From Phallusia mammillata (taxonomy: Eukaryota): 64,000 nt of DNA. A program made the position numbers and the translations under genes. This document shows positions 1 through 64,000 of this stretch, one piece after another; the first letter of the stretch is position 1; each line of letters begins with the position of its first letter. The stretch is from positions 1,488,001 through 1,552,000 of the forward strand of contig OZ281501.1 of assembly GCA_965637545.1 (NCBI GenBank). The letters are read 5' to 3'. The notes under the pieces were generated by a model. It did not search any database. It saw only the letters and a program-made list of their open reading frames with translations, and was not told the origin of the DNA.

Positions 1-804
1 CGATGCCGCTGGCCGGTTTGAATTGAGATAAACGACCCAAACTGACACCCGGGGCTTAAACTCACATCGACCGGCACGTGGACCTGAGGTTTCGACCCCA
101 ATCGTTATGTGAGCGTTCCGACTCATTAGGCAAGTAGGCACGTGACTTTTCGGGGGCTTTGGCCGCGTAAACCGCAAAAGTTACCCCGTTTGATTGCAAT
201 CAACGCGGCGAACAGGGACTTTGTTCTTTCGCGGCAAAACAAGCCCAGCCGAGACGTGGAAAGGGTAAAAACGCCCCATGGTCAAACGTCGTGGGCTCGA
301 CGCGCGGTCTATCTTTGTTAAAAGCGCCTTATTATGAAGCAAAAGGTGGAACGGCGGGGCCGCGTTAATTAGGGGGTATGTTACAATACACAGGGTTTGA
401 AGCGCCTTAGCAGACCGCTGATCGCTTTTAATGGGATTTCAAATGCATCCGTTTTAGAATATTAACGAGAAATGAACTGCTTCGATATTACGCTTGTTAT
501 TTCCTTGATCAAAAGAAATATTAGCGCTAAAACACAACTTCGAAACTCAGATGCCTTCAATAAGCGAAATTAAATATTCTGCTATGTAATGTCAGATTCA
601 ACTGCGTCACTGACGTTGGTCGTCTACCGCTATTCTTGAGTATTTGTGTATTTAATAAGTAAAGACAGATCCGTCGGTCACCACAGGCTGATTTTTGGAG
701 TCTGTTATGACATTACAGTTTTTAACACAGTGTACAAAACTCTGGGTCAACAGATATACACAATTTCTTACAAAACAAATCGTTCACGAAATGCTTTTAG
801 CGTC

Positions 805-820
805 CTTATTCAAATAGAAT
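805..820 (-). other. Exact orphan copy of the Ciona-type spliced-leader 16-mer (ATTCTATTTGAATAAG)
   Basis: Plus strand 805-820 reads cttattcaaatagaat, the reverse complement of the SL. It is followed by GA rather than the GT donor, so it is not an SL RNA gene. Confidence 0.85.
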
Positions 821-3800
821 CTATGGCGCTAAAACAAAATGTGTGTTTACATTAAACGACAAATGGCGCACTTTATTTCATGTCACGTCCAAGCTTCGTC
901 CTACACAAATTCACATCCACAAACCCAGACCTTTTCCTGTCACTAATCACCCCGCACCAAATACGATCTTTCTGCGGCCGAGGAGACCCAATTATCCGCC
1001 CTTCGTTATGTAAGAAATCCAATCAATAATCAACAAGACAAAGTTTTGCGCTTGAAATCGACGTTCGGTGCTCGGTGCGTGTTTTCCGTTCCGCCGACCC
1101 AGCAATTAACGCTGCGCCATTACATGTACTATATGTCAAACCCACCAAGTTTTTATGACAACAGGGCGGCCTGAACACCAATTAGTGGCTGCAAGGCGGT
1201 CCTATGTATCAATCCTCTACATTAGCTTCGTGTGTTCAACCCTTTAAAGCAAATAGAAATCATATTTACTTACCACCACTTGGGGGCCCCGTTCCTTGCT
1301 TCACATTTTGACGTCACCATGCGAAAAATAACAAACCAAAACATCGGGTAAATCCAGACCGCCACAGAACCAACTAAATTCATTTTTCCCGCTTCTTGTA
1401 TATATACTTGAGTAGTAATCCAATATATCCTTACACTGTTAAGTTAACTAGATGCTATTTCAGTTGCCTTGCTGGCTGATTGCAGTGAATTGTTCCGTCC
1501 AAACGTTATTTCCACAATAAATGGAGAATCCAACGCGACTTGAAGACTTTTTTCAGCGCAATTTTCCTCACTTGGCACGACAACGCGGTTTTGGGTGTCA
1601 ACAGTTGTCACTTCAAAGTGCGACAATTACGTGACGTCACGGGGGGCTATGACGTCACCTGTGCACCGGCGACGCGTGAAACTGGAAAAGCGTCACTTAA
1701 GATAACCGCGTCATTAATTGCCGATAAGAAATTGTCACCACGGGTGTCTGAAAATTGAAGTTCCTGCAAAAGACACATTTGTGATGAGACTCTATAATTC
1801 TGCGGTATCTGATTGCTCAGGCAAACTCAGTTAGGAAATGTATAATGGTAATGCCAACATAGACTTTCTCCTGCTTTTCAAATTATATTCATCATATTTT
1901 TCCTACTTCAAATAAACTTTATTCTAAATACAGCTGTTATGTTTATTTCTGTCTCGTGTGCCAAAAATATGCGCCTGGCACGACAACAAAGATTTTTGGA
2001 TCGTCTGCAAGAAAACTGATTCACTACGTACAGGTTTTCTGACAGTTGTTGGCGAGCCTCAATTTCTACCACTTTCACATAATATAAAGCCCAACTGGTG
2101 TCACGCGACAAATTTGTTAAATGTGCAACCTGGTGGACGAAACGCCAGTATTTTCTACCCAAACAATTATAGTTAAAAGTTTTACGTTAAAAATATTTCC
2201 AAAGGCATAACGTCAACGTAATTCGTCACAATTAACATGCAGACAGGCTTTCCTGGAATAAAAACTTTTGCACACTTCACCCGAAACAAGGGGTTTGTTT
2301 CACGAAGCCAAACACCGCAATATCAAACTGCAGTGAACGAAGCAACCGTCAAGCACAATGTCAACGTTGCTGTCTCCTAACTGTCTCCTTTCAAACCCGG
2401 CCGAGCACTTTCTCTCGAATTCGCGCAGCCCCGGCCATTTTGAAGCCAAACCCACACACACAACAAAGGCGGGATTATTACATAAACAATTCACGCGCGA
2501 ATGACGCTCTATGACGTCATAACGGTAAAACGAGACGCCCCTAATTGGCCGGGCGGGGGTGTGGACTTGAGGGGCGAATTAGGGGGTGAAAAAGTCACCC
2601 CCAAGTGGCGGGATCGATGTTACTGCTGCTATTTTTAGCGCCGAGCTGAACGGATGTTTTGGAAATAAGACAAGTTTTTGTTTTTGTTGTAAATAGTAAA
2701 AATGCTGTGTCTTGCAACGGTTGCTTTCACTTATTCATGTCGGTTTTCGAGAATGTTCAAACACGTGCTCAGCGAGTTGGCATGATCTCAAACACGTGCT
2801 CAGCGAGTTTTCTAACGGGCATTTTGTATTCACGCCGTAAATAAGATGGAAATTTTCACGGAATCCGAATCATTAAAATTTGATTGTAGTGTAAAAATGT
2901 CAAAACACGATCAAAGTCCAAATTGTTTAAGCTTGTGTATAATAGGCTGTTGCGTGTAAAACACTAAATTCAAAATCTCAATTTCTGCAAACACATACGT
3001 TTCTAAAATACTATTTCGTTTAATTTATCATTGCTACTAATTTCCATAGTTCTAACCGTAAACGTCGATTTAAAGGATTTGTAACACTTGGTCAAAGTGT
3101 TCTGAGCTTAAATTTAATTCAAATGTACTAATTCTCGTATAGCCAACCAGCAAAACAACATGCATACACTACTATTTAATCTAATTTTCCTCACTAGCCT
3201 CTCATTTCATGTCCTGACTTAAAGACATTTAATAAAGCGGCAATCAAACTGTTTTAAATTTAAACAATAACACAGAAAGACTTCACAAAACGCCCCTTGG
3301 TTTAGCGCACATGGAACCCGAACTATATAATAATGTAGGTTCGCATTTAGATGAATTGAGCAATTTCTTGAATTTGACTTCTCCAATCATCGTCGCGCGG
3401 TTTCGGCACGTCGTGTTTTGTGGCTTAAGGTACCAATTGAAAAGGTGAAGAACTTGCATCAGATTTGGCCGCGAGATCAAAAAAACCAACGCCTTATTTC
3501 AACACTTCGCCTGATTAAAGCGCTTGAAATGTGCTCCGATTGTGCTTTCTGCAAATTCAAGGTATGCGCGTTTTTTAAGCTTAGTTTTACGGCAGCGATT
3601 GTATAAAATTGAATTAATTTCGTTTATTCTTAAAGAATATATCTCCAATTTCTTAAAATTATTGCTATAAAAATCTGTTTAAATATTTAAATTTGATGCT
3701 ATAAAAACGTACTATGCCTGTGTTTGTGTTAGACAATTTTTACCCAAATTTAATCTTCTATTTTCGTTCTGATTTCTTATGTAAACAAAACCGATTTGCA

Positions 3801-5978
3801 CAAACTATTACATCAGCAGACTTTGTCGGTTTAGCAAACAATGTTATCATTAGTAAAACGGAAATACCAGAATTCCTTGTCGGGGTAATTTTCTTGCTAG
3901 TGCTTAGCTCAGCAGTTCTTGTTAAACCCTAAAATCCTAAACAAATTTTCACAGCCTTCTCGCGGAGACAGCAAGATTACTCGCAAGCAAATTTGCTAAC
4001 ACAGAAGTAAACAGCTTAAAGCTAAAAGTTTGAAACCGTTTTTGCAACGAGCAATCGCTCACTGCTTTCTACAAGGGCGGGCTGCCCTGTTTTAAAGCAG
4101 GCGCCCTCCAAACCGCGCATTCTATATCAAACATCCCTGCCAAGTCCAATAAAACTGTCTGCTAGTGGACACAACCCTGCAGCCCTTCGCGATAAAACGG
4201 GCTGATTTTAGCGCGTTCCAATTCGCCATTGTTACATCATAAAGTGTCTATTATAATTGTTGGCTATTTACGAACGTTGTTATTATCACTAGTCACGTGG
4301 CAGGGAATTGACTAGATTTTGACGTCATAGTGCTTAGTGTTATGTCATAAGAGCGTGGCGGTGTGAAGAGTACGTAGGGTTGGGTCAATGACATTATAAC
4401 TTGTGATCATTGAATGGCATTTTTGACGAGTTCAATTATCAATGCGCCTTTATGTGGCAAATTCCAAAACGTAACGCCATATTTGGTCCCTTGAAGCAAA
4501 AAACAATTGGGCGTAAACCCATTAATTACAACGTCAGGTTGTAAACTACCTTTAAAAATAACTTTATTTTTGATAATTAGGAGTATTTGACGCTTGTAAT
4601 TTTCAGAAAATACCAAATTAAAATGAATCTACTGAACCGTTCTATTACAAAACCCAATTTGTCGAAGAAAAAATGTAGCCAAATTTTCTGGCTCTTCGTG
4701 AAATTCCAGGTAAATGATAAGATAAAGCTGCTTTTAAAAATGCCAGAGAACATTATACGATCGAACAATTAGTTGCCTCATATCTTCCTATCGAACACTG
4801 CTCATTACAGATGTCTTCTGCAAAATATTCACAGGCAAAAAGAAGCCCTCGTAAAAAAGGTTTCAAATTTATACTCCTCTTACAAGATCAATTGCAGGGT
4901 AATTGTGACGTAATAAAGACTTGCGACAATGCGGCGATTCTAGAAAATCGGGAAACTCGCTTGACACTTCGATTGGGCCGCGGTGTCGAATTGTTTGTGG
5001 AAATTGGATAATAAGACACGACGGCAGGAATTTTGCTAAACATAATAACCGGAAAAGGTGTATTCGTGATTTATTGTTGTGTGGGGGTCATGGGTTTCGA
5101 GTGCATCGTGAAAGGGTTTCGAGTGTTCAATTGTCTTGTGGTGAAAACACGTTTTAATGTTTTTTCCGCGAACAAAAACAATATTATAGATACCAAAGGG
5201 AATTTGGATTAAAGAAGAAAAAATTTACATTACAGAAAGACAACCTTATAAAGCTAAGAAAAATGTTACGTTTTGATTATTTACTGTAAATGCAAAGATA
5301 AATTGGCTTATTTTACGCTTCTAGCTATACTATAACTTCTAAAGACGAAATAAAAACAAATAGAAAAGCTAATGGACTCCAAGTATGGAATTAAAGGTAA
5401 TGTTTTGTGTATTCGTAAATTACATTTAGTTAAATTTTTATCTTTACGAAACTGGTCGTTTCTCAAAGTGCTGTAATAAAATGGGAAGTTTAAAATTTAA
5501 ATTAGATTGCAAATATTGAAAACAAATTACCTCAATAGTTTTCTCTACAGGGCTATTTCTCCTCAAATTGACAAATCTGTTTCTCAATACCTAATTGCTT
5601 CAACTTACGAATAAACACTGAATTTGGCTGCACGCGAGCAAAATATTTATTTCCTGTGTTAAATTCCCACACAATGGTGCATGGGCGAAACACGGTCTCT
5701 CTGTCTCCCTCATGCGGTAGTTACTTCTGACGTGAATTCATCACTATATGAAACCACGAAAAATATTGGTTATCTGGTTCATTTTAAGGCGGTTTTAACC
5801 CTTCTTTAGAACCAAAATATTCCTTATGAACAACACGTTGAATTAATTAAACTTGTTTTCACATCGCACAGACTAGGTGAGGCATGGTTTTTCAGCCTGT
5901 TACCCCCAACAAACTAGAGTGCCGTTGGATGGTTACACTAACCAATCTGCACGCTCGTCACCATCTGCACTAATGAGG

Positions 5979-6082
5979 GGCAGGAACTTGGCCGAGTGGT
6001 CTGGCACGCCTGACCCCATACAGACATTGAAAAAACTGATCGAGATTCGTCCCCGTGAGTGTCCTGGGTTCGAACCCCGTGA
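5979..6082 (+). repeat. Degenerate tRNA-derived (Leu/Ser-like) element or tRNA pseudogene
   Basis: A-box TGGCCGAGTGG at 5989-5999 and B-box GGTTCGAACCC at 6067-6077. No intact cloverleaf. Confidence 0.45.
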
Positions 6083-7569
6083 AAAAAGCTATACTGATAA
6101 CACCTTGAAGGTCGAAAACAGTGAAACCTTCATGCTTTTACATTTTCACATTATATTTCAACTTTCAGAACGTTATCTTATGGGTTGTGTTGTTCAACTT
6201 GTAACTTATTGTGGCAAATTACATTTCGTTATGGAAAACCTTTTGCGCGGTTGCATCTTGTCAAATAGGTTAAGTTTATGTTTCAACTTTTAATAACTTG
6301 GTAAATTGAAAACGTAAAGAAATTTTTGCTTAAATATCCACAAAAAAGAACTTCCTAAAAACCATATTCTTTGTATCACAATGTATTTATTAGAAAAAAT
6401 AAAAAGATCCAAAAACTAAAAAAACAATTATTTACAATCTAAAAGTACAAAAAAGTCAAAAATTTTTGTTCGCTCTGCTGGGATTTTCACTGTTTTAAGG
6501 ATCCATATATGACGTCATAAAGGGTTGAATTCCAAAACACGCACAAAAATGTTTAAGGACAATTATCCTTCGCTCATGGGACGTTTATCTTTCCTCGTCA
6601 CTTCCGAAGATTTCTGTAAAAGTAAAAAGAGGATTAAAAGATTGGAATAACACAAGTTCATGGTACCCAACATAATATAATGTCGTTTCGATAAAACTGC
6701 GTCAAGTATAATGAATTGTAAAATATGTTACTTGTAACAAAATGTTGTGATGAAATTTTTGTCACATGAAAACAAAAAAATGCAGGAGAATCTCTTTGCA
6801 GGCGTTATAAACAATAATTGTGGAATTGAGAATCAAACTGTTGTAAAGTCAATAAAGGAAAAAGTTTCTCCCCGCGTTGTGAGAATTTAAAGAGTGGAAC
6901 CGGATATGTAACCGAACCCGCGAACCGGTTCAAACGTATAATTTACCGGAACCGGAACGAATTATTACAAAACAAACGGAATGCAACCACAAGTTTTTGA
7001 CCTTTTGAACCCAAACAAACTGACAAATCGGTAAAATCGAACAAAGAAAAAAGAGATAAATACTTTACTTCAAATTTGCAACATTGTGAAATATACCGGT
7101 GTAACCCTGATTGACCTTTATTTCAATCAAAAAAGCCCCAATAGCAACCGAGTTAATTTTGTACTTACGTAACACTTATGTAACATAAATGCCAGTGAAC
7201 CACGAAACACCTCAGGTCAAGTCATTAAAAAATCCAATTTAAACCCCATTATGTGTTACAAAACAAGCACACAGACTGCATTGATTTTGCAGCAAGGCTT
7301 ACGCAATAAAGAGAGCGATAAGACGCCATCGCGCTACTTCAATCCCTTTAACCTCCACAAGCATTGTGACGTTCCAATGACAGGTCGCACGCATGAGTAA
7401 CCACATGATGAGACGAAAAAGGGCGAACAGATGGGATTTTAATCCTCGCGAATCCAAAGGTTTAGTTGCAAAAACCAAACGGGCGCTTCTGGACACATGT
7501 TGGTGAACTAAACCGTGGCCATTTTGAGCATATTTTGGAATTTGATTGAATTTTCATTGAATTCGTGAA

Positions 7570-10500
7570 ATGGATGACGATTACGACAGTGACGACACCG
7601 AATTTAGTGATGTCACTGATGAAGAAATGACTGCGCAAGTGTTGAAGGATATTGACGAGTCGAAAAATGTGTTTCTCTCAGAATGTCGGTAAGAGGAGGT
7701 TTAATAATTTGTCGTTTAACTGGTGTGATGCTAAACAAAAAAAACTTGTTGTTTTGTGCTTGTAAATTGTAAGAGGAATGCTCATAGACAGGAAAAACAA
7801 AATCATATACATTTAATTGAGAATGATAACACTATAATTCATTGACTGATTCTGCTATTTATATTTTCCATTCCAAATCATTTAGACATTTAGTTGTTAT
7901 TACAGCATCTATTTCGCGAATAGTGGGCATTATATGCAAACAAATAGATTCTATTTGAATAAGAGCGACTGATGATGCCCCAATGCGTGAAATATGTTAA
8001 TGCCACTGTTGACTGATTCAGATCAGGAAGCATCGTTGCTTCGTCAGCCATTTTTACAAGTCATACAGACTTAAATAATACGTTTAATTGACAACGTCTC
8101 GGGCCAATGTCGATCAGTGTATTGCTAATAATGATAGTTAGTTAAAAAGGTTTACGAACCATTGTCAAAATTGTTATAATTTTTTGAATCACAATTTTGT
8201 GTAAGAAACAAAGACATTAAAACAATGACGCAATTTCGTTGCTGACTGTAAACCACAAAGGGGCACAACAAAAAATCGAAACAAAGTCGTTTCATGCCAT
8301 AAATGTCCAACAATATAACCACAACTGAATACAGGACTTTTCGAGCAGAATAGTGACTATTATTATTACTGATATAATACAAAATTCATTCACGGCATAC
8401 CAGCTTCGCAGCATTTTTATTTTTGCTAATTCTTATGTTCGTTTTCTATGTGTTTTTTTGCATTTTGTTACAAAACTAAGAAATTGGTGGAACCAAAACC
8501 TATAATCTAATTCGTGTTTCGACAAAATCATTACGGCGACCTGACGACAGATTTTATGTCATTCAGAAGGGATTAAACGTCATCCGAACATCTGTAAGCT
8601 AGTAGCGAAATTCGATAAGGTTGCATGGCCAAATTAACACGGTGACCTGAAATAATGTGCATGTCATTAAAATCAAAAAGATATAATTGTGAGATGTATT
8701 TAGGATTTTGGAACACTTCATATGTATTTGTTGATATGTTTATTCAGGAAAATAACATGCTTTATTATTTAAACGTTTTAACAAATGCTCCCGCCATCAT
8801 CAGTGAGGGGCCTCATCAAATCATCATATGAGGGGCCTCATCAAAGATCGATAAAAACGTGCAAAAACCCAGCGTTTAGGATTTATTTTAATAAACAATA
8901 TAGGTTATGATATTTTCTGTATGTTGGAATTGCAAGATGCTAGCTATCGGACAGTTTTGTTTTAGTTTTAGCTACCATCGAATTGTTTACACAAGTTACG
9001 TTTTTCAATTACGAATTTACACTAATACATATTTGATGTGTATTTGGGCTATTACACCCTTTACGTTTGTAGCAAAATTTGCAAAACCTGTTACGATTTG
9101 ATTATACTGTACATACTCATCAAATGTCTAGAGCAGTAGTTCTCAAACTGTGCGTCGTTTAAACTTTTCAAGGGCGTCGCAGAATAGTTCGGTTTCGTGG
9201 GTTTTTGTGGTTGTATCAATAAACAAAACTTTAATAATAAGTTTCCTCATTAAATTTTATTTGCTTGTTTGTCACAAGTCCAGAAAAACTTGTCCAGGGG
9301 CGTCGCAAAAAAAAGTTTGAGAACCACTGGTCTAGAGAATGTAGAAAAACATTTTAGCTTCATACTTGATTATTTATAGCAACGCATTACCTTGTAAAGT
9401 TCCAACCCCACAATGCTTCTCATATTACATGACTTAGTTTGGCAAAAGGCTCTGGTATTCAAGTTCAGTACGCATTGGTGTGCGAAGTTATGTATAATAC
9501 AGAAGCACTTCGCGAAATTGGCGGTAGTTTGTGGATTTCAACTCCGCGAAGTCGGTAGTAAGTTTAAACGTTTTACTACCGCTTTAACAAGTCAATTCGT
9601 GACATCTACCCCCACAAGGTCACACATTCATCAACTTAAGTGACGACTTAGCACTGCGACGGACAAAAAAGAGATTGAAAATTCACAACGCTATTGTCAG
9701 TTTTGTTTTATGATGTGCGGTGATTTCTTCGTGGTAGTTTTAGTGCAGTCGCTGATTTGGTTTCATAGCACATGGTTGTAGCGGTTAGCATTCATTGTGA
9801 TGTAATTTTACATTTTACAATGTTGTAAAAAATACCATGCGAAATTAAGGGAACTAGTTCCCGCATAATGCGTATTTTATACAAACATAAATGTTGCGTG
9901 GTAACAGAAATTCGGTGTTTTCACTACAAACGATACATTCCTACAAAAAAGCTACTAACAATCATAAGGCAAAAATATCTGTCTGAACTTAATGATATAA
10001 TATTTCAAGATGTCGTAACACATTAAACCTGGTTTTACGCATTAATCCAACGAAACGTTTGAAAACGATTAAAAAATAACAATTATTTGCAAAAATGCTG
10101 AACATATTATTAGAGTACAAACTGCAACAGACCATATTGAGCATTTTTTTCAATACATCACGTTGAACCTCAATCTATTTTAACACATGCAGAAGGATTT
10201 ATGTGCGATCGATAACTTACAATATTGCTTGTAAATGCAACCGAACGGTACATACAAAACAACCAGTTTTTGGAGGAATTGTAGGCTATAAATTTGCTTG
10301 GAATATTGAAATCATAAATATATTTATGACTATAGTGCATTAAAATAGCTAGTTGCTTTAATTTTTAACATTGTTTTACTCGTAATGTTTGAATATTTTG
10401 TAAAAAATTCACCAAATATATGCAAAACTTCACATTAAAACGCAGAGTTTTTGTCGCAAGTTTTATGAAACAATGTTTGTAATTCCGACCAAAAAATAAA

Positions 10501-13500
10501 TAAATAAATTATGTATATATATATCTTTGACTAACATACCAGTACGAGCTTGTATTTTTCTGCTGCAATGTTTTAATCTGTAATTGTAAGCCCAAGTTAG
10601 TTTACCGTAACCATCTGTTACAAAACATTTTCCAAGTTACTTAATGCAAAAAGTTTAAGAAAACGTCAAAAATATGTCTCTTCACAAAACCTTTTTAATT
10701 GAATAAGAAACTGATAACGCTGTTTAAGCAAAAATGATGTGTTTCTCAAACCCTAAAGATAAACGACTTCGTTGTTTTGTGATTTGACCTTACACAGTAC
10801 AATTAAATTAGACACAAAACGTTTGCAGCTATATCGCAATATTAAATGTGTTACTTATTTGAACTGCAGGAAAGGCAACGACCTTGGAATTCGAGCACTA
10901 CTTCGATTTTCGATGCCAAATTTGGCGAGTGCGTGCGACAAAAATGGACAAGTAAGTGTCATTGTTAAGAATCAGGTTTATAATTGGTTTGGAAGTGGAG
11001 TCCACTAAGTGGACGCCTATAAGTCGGTTTCGAATTATGTTTTGAGGGGTGTAAGGAAAATAAAACTGCCCATGTCAGCAGAAAATAGGCTGTTGTATTT
11101 GAGTAAGCAATTAAAGTTCAAAAATTACCATAGGACCTTTTTAAACAGTTGTGATCAATCTTATTAAATCGGGTAGATTAAATCCCTAATTGTTAAGATT
11201 CAGGTCCATGTTGGGTAAAAATTTGGATTTTCTTTAATTTGTTTAACCAATTAAAACACAATAATCAATGTTGAATAATTTTAGACACACGGTAATGAAT
11301 GTCCTAAAAGACATATTGATGGCCAAATTGATTTAAAATCGAGTTTAGAAAGATCAAATGTAGAGAAATTAAAACCAAATACGGGAGCAAAAAATTGGGC
11401 TTCTATATTTGGGTAACCAATAAAAATTCAATAAGCATTTTAATAAATTTGTAAACAGTTGTGATCAATGTTATAAAACCGGGATGCACAAAAACCCAGG
11501 ATGTACTAGTTTAGGCGGTTTTGTTTCAGTTTTGACATTCCTATTTAATTGTGCACGGCCAATTAAAATCCAAAAGTAGGAGTGGAAAAAATCAATATGT
11601 TGTTTAATAAAAAAGTGGAAAATGCAGGATATTTTTTTACAACAAACAAAATAATTTGTAATTCTCAGCTGTTTTGAAACCTTTACTCTACATTCAATAT
11701 TCGTGTTTCCAACTGTGGTATAACGGCTGTTGTATGACCATGACTATATCAGAAGGGGTATACTTCCAGTAAAAGTCGTCCATATTATAATTTTAAAACT
11801 AGACCTACATTAAACCAGACAAAAATAAAATTTTCCGAACGAGAATAAAAAAGTATAAAGCACACGTTAAAAACTGTTTAAATCCCAAAGACCCAAAATT
11901 TTTAATCAAATCACAAAATAATATATTCTGCGCCCATTTTATTAAGTTGAGTTTATTTTACTTGGTCAAAGGACACATTGAGCGACACATTTAAAAAAAC
12001 AAAACAATTACTACGCTGGAAATAGCTTCGCAACGTTAAGCTGTTATCAAGCGCAAAACGTAAAGAGCATAATTGGTGGATAATGACTGAAACCAACTAT
12101 ATCATAAAGCGTTACGTGACAGGGACTCACATTTGATTAAAGAAAGAGTTTGGTGCAGTTTGCTATATAGCTACAGTTCCCATACTTATATAGTGCAATA
12201 AGGTTAAAAGTTCTCTAATATGTTTGAAGTTATAGAGCATGAGCCAGAATCCAAAAACAAACTTCGGTGATGAATAATTTAACAGACCAATTTTGAAACT
12301 CGCTTAGAGCCGAATACTGGTCTATTTTAGTACGTGCGTTGGGGCCATGACATTTAGACCATGTTTATACGTTATGTGGCGCTTTAAGAGGGTTGAGAAT
12401 GATACCAAAATGCTTTAAAAATCACGCAAATTAACACAGCATAAACTTCCGGTTTATGGTTTATGAATTTGAACCAACTCATTGTCAAAAATTTAACTTG
12501 AAATTTATGGTTTGTAGGCGTCAACCCAGAAAAAAACGCATAATGCAAACATACACTCATGGAAAACCTAAAATATTTTTCAATCGATTTAAATCATTGT
12601 CAAACTGTGTTTTTAGCAAATTTACCAAAATGTTTTTTGTTTAAATTGCGACAAAAAAGAGACGAATTCCCCATTCAACTACAATCTTTGCATTATTTTA
12701 AGGCATTTCATGTGGTTCGAACGCGCCGGTACAATAAGTTTACGTTAATTGAGCAACCATGTACTCCAATTTTATCATCAACGCAACCTTTACTCTACTG
12801 TAACAACATTCTGAAACAGTTTTTTCAAATTTTAGTCAGGACTAAGCCTGGCGTGTTCGACAGGAAATGTGGGCGTGGTCAGGACGCTCGTCCAATCAGG
12901 ATCGGTCGACGTAAATTTCCCTGACAACGAGGGTAATACCCCTTTAATGATGGCGTCACAAGCCGGTAAGACAATAATTTCATTACGAGTAGTATTTACC
13001 ACAATATGTTGAGATAAAACCGCGGTTTACGCACAAGCTTTCTTGATTGCATAAAGCCATAAGTAGTTTATGCGATTAACCGGATTCGTGTGTAAAATGA
13101 ATTCACTTTATTCCAAGTTATTTCGCTTCTTTGTAAACCCAGCCTCGTGTTTTAAGCACGTGTGATTTCAACTATGGGTTAAAAGTATTTGACACATTGC
13201 CACTGATTTTGGAACACTATATACGGATCTGTTCATAAGTTTAATGGTAAAAATAACGGCCCAAATAGACGTAAAAAGCTGATGATGTCATGAGCATTTG
13301 CCAAAACGTTTGAAACATAAAGCATGTCACTTTTTACGTCTATTTGGGCCGTTATTTTCACCATTACGCTCCTGTTTTTGTTCGACAGGTTTTGACGAAA
13401 TAGTCCGTTTCTTTCTCTTTCACATGCACGGAGAAGTAAATGTGGACGCTCAAAATTGCTCGGGTTTCACAGCTCTCATGAAAGCCGCTTTACATGGACG

Positions 13501-16500
13501 AACCAACTGTGCAAGACAACTTGTTATCGCCGGTAAGTCCCCACTGGGGGTTACCCTAATTAGATATTAGTTTGTTGTGTGATTTGTTGGTTGTTGAGAG
13601 AAAAGGTTGTTTCAAGGACATAAACTTGCTTGATTAGGTTATGCGTAAAATTGTGGAAGATTCTATGCAATAAGTAAACTGTTTCATACTAAGTGAACGT
13701 TTTCGCAACTAACATAAATACACAGGCACAAACAATACATACAACTTACAGCAATAGTCAAGGATTTTAGCCTTTTAAACACGCCGATGCATAATAAGAA
13801 AGGTGGAAGCTTAAACTTCCAAAGATTTTAAACAGTTTTTTTAAACAATGCACGTCTAAAGCAGTGGTTCTCAAACTTTTTTTTGTTGCGACGCCTCTGG
13901 AAAAGTTTTCTGGACTTGTGACGCACCATCAAATAAAAGTTAATGAAGAAACTTTTTATTAAAGTTGTGTTTATTGATACAACAACAAAAAGCCACGAAA
14001 CGAATATTCTGCGACGCCCTTGGAAAATTCAACGACGCACCAGGGCGTCGCGACGCACAGTATGAGAACTACTGGTCTAAAGAATAGACTAACCAGACGC
14101 TAAACGCAGTGCTCTTATATGTAAAACTTCGTCAACAACAAAGACATTGGTTGTTTACTTTCAAAACTCGAGTTATATTTATAGTTATTTATTTCAGCAC
14201 TTTGCGTAACATGCACCTCGTAAAAGTGCCAAAATCTAACAAAAAATCATTAATAAATGGATTTCAGTAATGTTGTGGAGACAATGCAAGATGATCCGGT
14301 TCGGGATGACCTGCCATAAAATCAATAAACAAGCACCTTTAACATGCATTCTGACGTCATAATGGCTTGTGGTGCTCGTAAATCAAAGCGAGCAGCGCGT
14401 TGGGCTCGTCAATAATAAATGATCGTCATATTTTTCACACAGATATTAGTGACGTAATAAGAGCAAACTAATTAAAGGAAAACCACGCAAATATTTAATG
14501 CAGTCGCGGAAAAGTTAAAGGCGTGCGCGCGACATTTTGTGTTGTCTGTGTGTCATTTAAGATCAAAGTATGCAAAAAACATTTCGTCCTTGAACCATTG
14601 TTACGCGATAGACTCATAGGGCCATTTGTGTCCAAAATAACAAAATTCATACTTTTTTGTAAATTCATACTATGACGTAGGTGCTAACGTCACAAAGAAA
14701 GATTGGGGGCGTGGTCTGCGAGCTGACCAATGGGCGGAGTTCTGTGGAATGAAGGAAACTGCAAAAGTGATAAGGAACGTCGCGAAATGTGCAATGCCTA
14801 AAGATGAGGTTGATATGCTACATTGGGAGAAGAAGGTACAGATCACAAATTGATATTGTTGTGTTATTGTCGTAGCATGCAGAGTTGTAAACGGGGCTGA
14901 AATTGGGTCCCTAACCCGAATCGTTTTTGAGAAGCCCGCTTAGGCCCGAAAGTTTGATTGACAGACGTACACATTGAAGCCTCAGGAAAGACCAAGACAA
15001 CAAACACAATAGACAATAACAGACAAATGGTCTTGAACATGGCATTTTAGGGGTGTTTGTCATTATAAGTCAGGTCCAGCAACTGGTTACTTAGCTATAG
15101 TTACATACATTCGAAAATATACTGACACAGAGTGTAAGGTCAGGGCCGAATCAAGCCCGTTTTTTGTGAGAACCAAAGACAAAACTCGGCCCGACTTACA
15201 ACCCTGGTTTGAACCATCAAACATTTCGCTTTTTACGTCGATTTAAGCCGTTAAATTTCTCATAATGAACAGATTCGTGTATAGTGTTTGAAAAGTTGCA
15301 ATAATGTATGAAAACAAACAACATCACTGTTTCAACTGATGCACAATTTACCTCTTTTTAACTATAAAACAGTAAAACCAATGGACAATTTGTTGTTAAT
15401 CAATAAAGCATGTCAGTTCGGGCCGTTAAATTCCTCAAGACTGTTCCGTAAATAGTGTTTTAATGTTCGGAAACGTTTCTATATTCTAATTTAAAATTTA
15501 ACAAGAAAAACTGCACGAACAAGGTACATCTGTTTTATTGTTGCATGGGTAAACAATATATCAAGGATTCAAATCTCAACCCAACTAGATTTAAAGTAAG
15601 AATAATTGCTGAGTCAGCACCATAACCGCCTATGCTCTTTTGCGCCACCAACCAGAAGTTCTTAGGCCGGGGGGCAGCCCAAGCTCAGTGTTAGTAGCTC
15701 TACCGGCTCAATGCAATATGGCGCCTTCCAGTGGCCTGGAGTGCTTATTAAAACATACAAGTTCATAGATTGGCGAAAAAGACTTTACGGAATTGGAATA
15801 CACCATGAGCCCTCCGAATTTATAGCTAGTAATGTAAATTGCGACTAAAACACAATGACTTCAAGTAACCTAGTAACTGATTAAACCGCAATGACCTGAA
15901 GTAACCTTTCCAGACAAGCGCAGCAGCTGAAATATTCCAATGGCTGGAAACCAAAATCGCTCGAGCATTTAAGTTGAAGCAGAAGGATTGGACGACCGAA
16001 GCCGGTGCGATGTATCATCTGGCATCGAATGCTTACAACATGCACAGTGGGATGTTCGTGGTCAATTATCCAGACAGGTAGGTTAAAGGAAAACCGGTGC
16101 AACTATATTTATCGTGTCGTTGTTTAAAGGAAAACTTCCATACGTATATGGTTTATTTTAGTCTGTGGTTCCCAACCTGGGAGAAGTTTTTAAATTTGAG
16201 AGGAGGAATTTACTTTAATTTTTACATGTGGTTTGTAAATAGACACGTATGCTCTGGGAATACAACCTGTGAAGTTGACAAAAACGATCAATTTTAAATA
16301 ATCTTTGTATGGTTTAGCATCTACTATGTAGTCATTGGGGAGGAATGAAAATTTTTTGAATTGTTAAGTGAGAAATTCGCTCATAAAGTTTGTGCACCAC
16401 TGGTTTAAGCAAAACTGCACAAATACATTTTGCTTCGTATTTGAAAGTAAACTTCCACAGATGTATGTCAGCTATAATCAGGGATCTACAGTATTTACAA

Positions 16501-17790
16501 GATTCCTAGTATTCACATAGTGTTGAAGTTAAACCTCCGAATATAAGCGCCAGCAGCTATAAATGTGTAAAAAAGCGCATGTGTAAAACTGGGACCAGTC
16601 CCAAAGCATTCGCACCTGTAAATGACATACTGTAGGCTTGGCGCTCTGTGTTTTATCTTTTTCGTTTTGTCAAAGCATGCAATACATTAAATAGGCGAAG
16701 ATGAACAAAACAACATTATTGACTAACGGCAAAATAACTCTTCGTGATTCTCAATACATTAACACGAACAAACGGTCTTTAGCTTTATCAGGCAAAAAAC
16801 TGCTTAATGTTAACATTAGTATGAACCTTATGTAATCGGCATACGCATGTCGTCAGATAGGAATTACTCATTCATTCGAAAAACATAGAGCCTCAGTGTA
16901 GAAGCGGTTAGTATTGATTTTACCGGGCCAGCTTTTCAGCAACCGACATCGTAGGATTCTAAAACTCTAATTCTTACCTCCTAAAAAATCGATAAAACCG
17001 AAATCCAATACTAGCACCTGTTACCATGGTGACTGAATACAGTAAACGAATCAACTGTTAGTGCAATTATAAACCCAATAAAGCTTTTGTGGCAAATATA
17101 AGTATGGCAAAGGCGACCTGAATGAGACGCAGAAACGCTGGCACAAACAAAACATTTGCCAGAAGAGCGTTTTTAAGTCTACTCGCCACAGCGCTGTTCC
17201 ATTTTTTTAGCGAAGGAATGTTGCAGTCGTTTCAGACTTTATTCGCCCGCAAACGCACTTGAAACTTTCCCATACTTTACTGGAAAAAATACAAAAACTC
17301 AAATATTACTTGCAACTTCAGTGCGCCGAGCAAGACTGTTTATATTTATAAGATAGCATGCGGTTCTTACGCCTTATGTCATAAAGTTAATAACATGAGA
17401 TGTAAAAACTAATATTTCATGGAACAAAGTTTGAGAATAAAAGAGAATTAAAACATTTTACTAAACAACGCGCTATTTTCCCACAGAACCGCCGAAGCCC
17501 GTCGCAAAGAATGTGAACAAAAAGCAACCTATGACATCACAACCCACGACAATGACGTCACAAACGACGAACGCATCGTCGTCACCGTCACGCTTCCAGA
17601 ACGTCATCCACCCGCCGTCGCACCGAGTCCTTCGAAACAGCGTCAAAGCAGCGCTTCAGCAGGGGAAGTACCACTTGTGAGACTCACTCAGGCCTCGCCT
17701 GTGACGAAACGAAAACCGCGACGACCGCCGAGAGATCACACCAAGCTTATTGTGCCGAAACCCGTTTACAAGAAGAAAAAGCAGGTCTAG
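7570..17790 (+). CDS. ANKRD33B: ANKRD33/ANKRD33B-like ankyrin repeat protein, ~365 aa; exons 7570-7688, 10870-10951, 12836-12965, 13389-13532, 14681-14835, 15914-16077, 17487-17790
   Basis: All junctions are GT-AG and phase-consistent. Acidic N-terminus MDDDYDSDDTEFSD, then ankyrin repeats DKNGQ-SGLSLACSTG, VNFPDNEGNTPLMMASQAG, QNCSGFTALMKAALHGRTNCARQLVIAGANVTKKDWGRG-DQWAEFCG. These match my recollection of the ANKRD33B motifs (GFTALMKAAMQGRTDC; EWATYTGR). Confidence 0.85.
7948..7963 (+). other. Second exact orphan copy of the Ciona-type SL 16-mer, in ANKRD33-like intron 1
   Basis: attctatttgaataag at 7948-7963, preceded by caaatag and followed by agcgac (no GT). Confidence 0.85.
9134..9329. 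mobile_element. hAT-Charlie-type MITE, family A
   Basis: TIRs cagtagttctcaaact / agtttgagaaccactg. Perfect 8-bp TSD gtctagag (9126-9133, 9330-9337), matching the Charlie NTCTAGAN target preference. Confidence 0.9.
13862..14074. mobile_element. hAT-Charlie-type MITE, family A (opposite orientation to 9134-9329)
   Basis: Same TIRs and internal sequence. Perfect TSD gtctaaag (13854-13861, 14075-14082). Confidence 0.9.
14880..15206. mobile_element. Non-autonomous DNA element, family B
   Basis: TIR-like ends cagagttgtaaacggg / cccgacttacaaccctg. Homologous copies at 54617-54935 and 56782-57970. No TSD recognisable. Confidence 0.75.
16163..16402. mobile_element. Degenerate hAT-type MITE related to 26436-26752
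   Basis: Ends ctgtggttcccaacc / gtttgtgcaccactg and shared internal gaggaat motifs. TSD eroded. Confidence 0.55.
17020..17033. promoter_or_regulatory. RFX X-box consensus in ANKRD33-like intron 6
   Basis: gttaccatggtgac; the reverse complement GTCACC-AT-GGTAAC fits GTNRCC-N-RGYAAC exactly. Confidence 0.4.
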
Positions 17791-18454
17791 AGCGCCAACA
17801 TGTGGACATTGTGGTTATCTATGTTTGCCGCTAGGGGGCGGTACAAGTATGACGAAGTGTATGAGTTGGAGGCGTGTTTCCTTACGTTGTGCTGGAACCT
17901 ACTATTTATTGCTGAAATGACTGAAAATACAGCGTGTTTATAACACACAGTGTCTCATGTAGCCAAAGTTGTGTGAAAATTTTATCATATTCATTAAGGT
18001 ATAGCGATTGGGCGAACGACAATGACCGGGTAGTTCGTTCGTTCGTTTGAGCGCAAGAGATAAAAAGTTAGAAAAAAAAACATTTGTTCAAAGTTAGTTT
18101 TCAATTGTGTTTCACTACCATAGAAAATAACTTAACTAAAATAAATAACAAAATCTGATAAAAGTCAACAACAATAAAGCAAAAACAAAATCCAAGCAAA
18201 GAGCTTTTTAAAACACACCTGTAAGAAGTTTCATAAAAAAAATATATTTACGACAAAAACCGACTCCAATCTATAATTAAAATAATCAGACGAAGAAATG
18301 CAATCCTGTGATTAGGAAAGAACTAAAACTCAAGAAAATAAAGTTACAAAGCCTCAGACACAATATGGCATGTAAGACTTTTCCAAACTGAAACAAAAAG
18401 AATAATTTTTACAAATTGTGAAAAATTAATAATACTTCAATATTTTTCCTGCAA

Positions 18455-18680
18455 AACCGACCAACAATGTGTTTAATTAAAGCAGCGAAAAAGGTAATCT
18501 TTTCTCTAAAAACGACAAACTAAGAAATTTTAACACATCCAGTTCAGAATTATTTAAAACACATTTCAGCTTAACCAACCAACAATGTTCTTAATTAAAG
18601 CAGCGAATAAGTTAAAAATAAATGTTTTCTCCAGAAACGACAAAAATAAAATCTAACACATTCAGTTCAAAACTTATTGA
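18455..18680. repeat. Diverged ~115-bp tandem duplication
   Basis: accgaccaacaatgtgtttaattaaagcagcgaa...aacacatccagttcag is repeated as accaaccaacaatgttcttaattaaagcagcgaa...aacacattcagttca. Confidence 0.7.
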
Positions 18681-19460
18681 AATAGAAAAAAAATGTAATT
18701 CATAAAAGTGTGTCATTTTCCAAATTTTTTATAAAACGAACAACAATATTCGCTGCCGTAATACGTCCACGAAGAGTCGCTCTTCCATCAACAAATCATT
18801 ACGCTAGGCGAAGGGACAGTCCCGAGTAAACGCCATTCATAAATTTACACAATAACATCATAATCCTTGTAATAGAACTCCAAGGAGAAATCAAAAACAA
18901 ATCCGTCTTTCTAACTTCGGACGACAGATTCAACATAAAACCGCTGCATCACCGCACGGTTTTGGCAGACACGAGCCAAAAATAACCCTTTGTTCATGAA
19001 CGAGTCAATTAATTTCTTTGCCGAAGAATAAAAAGGAATTCCGAAAGCGTCCGAAGTTTTCCGAGCGTGCGTAACGTTTCGGAAACTAAAAAGGCGTTGG
19101 TTGAAACGTCGCTTTTGTTGGAGGTTGTAAATTATCGCCCGTTGTTTTGTTACGTCATTAGCGTTCTTTTTTAGCAAAACAAGTTTATTAATAGACTGGT
19201 TCTATTTTTAGGTGTTTATAAGTAAAGATATTTATATATATATTGGTGGTATAATACAGGCATATGGCAAAGTAAATAAATCACAAATTATGCATGGTTT
19301 GCACCAATATATGATATACAATTTCCTTTCGGGGATACTGCAATGGTCTCCTGCACAAAGCGTGCTCGCCAATCCGCTTAGCGTGCACAGTAGATCAAAA
19401 CAAAAACACACAACATTCATAAATTAATTTTATTGAAAAACCAACAAACAAATTTCAACA

Positions 19461-22400
19461 TCATAAATAAGTGTGCATATGATTGGGTCTCATGTCAACG
19501 TAATCGCTAGGTGGCAGGCTTGATGACGCCAACGCTTCGTCACTGGCGCTGACCTCAGAACATGACGTCACAAGTATATTGGGTACGTCATCTTTGGCTT
19601 TCCATTGCTCATGTTCATTTGAACACGTGGCGGTCGATGATTGGACGGGCTTGTTGTCAAGACAACGCTCAGTCGAGCAGCTGCGTCTAATAAAGAAAAA
19701 ATGAAATTGTGGTTGCGTGACGTCATACGTATATTGACGTCATCGTTTTTTATACACACAGCCTGAAAGTGTTAATTCTAAAGAATATCAAAATCTTTCA
19801 ATGTGAAGTCATTAACCAGAAACAATGACGTTTATAGTTAAATGTGACGTCACAAACTCATTGATGTCGTCCTTTGTGACATATAACAAGAAGCAAAATT
19901 TTAATTTTCTATTTTACCTATACGCGAAATTCTTTGTGACGTCATCAATATTTATTGCCTCATTTTTTCAACATGACGTCATTAACCAGAAACAATGACG
20001 TTTATATTTAAATGTGACGTCACCGACCTTGCGCCGATCCAGGCTATGTGAAGAAGTTCGCAGAGACTGAGAAGAATCGAGAAAGCCGACACAGCGTACA
20101 TGTAACGGAAGAAAACTGTCTTCTCGCCTGGACGACTCACAAAACAATCAACTGTGTGGGGGCACGGCCACTCGCTACAACGAAATACCTCGGGCACTGT
20201 CCATCTGTCGAATAAAAATGTGTTGCATGGCGTATAAGTTGTATTTTTTGGCAAGAAAATGTCGCTATGACAATATTAAGCACCGTTGATATGTATTTTC
20301 GCAAAATTATTGAGCCTGCATTTATTTAATGTCTTTTAAAACAATCCAAAAAGTCTTCACTTATTATTTCAACTTCAAATTAAACTTTCGGCAATAACAT
20401 TAAGAGATAAGTTCAACAAATATATTTTTCGTTTGCGCAAAAGAATCGGTTTCGACCGAATGAATTGTTTTGATTCGGTTCCAAACCTGATCTTTGTCAA
20501 AATTCGCTGACGCAAGCGAATAAATTTGTCGATTCAAAGCTTCACAATATCACTAGTAACAACCGAAAGGTAACTGGGAAAAACTTTCTAAAATGTTCAC
20601 TTCTGAATACCGTATTTATCGGCATTGAAAGGAAAATATAACAGGATTTGCGAGCACTAGTTAAGCAACGCACCAAGGGTAAAACTAGTTGCAAAGTCTG
20701 CATTTGCGTTCAATGGAATGTTAATTAAACGCGCACGTTAAATAGACGTAACACGTGGGTGTACAAGTTGTATCAAGAAAAGAGTTGTTAAAGTAAACTT
20801 TGGTCCTCCTAAATTATCCTTACCCGAAAGCACGCCCACGCAAAAGTTGGATATGGCCGTAGGTTTTGCAACCTGTTGTTTTGTCAAACACGCAAGTTTC
20901 AAAATAGTCCACATATGGTATAAATAATAGAAAGTTGTTGTTTAAAATGCGGTCCAACAATTCTCCTAATAAATTTTAAAAACAAACAAACAAAAACAGT
21001 TGAGGACTTAATTCAAACTAATCATGACGAAATACCTGTACAGATATGATGTGTACTGGAGCATGACGAAAACGCACTCAACCACGACGCGCACGAATAT
21101 CTGGACGAGGTAGAAACGCCAAATGACCCTGGCACGTGACCTGCGGAGGTCAGGCGGGATCACGTGATTGGTGAGAACCTTCCAGCGCGCATGCGCATCA
21201 CGTGACACGTTGCCTAGAGACAAAAGTTGGGAAGTGAATTTTTGAAGATATTTTTGTGTGAAACACAGTTATGCAGTGGTTTATGAGAAGTAATCCTGAT
21301 TTAAGAGTCAAAGGTTCGAATCCCACCATCGGCGACAAAAGACAACATTAAATATGGCATTTTTTGAACCATTGCCTATTTAGGTCCCAGTCCCACGCAG
21401 CCCCATCGAGATTTGAAATGACTTTTATGACTCATCAACAAATTCTATTTCAAAATGTTCATCTCCCGAAACTGCCGAGTCACAGAAAAAGTCCCCAAAA
21501 CGAAAACACGCCAGATGTCACTTAAACGAGGGAAATTAAAAGTTCCAGCCTCATTTAAAGTTCCGCATACCAAATCGAAAAGTCAAAACAAACACCAGGT
21601 TGTTACGTAAGTTGTAGTATCATATATCTTTGTAGTACCACAAGTCTCTGTGGTATCAGATATCTTTGGTATAGTAGTTTTGCAAACGGAGACAAGAAAC
21701 ATTTTAGATCGGTCGTAATGCTACCCACGTAAACTCTTTGATGGGAAAATGTTTGACGCAGTAACAGATGTTCACAGGTATTAAGTAAAATAATGACTTC
21801 ACCATATACCATCAATTCTTAACCTTTTTTCTCTTTTTGACCGATAAAGTTTGATTAACCCTCTAAAATCCCATTTTTTGCGAAACATTTGCCTGCAAAT
21901 TTAGCCCCAGTGAAAAAATCTGCTACACCCTGTTGCTGCTTTACACAAAATATCATATTTAATGGTATAAAAGACACTGCATAGCTGCAAGGCATATATA
22001 CATACATTAAAATGAGTCCTTATCTTTCTTCTGGTATATAATACAATAATAAACACAGTCATTGCAACAGCTCTACATTTGCAAATGAACGGCGAAATAA
22101 ATAGGATTCTAATATATATAGTGGCTTGAACAAAAACATGATGTAACTGCGCTGCAACCTGGGGTGAATGCGATTGTCTTTACAAAGGGTATTGTTAAGT
22201 GATTGTGTCGTCATATACAACAGTGGTGTGATGTTCAGAGCAAAGTGGCGTGATTCACTTACGAGAGGAAAAATCCATGATGTCAGTTATGATGTAACAA
22301 GTGAAAACAATCGCCTCAATGAGACAATAGTGGAAAGGAAAATTTTGGCTGATGCAACTCTAGTAGCCAGCAATGCAATGACAGTAGACCATATCAATGG

Positions 22401-25400
22401 CGTGAGGCCACTTAGCGTGGTCCGACAGTGAAACGAGGTAACCTCACTAAATCAATGGAGCGAAACAGGCAATGATTTTTATTCGCACCTAAACCGGCGT
22501 GTTTTTCTGAACACGAAACAAGGAAAGGAGGTTTTTTACAGGACAAAAAAACGACGCCAGTTGCTTCTCCAAAATAAAGTTTTCCATTTAGCGTCATAAA
22601 GCGCCCAAAAAAATCCCCTCACCCATAGCAATGAGCCCACAGACAACAAAGGAACCAAACAAACACCGAGCCGAGTTCTTGGAACTACCAACTCATGTGT
22701 AACCGTTCTAACGCCCCAAGGGACTTCCCACAGTGAGGTAAAGGCGGCACAAGCCCACGTGGGGCGCCTAACCCAGCGATGGTGGCTCGTTGTTCATGCT
22801 AGGAATGTAAGGGAGGAATTTCTATAAATTGAAACGCTTTTGTCTACCGGTTTCTGGGGTTACTATATCGAGATATTTGTGCATGTTTTAGTTGCTGAAT
22901 AAAAGTGCTAAACTTAAATACGTGATGCATTTAAAAACAAACATGTTTTTGATACGAATAAGTGAACGAAACTAGTAAGTAAACCGGTCAAAATTGGAGA
23001 ATTGTGCATTTGAAAACAAACCACAGTATGACTCAAAAACATCAAAGTACTAAGTTAACGGTCGTTTTCACCAACATCGCAACTATTTGTCGACAACTAG
23101 CTGAAAAGTATCGAGTAACATTGCTTCGTTTGCATATGGAAACTTCGAAAAATGTTTTTTTAACTGATTTCGATTTCAGTTTCCAATTAAACAAATAAAT
23201 GTGATGCACACAAACCAGATAGACCGTGGTACTGCATAACTTCGGCAATACGCTGACAACCGATCAGGCGATACATTTTTTCACATTCGATACTTGCCGA
23301 AAAAACAAGTTTTCACTCCTTTATGTGACCCCTGACCCGTGACGAAAGTGATAGGTTCGAAGCAGTCTAATACCCGAGGGAAAAATGCCCCCACCCCCAA
23401 AAGTCTGCAGTTTTTCGGCCATTTGTCGACCAACAACAAAACATTAACTTAAACGTGTAAAAAAAACCAAAAATTTAATTGGTATTTATTTCTGGTGTAC
23501 TTTTATATCAAATAATATAAAAATAACATTTGTAAAGATTTTTGTTGTACAAAAGTATTTCGTTTGATGTTTGATTCGGAATGCAGCCAAGTAGTAAGTA
23601 GGCTATTCTAGAACAATCATTTCGAATCCAGAATAAATCCTATCATTTTTGCCAAAATACATGCAAAAATACTAACAATAGTCCACTTAAAAACAAGAAC
23701 CCATTTATTCTAATAAAAGATGTCTGCAATTAAGAGCTTGAGATACGAAATCAGTGAATGAACTCAGCCGGCTTGGAAACTACTATTTTGACGCCCTGAC
23801 GTAACCGACGCTTTTCGACTGAAATTGAGATGCGCGATCGCAGAAGCTTCTAGAATTTTCGCTAACGCAGCAAAAATGTGGCGCGACTTTTTGGCGAACA
23901 GCGTCATATTACCTTTGCATTTAAACGTAATAAAAATAGCTGGATAAATACTGATACATTACTGAATGGAGTATATTCTCTTTAATTGAAATGCAATTGC
24001 AAAAATGTTTTGCAATCAGTGTCGGTTAAATAAAACCGGTTTTTATTACCCGATAAAAACCAGATGTAATAATATCTATATATCTATGTATTAGGTTAGA
24101 TCAGGTATTTTAAGAGGTTCGGGTTTTTATGTAAATAAAATGGGTTTGATTCGGGCCTGGCTTTGCGCTCGCAATTTTACCTAATTTTACAGTAAATCAA
24201 TTCGAGATTTAATTTGAAAAAAAAAAAGTTTTTTTTTTCAATTAGGTCATGATTTCACAATTGTTTACAACGTTGAAAAACAGAGTAAATTTTATGTTTC
24301 AACTTTTATCTTTCAATGTTCTTGACAACGTGTATGTTTATTAGGTTTGCTTAATAAAACAAAAACTATATAAACCGGCGGCAACAGTCCCCCAAAAACA
24401 ATGGAATTGGGAATATAAAACATCCGACCTACTTTCATTGCTGGGCACGTTCCTTGCGGGGGAGTCCCTTGTTGCTGCGTTCACGGTCCAGTGATTCACG
24501 TTTTCGGGTTAGGTTTCGTTGTGGGAAACGGTTAAAGCGAAAATTTGCCGGTTTTTAGTAGCGTTGGGGGCCATTGGGGCTAAACAAGCGGGGTTAGATT
24601 GGGTAAGAATTGGACCCTACCCCCAATATTTGTGGGAAGTCAAACCATTTCACCGCCGAAACACGAATACAACGACCAAATTTGTTGTTTAAACCGGTTC
24701 GGGTGGTCTGTACACGGATATGTATTACATTTGTTGTTTGTGTTTTAGACCGGGTTGTTGTAGCAAAAGCCGAGTAACTGAGAGACGACACGTCGGGCGT
24801 GAAACAATGCAGAATACCTCAGAATTTAAAACTCCGTGCAAAATATCCAAAATGGCAGCTTTTGAGGCAAGAATGTTACACTCTTTTGGCATGTTTTTGT
24901 CTGCAGTGCGATCTTTAAAACACATATTATTGCAACGACAATGTCACCAACCCCATGGCCCAACATAAGACTACAAAATCATCAATACAAGATATAATTT
25001 ACTTAAGGAACATTAGGTGTTAATACGTGGCGTGCCAAAAAATTTATGAAATAATAAACTGTCGCTGTATTAACGCAGTATGAGCCAGTCTGATCATTAT
25101 ACAACGAATAGACAAAACGCATTGGCTTCTTTAAGCAAACTTGAACGCCTATAAAAATACATAACATACAAAAATAGTTGGTAGCTTGACCACTCAGGCC
25201 GGAAAAGTAAGGAGAAAAGACGTATTTCTTAAAACATCAGGTCACTGCGCAATGTGAGCTTCAGGATTATGTGGCAGCAGGGAAATTAAATTAACGTCGC
25301 CACTGGGGGTACGAAAAAAAATCTGCTCTCTATCAGAGGTGTACACGAGCCGGAGTACCGGAGTGTCCGGAGCCGGATTTTGCCAAAATTAGCCGGAGTC

Positions 25401-28400
25401 TAACCGGAGCCGGAGTTTATGTTTTGTCCGGCCTGCCGGAGCAGGAGCCGGATCCGGAGTTCATTTTGCGTTTATTATTGCTTCGTTGAAACAACAATTG
25501 TCTGTTATACCGGAGTATTATCAGGAGTCGGAGTCTGATTTTGCGCTATTTATCAGGAGCCGGAGTGGAGTCGGAGTCATTTTTGTCGGACCCGGAGTGG
25601 AGTCGGAGTCTAAAAAATCAGACTCTGTACACCTCTGCTCTCTATACAACATGCTAAGCCCAAATTAAACGCGATCTCAACGCTTTATATTTGTAAGCCT
25701 TTGAACTTGCAAGTTCGGTAATATGAGGTTATTATTAGCGGCACGGTGTATTGCAACAAGAATAATAAGGATTTGATTCGCGAAGAGTTTAAATTATATG
25801 GTTGCGATTTTAGGAACGAAATCTAAATTTTGCATTGTTCTGCCCTGGGGGGTAAATTTTGCATAATATTTTGCGCATACAAGATATAAGCAGTTTCATT
25901 TGTGAAGTATTTTGGAACAAACCACAATCAGATTCACCTAATTTTAATTTTTTAAATAAGGAAACCTTTTGCCCTACCGCTCACAGCATCGGTTTATGAC
26001 GAAAATTTCGCTCAGCAAATTCTACAAAACGCCTAAAGGCGACCCATGTTACGAAGTAAAGCTTCATAAACATTGAAGTTATTTCAGGTTTTTGAGGCAT
26101 TAAATGTTCGATGTTTGTGTTGTGTGTGCAGTGGTAGGATTCAATTTTTTTTATTAGCCGGTTCTATCCATAAGTCATATTTTTTAGCAGGTTCTGTTAC
26201 AAAAAAGTACATTGACAGTAACCAGTAATGCTAACCGGTTCGCTGACCTCATAAAATTTCGTGAGACGGTTCTATAGAACCGGTGCGAACCGGCTGAATC
26301 CCACCACTGTGTGTGGGCAACTATTTGACTAATTTGAATTGAAATGGTTGTGGTATTTGTCTCATGAAATCATCAACTTGCTCACCGCATAAATTCAAGT
26401 AGAAGCGTTGTCGTTGTTGCATAAAAACTTTAGCTCAGTGGTTCCCAACCTTTTTGTTACATTCCTCCCTTTGCCCATTTTCGAACTATTCATTCCTTCC
26501 CATAAGACGAAAAACAAATATAACATAAAAAATTATGTCAATTTGAAATAGACAATTATAATTAGGGATGTCCATTTCAGAATCCTTTACAACCAGTTCC
26601 AAATGTGAACCGGTCCATCTCATAATGGACATAATAATGAAGATACAAAAATATTCCAATGTAATTTTTTTTTACAGTTTTTATGAAATTCCTCCTCTGA
26701 ACTCATAAAATACCTCCCTAGGGAGGAATTCCTCCCCGGTTGGGAACCACTGCTTTAGCTATTTGTGATTCCTGAATAAAATCAGTTTTGTGCAACGGTG
26801 GGCGTCGCCCCAAAGAGATATAAGTAAATACGGCATCTATACTTGCACACATATATACACGGTATTCACAAATCAAACAACCAATTGTTTTGCCTGCTGG
26901 CTGTTTACCATATTTCTCCGGTCAAGCTGCAATTAATACCAATGCAAATTTGCACTGCAAGTATTTTAAGCTACTGCCCCTAAAAATACACACCTTTTTT
27001 AGCAGAAGCCAAAGCATTAGTAGGAGAAATGCACTTTCCTGCAGATGGGCTACTGGCATCGCTGGCACTTTTTTTCTTGGAGACCTAAAATATAGCAACG
27101 GTTAAATTCCACTGCGAGCAAAGCTGCGTTGCGGCGTTGAAAGGCGATGCCACGGTCGGTCACGGATCACTGCACACACCTTACCACGTTCATAACGTAG
27201 ACGAAATACAGAGCCCCGGGTATGGCCACAGCGAGGATCTGCAAGCCCCAAAGGCGGACGTTCGAAACCGGCGCAAACTTGTTGAAACACACCTGCAACA
27301 ACAAAACAATGTGGTTGGGCTATTTATAGACACGTGTGCTATTTTTGTATTTTTGGTCTGTGTCTTCTAGTGTTCAAGCGTGGGTGTTGGGGCTATTTTG
27401 AAGCATGCAGGATTTTTTTATGTTTTGCTGCGAAGTTTTTGTACTGATTTGTTGTTCTGTGAACTGTGACTATTTAATAAAGAGAAAATGTGGAAAGAGG
27501 TGGCTTTGGGAGAAAAACACTTTTACGCAATAATTACGGATACAAGAATTTTACAAAAAACATATTACCAGTAAATAGGTGATTCACTACAATAGTTCAA
27601 ACACCAAACATATATGCTTACACTGATTTAAATCCGTAAATGTGTGAAGCACTGATGCGAATAAAACGTCTTTGCCACTATAACACTATTATGTTGAAAA
27701 GTTTTATTGTGTTGCTTGATATATAGAAAAACACACAAATTATCACATAAAACCCAACTGAACAAAATAAACACCTTGTTCACATCGCAGTCTTATCGTG
27801 TTGTGCCACACCCTCGCCACGCCACTCTGCGCCAAACGTCACAATACGGTACACCCCCTTGCATACTACTCACATTTTCGCAGCCCGGTTGCCTCGTGTT
27901 GCAGGTGAATTCACGTTGTTCGTCGCTCCAAACGTTTTCCCCGAACACAGTGAGCACGATCAACCTGAAAGTAACAGGAGGTTGCTACGGACGACTGTTG
28001 CCAGGCAACGGACACGTGGTTTACATGTGCACACTAAACAGCTGATACGCTCAACGTCGTGAACTGCTATTTGCAGCTGACTGATATAAAACCTGTTTGT
28101 TTTGGTTTGTCATTGGTTTCTTGATGCTGCCGTAAATTCCTGCGGGTTTTTAGTGACTTGGTGATGGCCTCCATTGTCTAACAATATGCGTTCACTGATT
28201 TGCATAGGAGCTTTGCATAGGTTCGCGAACTTGTTTCATGCAGTGAGTCGAGATTATTGGTTTGATTCACTATAAATCGGAATCGAAAACAGACAAATTG
28301 AAACCGATTTTAGTAACAAAACAAGGATATTTAAAAGTTGAAAAATACTTTAATTGGGTGTTTTCACAATTTTACATGAGTTTGCTGGTTCGTTTACAAA

Positions 28401-28647
28401 ACTTGTAACAGCTGACTATTGAAAGCTTGCTCAGGGGTCAACTAAAACCCGCTTCAACTACACTACTACGCACAGTAATACTCCTTATTCTGTTCAAAAA
28501 CTACACAACAGTACCTAACGTTAGACAAACACGTGCATGTAGTACAACTTACCTTAACAGCAGAAGTGAAGCGACCCAGTATTTCCCCAAAAGAGTCGAA
28601 TTTTTGCTCAACTTAAGCAAAACGTCATCCAAATATTTCCAAGACAT
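19461..28647 (-). CDS. Connexin (gap junction protein), ~321 aa; exons 28647-28553, 27964-27874, 27292-27185, 27084-26994, 21213-21036, 20204-20028, 19686-19461
   Basis: [74 protein letters not shown] and [25 protein letters not shown] show all six extracellular Cys and four TM segments. GT-AG junctions are in phase. AATAAA at 19429-19434. Confidence 0.95.
21266..21336 (+). repeat. Degenerate tRNA-derived element
   Basis: B-box ggttcgaatccc at 21313-21324 with an eroded A-box (tatgcagtgg). Confidence 0.35.
25334..25637. mobile_element. hAT-type MITE with many CCGGAG/GGAGTC subterminal repeats
   Basis: TIRs cagaggtgtac / gtacacctctg. Perfect TSD ctctctat (25326-25333, 25638-25645). Confidence 0.9.
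26129..26309. mobile_element. hAT-type MITE, family C
   Basis: TIRs cagtggtaggattca / tgaatcccaccactg. TSD tgtgtgtg / tgtgtggg (7 of 8). Copies at 56478 and 63763. Confidence 0.85.
26436..26752. mobile_element. hAT-Charlie-type MITE
   Basis: TIRs cagtggttcccaacc / ggttgggaaccactg. Perfect TSD ctttagct. Confidence 0.9.
27997..28009. promoter_or_regulatory. RFX X-box (1-nt spacer) in connexin intron 1
   Basis: gttgccaggcaac = GTTGCC-A-GGCAAC. Confidence 0.4.
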
Positions 28648-29172
28648 CCCGAGTTTTTTGACCCGAGGTTAACTTTTCAACTCGCCCTCTTTGCTGCGTT
28701 TGTTCAACTGGCATCTTGTTTGTGTCTCAGCCTTTAGCATTGCGACACGCAGCTGTTTCATACGTCATAAACGCGACGCGAGAGCGCTACTTTGATTATT
28801 ACGTCATACCTGGTATGGCAATTAGCCAAATGTAACAAGGACGGGATTCTAACTTTAGTATTGCTCAAAACACTAGAGCTACATTACAGTTTGGTTGGTT
28901 TCTGTTTATAATTGCTTCAAGTGTATAAATGTACAATATTAAATACTGGACAAACAAAAAAGCAGCATTATTCGTGTCAGGTACGCACCGTATTTTAGGG
29001 TGATTTGGTTAAAAAATTCTACTTACTAACAGCAATTTGTAAAATTTACATTTAATAATCCGGTTTTTAAATCAGAAAAATTCCATCGCGTAAGCATGAC
29101 AACAGAACAAACCTCGTCATGTCAACGAAAAGCAACAGAGACGTGAAATCAAAACAACCTTAATCCATCCCC

Positions 29173-29186
29173 GTCGCCATAGCAAC
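29173..29186. promoter_or_regulatory. RFX X-box ~530 bp upstream of the connexin ATG
   Basis: gtcgccatagcaac = GTCGCC-AT-AGCAAC, a perfect consensus. TAATCC lies 12 bp away (29161). Confidence 0.45.
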
Positions 29187-31154
29187 ACTAGAAGCAACAC
29201 ATTGTGACGTAACAACTATGACGTCTCGGAAGCGGTTGAAAATAGTCAACAAACATTTGGAACAAAGTCCTTCCGCAACCACACAAAAGATAAACGTCGC
29301 TTTACGTACCTGAGCATACGTTGTAACCTGATTCCAAGACAAAGAAATATTTTAGTTGTCAGGTGAACGACAAAGGTGGAATGGTGCTTGTTTAAACAAT
29401 GTGTGATCGATAATGTAGCGAAAGCAAAGCGTCCCAAGTTCGATTCCCAGTGACGGAGGCAGGAAATACACTGTTTTATTGCGTATTGATCTATTTGAAT
29501 TATTTTAAATAGCTTTTTAGACTTATTTAACCAGTTTTATCGTCATTTTAGTCACAATGTTTTGGCGTTTAATAGACTAGCATGTGTACTTCTTTGGCTG
29601 ACCCTTTGGATGTACGATTTAAACTATTTTAGAAAACAAAACTATCAAAATCTTATTCAAACAATATGGTATTTTTTTGTTTCGAACCAAAATACAACAA
29701 CATAAATTTCACGCAATCCTTGAGCCATTTGAAGTTCAAGAAATTCGTCACGGCTTATAGTATTTTGACGAGTCATATAAATTGCTTTAAATATTGATTG
29801 CTGGACAATCAGCTAAACGTAGACATTGTTATTGATTTTCGGAGCCAAATATTTCTGGTATTTATAAATGATTAAACACTAACGCACGTATGAGACGGTT
29901 TAGCACGTGACAGAAGAAATTTTTACGCCACTTTAAAATATTTTTTCATGTTGTTTCGAGGTTGAATGTACACATGTGTGAATTGAACAAGTAAAATCAA
30001 TCTTTAGACAGATTTTAAAAAATGGACTTTAGAAATCATGCCTTATTAGTTTATATGAAATTAAATGAAAAAAACGTTTTACACCGTTATAACAGACGAA
30101 ACCGAATTCAAGACTTAAACTTGAAACAGATTCTGATGGAAAAATTGTAAAAACAATGGTTTAATTTAATAGTGTTTTCAACATCCTTTGACAAAGTCGC
30201 AGCCAAAATTAAAACCGGAATGTTTTAACAAACCAACATTAAATATCAACAAAAAAAAAGCAGAGTTTACAAAGCCACTCATTGTGTAATTTGATGCCAA
30301 ATTTCTTTTCAGTAAATTTCCAAAACGGATTTTCTATCCGTTCAATCAGTATAAAATCACCAAAGACTTTTTAACGACAGCCACTGTAATGATGAGAAGG
30401 AATTATTAATTTTGAACGACACACACTTGTGATTTTCAATGGCAAAGATATTACCTGACGCAGAACGCCACACCTATCTATACATTTCAAATCAATGATA
30501 CTTAACCGAATAAGAAGCTTTTAACATAAAATCGAATATAATCTCATCAAACACGTTACGTACTAAACCACATTCCACATTCAGCATCAAAATTAACAAA
30601 ACCGTAAAAGAATTTGTGGCTTTTACTGAATTATGACGCAAAACACGTCTATTTTTGAAACAAGCAAAGATGATGTAATTACTCATTGAATGCAGCGTAC
30701 AATGCTAAACAGGCTAACCAAAAATCGTTACTTTTCCAAGGGATACGCGAGAGTTAGAAGAAGGTAATTTGTACTTTGCATGAACCCCCTGCATAAAGGT
30801 TAGAAGAGGCCCCATGAAAAATGTGTTTTAACAAATAACAAAAAACACGAACAAACTTGGAAGCCTAAATCTTTGCAAGCAGGTTTGCAGGAATAAAAGA
30901 ATCTCCAGAAATGGAAAACAAATACTACACTACACACTGACATTTTCAGAATATTTTTTACAAAATGTATAAAAATACCACAAATTAAACCACAAGCCCT
31001 ACCTAAGGCTTAAAGTGCCTTTTAAGTTAGCCAAAAATATGCAGATTAAAAACACTTTAAACACAAAGTTTCACGAAATTTACAAATTTCTGACATGTTT
31101 TACGAATCCAAAGCTGTTCAAAAATCAAAAAAAGCATGTATACAGTTAACGACA

Positions 31155-34100
31155 TTAAGCGTTCCTTATGTCTAAAACAACAACAGTAGTCGACAAGAAA
31201 ATACTTTATATATTTTTAAATAAACAGCAATAGCTTGCATATTTTCTCCAATTCAAATCCTTTTTTTAGCATTTTTACAACACAGCCACATTTATACAAT
31301 AATTCACGTAACACAACTCTGAAATCCGATCACAATATCTTGATTGAATCAGTACATTTTAATCAATCATACATTAATTCGATGTAACGATATCTTTACA
31401 AATTTCGTGCATAAAAAAAACAGTGATTTAATTCTGTTTCTGATCAATGCTGATTGAAGTTTCTTTTTATGACAAGAAATAATTCTGTTTGATAAACGCT
31501 CCTAGCACAACTAAAAAAACTATTTCTATAAAACGCTAAAGCTTTTGAAACCAATGCAAAAACCACAAAAAAATTCAGTAGGGTGAAAATATCGAAAAAA
31601 AAATTTTAACGGCTGTTATTGGTTTCAAAGTCGCCAAATAACTCACCATGCGAAGTATTGTCTGTTTCTGGATGAAATGCGATTAATGCCCATCCAAGCA
31701 GCGCGAAGAGAGCACGAATAACATTGATCGCATGCCACTTTGTAATCGAGCTGGAAAAAAACGCGGTCAAAAATGTTTAGTAGTACTGGATACAGATAAG
31801 ATAAATTCATAACTGTGTTTAGCCCTGAAGCATTCATGCAGACCAGCGAATTCGGCATACTCATATACAGGTTTCTTTTAAGGTTTGGTTTGGGTGACCG
31901 CTAAGTAGTTTTAAGAGACCGCAAGTGTTTCATTTAAATACCAAAAACTGTAGTTGTAGTTGCAAGTCCAAATTTTGGGAAACCGCTGGAGAAAACACAC
32001 TGCTCATATATATAATAGGCCTGGCGTAGTATGATATTACTCGATATAGAACTAAATAGTGGTTAATGAACAACAAAATTACCATCAAGTCAAATCAAGA
32101 GATATACATAAAGGTTATATAAGCTATTACTGCGAGGGATTATATCAAATTTAAAGAGCTCTTCTGGCAAATATATTTTTATTCCGACGTTTCGACGCCC
32201 TACGCAGGTCGCCTTCATCAGGGTAAATAACACTGAATGCGCGTAGTGCAGTGCACGATAAACAACGGAAAACAGAATTAAACCGCAAGCATACATGAAG
32301 GTTCTGTGTTTATGTAATAATTGCTAAGATCACAGACTTCAAACTTACTCGTCCAAGTTTGCAGTGAGGAATGTTGATGTCAGGGTGGAGTTGGTTGGAA
32401 TATTTGCTGTTGCCAACCAATCGTCTAATCCCGTTAACCCGATGTTGAACATCAGAGAAATGAAATACACTGAAATAAATGGAAATGAATACCAGGTGCG
32501 ATTCTTAACATTTTTAATCGAAAGTAACATAACAACGTTCTAATTTGCCATCAACGGCCAAGTCAGGGTTGGAAATACTCGACTAAACCGGGACAAAGTT
32601 TCATTTAACTTGACTTGTTAATGTTTTAAAATAAGAAGCTGAGTTCAAAGTCATTTATTAAAAAACTCACATTCACTTGAGCCAATGTTTCAAAATACTC
32701 CACATAGAATTCGAGTCAAGGTTTCAAAAAACTTAAATTTACACGAGTCAAGGATTCCAAACAACTCAACTTGACTCGAGGCCCGGTTTCAAAACTACTC
32801 AAATTGACCCGCGCCAATGTTGCAAATATTCCACTGAATTCGAGTCAAGGTTGCAAAAAACTCAAATGTACTCGAGTAATCATTTCCAAACTACTCCACT
32901 TGACTACAGTTATGGTTGGTAAAATATATTAATAACTAGTTTCTTTTATCGTTCCCAGTACTAAAACGAACTTAAAGTTTCGTATTTTAAACAATTACGT
33001 AAAAAAAAATATTTGTCTCACATCTTTCCGTACGCCATAAATTACTAAAAAACACATTTATTACAAGTGCCAGGTAATGGATTCAACATATATTTTCAGC
33101 CTATTGTCAAACGGTACAAGTTCTTTTTTATCGGAGACCTGTCTGATTGATAGAAACAATTTTTTTAATTAAATTTAAAATTAGAAGAATCAGTTTTTAC
33201 GATCACTCCACAGACAGAAAAAGGTTAAACTTCGGTCACATCGATTTTTGGTCATTGCTATAAACTCCTGTGATTTCCTTTTCAATTTGTCAGCGAATAT
33301 TACGTCACAAAGGGAATTTAAACAATTCCTGTTGCAATTAAAATGAGGCCATGCACGGAAATTGAATTTATTTTTTGTTTTTTTGTGGTTTTCCATCAAG
33401 CATTTTAAAATTATCTGACAGGTTCCTATTGTATAACATTAAAAGAAACACAAAATGCAGACTAAAACATAATAAAATACCTTATTTTACAAAACCAGTG
33501 GAAACTAACTTTAAATTGAGGTGATTTTTATGGTGTTTTTACAATCATTGGTTTGCAAGTTTTTACCTCATAAACTTAAATTTGAAATGATATTTATGAC
33601 AGTTGCAAAATACTTACATACAATCATCCAAGCTTTCCCATCAACTTTTGCTAAGCTTTGAAAAAAGTTTCGTCCGTATTTTGCAAAGTTAAACCTAAAA
33701 TAACAGAAACTTAAAAAATACATTTTAATCATTTTAGGAAACAAATTTTGGTGATAAAAATCCCTAAAATATATACATAGTGTCACAGTACGTAGTGTGT
33801 TTTGGCTCTTTATGCACATCTATGCTGAAAAAATATTGACGAAAAGATTAGGAAAAACTTTGTCTTACCTGTCCATTGCGGAGACAAAACAAAGCACCAC
33901 TGCAATGTAAAAAGCAGTTTGCAATGGGAGGGCAATTGTTTGGTAAAGTTGCATGAATTCTGTATTTCCTTGCCCATTTATGATGAAAGCCACAACTACC
34001 TACAAGAACATACCAAGCTCTAAAAAAGTGTTACCAACGATTGTTTAGAGATTAACATGAGAATATGAGATATTTCTTTCTAAAGATATTTTTGATTGCT

Positions 34101-36509
34101 TTTCAGAAGTCTAGTTGTTTAAGAATCCAATTTTATTTATCCACAAAAACATCATACAGATCAATACGTAAAACTCATTTTGTTGGCTAAAACCGAGGAT
34201 TTGTGTTTCTTACTGGTTTGCACAAAGAAGTGCAACATATGCATGTTTCTTCTTAAAGTCAGTGTAGATGATACCAAAGGCATACCTTTTACGAGAGCAC
34301 TTACAGGATCACATAACATACCCCAGCCTTGACTTAAATATTGACAATTAAAAACAAACATATCTTAACACAAAATTTACCAACCTCCCATACTGCAAGT
34401 CCAGCTAGTATTCCATGAATTAAGAGGGTGAAAAATAAAAACCCTCTGTGAAAACTCAATGCGACATCAGATGATTTTGTCACAGCAAGTTGCTCTCCTC
34501 CTTCCTGTGCATTCTTAGCTGCATTTAGTTGCCGGGTTTGTAGCCAGTCTTTTGTGTGGCTTGTAAATCCAGCTAATATAAATAAACCCAACTTTTGTGA
34601 AAAACTTCGTGGCATATTGGAGGGCAGACCATATAAAATAAATACATTGTATGTGCAAGTCCTTGTAACAGTCAAAAAAAGGCAAGTTTTTTTTTTTGCT
34701 TTACCTTGTCGAACAAAAGATTAAACATGAATATGTTTGACCCTAACAAAACTGCCAGATACCATGTACTGTACATATATGTTTACAAGTAAAACAATCA
34801 AACATGTATTTAAACCTATAAAGCAAGAAAAAGGGCATGTATGCTCTGTTGTAAGTTAGTGCAGGTTTAGTTGTGTCTGTACAGTTAAAAACAAAACTCT
34901 AAAGTTAAAAAAAATACTAGTGGTCACTTACAGTTGGTCTGCACATAAACTTTTTCTTGAGGCTGACTGTTTCCGTTATGTTTAGCAATCCCTGGTAGGT
35001 TTGTCATTGAAACCATGTCATCCAATCTGTCGACGGGCACAATGTCTTCATCACTGAGTATGTTTGTGATTGCATTTCCATTTGAAATCACTTGGGGTTG
35101 GTCCCTAGGAAGACGGAATAATGGAAGACAATAAATCAAGAAGTAGTACAAATGTAACACCACATGTAAAATAGCCATTTGTTGCAAAAAAAATTAATGA
35201 CACTATTTATTTTACTAAAAATCAGTGGAATATAAGTAACTTAATTCTTGAGTCACAGTATGTCAGGCTTATTGAAGGCGTTATACCAAGACAGCCGGCC
35301 ACCAAACATTCACCACTGTATGGCAAGGCTAGAAAATCTAGTCTCCGGTGGGATTCGAATCCAACAACATGAATATTTCCGTGACTCGCGCTCTACCAAC
35401 TGAGCTACGCAGGCTCAGTTGAGAATCCGCCAAAAGTTAAAACACAAGCACCACTGCCTGCCTCGTATGCTGCACATGTCAGATTTGTAGAGGGGGATCG
35501 CCTTAATTTATGAGAATTGACAAATCATATTTTACCCCACACATTACTGCTGAAGCTATCGGTTTCTTATTGAAAAACAGACCTTGGGCTTCTTGACGCT
35601 TTTCTATTAGCTTGCCGCCGTCTTGCACGAGCCGCTTTTGATGTTGTTGACACATTTGCCGATGCTGCCCGCTGGTGTGTATCTGCAGGACAGATAACAA
35701 TAAAACAACTTAAATTTTGTACATTATTTAGTCAGCCGAACATAATATTTAACATAAAAATATTTTCAATCTTGCCAACTTTATAACTTATAACTAAATG
35801 TGTATGTTGTATTGTGTATATATGGTATTTATAAACTGGTTGTTTAAGTAATGTACCTCCTTGTTCAAGTTCAGGGAGAGATCTTTGAGAAGGCTGCTCG
35901 CTTTCCAACAGTTCTGGTGACCTTTTTGATCAAACAGAAACTTTAATATAGTAGAGTTGAAAATCGTATTTTTAAAAAACATTATTATTTTCTACCGAGT
36001 TTGTTTTCTCCGTGGTGATCGTTTCTTGGGTCTTGGTTCACTAACTTTTGTTGACTCCAACCCAGCAGACTCACTGCAAAAAAAGTAAGAAAAGAACTCA
36101 CCAACATTCTCGTATAACGCCATGTATACTTTTGCTCAAGACAATTTACTATTAAAAGCATCTTGAAGTGTTGTTGTACTGACTTCGGGTAAAAAAAAAT
36201 CAAGCAAACATTTTTGTGTTAACATCACAATGCTTTAATGTTTATTTACTGTTCTGTTTTACACAGGAATATTAACTAGTATTGTTTCTTTTTGACATAA
36301 CAAATACATTTACACCTTATTGGTACACTGAAATGCTCTAGACTTTGACTAAGCTTTACAACAGGTATTAAATGATGATGTATTATAACAAACTTCTATG
36401 CAACAGTTAATAAAACGTTTAAACCAACAGAAATAACAGTTTTTCACCTTGGAGTTGCTCCATCCAATGGTGGTAATGCCCTTCTTGGCAATGGTCGCAT
36501 TGTGTCCAT
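31155..36509 (-). CDS. TMEM237: TMEM237 ciliary transition-zone protein, ~371 aa; exons 36509-36448, 36073-35996, 35921-35857, 35682-35583, 35104-34932, 34572-34385, 33999-33869, 33694-33618, 32469-32349, 31750-31647, 31171-31155 (last exon tentative)
   Basis: N-terminal RPLPRRALPPL, a basic linker, then SDVALSFHRGFLFFTLLIHGILAGLAVW, TIALPLQTAFYIAVVLCFVSAMDRFNFAK and KWHAINVIRALFALLGWALIAFHP. These parallel human TMEM237 as I recall it (DVALTVHRAF-HGFLAGCAVW; SAFDRIDFAK). Phases are consistent throughout. Confidence 0.88.
32179..32230 (-). ncRNA. Minimal type I hammerhead ribozyme motif (Penelope-like-element type)
   Basis: Minus strand: ttatttacc-CTGATGA-a-ggcgacct gcgt agggcgtc-GAAAC-GTC-ggaataa. 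Core boxes are intact and stem II has 7 bp. The ACGT palindrome replaces stem III, the cleavage triplet is GUC, and stem I has 7 bp with a 2-nt bulge. AATAAA follows immediately. Confidence 0.7.
32564..32912. repeat. Degenerate ~32-bp minisatellite (about 8 units, 32641-32912) behind a hAT-like end (cagggttggaaatactcga)
   Basis: Recurring GAGTCAAGGTTTCAAAAAACTCAAATTGACTC-like unit. The second TIR was not found. Confidence 0.65.
35341..35414 (-). repeat. tRNA-derived element (SINE head or tRNA pseudogene) in a TMEM237 intron
   Basis: gcctgcgTAGCTCAGTTGGTAGAGCgcgag...GATTCGAATCCcaccggagac. The D-arm is intact, but the acceptor and anticodon stems are mismatched. Confidence 0.6.
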
Positions 36510-39500
36510 TCTTAACTTGTGGACTCGGATAAAGCTTTGCACAATAAACTAGTAAAACAAGATTTTGTTTCTGTGATGTGAGTAACAGAGTAAGCAACAG
36601 AAAATAACGACCAAACAACACCAAACTAAGACATTAACTATAGATAAGTCCAGTTCAAATTCTATATGATAAAAACAACTGTCACGAATGTTTAAAAACT
36701 TTCAACAACAAATGAAACAAAAGTCAATTTACAAAATACTAAAACAAAACATTTATAAACAAAAATCGCGCGCCTTGTTTCAAGCGGTTATTATTAAAAT
36801 CCCCTTTTTAACTGATTTCTATTGAATGTTTACAAAATTTCGTCATCAGGGCTTGTATAAAATAACCCAAAATTAATGTACGATTTCTTAATTTGACAAC
36901 CACTATGGAACACCAAAGGCCGTCACGGGATAACAATCTGCCAGACCTAGATAGAATCGTTAAATCAAAGTTGGCGCAAAAAAAGCATGTAATTAAATAT
37001 TAATGCGCCCTTTGGTTCAAATATGTGCAACAGTTGCAGACCCATTTCTCCATTAAATGAGTGTTTTATGACTCAGGCTTTTCTATTTGTGACAATTTTG
37101 CCTGCTCATAGGAATATAGATAGCACCAAAATACGGAAAGCGATGCGACTTAAAGCCGCCTTAAACTACTTTTATATCCCATCGGACACACTGATATATT
37201 TTGAACATTCTAATTCTAAAATTAGTAGAAATAAAAGCGAAACGGTTTTTTTTATCGTTCAACCAAAACAAAATCTAAAAATGAATGACTAATAAATGAA
37301 AGCTTCTGTTTAGTTAATAATAACTGTCCTAGTTTTAAGGGGCCATATTAATGTGGATTTCTCGAGACCGATTTAAATACTATTTATGACTTTAATATCC
37401 ATTTTTGCTTCATTATACTGATCAACGTTGGTATAATAGACATATTAAACTGCAAATAGTACATGTTTATTCCGGTTATTCTAAGAATTTCATATCAATT
37501 AGTTTGTATGTAATGACTTTTTATACGACTGACGTCAAACTCTAATTGACTTGTTTCAAAAAAACAAAATAATCGAATCAAAATACTTTGAATATCTAAA
37601 GTTCAAAAGTACGGGAAACAACATTTGCGACTTTAAAAACTATATTTCAAGTATTATGTGTATATTTGTACGGACAGGGCTGTCAAAACAGGATACTAAT
37701 GACGTTGGTGCTAAAAAAGAATCGACATTGGATGCATCTGTTGTTTAAAATACACATTGGGGGGCAGGCGTGCTGCCGGCCTATTCGTATACTGGTTGGG
37801 AAAGTTTTCGCAAATATAACTACCCCAATTGACACTGTATAACTTCCTGCTATGCACGTTTGGTTTCCGAAAGCTGGCACGCCTCCTACAGCTGTTGTTG
37901 GTGCCCTTATTGCTCGTAGAAACGTGCCAACGCTTTTTCTGTATCTCTTACTTAAATATACTTTTGTAAATTTAAACTTTGATTGCTTTTAAGTTACTGC
38001 ATAAACATTCAGAACGCCTGAAAAATTGTAAAAACTAAAACTACTTTTTTAAACTTTTGTACAATTTAACTTTCTAATTTATTTGCTTGTCATATTTTGG
38101 CGCAATTTTATATTATACCGACTAAAAAACGATCAAAACCAGAATGAAAAACCTTTTCTGGAGCTGCGTCTCTCGATAAAGCTGGTTAACGGTGAACTTT
38201 TTGCGTACCGAGGATCACCTAAGCCACCAATCAACTGCGCGCGCCAAACACCATTACCTTTATTGCAGCGTCATCCACGGGACAAGCCTATAATGGTTTG
38301 AGGCAAAAAAAATGAATAGACCCAAACTCAGGGTATCCTGTTTTCGAATGGTAAGTTTGGAATTTTCAAGTCTAAATAAACACCTCGGGTGGTATAAATA
38401 CCTCGGCGAAAATGGCAGGAGCCCAGGTAAAGACCCCACTTTAATCAATAGTTACATTTGGACATGCATGTTTCATCGCAACGTCTTCTTTCCCTTCGCT
38501 AGACGTAAAGCTATATTGCTACCACCAATCGATAGCGTTTGTGACGCAACAAATAACGAGTGAAAAGGAGAGGAGCGCTCGGAGGAAAATGAGGAGCCGC
38601 AAATAGAGCAGCCTATATCGGGCGTGAATCGCTTCCATTTTCGACAATCCAGAGATGACGCGATTTTATCAGGCAACGTTGTGACGTAACAAGCGTCGAC
38701 GCCGATTCATCCCATTGTCTTTCGTTTATGACGTTTAATAGGTAAATGTCTGCTTACCAAGAGCGACGGCGGCCTTACGTTGACATTTTGCCCTGTTGTT
38801 ATATTTCGTGACCGTCGTATATTTAAGCGGGGTGAAATTCCAACGTACTAATATAACCTGTAGCGGTTTGCATATTGCATCGTGAGATGAATGTTAATAT
38901 TTTTACGTATGATATTTTTTGCGTCCGATTAAGCTCACGTTTCGGGCGACGTGCACGCGTTTAGTTTTCGATTAGAAGAAGCTCTACAGATTGGGCCACA
39001 TTTCTAATAAATTGACATCGAAAATAATCGCATTTTCCCATTTTGTGTGGTTAACGTGTAATGAACCTTCATATGCGTTTATGTTTTACAGAGACCATAA
39101 TCACAATTTCAGTTCATTTTGATTCACAACGCGCAAGGGAAGGTTGTTTAGGAAATAGAACTTGGCCGGAAAAGTTAAAACTAAGTACTTTGTGTTTTAG
39201 GATAAGCAATAAAGGCGTCTCGTACAGTAGTCCATACTTCGATTGTTTATCATAGAACTACTGAAAGAGCAATAATGGTTTGGCTAGAGAAAAGTTCGTA
39301 AAAAACTCATAAGCCTATCAAGTTACATAGGTCTTATTGCAGTTTCATCGTAATAGAAGTTGCTATAGCACAATTCGGTCAAAGGTTTGTGGAACTTGGG
39401 TGTGGCATTGTGGTGGTGTGAGTGTAGGGGAAGGTTTGAATACATACCTATGCGGAAAATTTTAAAAACATTCACTTACAGCCTTCTTTGCGAGCTCTCT

Positions 39501-40699
39501 CAGTTGCGCCACATCGAACCAGACAAAACTACACTCAAGGGGGTTCCCCCGCTTTCGACCCGGCCCGACAGTGTGCGCAGTCAAGTGTTCCAGGAGCCAG
39601 AATCGCGAGATACGTAACGGGGTGGTGGTAGGGGGTTACATTCGTTGTGCAAAAAAATACAGACAAAATGACAGTACAATAAAGGTGAAGTTTCTCCCGT
39701 TGTGAAGTATGGACAACTAAAGATCTCCGCTTCCGAAAGACGTATACAGTGCTCGTAGAAAGAAATTTGAAACCGGATGTCCGTATGTGATGTTTTAGCA
39801 TTCAATTTAGTGAGAATATAAATAAGAAACCTCCGTGCATTTGTCAAAACCATAAGTTTGTAGCAAGGTATGGGTCGTTGTTCAGAATTGCATGCAGTTT
39901 CACCAAGTAGTATTACTTCAGTTAGGTTGGGTATAAAGTGGACTGAATGCTTCAACACGTGCACAGTGATACAACTTCAAGCCGATTTGGAGGGCTTGGG
40001 GAACATAAGAGTAAGGTATATCTTGCAATTTTAGCGTCTTAGCATGTGAAAGGTTATTGCAGGTCTAACCAATAACTGCGTGTCAAAATAAATTACGCAC
40101 CCTAATATAGAATAGCTTCAGAAATAATCGGGATAAAACAATGAAATTCCAATCCAAATTCGTTTAGATTTGTGTCAACGATACGAAATACACGAGATGA
40201 AAATAAACGAGAGAAACGTTTACGGTACAGATGGGCTAATTATAGACACGGAGCGACAAGAGTAAAAATTATCTCCCACGCTTACATAGAATACGCGGCG
40301 CAATTTGTGTCAACGTATCGCTTTGCGTAAAGTGATAAAATCAGACAAGGGCGGACTGTACAAGCCACGCAAATTGGCCCAAGGCTTTGCGGCTTTTGTT
40401 GGACAGACTTTTTAAATTTGTCATTCCAGTCAGGGCAATGATATTACAAAAGTTTTCTCAATGAAGATTAACGCTTATTACAGAATTGCGTGTAAGTAAA
40501 TATCATAAGGCGTCTTTTCCAGTGCGACGCAACGCATGAAAAACGACATTTATTGATTTTCAGTTTGCTCGTGGCGTTAAACAAAGAAAACCATCAACAT
40601 TTCGAAACAATTAAAGGCCAACGCAAAGGCCAAAAATTTCAACGACCCTTTTCCAAAAGGAGGTTAATTATGTTAAGTGTTGATTTTACCTACGAAGTC

Positions 40700-41000
40700 A
40701 TAAGGGCGACGTAATTTTGACGTCAGATTTATTATAGCGTCGGTGATTGTTACGTCACTACGCACACCGTTATGATGGGACAAACGGCGAATGTTCTATT
40801 TCCATAACGCAACAATCACCCGCTGCCCCCCAAAACAAAAATAATCGCGAAAAAGGGAAGTCTTATCGATTATGACGTAGGGGTCGCAACAAACGCTTTC
40901 CAAACGAAAGAGCGACCGCGAGAACACGCTGCGCGCGCTGAGCATTGTGACGTTGTTGCCTTCTTCTCGTACGCCGAACGTCATATAAATACGCCGAGGT
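40700..41000 (+). promoter_or_regulatory. Proximal promoter of the NR4A-like gene: TATA box plus CRE/ATF-like sites
   Basis: TATAAATA at 40984-40991, full TGACGTCA at 40718, and TGACGT/ACGTCA half-sites at ~40752, ~40873, ~40948 and ~40978. Confidence 0.6.
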
Positions 41001-41083
41001 CCAATGCTGTCTGCGTCAGTGCGTCAACGGGAACGTAACCAACGTGGTTTCGAGGTCAGGAACGCCCGCTACGTTATTGCGGC

Positions 41084-44000
41084 ATGGTGACTGCGTTGAA
41101 AGATTACGATAACAGACTCAAGGTTAAAGATAGCAGGTGTAAGTTTGGTTCGGTGCGCCTGTGTGTGGGTGCAGAATAGAACAAGGTGTGGTGTAATTTA
41201 GATAAGTTGATTTTTTCTTACAAAAAGTGTGGGTCTGTTTTAATTTTCCGTCGAGCAAGCGAAAGGAAATCTTCATAAAACTAGAAAGTTGGGTACTAAC
41301 GGTGGCATTTTAAAATCTAACAGCAATTATGGTCGAAACCGGTCACTCGCTTAAAAAGTGCAAGACGTGTTTAAAACTAAATAATTGATTTTACAAATTA
41401 CAATGAAAAAAAAATATAGCGATCTAAAACATTTTGGTTTATTGAAAAATATTATTTAACAACACGGAAAAATATTCCTACAGGGGAAATGGGATTTTAT
41501 ATGTCGGAAGCGTGGAACAATAATGTTTGCAAATATCGATCACAGGCCAAAGACAGCGCGTACGTATATGGGAGAAAACACTCTAGTCCATATGCGTCGC
41601 AAACGTGAAATAGAACGTAGGCTATTTTCGGATGCGTTCGGATATTTTCGCGCCCGAATTAGCTCGGTATTCGGCGGCTGCGATCAGCTTCGGCTATTTT
41701 CGGATGACTGCTGTCGGTAAACACAGGGCATCGAGGTAGAAATATTTAGTGACGGTGATCTATAACGGGAGTGCGTCCCGTTATGTGCTTAGAACACCGT
41801 AAACTGTAGACGCAATCGGGTAAAAATAAAGTGACGTTATTTCAACGTCGCGAAAACCATTTCACTTTCTGATTAAAAGCAACCGAAAACAATATTATTT
41901 TACTAACCGGATAATCACTATTCGAAAAACTTCCGATGACAAGAATACTGGATTTACATTTTCATGGAAAATTCAAAGCAATTAATTGGTTGTTTGTGAC
42001 GTCTCTATGGCTTCGTTGTTTCGTCACATAAATGTCAATTGGTCATTGTTGGTGACGCGTGTGTCTAGAATATAATCTTGCACGTGGATTTAACTATTTT
42101 CGCAGCAATTGTGATCATTGACGCGTGGACGGCGGTGTGATGTCATAAATTGGTTTGTTGCGTAAGCAAGCAAATTTGCGGTAAGCTACATGAATAATTT
42201 TGACAAGGTCAGTCGCAAGCAAATTTTCAGGTCTTCCGGCCCGGCTTTAGGCATAAGCAGGCAGACAGCGAATAAAATCAAACTGTAAATTTGCCACTAA
42301 GTTGGCATTTGTTGTGTCCAGATGTATATTGACCAAGTGGTAGAAAAATGCTTGGTCAAATTTGGAAGAACAGTAAACAGCGTGACACTTCCAACTCTTA
42401 AAACAGCTTCCGAAACGAGCATCTTCCGTGTTATGTTCGCAATTTGCTTTCGGGAAGCTGCTTATATGTGTCGAACATTATATTTATCTCAAACATTTTT
42501 GGATAATTTCGAGCTAGAAGCAAGGCAACAGTATATTTAATTGTGATTTTCAGGAAAGTTTTGTACTAAGTTTTAAAACTATGTTAAAAGTTAAAGCCGA
42601 CATTAGCTTGGTGCACGTTGACTAGTTGACTGGCTCGTTTGTATCAGTAGCCTTTGAATGGCATGTTTATTTGTAGCTGTTTTATTTTTAAATGTATGTT
42701 TTCTATGTTTTCAGCTTTGTAGTTGTGTAGAATAGAATGGGAACAAGCGGAAAGTCAATTTAAACTTGCCCATACATCTCGCCAACTATAGACTGAATTT
42801 AGACAAAATTGAGCCCCAACGGGATATCAATTCTCACAGTATACCTCAGAAACAAGGTAAATAATAAACATTGTTGTGTTATAATACGATTATAATGAAA
42901 TAAACCTTGTATCAAGGCGGTTTAGTTGTGTAGCACAATGCAAAACGCAGCCATTTTGACATTGTAGACTGGACAGCTATTTCACATTTTATGTTATATA
43001 CACTAATTATCACGTTTATAATTGTTTCATTTCACTATTTTTATTTGCCATGACACTTTACACATCATGTTACAAAACCATTGAAAATAATTTGCGATAC
43101 GAATCAAAATTTGATTTTCTGTTTTTTGAGCTTATTGTTACATATTGACCCTAATTTTAAATGTTTAAAATCTATTTTTACAAAAGAACTAGTAAATTTG
43201 CATTTAACCCAAATTGCCCACGGCCACCATTTTGCACAGGCACCGAAATTTATGAGGACACTGGTTATTCCGATAAATCGATAATTTTGCGAGACAATGA
43301 CAAATATGATAATAAAATGCAAGTTTATTCATCCAACCTGCATTTAAAAAAGAATTTTCCACGCCCAAAATATTCTAGTAAAACACAAGATTTTGGTTAC
43401 ACTGTATTTTGTTCAATAATCACAAAATTATAATTTTAGGGATTCAACCCGATATTATAAAAACGTATTTGGACAACTAGGGTTATTTTACACCTTTTTA
43501 GTGTTTATTGCTGTGTTCTAGCAGGCATAATAAATCGTGTAACTTTGGGTATTTCTGCATTCCATGCCATAATAATATTCAGAACCATTTCATCCACTTA
43601 TTTGTAGCAATCTCACAGCACGCTAATATTGAGCACATCAAAATGTCAGTCGTAATTTTATTTACCCACCGTTGCATGTCATTAACCCCAACTCATTTCA
43701 CCATTCAGTGCACGAACAAAGTACAACGATTGGCGAAGGAATGACCATGGATTGCGCAATCGTTGAATGTCACCCTGAAATAACTCAGTTCTACGGCTTT
43801 TCGTCGCCCCCAACCAGTTACCCCGCTGTTGTATCATCGCCTGAAGACAGCGACCTTTTCGGAACAAACCCAAGCTGGTCGCTAAGCGAAGCTGACAGCG
43901 TGGACAGGCTGCTGGAAGGCATCACCTCAGAACCGTCAGTAAACCTGCCTTGCTTGTCAGATGCATCGATTCAGGAATCGTTGAGCTTCTCACCACCGTC

Positions 44001-47000
44001 AACCCAGCCCGTTTCCACTTACCAAAGCCTGGATTCCACCTTCACAATGAACCAGCAATGCAGCCCTGTTATGGCGCCTCAAGTGTACGACCACGCATGC
44101 CCACAGAACGCCAACTGGCTCCTGGAGCATCAAGGCCCACCTTGCGACAGCTCTAGTTGTTCACCAGCAACCAGTGGAGGGCGCTCTGTCATGGATGCAA
44201 CTTTGGATGAACTCCAGGGTCTTTACCAGTGTGATGAAATCCAGCCCAGCGAAATTGAGGCCGGAATCCAAAACTTTCAAGCCACAGAGTACGCACCGCC
44301 TCAAACCTTCTCATCGGGATTCGAACCCGCAACCGATGGATTATACGAAGAGCACGACTTGAATACAACCCAATGTTACAGCTACAACCAATCGCAACAG
44401 TGCAATTTTTCAGCTGTTGTGAAACAGGAACCGGGTACTTGCTTCGAACATGTGGGCTACAGAGAACAGCCTACTGCTGGTAAGAATGTTATGAATATAT
44501 TTGGTTTTAAAATAACAAGGAAAACCGCAGATTTTACTAAAAATGACTTATTTTGAGTGTTTTGTTCTGATCAACCTGGTTTTACCATAACCCACTTTTT
44601 CTGGCGATTAGGTATTTGATTTACTTGGCCGAAATTGTCGCTAAAGAGAACAGATATGGTTTCAAACTATTTTTGTCGGCATAACTAGTGTTTATAGTTG
44701 ACTGCAATGACTGACAAAGCAAATGAATTATCTGTTTATCGCTTGTCGATACCCTTGAACTTTAAACAGGGCAACGGTGGTTGAATTTGAAGAATTTGAA
44801 GTGTCCTGTTTTCTTTTAAAGCGCCTTACATTGAAAAACTATGTGTCCAATTTCTAACCTACTTTCTAAATTTCATAACTAATCACTATTTACAATGCTT
44901 CAAACCTTGGCAACACGAGCTTGTTGAAGCGTAAACCAAGTAGCATGGTAACGGATTTTATGTTTTACATCTAGAAACAAAATGCTAAAGCTAACTTTTT
45001 ATACATACAGAACCTATTCGTTGCAATATTTAATGCTAAGGGCTGTTGCCATTGGGATCAAGCCTAAGATCTCTTATTAGACAGCCTTACAATTTTGACT
45101 GATATGCACTAGGGTGATAAAAAAAATAAGTTAATGCCTTGGTGCAAATTTTTTAGTTATAAGAGAAGCCTGCATTTGAATATAGTTACACGTTATGTAC
45201 TTAACAATTTGTCTTGACAATTTTTATAGGCGACTACTGTCAGTTGATGAGCAATAACCCATCTCGCCGAAGATGCAGTCTTACTCCACAGCAAGCTCTT
45301 CCACACAGGAACTCATTTGGCCGCCAGATGTCACAAGAGACACCGTCGCCTACTCGCACCAAATTTACTCTTCAACAGCAACACTCCTTCTCCGACCCTT
45401 CGATCCCTGATTCCCTGCGTCCTGAGGCTCCTCCCTACAGCTCCCTTCCTCCAAGATACCCGACTTCTTCAAGCATAGCATCCGGACACGTTTATCCCTC
45501 GTGTTCGATGCCTCTTACTGTGAACCAACACCGAACTGACAACTTTGGAACTCAAGTCACTTACGTACCGAAGCAGCAAGCACTCTTGCCTCCGCAGACT
45601 TGCGTATTTGCTCCCACCTCTACCCCCTTCTTCAAGCAGAAGCCTGCATCCTTTTCACAGGTGTGTATTTGATATTAATTTTAATTACTATACCTTATTA
45701 TTTACACTCTATTGAAATGCTTGCCGTTCTATGCATTATAAATGTAATCAATAGCGGATATATTTAAGCCCGCCATTTTAGTTTCTTAATCGCCACATTT
45801 ATACACAATATCAAATTGACAAACGTGGTCGAAATGCGTAGTCTTTTAGTATGTGAAGATTCTTACATTACCATTTAACCGTTTGTTGGTTTGTATTTAC
45901 AAATGCCAGCATAGAAATTGCGAGTCAATATGGCCATTCTGTTCAAAGCCTTTAAAGTTAAGGTCCAACCAATTTCAATAAAGGATTAATTAAGAAGCAA
46001 ATGCTTCTGACTCAAAATCAGTAGACACTGAGTTGGTAGTTCGAGATATATATTCCACCTATTCAGGCGTCGTCAGTCTCTAAAAAACTGCAAACAAACG
46101 AATGCCTACTATTAGAGGGACAGATCGTGTGAATAGCAATTATGTCAACCAATTTCAATGAACACTTCGTATTATATAACCCGTATCGGATGCTTGCACG
46201 CTTAAGCTGGTATGATGCTGTATACATCACACAACACATCAGAAACAAAACTTAAAACACGCCATTGCATTAGCGAGAGTGAGATAGAGAGAGAGTGTGC
46301 AAGAGTGGGGCATGTTTGTGTGAACAACAATGCTCCCGTGATAGTGTTACTGGAACTGTTTACACCTTGCAAACCTGCTGCCCCGTCCACTTGTTATACT
46401 GGCCAAGCAACGTCTGTTCGCTGTCGCATTTTCGCTCCAAACCGCCTGAGGCGAACCGGTGATGGTGCCGGTCGCCACACTACTTTTCTGAAGTGAATTT
46501 TCTACTCTGATCGCTATCAAAAAGCGTTAGATCGAAAATAGGCGGAGTGCAGTCATGTTTTTTGACCTTATTGCAGAATATACTTACTGTACATCAGCTT
46601 TGGGAAATTGTGTGTGAAAATGGTTAGCGGCGGGAAAATGTGCTGCGAATTACCGCCATTTGTCCTTCCCGACGCCGTTACCGACACTCACGCCCTTTTT
46701 CTCCCCTATCATAATCGCCCAGTTAGTTGAACTGCTCAAGCGAACGTCGTATTAGTTGACAAAGGACAGCAGAGCACTAAAGTCGTCTGCCAAGTGAAGC
46801 AAAAGGACAATACAGACAAAAGACTTCAATTGCAGCTTTTTTAGACCTAGTGCTAGACTTCGTACAGTTTAATGAAGCATTAACTCATTCAAAGCCTACA
46901 ATGTAGTTTATTGTGCAGTTTTAAGAAACTATGTTATATTTTGCCAGCACCATGCCCGTAGCAGAAGTAAATGAGATTTGTGCAAATGTGTTTAGATTTT

Positions 47001-50000
47001 TACACAATTTTGAAGTTTAAAGTTGAGGTTATTTTCTTTCTTTTGTCGAAGGCTCCCCCTTAAGGTTTGTGTGTTATCAAGTAGGAGGGCTAAACTCCGC
47101 AAACTTATAGGCGGGAAAAACATGCTGATAGCGCAAGAATTGAAACAATCAACCCGACTCACTTGCCTTGAGAACGCAGCAACATGAGCAGACTGGACTT
47201 TACGTTCCAGCTCAGTAACAGAGGGCCAGGGGGGTTATTAGGGACTTCCCCGCAGCCCCACGACGTCTTAGCAGCTTTGAGGGGTGCGCAAGATCTGCCG
47301 AGACTTTCTGAGTCGATCCTGGATGGTCAGGTCCTGGACACAGACCAAAGATCCTCATCGTCATCTTCACTCATCGGATTTGACGATGCTGACGTCACTG
47401 AGATGCATGAGACGCTGCTCGATAGGGGGCTTATCGCTCATCCGCTTAAAGAAAAGTTATACGAGCAGTCGTATGGGAGGAAGAGCCCGATAACAATTCA
47501 CTCGCTCACTACTTCGGGCGGAGGGCTTAAGATATCGGGAAATATGGCTCCCTCCAACGGCTACACTCGCAAGTGGCATCGCAACGCTCAGGACGTCAGT
47601 CTTGCCGCCGTCCTCTCGCCTACTACGTCACAATGGCTCAATCCAGGTATGACGTCATTGCATAAGACGTCACCCGAGCCGCCTACGTCATCACCTAGTG
47701 ACTTGGGTTTATTGGACGAAGAGCGAAATCAGTCTGGGACTTTTAATCGAAACTTAGGGGTCTACTCGGGGACGCCCCCTACTTCACCTATTGACTTGGT
47801 CGGGTTTCGAGTCCCCGAATCGCGCTTGAACGAAGACTTTGACTTTTTGTCGGAAATGAAGGCAAAACAAAAACCGATTGTTTCGCAACAACACAGTTGG
47901 TCGGAAAACACGCGGCGTCGATATTTGTCGTTTGACCCTGTCTTCAGTTCACCATTTGACCTTAACCCAAGGTCACGGAGCACGGTCCATGACCTTGACT
48001 ACCCGAGTGGCGAGTCGACCCATAGCTTCAATGAAGATTCTGTAAAGTTTGAAACTGTGGAGCGATCAGCTACCGAAGCTTTGCACCCAGAATGCAAAAT
48101 CCATCTTCTTAATCAGGACTTTAATGCATCCACCTCATCTACCTCACAAGGCATGCACTGTACGAGCAACTCTTCACGCCAAACTGACCTGCAATCGCCA
48201 TCACTCCAGCTTCCAAACCTCTTTCAGCATCCTCAAAGCCATCAGCATATTCACCAGCACGAGAGCTCTGTGAGCAAACGCAGACGTGTTTCACTTCCAG
48301 TGGGTCAGCCGATTCAGATCAGCCACCATGGTTACCCACACCAGCACTTCAACGCACATCTAAATAATAACAACAACGGCGGCAACAAAATTGACGTAAA
48401 AATAGAGTATTTTTCACCTGACGATGTCCGGCTAAACCGGGTGAAATTCTCCCCGTCGCATCCTAGCCACCAGCACCAGGTATATTTCAAAGAGTGGTGG
48501 TAGTGGAAAGGAAAAAATAGTTACACTTAGATGCATTTTATAAAGATCTGAGCCAGTTTGTGGTTTCGAAAATCGTTAAGTCCATCAATTTAAAGTTCTA
48601 AATTTGATTGGTTGCAACCGAGTTCTCAAAATGTATTTAAACCGATAAAGATAATGGTAAAATGTCATAGTCGTGTATGCAGCATTTTCTATTGGTGGAT
48701 CTCAACAAATTTGCGCGCTTCGTGATATTATTCCCCGCACGTTTAATGACCCCAAGCTAACTGAGTAAAGTCAGGTACTGCGTGCGCAAGGCGTAATATT
48801 TTTGGCAATGACCAACGTGCCAGACACGACATTGGGTGTAAATGTCACATAACAAACATACGTCACTGCTTGTAACAACCAACACCTGATGTTTTTTCCA
48901 CATTAATAGGGAATGTCAGCAAGTACCAAGCACTCGCATTTAGGCAAGCAGCTGTTACAGTCGCTGAGAGAAACGGGCAAGCGAGTTTTGAAATGCTTGT
49001 AGTACCAAGAACCGAAGTGCCAGCCTTTAGCCGCGGGGCTTGAAACCGGGCTCCAACCATAGCGATCATTTTGCTCGTACTGTGCGCTAATCATACACGA
49101 AACACTCTGTCGTTGCGCCGCAAAGTAGCATCCAATGGCCGTATCGGCTTGGAACTGTCGGCGGTGTGTAATTCCATCAAAAGCTGTTGTTAAATGGCGC
49201 GACGAACGATCCCGGCCGTTTATTAAACGCGGATTGTTTTCGTGCGTGGCACCGCGATTGGACGATATAACACGTCGCTACGTCAACAAACAACCTTATG
49301 ACGTAATAATATCGGATCTGGGTGTAACCAGTAAGATAGAGTTGGGGTTTGAATTCGACTAGCCTCATTTTTTTAATGCATATGGCTAATTGATTACTTG
49401 AAAACATTTTCGGCCATTTATCAACATATAATACTAGTTTGAAACTTATAGGTTTGCGTTAGGAACATGTGTCATCTTTTTATTTTAAATGAGCTACATT
49501 GTATATTTTGTAACCGGCACTTAATACAATTACAATTAACAAGTTTAGTTACCATAATACATTCTTTTGCATAATCAAAATGCTTTTTTCACAATTTTAC
49601 ATGCTAAATTATTTTTGTTTTAATTTGCAGGGTCGCTCCAAGACCTCCCTACCTACCCCAATTGTGGGCCCCAGCACTTCACATGCCCAAACTCACCCCT
49701 CAGTGTCACCCCTAAGCCAGGGTTCATACGGGGGCTTCGGGGAAGGCACCTGCGCAGTTTGCGGTGATAAAGCAAGATGGCAACATTATGGAGTTCTTGC
49801 TTGCGAGGGATGTAAAGGTTTTTTCAAGGTACGTTAAATTGCTCTCTTGACGCAAATTACAATGCAGGTGCAGCCACATCCGACTGTGATTTTTTGTGTG
49901 GGCGTGAAAAGGCGTGCAAAACCAGATTTTTATGTTTTTTTTGCTCTTTACAGCGTTCGGTCCAAAAGGACGCAAAATACGTCTGTCTCGGAAACAAGAA

Positions 50001-52770
50001 CTGCCCGATCGACAAGAAAACCCGCACACATTGTCCGTACTGCAGATACCAGAAGTGCATCTCAGTTGGAATGATAAAAAACGGTGAGTTATGAAAAAAA
50101 ACAATACAAAATTTTTAGCAATTTTTAAACAAATTAGATTTATTTATTTATTTTTCAAACAATACCAATTTTGTGTTTAACGTCAGAAAAAGTTTAAAAC
50201 ATTTTTTACGACTTACTGGACAAAGCTGACTCGCAAACCCGCTTAAACTTTGCAACATATTTCGAACAAATGCAATTTTATTATTTTAGGGTACACATGA
50301 TAAAAATCTAAAAAGTAAATTGAATTAAAAATAAATTGTAACCGAAGTAGCCGTTTTTGGTAAACGGTTCCATGAATAAATGGCGGCATAGGAATGTGTA
50401 TTGAATAAAGTAGGCTTCGCGATTTATATTGAGGAGAAATATTTCTTCTGGGTATTCGCCAGCTGATCTTTATCACGCTCCAATCGTTGTGATTATCGTA
50501 ACTGTTACGCGGTTTGGTCTTTCCTGGGCGAGAAGCCCAAAGACTTGTGCTGCCAAAAAACACAAATTCCGTGTTCCAGTTTGACCTGTTTTGAAAATTC
50601 TATAAACGCGGCCGTTTTTGACACATAGAAATTCTATGTTAAAATGGAAGTGCTATTAAAATCGAATATTTGAGAATGAAAACATTAATATTGAAGTACT
50701 AAAGTCTGTTATTGCGTTTAATTTCTGTTTTTGATTACGAATAGTAAAATTTCTTTTAAACTGCTATGCTTTCTTACAACTGTGTGATATTTATACACTT
50801 AAATTCTCATAATTCATATATTCGGCAAATTGTTCATGTCTAATTTTGTACAAACTGACTTGTAACAGAATCAGCAATCAAAAATCTATTTTCAAGTTTT
50901 AATAGCACGTTTGGGTTTTCTCTAACATTCCATTTAAGCGATGTTGCGGTTTTTCTCATTTTACCAAATTCACACGAATTTCACGAAACGCCAATCGCTA
51001 TAAAGTGACTTTCTTCACAAAAACGCAACATATGTCGGTTAAAAATAAACACAGCGATTTTTTTGCGGCGGTGAGATCGAATTTTACGCAAAGTGAGTCA
51101 TCCGAAAGCGTTGTAGTCACGTACGATAAGCATGAACGCACACACGCAAGGTCAAAATCACTCATGCGATTCGCTGCGGAGAATGGCTCGATTGTGACGA
51201 AACAATGAAAGACGAATTCCGCGTCATTAAAGCGCCAAGTTCCAGTTTATAGTTCGTCCAAACTATGCTTGGTTTGGAATTACAGCGCCTTGCTTAAGGA
51301 GAAATGGCTTCCGCCTGAAAACTACAATTAGGTTCGGGAAACGCCGACTGGAAAATGAAAATGTGGCGGGCGCGATCTTTTTCAGGATAAAGATAAAATT
51401 ATGGGGGATGTGAAAATACGTGGTGGAAAAAAAGTACGTTGGCGTTCATAAAAATTTTTCTGCCTGCGAAAACTGTTTTTTCTTTAATAGGGGAAATATA
51501 AATGTTTTATTTTGCACAAACATTTTCACACGGTTTCAATCTATTGTCATTTTATACACTTTGTTGTTAGTTAATTCCCACCCTTTGACAAAGCTTTAGC
51601 GATTTTTAGGGCCTTAAAACAGATGCAACCACAAGTACAGCTGGCGTTGACACGTTTACAGGCAACATATAACAAATCCAAGCATAGGGTTCAACAATAC
51701 ACCTTGCATCGCTGTGAAAATATTATCCTCACAGCAGAAATGTTACGCGGTGTTCGTGAGAAAGTTTTAGTGCTCCTAAAACCATTGACGCACCAGTAAA
51801 GTAGTAATCGTTGCAACGAACCGTAGCAAATTGGCAATAAACACGTATTTTCATGTCAGCGTGCAGCTGAAACGATTCTGTTCACAGGTTTGGAGTTTAG
51901 GGACCCAAGCAGTATAATACCTGCATGACCTGTTTTTGTTTGTGACGTTCATGCAACATTATGACGTGGCGGTCAATGTCATGACCTCAAGCGACGTAAT
52001 GGGTTCACGCGAGTTCGTTTTCGTTTGTTCCCATAGACGGCAGCCAGCTTTGTTTATTTTACATCCTGATTGAACGCCAAATTATGAGATTAACCTATCA
52101 CCTTTGTAATGTTTGGACTCGAAAATATGCGCGTCCTGTTTGCAAAGACCGGTTATCGATGCATGGCTACAAAATTTTGGGACACTTATGTTTAAGTGAT
52201 ACGACACAGAATTTTATTTACGGTTTTAAGCGCCCAAAACCCACCAATCATTGTTGTGCTAAGAAAATATTTTTTTAAACTCACAAATATTTATAAAAAA
52301 ACAATTTGGTGTGTAAATACAAACCATAAATACATTTTCATATGCAATATATACAAACACTTGATTAAATTGCACAAAAATTATCACTAAAACAGACGAT
52401 TAAATACTTGATTTATCTTTTTTGGTTTATGCAATATCTTTCCAATTGTTCTTTACTTAATTTTACTTTTTTCTTTCTAGTTGTTCGAATCGACCGACCA
52501 CGAAAACCATCCAAGACCAAATCGTCGAATAAGCCATCAGTCAACCAAAGCAAGCCCAGTCCTATGATCCAACCCCTTCCCAGCACCACGTGTCCCCTGA
52601 CCACCACATCAGCCAATCACAACGTCAACATCGCTCACGTGACCACACATGCGCGTATCCATGGTGACCAGCATCCACAACAACAGCAGCAGCAACCGCA
52701 CCAAAACTTCACCGGTTTCGACCTTGCCGCGCACCAAAGCTCAAGCTCTATGCAAACATTCTTCCACTAG
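41084..52770 (+). CDS. NR4A: NR4A-like nuclear receptor lacking a ligand-binding domain, ~1047 aa; exons 41084-41138, 43709-44479, 45230-45660, 47211-48479, 49631-49828, 49954-50083, 52481-52770
   Basis: [32 protein letters not shown]|[43 protein letters not shown]|VVRID is closest to NR4A (QHYG, CEGCKG, VQKxAKYVCL, VVRxD). Intron positions after FFK and before VVR match NR4A. All junctions are in phase. A stop follows ~96 aa after the DBD. The exon-1 ATG is in good Kozak context and in frame; ATG 43741 is an alternative start. Confidence 0.85.
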
Positions 52771-54616
52771 AGGGATTCGAGAGCGGACGATTTGATTGAC
52801 AGGCGGGTTTTGCACACGGCACGCGCCCGGGTTATTTTTGGCGGGACGACATTTCGCAAACAAGCAATCCAAGTGTGATTGTCGTTTCCGGTGGCCCTTG
52901 TGCCCGATCTTGGTGACGTAACAATGGAAGGAAGCGCTTCGTGACGTAACAAAGGAGAAAGCCACGTCGCTTGCACATTAGGTGGCGCCATTCTTGCCAA
53001 AAACTAACTTTCACATTTTATCATTTCATCACCAGTTACTGCACAGTCCTGAGATTTCGTCAAAGTTTCAATTTTCGTTTATTTTTCTTCCCCGGTGTCC
53101 TGCACTTTATTTGCTGCCTTCTACGAAATTATCTTTGCCAAAATAGAAACAACGTAAATCCCTACTCCCAGGACAAAGTCCGGGTCATCAACATTCCGGA
53201 AGTATTGCCAAGTATAGATTGTTCCAAAATAATAGCATTGTTTACGTCATAAGGACCCAAGATACTTTTGCTGGCATTATTTTCTCTCGACAATTTACTG
53301 CCTATATTCTGTTGTAATTTTTCATTTCTCTCAAAAAAGCCTATTTTATGCTACGATTTTTTGCTCATGTTCGTATTATATTTGTTATTCTATTTTTTCT
53401 GTTGTCATTTACGAAAAAAAATTTAAGTTTCGTATGAAAGTATATGAAAGAAAAATTATATTTTTGCCCAAATTCGCTTCTATATATATGATATGTGTAT
53501 TTTTTTGTTGCATCATACTTTTTAGTTTTGCGTAAAAACTTTCAATTTGGGAACCGTATTCTTTCACAAAACATGATTTTCTTTTTAAACTTGCCAGTGG
53601 CCAGGGCGTTATGCCTCACTGCCTTTCCGTAACACGTGCGTGCGCAGTCAAGCGAAATAAACAGTCGATGCATGAAATTTTTTCGTCCGACCGTAAATTG
53701 TTTTGCAGAAAACACATCGAAAAATCAAATTAATAAATTGTAGCAGAAATTTTATTTTAAGGAAATAGTAAAAATGTCCGCAAATTTAAAATTCTAGCAG
53801 AGGGTTCCCTAACCAACTTTAATCAGTCAAGCGCAGCGACAAGTAGTTCAGTACAGAGTTAGAAATGGTTTTATATACTAACAAGCTTGATGAGTATGTT
53901 GACAATTTTTTCCTCCAAAATACTATGAGGCCGATTTACTTAATCAGGAAATATACTTCAAACGTTTGTTTCATTTTAATCCTGGGTGGGCGGGCAACGT
54001 ATAAATTCGTTCTTCTGGCAATGAACTCACCGTGCTTGTCTGTTGAATTATTTTTATTGATTTTTACGAAGTTGCAAGTTCAAAGGCGCTCGCGCTAAAC
54101 AGTCAGATATCTTGGCAGATAACGTTGGAACATTGTTTGCAATGGTCTTCTCCAAAAGTCAAATAAAAACCGCAACAATGGTACGATGCAAAACAGCGCC
54201 TTAACTGTGAAATCTAAGGTCACATTGTAATGTAACGTAAAGATTTATCTCAGTGTTTAAAGTCAGCAAGGGCGTTCACAAAAACCTGGAGATTAACTAG
54301 AACGAGTGATTGGCCAAATAAATTGCCAGAGATTTAAAAAAAATCGAAAAAGCAAAACAACCATATCAAAATGCTATTCGAAAAAGCACTGGAATCATTT
54401 CTTTGTGTTAGGATATTAACCACACAGCACATAGTATCAACCCGTGAGTGTCCGAACATAGATATTTTTGTGCCCTTGTTTGTTGCGAACAGAGAATACA
54501 ACGCCAATGAAGATCACTACCGCCACCATGCGAGAATCATCCAGCGGGAAATTTAGAACGCTACAGTTTCTACAGAGAATGGGATATTTTTGTTTTTGTG
54601 AAGGACATACGACGCC

Positions 54617-54935
54617 TGTAAGTCGGGCCGGGTTCGGGTTCGGGTTCGGGTTCGGGTTTACGTTTCTTCAAAAACGAGCTTTATTCGGGCCTGGCTTTAC
54701 ACTCTGTGTCAGTATTTGTTAAATTTAACTAGCTTAGTAGCCAGTTGGTGGACCTGACCTAACGTCAAACAGCCATAACACGCCTTGTTCAAGACCAATT
54801 GACTATTGTGTTGGTTCTCTTGGTCTTTCCTAAAGCTTTAATGTGCAGGACTGTCAATCACACTTTTGGGCCTAAACGGACATCTTAAACACGATTCGGG
54901 TTTGGGCCGAGTTTTCGGGCCCGTTTACAACTCTG
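54617..54935. mobile_element. Family B element (reverse orientation) with a (GGGTTC)n subterminal run
   Basis: Reverse-complement homology to 14880-15206. Ends with cccgtttacaactctg. Confidence 0.75.
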
Positions 54936-55712
54936 GTATCAATTATTTAATGCGTGACATTCAAACTTCAAAGATCTATTGGCGATACCCAAAACGTCAA
55001 GCCTATACAAGCTAACAGTGCACTGACAATTGTGTCTGACTAAACGTAATCTGGTTTAAACAACTACTACTGAAAAATTTATATCTTATCAAGTCAGACA
55101 GCTTTTAAACTGGTAAGAATGTAATATTTCTGTAGGCATGTTATTACATGGTAAGCAGTTCAATGGACACAAATATATACTTTCGACGGTAAGAGCTACT
55201 CGGGCTGGGGTGAGGGTTGTAATTGAAATAATACTAGAATCTGGTCTCATTTACCCGTGTTAGGGCTTGCATTTTACTTTCCACACAACTCTTGGTTTAA
55301 TGCGGTAACATACGGTATTTAGTACCACCCGTTATTAATTTCTTTGTAAGCAAGGATAACAATTTAAGTTACCACATGGTAAAAGTTATTGAGGTGGTTA
55401 AAATAATAGTTTGTCAGACTTATTTTACCATTTTTTTTACAGTAGAAGTTACAATACGGTGCTAGTAGAGAATTTACTATCAAATAGAATAAAACCTTAT
55501 GTGGAAACATACAGCTACGAAGCTATCACTTACGACTGGAGGAAGTCAGAAATGCTTAGGTTTCATTTTTGTCATCAATTGTTGTTGTTTTTCGCGTGGT
55601 TGCAGTTTTTGTACAAAAATCTTCTTTTTTGCTAAAGCCCCCATATGCGATATGTTCATATCGTTTAGAAGCCGACAAAGAGAGATCAACCAAGAATCTG
55701 CACAGAAACAGT

Positions 55713-56466
55713 ATGAAGAAATCATCAGTAATGTCTAAAACATGTTTGATGTTGTTTGTTGTTGCCTTGGTCTTGACAAGTCATTCAGCTACAGCAAAGG
55801 TAAGCTTGTGTTAACTGCTAATACTTTGCAGAAAAAAAAATCTTGCTGGGACACCAGTCTATTGCGGTCAGTGCTAGTAACAACGTATATGTTTGACTGC
55901 ACAAAGCTCGTTGGGAAACTCTCGTTTCGGTTATTAAATTTGTGCCAGTAGCTATAGTTGTTTACGTAAAGCTTGTTAGGGGACCGGACTTTAGCGTGCA
56001 ATACCGTGCAGGTAACAAGCGCCATGGCAGATACGACAAAGCTTGTAAGGAAACCTGCGTTTGGGTTGTAAATTCGTGCCCGTAGTCATGGTTGACTGCA
56101 TGAAGTTTGTTAGGAAACCCGCTTTAGGTGTGCAAAGTCGCAAATTTAACAACTACTGGATTACTGATTAAAGTTGATGTTTATATTGTGTTTACAGTGG
56201 ACATGCTACTGCCTCGAGAATTGCGCTGACTTTTCATTGACAATACGTAAGCAAATTTCTTACCTAAAATTCACTATTTTATCGCTTTAAAATTTTGGGC
56301 ATTGATCGTCCGTTAAATTCAAAATCGTTGATTTTTTGCAGTGTTTAACATCTGCCAAGCCTGTAAGCTCACGGGTATTGCGGGACTAAAGATGAAGAAC
56401 AAACAATCACCAAATAAAATGTGTTTTGGGTGTAATAAAACAGCTGACTGTTTACAACTGGTGTAA
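55713..56466 (+). CDS. Small secreted cysteine-rich peptide of unknown family; exons 55713 (or 55731)-55799, 56198-56246, 56342-56466
   Basis: Signal peptide MSKTCLMLFVVALVLTSHSATA ends near the exon 1 boundary. Donors are GTAAGC and acceptors are tttacag / ttttgcag. Only the phase-compatible frame of exon 2 is open. The end of exon 3 is uncertain. Confidence 0.65.
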
Positions 56467-56477
56467 ATGATTGTATG

Positions 56478-56656
56478 CAGAGGTGGAAATCAGCCGGTTC
56501 GCACCGGTTTTACAGAACCGTCTCACGAAATGTTATGAGATCAGCGAACCGGTTAGCATTACTGGTTAGTGTCAATAGACTTTTTGTGACAGAACCCGTT
56601 AAAAAATATGGCTTTTGTGATAGAACCGGCTGACAAAAAATTGAATTCCACCACTG
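56478..56656. mobile_element. hAT-type MITE, family C
   Basis: Homologous to 26129-26309 in reverse. Ends cagaggtggaaatca / tgaattccaccactg. Confidence 0.8.
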
Positions 56657-56781
56657 TGTTTATTTCTCATCGTGAAGGACAACATAGCAACTTGAACAAT
56701 CACCGAGTCGGAAATTGTTACACAACGGTGTGACTTTATTAACGCAAAAACGTGGATAATGCAAATGTACTTTGGTTGAGA

Positions 56782-57970
56782 CAGAGTGGTAAACAGGCCT
56801 GAAACTGGAGTCCGAAACCCGACCCGAATCGTTTTTGAGAAACCCTTTTAGGCCCAAAAGTTTGTTGACCAGCCTATACAGTGAAGACTCGGGAAAGACC
56901 AAGACAACAAACACAATAGAAAATTGGTTTTGAACAGGACTAGCCTATTAAGGTCGGTTTGACAGAAGGTCAAGTCCAGCAACTAACTATTTAGCTAGTT
57001 AAATTTATTCAAAATATATTGACGCATTGTGTAAGGCAGCGGTTCCCAGCCTGTGGGTCGCGACCCCAACTGGGGTCGCCTGACAATTTGCCTGGGGTCG
57101 CCGAAGGGAATGGCTCCCAACTCATTTTAGGCCATAGACTAATTTAACAAATAAAAAACAAAAGAACTGGGCACCACATTCCTTCCCTTCATTGTTTTTT
57201 AAAGTATGTAAACTAGTAACTACATCTGGGGTGGATGTTTAATTTTCGAAGATTTAATCGTTTTCACAAAATGCTAAATATTGCCTGGTATTATTACGTA
57301 ATAATACTGCATTCACATAATCATTAAGTCAGAACCTGCCAACTTGTTTTGTATTCTCGCGATAATATGGCGGCGGGGTGGTGGCGAACACCGTGGATAT
57401 TTGGGTTTGTTTGTATCGGTATCTTACGAAACACCGTAAAATCTGAACAAATTTGGGAACAGTTTTGCTTTTGAACAAGCGTGCTGACGAAAAAGCAACT
57501 AGTTTGGTTGGTGCCTTACTTGTATGACGTCAAACACACAATTGTTGGCAGTGAATGATTGGCCACTATGGTGTACAATGCGATTGTTCTGTAATAAATG
57601 GTCACTTTGGGTGATACAAAAGCAACGACTTGACGAAACTGTTTCTAAACATTGCTAAACCAAAAAAACGTTAAAGCGAATTGTTCCAAATCAATATTAT
57701 TTTAAAAACAATTTTTTGTTAAAATTGACGAACTTTGCTTTTTATTAAAAGTATATTGGGCTTTGAGTTGGAGCTCGTTTGGTTGCACGCATTAGTGACG
57801 TCATAATTTAAATCCACCACCTTGCATTTTTGTAAAACTCGGCGCCTATGCGTGGGGTCACCTCAACTTGGGAACTGTTTTAAGGGGTCGCGGCACCAGA
57901 AAGGTTGGAACCGCTGGTGTAAGGTCAGGCCCAAATTAAGCGCGCTTTTTGAAGAAACCCAAGCCCGAAT
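56782..57970. mobile_element. Family B element interrupted by a nested hAT element
   Basis: Homology to 14880-15206 stops at gtgtaagg (57029-57036) and resumes at 57917. Confidence 0.75.
57037..57916. mobile_element. ~880-bp non-autonomous hAT-Charlie element nested in family B
   Basis: TIRs cagcggttcc / ggaaccgctg. Perfect TSD gtgtaagg. ggggtcgc subterminal repeats. No transposase ORF. Confidence 0.9.
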
Positions 57971-58175
57971 TCTGGGTTGAAATGTTAAAAGTTTAAGACT
58001 TAATGTTGTTTGACAGAGATTGAATTCAAATGAAACACTTAATATGCAGGAAAAGTAAAGTTATATAAAGAACAAATATCAAATTCTATACTTATTTTTT
58101 ATAGTTGTCGGTATTATTCTATTTCAGAAAATAGCAATTTAGAGATTTTAAAACAACTACTTGCTCTATCTATAG

Positions 58176-58734
58176 CAGGAGTGGGCAATTAATTTTCAAA
58201 GAGGGTCACATAAGCAAACTGACTTGTGTTGGAGGGCCGAACTAACAATAACATGAACTGAAATCTGCTCAGTACTAATTTTCCTCATCATTTAAAGATT
58301 GAAATATATATTTGTGATTAAAAGAATAAGAGTATTTTGTAAATATTTGCATTGAGATTTTCGAAATTTTTATTTAATTTGTCAAATCAAATTTGCGTTT
58401 TGCGCTTTCCAGTTTGTAAAAATCAGACAATTTATATTTTTTTGCTATTCTTCCTGTTTTTTCGACAACACAGGCTATATCACGTAACATTGGGTGGACA
58501 ACTTGTGTTTATATCGACTTTACCCAGCATCACTTGTAGTTGTTGTGCGTTGCTACGTGAATATATATAAAAAAACATGGCAAAATATATTTTAAAATAA
58601 AAACAACACTGCCGTATTTCACACACACAGCATAAATGAGCCTATTTTTCCTTAATTACTTGACCTCACACGGGCCAGACAGGGACAGCCAACGGCCTGG
58701 ATGTGGCCCGCGGGCCGTAAATTGCCCACGTCTG
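58176..58734. mobile_element. hAT-Charlie-type non-autonomous element
   Basis: TIRs caggagtgggcaatt / aattgcccacgtctg with the typical tggcccgcgggccg subterminal motif. TSD eroded. Confidence 0.75.
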
Positions 58735-59110
58735 TTATAGGTTGGTACGCAGCGATAAAAAGCCGTCAGATGGTAAGGTTGAGACCCACTGCAGTAGACC
58801 GAACGACGACCCATGAATAGGCTAACTATATTTCAAAAAAACATATAGCCGGTATATGTCGAGCGCACAAAAATTGTTAAATATCTGGTTTAGGTGGTAC
58901 GCAGCAATAAAAAAGTCGCCAGGCCGAACGCGATCACTTTAAGGTTGAGAATTGCTGCAACAGGCCGTTTGACATTTCATAAACAGGCTATACTCACCCG
59001 TTTAAAAAAAAATCAGTCTATAAATGCCAACTGTACAAAGAATAAAAAAATACGACAAATTTATTGCAAATATTATAAATACTGCTCTTCAACAAACGAA
59101 AAAAGTGACG

Positions 59111-62100
59111 TCATCTGCACATTTCCTTCGGCGGTGGTCTCATTGGGATTTCCCCTAATGTGAATCTCTCATTTTGGAACTGTTCCAATTCTTCGTCGGT
59201 CAAAATTTCACGATTCGTGTACCTCGTGTCTTCCGCTTGAGGCGCCACAGAGACCGGCGGCGCGTTTTTAAATATATTCGCTACAGCGACTACTTTTGGT
59301 TTGGCGGGTTCAGGTGCTGGAGTAACTGACCCAGAAGGTTGGGGGTTATTTTGGGGTTCAGGTGTGGGCAAAGACGCAGGCAAGGGCTGGGGGTCAGCTT
59401 GCAAAGAAGGAGGTTGTGTAGGGGGTACAGTTGCACCCTTCTGCTTAAAATCTACAACATAAAAATATCAGTAAGTTGACCAATCTGTCGCAACATGACA
59501 TTACAGGTTTTATTACAATATGTTTAATGCCAGTAGAAAGCACTGCGAAAACAATATGTGCCCTTTGGTGACTAATAAGTTTTCATCAGGTACAATGCAC
59601 ACTGTTTGGACCAATGAGGTCTCATCAGTGCAGCTGGTGGCAAAACATTACCTGTATGATCTAATGTGGCCTCCTTACAGCACTCCAGTTTGTTGAGTGG
59701 AACATTATCAAGAAAACAGCTATTATTTTACTGCCACATATTTGGACGGTGTATAGCATTATTTGTATTCTGACTTTTATTTCAATCATTTTGAGACATA
59801 CTTGTCTGGTAAATGAAAAGATAACTCACCTACACCTTGCCCATACATTGACATAATAGTCAGACAAGACGAAGGGTTTGATGCAACAGAGTTATTCATA
59901 TCAGACAATATCGCTTGTTTCACATCATTCATCATTATAAATAGTTCATCTTTTCTCCTTCAAAAATATGTTATTTCACCAATAAGGTTCCATGGCATTA
60001 AATTAGTTTTTGTACTAACTTGTTGTACATCATGTCCACTTGTTGTATTAAACTTTTATAAACCTCCTCTCCATGTAGAAGAAACAAAACTCTTAATTCC
60101 TCTGGTTGTATATCAGGAAGACCTTAAACAACATAATTATATCAGCACAGCATAAACATAGACAAAAATATGGCCTATTGGTACATTCATCTGCTTTGTG
60201 CTCACAGGGTTGCTGGTTCTAACCCTGTCTCAACCATGTGTTTATCTGACCAAGAATTGCCCCTTACCAAAGTTAAGAATATCAAATATAAAATAAAACA
60301 GCATTATTGTATTCAGACAGGCAGCTAGACAGCAGACTCACTGTATGCTTACATATTGCTTGCCTGCCAAGAAAACAAATCAACTGATTATAGGTAAAAT
60401 GAAGGTTCCCAACACAGCATTCGAAACAAATATTTTACACCTTTTACCTTCTATGCATTTCTTTCCTTTAGAACAGTAATAACAAGAGTAAGGCCACATT
60501 TTTGACTCCACCCAAACTTTCATGTCATCTTGTATCGATTTGATCATTGCTTCATCCTCAGCTTGTCCAGAAGCAAAGTTATTATCGTTTGGGGCATTTT
60601 CTAAGGCGCTGAATTTGTTGGTTGACCCTTTGCTCCAGTGGAACCTAAACAACCAAATATTGTGAAATGTTGAATTTTGGCAAATACAAACCCTTAGTAT
60701 TAAAAATGTTTGCTTTTTGAGCACTTTTTTATTACAAATAACCGCTGTTTTGATGTCCCATATGGGTGCCTTCATTGTGATAACGGCACATTATGAAACA
60801 CAAAGCTCTTTTAATAACATGCAAACATCAGTTATTTTTTGATAAAAATCTCATAATACAGTGTGCCTTGCAGCAACAGCCTATTAACAAGCCAATAGGT
60901 ATGTTCTAATCTAATACAAAAAAGCAATTTTATTGTAGAACTGCTTGGTACTGGATGGTGTAGGCACCCAAAAATTTTTGTTAAAAAATTTTGTCAGAAG
61001 AAAAAACTGACCTATCTTGATTTGGTTTTTTAGGTTGTTGATGTTGCTGTTGATTATTTCTCATAAAAGGGCTGCTGTAGTCATCTAAAAACATTGAATT
61101 TCAGTTTTTTTTCATTCAATACTTGTACTTTTATATAATACCTTGATTTTGATTTCTACCCTGTCCACCAAAATTGCCTTGTTGTTGATTTCTTCCATAA
61201 TCATTGTTCTGTTGTCGGTTTTCTATAAAATTATATTTTGACATTGATAAAACTACAACTTAAACAAACAAACGTACCACGGAACCCATCTTGGCGAGAA
61301 TTTTGTTGTGAATTTCTGCCGAAACCGGATTGATAACCTCGATCACCTGGAAAAAAAATATTGCAATGATTTTAAAGTCCAGTTTTTGCTTGACCAACAC
61401 AATTGCATCAAGCTTGAATAGCTTTACAACATTGCAATCGTATAAGGTGCAAAAAAATGAAGATGCTACTGGTGGAATATGATTGCTACTAGTGATGCAC
61501 TGAACCCACCTAAAAAGGTTCGGGCCGAAACCTAATATTTGGCCATAAGGCTGAACCTAAAATCCCGTTCTTATGGATGTTTTCAACTGAACCTTGTGTT
61601 GTTGTTGCAAGTGAACTCAATTATGACAAACCAAAATCACATTCACAATGCAAAAGCTTTTCTAAACTTGAAAAAATATATTTTGCAGACAACAATGGCT
61701 CGTATCTTATAGGTAAATAGCTAATTTGTGATGTTTCATATTGGCGAAAATGAAAGTTTAGGTATTAATTCCAAGCAATCAAAAAGTTCGGTTTCGGACG
61801 AATTTTCAAAAAAGTTCGGAAATGTTTCGTCCAACTGAAACTTCGGTGCATCACTAATTGCTACAGCTAAACTGGCCAACTGACATATGTATGCCAAACC
61901 CTAACAGGGAAAGCAGTAATCATGGTAGCATTGCAAGCAGTACACATAATCAATTATATGCAGCATATGCTCAACCTACATTACCTTGATACTGATTGTC
62001 TTGTCTATAGTTTTCCTGGGTGTTTCTGCCATAGTTTGACCTCGATCTTTCGCCACCTTAACAAACAAGTAAAATGTTAAGATTTCATAAAGACACAACA

Positions 62101-62414
62101 TATGATGTCTGGTTTCAAAGCTATAGTTTTTAATAAACAATTGATTCAAAAGCAAAGATAGCTTGATTTTTTTTAGTTCAAAGAATATGTAAGAATTGGG
62201 TTTCAAATTTAATTTTACAACAAATGAATAGGGCATAAAAAACATTAAAGAATGTACATTACAAAAAAGAGGCCAAAGAATTAAAAAGGTCAAGAAAAGT
62301 TTACAAAAAATGTGTTAATGAGTCACCTTGATAGACACCATCACGAATGTGTTCGTTGCGACATCGATTTCCGAACTTGCATTTTCCCTGCTGAAAAAAC
62401 TTACACACAACCAT
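59111..62414 (-). CDS. NUP42: Nucleoporin NUP42 (NUPL2/CG1), ~383 aa; exons 62414-62327, 62056-61985, 61346-61278, 61222-61142, 61084-61012, 60644-60448, 60122-60020, 59957-59830, 59451-59111
   Basis: N-terminal CCCH finger MVVCKFFQQGKCKFGNRCRNEH, central IQDDMKVW-MWPYSCY-GLPDIQPEELR, and C-terminal Gle1-binding motif LTDEELEQFQNERFTLGEIPMRPPPKEMC. Phases are consistent. Confidence 0.92.
61490..61856. mobile_element. hAT (Ac-like end) MITE in NUP42 intron 2
   Basis: TIRs tagtgatgcac / gtgcatcacta. Perfect TSD attgctac (61482-61489, 61857-61864). Confidence 0.9.
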
Positions 62415-62691
62415 GCTTACTGCTTATTCAGACTAAACAAAGATGTTAGAAACTGTTACATCACATTTCAGCAAAAATTGGACACTTATGTTACATCATT
62501 ATTACAATTTTTTTTGGAAAACCAAACATAATACTCCACATTTTTTGAAACTGTATTGTCATTTATGGGAAAGACAAACCATTGGCTTGCAAGTTTTGTT
62601 TTATTGTCCAAGAACTGCATGAAGTTTATGCTCATGTACAATATGCAGTGTACATTGTATCTTTTGTTTTTGGCGTATTTTAAAAATGTTT

Positions 62692-63267
62692 CTACACCAC
62701 TTCCACTTGGGCTCCAGCGGCGGTTAAATCTGCTTTAATTTGTTCAGATTCCTCCTTTGAAACTTCTTCTTTCAGCACACACGGCGCACTTTCGACAAAC
62801 TTTTTCACTTGCACAAGATTAAGTTCAGGCAAAATCAACTTTATCGCCTTAATCACCTTAATTTTGCTGGTGGCGTTATAACTGGTCAACTTAACAGTAA
62901 ATTCAGATTGTTCAACAACTCCTTGGTCTTCTTCATTGTTTCCTTCAGCATCTTCTGCCTGTGGAGCTACAACTGATGCAGCAGCCATAACCGGGGCATC
63001 CTTAATACCAAGAGTGCTTTTTAGCAGCTCATTCAAGTCTGTTACTTCACGCAATGTTAGTTTGGAGATCTCGTCCACAAGTTGCACAATTTTGGGTTCG
63101 TAAAGCTTTGGTTCGTTATCCAATTGCGGTGGTGAAATTTCTGACACAGCTTCCTGAGTTTGAAAACGATTTGACGAAGCAATAAAGCTTCTTCTACACG
63201 TAACAATTGGCTGTCGCACCAAACAAACACGTGTAGAATGTAATAACAATCTGCTTACACGAGACAT
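62692..63267 (-). CDS. MRPL12: Mitochondrial ribosomal protein L12 (bL12m), 191 aa, single coding exon
   Basis: Basic N-terminal transit-like peptide, then KIVQLVDEISKLTLREVTDLNELLKSTLGI and EFTVKLTSY-KIKVIKAIK-LNLVQVKKFVESAP-KEESEQIKADLTAAGAQVEV (L7/L12 C-terminal domain). Confidence 0.95.
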   Translation of the reverse strand: MSRVSRLLLHSTRVCLVRQPIVTCRRSFIASSNRFQTQEAVSEISPPQLDNEPKLYEPKIVQLVDEISKLTLREVTDLNELLKSTLGIKDAPVMAAASVVAPQAEDAEGNNEEDQGVVEQSEFTVKLTSYNATSKIKVIKAIKLILPELNLVQVKKFVESAPCVLKEEVSKEESEQIKADLTAAGAQVEVV

Positions 63268-63762
63268 TGCAAAATATCCTCACCTCATGCGTAAGTAACT
63301 GTTAAAAGTCAATGTTTGTCAAATTGTTCAATTTTTAGACAAGTTCACAATACAAATCACTGCTCGCATGCTTTTGCATCACCGAACGTTATTTTCACGA
63401 AACGTAACTTTAACAGTTCTTTTTTAAAATTATGCGTTGTCCGGGACATGCGAAAGTTTTCGATACATTTTTAACAGTTTCCGTTTAAAATAGTTCCAAA
63501 CCAAAAAAATGTGTTTACATTCATCTGCTTTTGTAAGTTAAACCGTTAGTGACCTGGTTATTGCTGTTTGCAAAATTATCTATCGACCAAATTAGCTAAG
63601 TTACATGAATTTTCTTGGCATACGTGCTCCCCGAGTGCATAGTGAGCAATATTGTGCTCAACATACGTTTTAACGTACCTGGACGTCCACACATATGAGT
63701 AACATTATATGCGCCCTCAACCTGTCGTAATGTTTTCAATCAGATAACAATATGGTTGATTC

Positions 63763-63884
63763 CAGTGGTGAGATTCAGCCTGTTCTGTAAAATTTTATGA
63801 GATCAGGGAACCGGTTTTGTAACCGAACCAAAATATGACTTTTGTGATAGAACCGGCTGACAAAAAAAGTGAATCCCACCACTG
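63763..63884. mobile_element. Internally deleted hAT MITE, family C
   Basis: TIRs cagtggtgagattca / tgaatcccaccactg. Perfect TSD gttgattc. Confidence 0.88.
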
Positions 63885-64000
63885 GTTGATTCGTAGTCGA
63901 AATGACAAAACCACCAACTTATGGAAACAATATTTTATTGCACAGTCTACAAGTAAATCGTGATATCTATAGAAACCAATACGATTGAAAAAACAAACGA

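What the first reader, a model, noticed from the sequence alone, without database searches (positions are those of the whole stretch)
41084..52770. NR4A-like receptor with a giant N-terminus and no ligand-binding domain
Seen: the spliced ORF has ~880 low-complexity S/P/Q-rich residues before the first DBD cysteine. It ends at TAG 52768-52770 after a ~96-aa P/S/H/Q-rich tail. I found no LBD-like exon between 50083 and the next gene at 55713. Established: NR4A proteins normally have a 250-300-aa A/B region and a C-terminal LBD; DBD-only receptors are known mainly as the arthropod knirps group (NR0A). Inference: this is either a lineage-specific DBD-only NR4A paralogue acting as a constitutive activator or a competitor, or a truncated sole NR4A.
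Basis: partly seen in the sequence, partly recalled or inferred. Interest (0 to 1): 0.8.

Follow-up and report, generated by a model that had tools for sequence, protein, structure and literature searches.

The report
Sea-squirt NR4A-like receptor without ligand domain
This is a real, expressed sea-squirt gene for a nuclear receptor of the NR4A type that has a DNA-binding domain but no ligand-binding domain; it is already in public databases, is shared by all tunicates checked, and sits beside a normal NR4A gene elsewhere in the genome, while the claimed giant N-terminus comes from joining two alternative gene starts.

Summary
The window comes from Phallusia mammillata, chromosome piece C8.

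**No ligand-binding domain: confirmed.**
- Transcript contigs from four studies splice 49828>49954 and 50083>52481.
- They then run unbroken through TAG 52768-70 to about 53688, just past AATAAA at 53656.
- Neither the Pfam LBD model nor an amphioxus NR4A LBD finds anything nearby.

**Already catalogued.** The gene is UniProt A0A6F9DMT5, "NR-like nuclear receptor", 637 aa.

**Tunicate-wide.** The Ciona (two species), Styela, Clavelina and Oikopleura orthologues also carry only the zinc-finger domain.

**Not a truncated sole NR4A.** A canonical NR4A with an LBD (A0A6F9DN65, 1034 aa) lies 13.85 Mb away on the same chromosome. On a DBD tree the LBD-less clade (100/96) is sister to canonical NR4A (91/92 against 16 other receptors).

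**The ~880-residue N-terminus is not supported.** It joins two alternative N-termini:
- alpha: exons 43741-44479 and 45230-45660, giving 595 aa;
- beta: ATG 47184 to 48479, giving 637 aa.

Each splices directly to the DBD exon. Ciona has the same layout.

**Likely function (inferred, untested).** A ligand-independent factor that binds NBRE-type half-sites and is driven by disordered N-terminal regions. It may compete with canonical NR4A. This scan has noted the same stretch once before.

The parts
43741..44479 (+). Exon A: first coding exon of the alpha isoform (MTMDCAIVE...), ending in phase 1 at the donor CTG|gtaagaat
   Evidence: The open frame and splice sites are. It aligns collinearly from residue 1 of Ciona isoform X2 (P0006) at E 4e-5. 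There is no direct read evidence for the start codon.
45230..45660 (+). Exon B of the alpha isoform. Its donor CAG|gtgtg splices directly to 49631 and skips exon C.
   Evidence: The X9 contig's loose end equals window 45628-45657 plus CAG. It aligns to Ciona X2 residues 268-329 at E 3e-5. The acceptor ttttatag|GCGACT is shown.
47065..48479 (+). Exon C: first coding exon of the beta isoform. The probable acceptor is at 47065, the ATG at 47184 (MSRLDF...), and the donor is CAG|gtatat after 48479.
   Evidence: The loose ends of X1, X5 and X15 equal window 48447-48476 plus CAG. The exon matches cDNA protein P0001 with one G/E difference. An in-frame TGA lies at 47169-71. The 5' boundary is inferred.
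49631..49828 (+). DBD exon 1: first zinc finger and P-box ([26 protein letters not shown])
   Evidence: The Pfam zf-C4 hit is. The GT..AG joint 49828>49954 appears in all four runs.
49954..50083 (+). DBD exon 2: second zinc finger, through GMIKN
   Evidence: The Pfam zf-C4 hit is. The joint 50083>52481 appears in all four runs.
52481..53688 (+). Terminal exon. It holds the C-terminal extension VVRID plus a basic stretch, a 96-aa disordered tail, the stop TAG at 52768-52770, a ~920-nt 3' UTR and the poly(A) signal AATAAA at 53656-53661.
   Evidence: Contigs lie on 52480-53671 (X1), 52480-53688 (X15) and 52480-53369 (X5), with no joint or loose end leaving the exon.
41084..41136 (+). It is not verified and is probably not part of the coding sequence.
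   Evidence: Sequence only. Ciona isoform X2 begins at the MDCA motif that matches 43747. No reads were laid on this part.

Best explanation
The locus is the Phallusia mammillata gene deposited as 'NR-like nuclear receptor'. It is a paralogue derived from, or sister to, NR4A. It keeps an NR4A-type DNA-binding domain and part of its C-terminal extension, and it ends about 96 residues later with no ligand-binding domain.

Two mRNA classes are made with alternative N-termini:
- alpha: exons A and B, 595 aa;
- beta: exon C from ATG 47184, 637 aa.

Both classes share the two DBD exons and one terminal exon that carries the stop and the poly(A) site. The same LBD-less architecture is found in all tunicate lineages with a named orthologue. 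The two alternative N-termini are annotated in Ciona, Styela and Clavelina. A canonical NR4A with an LBD coexists in the Phallusia genome.

Inferred mechanism, not tested:
- The protein binds NBRE-like extended half-sites as a monomer through the conserved P-box and the basic extension.
- It cannot use LBD-dependent functions such as RXR heterodimerisation or AF-2-type co-regulator docking.
- Its output is set by expression level, by the choice of N-terminus, and probably by phosphorylation of its long disordered N-terminal regions.
- Where it is co-expressed with canonical NR4A, it would share or compete for sites.
For: Transcript structure and 3' end:
- Four studies show the joints 49828>49954 and 50083>52481.
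- The terminal exon is continuous through TAG to 53671-53688.
- AATAAA lies at 53656.

Absence of an LBD:
- Pfam PF00104 has no hit near C8:1.54 Mb at E<=10.
- The amphioxus NR4A LBD finds nothing there.
- A relaxed tblastn of two NR4A LBDs against 50084-64000 gives only noise, with best E 0.36.
- Pfam finds only zf-C4 in the protein.

Identity: 100% match to UniProt A0A6F9DMT5 over exon C.

Conservation:
- Orthologues in Ciona intestinalis, C. savignyi, Styela clava, Clavelina lepadiformis and Oikopleura dioica carry PF00105 only. Vertebrate and amphioxus NR4A carry PF00104 as well.
- A 3-kb transcript contig of another unnamed relative stops 6 aa after the DBD and has a 1.4-kb 3' UTR.

Paralogy: a canonical NR4A lies at C8:15.39 Mb, with LBD pieces 43-66% identical to amphioxus. 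It equals A0A6F9DN65 and has both Pfam domains.

Affinity to NR4A:
- The best solved-structure matches are the NR4A2 and NR4A1 DBDs at 124-132 bits, against NR5A2 at 109 and RXR at 107.
- In the tree, the LBD-less clade has 100/96 support. Together with NR4A it has 91/92 support against 16 other Phallusia receptor DBDs.

Alternative N-termini:
- Ciona, Styela and Clavelina each have two isoforms of this kind.
- The Ciona locus has the same exon order and the same neighbouring genes on both sides.

Disorder: the ESM Atlas model of the whole protein has mean pLDDT 0.43.

The binding mode is inferred from 70% DBD identity to NR4A2, including the P-box, and from established knowledge of NGFI-B binding as a monomer.
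Against: - No functional data of any kind were available here. DNA-binding specificity, activation versus repression, and co-expression with canonical NR4A are all untested.
- The A-box RGR of NR4A is not kept in Phallusia ([12 protein letters not shown]). It is only approximated in Ciona and Styela, and it is absent in Oikopleura. Extended half-site recognition may therefore differ.
- All reads laid were assembled contigs. Rare isoforms, including a B>47211 join or a cryptic donor in the terminal exon, would not be seen.
- The tree has only 69 columns. The timing of the duplication is unresolved: a tunicate-specific duplication is not rejected (AU p=0.18).
Confidence: 0.85

Rival explanations
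1. The protein mainly acts as a natural dominant-negative or competitor of the canonical NR4A. It would occupy NBRE sites without LBD-dependent co-regulator or RXR contacts, as the vertebrate short isoform Nurr2c does.
For: Its architecture matches vertebrate short NR4A isoforms, which stop right after the homologous VVRTD/hinge exon. [quoted passage not shown] The DBD is 70% identical to NR4A2 and has the same P-box.
Against: The gene keeps 430-472 aa of conserved N-terminal sequence with several conserved motifs, in two alternative versions. A pure blocker would not be expected to need this. NR4A activity in vertebrates rests largely on the N-terminal AF-1 (established knowledge), so an LBD-less form can still activate. 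No co-expression data were available.
Confidence: 0.3
2. LBD exons exist but were missed. They might be very diverged, far downstream, or used only in rare or stage-specific isoforms.
For: Contigs drop rare variants. An exon-by-exon search of a genome can miss short or diverged exons: five other DBD loci also lacked a Pfam LBD hit.
Against: The dominant transcripts in four studies end at a poly(A) signal 0.9 kb after the stop. No LBD signal was found in the 11 kb downstream, even at E<=50. The flanking genes are the same as in Ciona, where the gene also ends about 2.4 kb before the next, convergent gene. Every tunicate orthologue model lacks PF00104, whereas the canonical NR4A LBD in the same genome was found easily.
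Confidence: 0.04
3. It is the species' only NR4A and has been truncated, either as a decaying pseudogene or through an assembly break.
For: None remained after testing.
Against: A canonical NR4A with an LBD is present and deposited as cDNA. The LBD-less DBD is 94-96% identical between Phallusia and Styela. The gene is expressed and correctly spliced. The window has no N run.
Confidence: 0.01

Closest known systems
NR4A subfamily (NGFI-B/Nur77, Nurr1, NOR-1; insect HR38)
   Same: The DBD is about 70% identical, with the same P-box [10 protein letters not shown] and D-box region CLxNKNC and the GM(V/I)K-VVR(T/I)D junction. Intron positions match those of the canonical Phallusia NR4A: after GFFK and after GMxK(E/N). 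It groups with NR4A on the tree. The alpha N-terminus MDCA...QFYG..SP loosely recalls MPCVQAQYG.SP.
   Different: It has no LBD. The first finger carries the tunicate-specific [12 protein letters not shown] instead of NAACQHYGVRTC. The A-box RGR is not conserved. A true NR4A1/2/3 orthologue exists separately in the same genome.
C-terminally truncated NR4A isoforms of vertebrates (NOR-1 beta / NR4A3 short isoforms, Nurr2/Nurr2c)
   Same: These proteins also end shortly after the exon that begins VVRTD, which gives N-terminus + DBD + hinge with no LBD (P0105, P0112, P0017). Nurr2c is used as an endogenous dominant negative (PMC11100346).
   Different: In vertebrates these are minor isoforms of a gene that also makes the full receptor. 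Here the short form is the only detected product of a separate gene, and that gene is conserved across tunicates.
NR0A DBD-only receptors (Drosophila knirps, knirps-like, eagle) and C. elegans ODR-7
   Same: They are nuclear-receptor zinc-finger DBDs with no LBD that act as ordinary sequence-specific transcription factors. This rests on established knowledge and was not tested here.
   Different: The origin is independent. This clade derives from, or is sister to, NR4A and is restricted to tunicates as far as seen. No knirps sequences were compared here.
LBD-less androgen-receptor splice variants (AR-V7 type)
   Same: They have a long disordered N-terminal domain plus a DBD with no LBD and are constitutively active. 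The nearest ESM Atlas feature clusters were AR isoforms, but at 0.77-0.80, below the tool's own threshold for trust.
   Different: They belong to a different subfamily (NR3C) and arise by splicing in disease. This is an analogy only.

Membership tests
Nuclear receptor superfamily | C4-type double zinc-finger DBD (Pfam PF00105) | tested here: met
   PF00105 scores 102.9 bits over residues 472-540 of P0001.
Nuclear receptor superfamily | Ligand-binding domain (Pfam PF00104) | tested here: not met
   The protein has no PF00104 hit. There is none in the genome near the locus and none in the downstream 11 kb. The transcripts end 0.9 kb after the stop.
NR4A subfamily | DBD closest to NR4A and grouping with NR4A in a phylogeny | tested here: met
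   The top solved-structure hits are NR4A2 and NR4A1. The best non-tunicate database hits are all NR4A. NR4A plus the LBD-less clade has 91/92 support against 16 other receptor DBDs.
NR4A subfamily | One-to-one orthology with NR4A1/2/3 | tested here: not met
   The canonical orthologue is a different gene at C8:15.39 Mb (P0123). The canonical clade, including tunicate NR4A, excludes the LBD-less clade at 86/72.
NR4A subfamily | C-terminal extension with T/A box (VVRTD...RRGRLPSKPK) for NBRE recognition | tested here: inconclusive
   VVR(T/I)D is kept in ascidians. A basic cluster follows (PRKPSKTK in Phallusia, RRKAAKTK in Ciona, RRGSSKSR in Styela), but the RGR is not conserved and Oikopleura lacks VVRTD. 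DNA binding was not assayed.
NR4A subfamily | NR4A-type LBD with a filled pocket and an atypical co-regulator surface | tested here: not met
   There is no LBD at all.
NR0A (knirps group, DBD-only receptors) | DBD-only architecture | tested here: met
NR0A (knirps group, DBD-only receptors) | Sequence kinship with knirps/knrl/eagle (kni-box next to the DBD) | not tested
   No knirps-group sequence was fetched. The tree places the clade with NR4A, so common descent with knirps is unlikely.

The most novel reading that the evidence does not exclude
Tunicates as a whole carry a dedicated DBD-only nuclear-receptor lineage that split from NR4A. It would be a chordate counterpart of the arthropod knirps-type receptors. 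In it, the short LBD-less product that vertebrate NR4A genes make only as a minor isoform has become a separate gene. That gene has two alternative disordered N-terminal regulatory regions, and this family-level picture has not been described in the literature.
Probability: 0.45. Interest if true: 0.5.

Novelty: already known. Interest (0 to 1): 0.3.

Why it matters
This corrects the finding. The gene is not a new discovery: its protein and its Ciona orthologue are in UniProt and NCBI with only the zinc-finger domain annotated. The animal has not lost its NR4A ligand-binding domain, because a normal NR4A sits elsewhere on the same chromosome.

What may still be useful to nuclear-receptor specialists is the family-level picture assembled here:
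- an LBD-less sister lineage of NR4A, conserved from larvaceans to ascidians;
- a conserved two-N-terminus gene layout;
- termination at the same exon where vertebrate NR4A3 short isoforms stop.

I found no paper in the searchable library that states this. The two most likely sources, Yagi et al. 2003 and Gomes et al. 2019, were not available. Ciona and Phallusia allow easy knock-out and reporter tests. The gene is therefore a tractable case for asking what an NR4A-type DBD does without its LBD.

Tried and rejected
- **LBD remnants downstream.** A relaxed tblastn (E<=50, word size 2) of the Phallusia and amphioxus NR4A LBDs against 50084-64000 gave only scattered noise on both strands, with best E 0.36.
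- **Giant ORF.** A+B joined to the acceptor at 47065 runs into a stop at 47185-87. Only an unsupported acceptor at 47211 keeps the frame open. I rejected this as the main product.
Joined to the AG at 43707-08, it falls out of exon A's frame. Other acceptors were not tried.
- **Pfam on exons A and B.** No family was found.
- **ESM Atlas search of the N-terminal 465 aa.** Feature scores were 0.77-0.80, below the tool's threshold for trust. Structural TM scores were at most 0.23. The result is uninformative beyond showing disorder.
- **The look-up of encoding contigs for P0001.** No record.
- **tblastn of the alpha isoforms of Ciona, Styela and Clavelina against the window.** Only the DBD exons were found. 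Pairwise BLASTP was needed to show the exon A and B homology.
- **Literature.** Eight searches found no statement on LBD absence in the tunicate gene. Yagi 2003 is not held.
- **Scan notes on this genome.** Nothing relevant to nuclear receptors.
- **Not used.** I did not run the costly representative-protein search, structure prediction or complex prediction, because the questions were settled without them.
- **Not resolved.** Whether exon C is reached by trans-splicing or from an upstream non-coding exon.
Full report
**Where the window lies**

The window is G000:C8:1488001-1552000 of a 240-Mb genome. The coding sequence matches Phallusia mammillata proteins at 100%, so the organism is that ascidian.

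**The observation**

- Pfam zf-C4 hits lie at window 49748-49834 and 49939-50079.
- The sequence shows the acceptor ttgcag|GGT at 49631 and the donor AAG|gtacg after 49828.
- It shows the acceptor ttacag|CGT at 49954 and the donor ACG|gtgagt after 50083.
- It shows the acceptor ttctag|TTG at 52481.
- The last exon reads [12 protein letters not shown]... and stops at TAG 52768-70 after 96 residues.

I laid the contigs of four runs from four studies on 49600-55599.
- All four show the joints 49828>49954 and 50083>52481 with GT..AG ends.
- In all four, a single contig continues from 52480 through the stop codon: to 53671 (X1), 53688 (X15), 53369 (X5) and 52809 (X9, followed by overlapping contigs to 53662).
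- No joint or loose end leaves this exon.
- The only AATAAA before the contig ends is at 53656-61.
- The window holds no N run.

The dominant mRNA therefore ends here, with a ~0.9-kb 3' UTR and no LBD exon.

**Is an LBD hidden elsewhere?**

- The Pfam Hormone_recep model, run over the whole genome in six frames at E<=10, has no hit near C8:1.54 Mb.
- An amphioxus NR4A LBD (P0038:345-596) also finds nothing there.
- A very relaxed tblastn of two NR4A LBDs against 50084-64000 gives only noise.
- Pfam sees only zf-C4 in the protein.

**A canonical NR4A exists**

The amphioxus LBD search did find four collinear pieces (66, 47, 52 and 43% identity, E down to 3.5e-14) at C8:15390011-15391133. They lie directly after DBD hits at C8:15389514-15389887. 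The ORFs there read [45 protein letters not shown] and typical NR4A LBD helices. This gene is UniProt A0A6F9DN65, "NR41/42/43 nuclear receptor", 1034 aa, with PF00105 and PF00104. The window gene is therefore a paralogue and not a truncated sole NR4A.

**Identity and spread of the window gene**

The 433-aa exon C translation matches UniProt A0A6F9DMT5, "NR-like nuclear receptor", 637 aa, at 100%. My spliced beta model differs from it by one residue, G/E at position 207.

I searched with its DBD region. The best hits, all carrying PF00105 only, are:
- Ciona savignyi H2YUF8;
- Ciona intestinalis Q1RLF6 (656 aa) and isoform X2 (588 aa);
- Styela clava LOC120341980 (746 and 624 aa);
- Clavelina lepadiformis LOC143468248 (528 and 478 aa);
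- an Oikopleura dioica model (426 aa);
- several unnamed metagenome or transcriptome proteins.

The next hits, at about 70% identity, are vertebrate NR4A3/NR4A2 and amphioxus NR4A. Nearly all of these carry PF00104 as well; the few without it are partial models or short isoforms.

After the DBD:
- the ascidian proteins end 60-102 residues later;
- the named Oikopleura model and one unnamed relative end about 20 residues later;
- two other unnamed proteins (P0015, P0120) end 6 residues later.

One of the last group comes from a 3-kb transcript contig with a 1.4-kb 3' UTR. Loss of the LBD is thus shared by phlebobranch, stolidobranch and aplousobranch ascidians and by a larvacean.

**Phylogeny**

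I extracted 16 further DBDs from the Phallusia genome. My family labels for them (RXR, HNF4, COUP, TR2/4, NR2E, NR5A, ERR, TR, ROR and others) rest on my own reading of the sequences. On 69 aligned columns:
- the LBD-less clade is monophyletic (100/96);
- canonical NR4A (amphioxus, vertebrates and two tunicates) forms its sister (86/72);
- the two together are separated from all other receptors (91/92).

Forcing the LBD-less clade and tunicate NR4A into one clade costs 4.7 log-likelihood units and is not rejected (AU p=0.18). A tunicate-specific duplication followed by fast divergence therefore remains possible, and so does an older split.

The best solved-structure matches are the NR4A2, Nurr1 and NGFI-B DBDs (124-132 bits), ahead of NR5A2 (109) and RXR (107).

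**The N-terminus**

The evidence is against this.

1. X9's contig joins ...[11 protein letters not shown] (window 45628-45660) directly to 49631. The contigs of X1, X5 and X15 join ...[11 protein letters not shown] (48447-48479) to 49631.
2. The deposited cDNA protein starts at ATG 47184. The motif MSR(L/I)DF is the annotated start in Ciona (two species), and Styela and Clavelina start with close variants (MSQLQF, MSRLEL). An in-frame TGA lies at 47169-71.
3. The X1 and X15 contigs both end 1418 nt upstream of 49628. If collinear with the genome, that is about 47062, next to a good acceptor (ctcccccttaag|G at 47065). Exon B joined there reads into a stop at 47185-87.
4. Ciona isoform X2 starts MDCAVEF...QLYGYTSP and aligns collinearly with exon A (E 4e-5) and exon B (E 3e-5). 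It then goes straight to the DBD exon.
5. In the Ciona genome the order is alpha exon (10001-11212), beta exon (12049-13404), DBD exons and terminal exon (16071-16376), with two annotated products of 588 and 655 aa.
6. Styela and Clavelina also have two isoforms that differ only in the N-terminus.

The frame stays open only with an internal acceptor at 47211, which would give 854 residues before the first cysteine. Nothing supports the use of that acceptor. The real products are alpha at 595 aa (430 before the first Cys) and beta at 637 aa (472 before it). The canonical Phallusia NR4A is the one with a very long N-terminus, about 692 residues.

**Context**

Connexin and TMEM237 lie upstream on the minus strand. 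A NUP42-like gene and a ribosomal L12-like gene lie downstream. All four flank the gene in both Ciona and Phallusia. The locus is therefore orthologous, and there is no unexplained space for missing exons.

**How it probably works**

Shown:
- The DBD is intact and highly conserved, at 94-96% identity between Phallusia and Styela.
- It has the P-box of NR4A.
- The extension VVR(T/I)D plus a basic cluster is kept in ascidians.
- The rest of the protein is predicted to be disordered, with mean pLDDT 0.43.
- That disordered part still carries conserved short motifs in the beta N-terminus: [59 protein letters not shown] and DVKIEY. There is also a weak MQ(S/T)(I/F)(Y/F) motif near the C-terminus.

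Inferred from established NR4A biology (monomer binding to NBRE through the DBD plus A-box, and activity largely from the N-terminal AF-1):
- The protein is a ligand-independent, sequence-specific transcription factor.
- Its activity depends on how much is made, on which N-terminus it carries, and probably on phosphorylation. RRRYLS and RRRVSLP look like basophilic-kinase or 14-3-3-type sites; this is my reading and is untested.
- Without an LBD it cannot use LBD-mediated RXR pairing.
- It may also compete with canonical NR4A. Vertebrate NR4A3 short isoforms stop just after the same exon, and Nurr2c is used as a natural dominant negative (PMC11100346).

I rate the structural and evolutionary statement at about 0.85-0.9. 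I rate the activator-type mechanism at about 0.5 and a mainly inhibitory role at about 0.3.

**Novelty**

The gene and its DBD-only domain content are already in public records. A 2026 Ciona paper mentions "the ortholog to NR4A" without detail (PMC13078634). I found no paper in the library that describes the LBD-less lineage, but the primary surveys were not readable here. I therefore file it as already known, with a moderate chance that the family-level interpretation is undescribed.

Noticed in passing
L002 (G000:C8:15384001-15394000), ORF 3726-5594 and following exons: The canonical Phallusia NR4A (A0A6F9DN65, 1034 aa) has about 692 residues before its first DBD cysteine. That is far longer than vertebrate NR4A N-termini. 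Its C-terminal helix-12 region (…RMYTHKMESQNVPMPQCLQRSLEIPANHV) differs from the vertebrate/amphioxus LFLDTLPF ending.
   Followed up: partly
window ~27182-28647 (-), ~31654-35714 (-), ~59105-63138 (-), compared with L020: Gene order is conserved between Ciona and Phallusia around the NR-like gene: connexin, TMEM237, NR-like, then NUP42/Amo1-like and ribosomal L12-like genes (tblastx).
   Followed up: partly
G000:C6:20919430-20920038 (L009): This DBD has the TLX/PNR-type P-box CDGCSGFFKRS (NR2E-like), although a review (PMC7827873) states that TLL/TLX was lost in tunicates. The Pfam search found no LBD beside it.
   Followed up: no
G000:C6:10323277(-), C1:12402872, C7:133749-135795(-), C4:10261707-10262966: Four further receptor DBD loci (by my reading NR5A-, TR-, NR1H- and PPAR-like) had no Pfam LBD hit in the exon-wise genome search. 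This is probably a sensitivity limit, but it was not checked.
   Followed up: no
window 50215-52259: In run X1 only, low-depth contigs (depth 3-10 against 256 on the exons) tile the 2.4-kb intron. This fits unspliced pre-mRNA or DNA carry-over in that library.
   Followed up: no
window 54686-54717 and 55299-55333: Short pieces (about 32 nt) of unrelated contigs from X1, X5 and X15 match here, with loose ends on both sides. They are probably fragments of a dispersed repeat or of other transcripts. One lies next to a skipped simple repeat at 54621-54668.
   Followed up: no
P0001 residues ~255-265 and ~395-402 (window exon C): The conserved motifs RRRYLSFDP and KRRRVSLP in the beta N-terminus look like basophilic-kinase or 14-3-3-type phosphosites. 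They are kept in the Phallusia, Ciona and Clavelina beta forms, and the second also in Styela.
   Followed up: no
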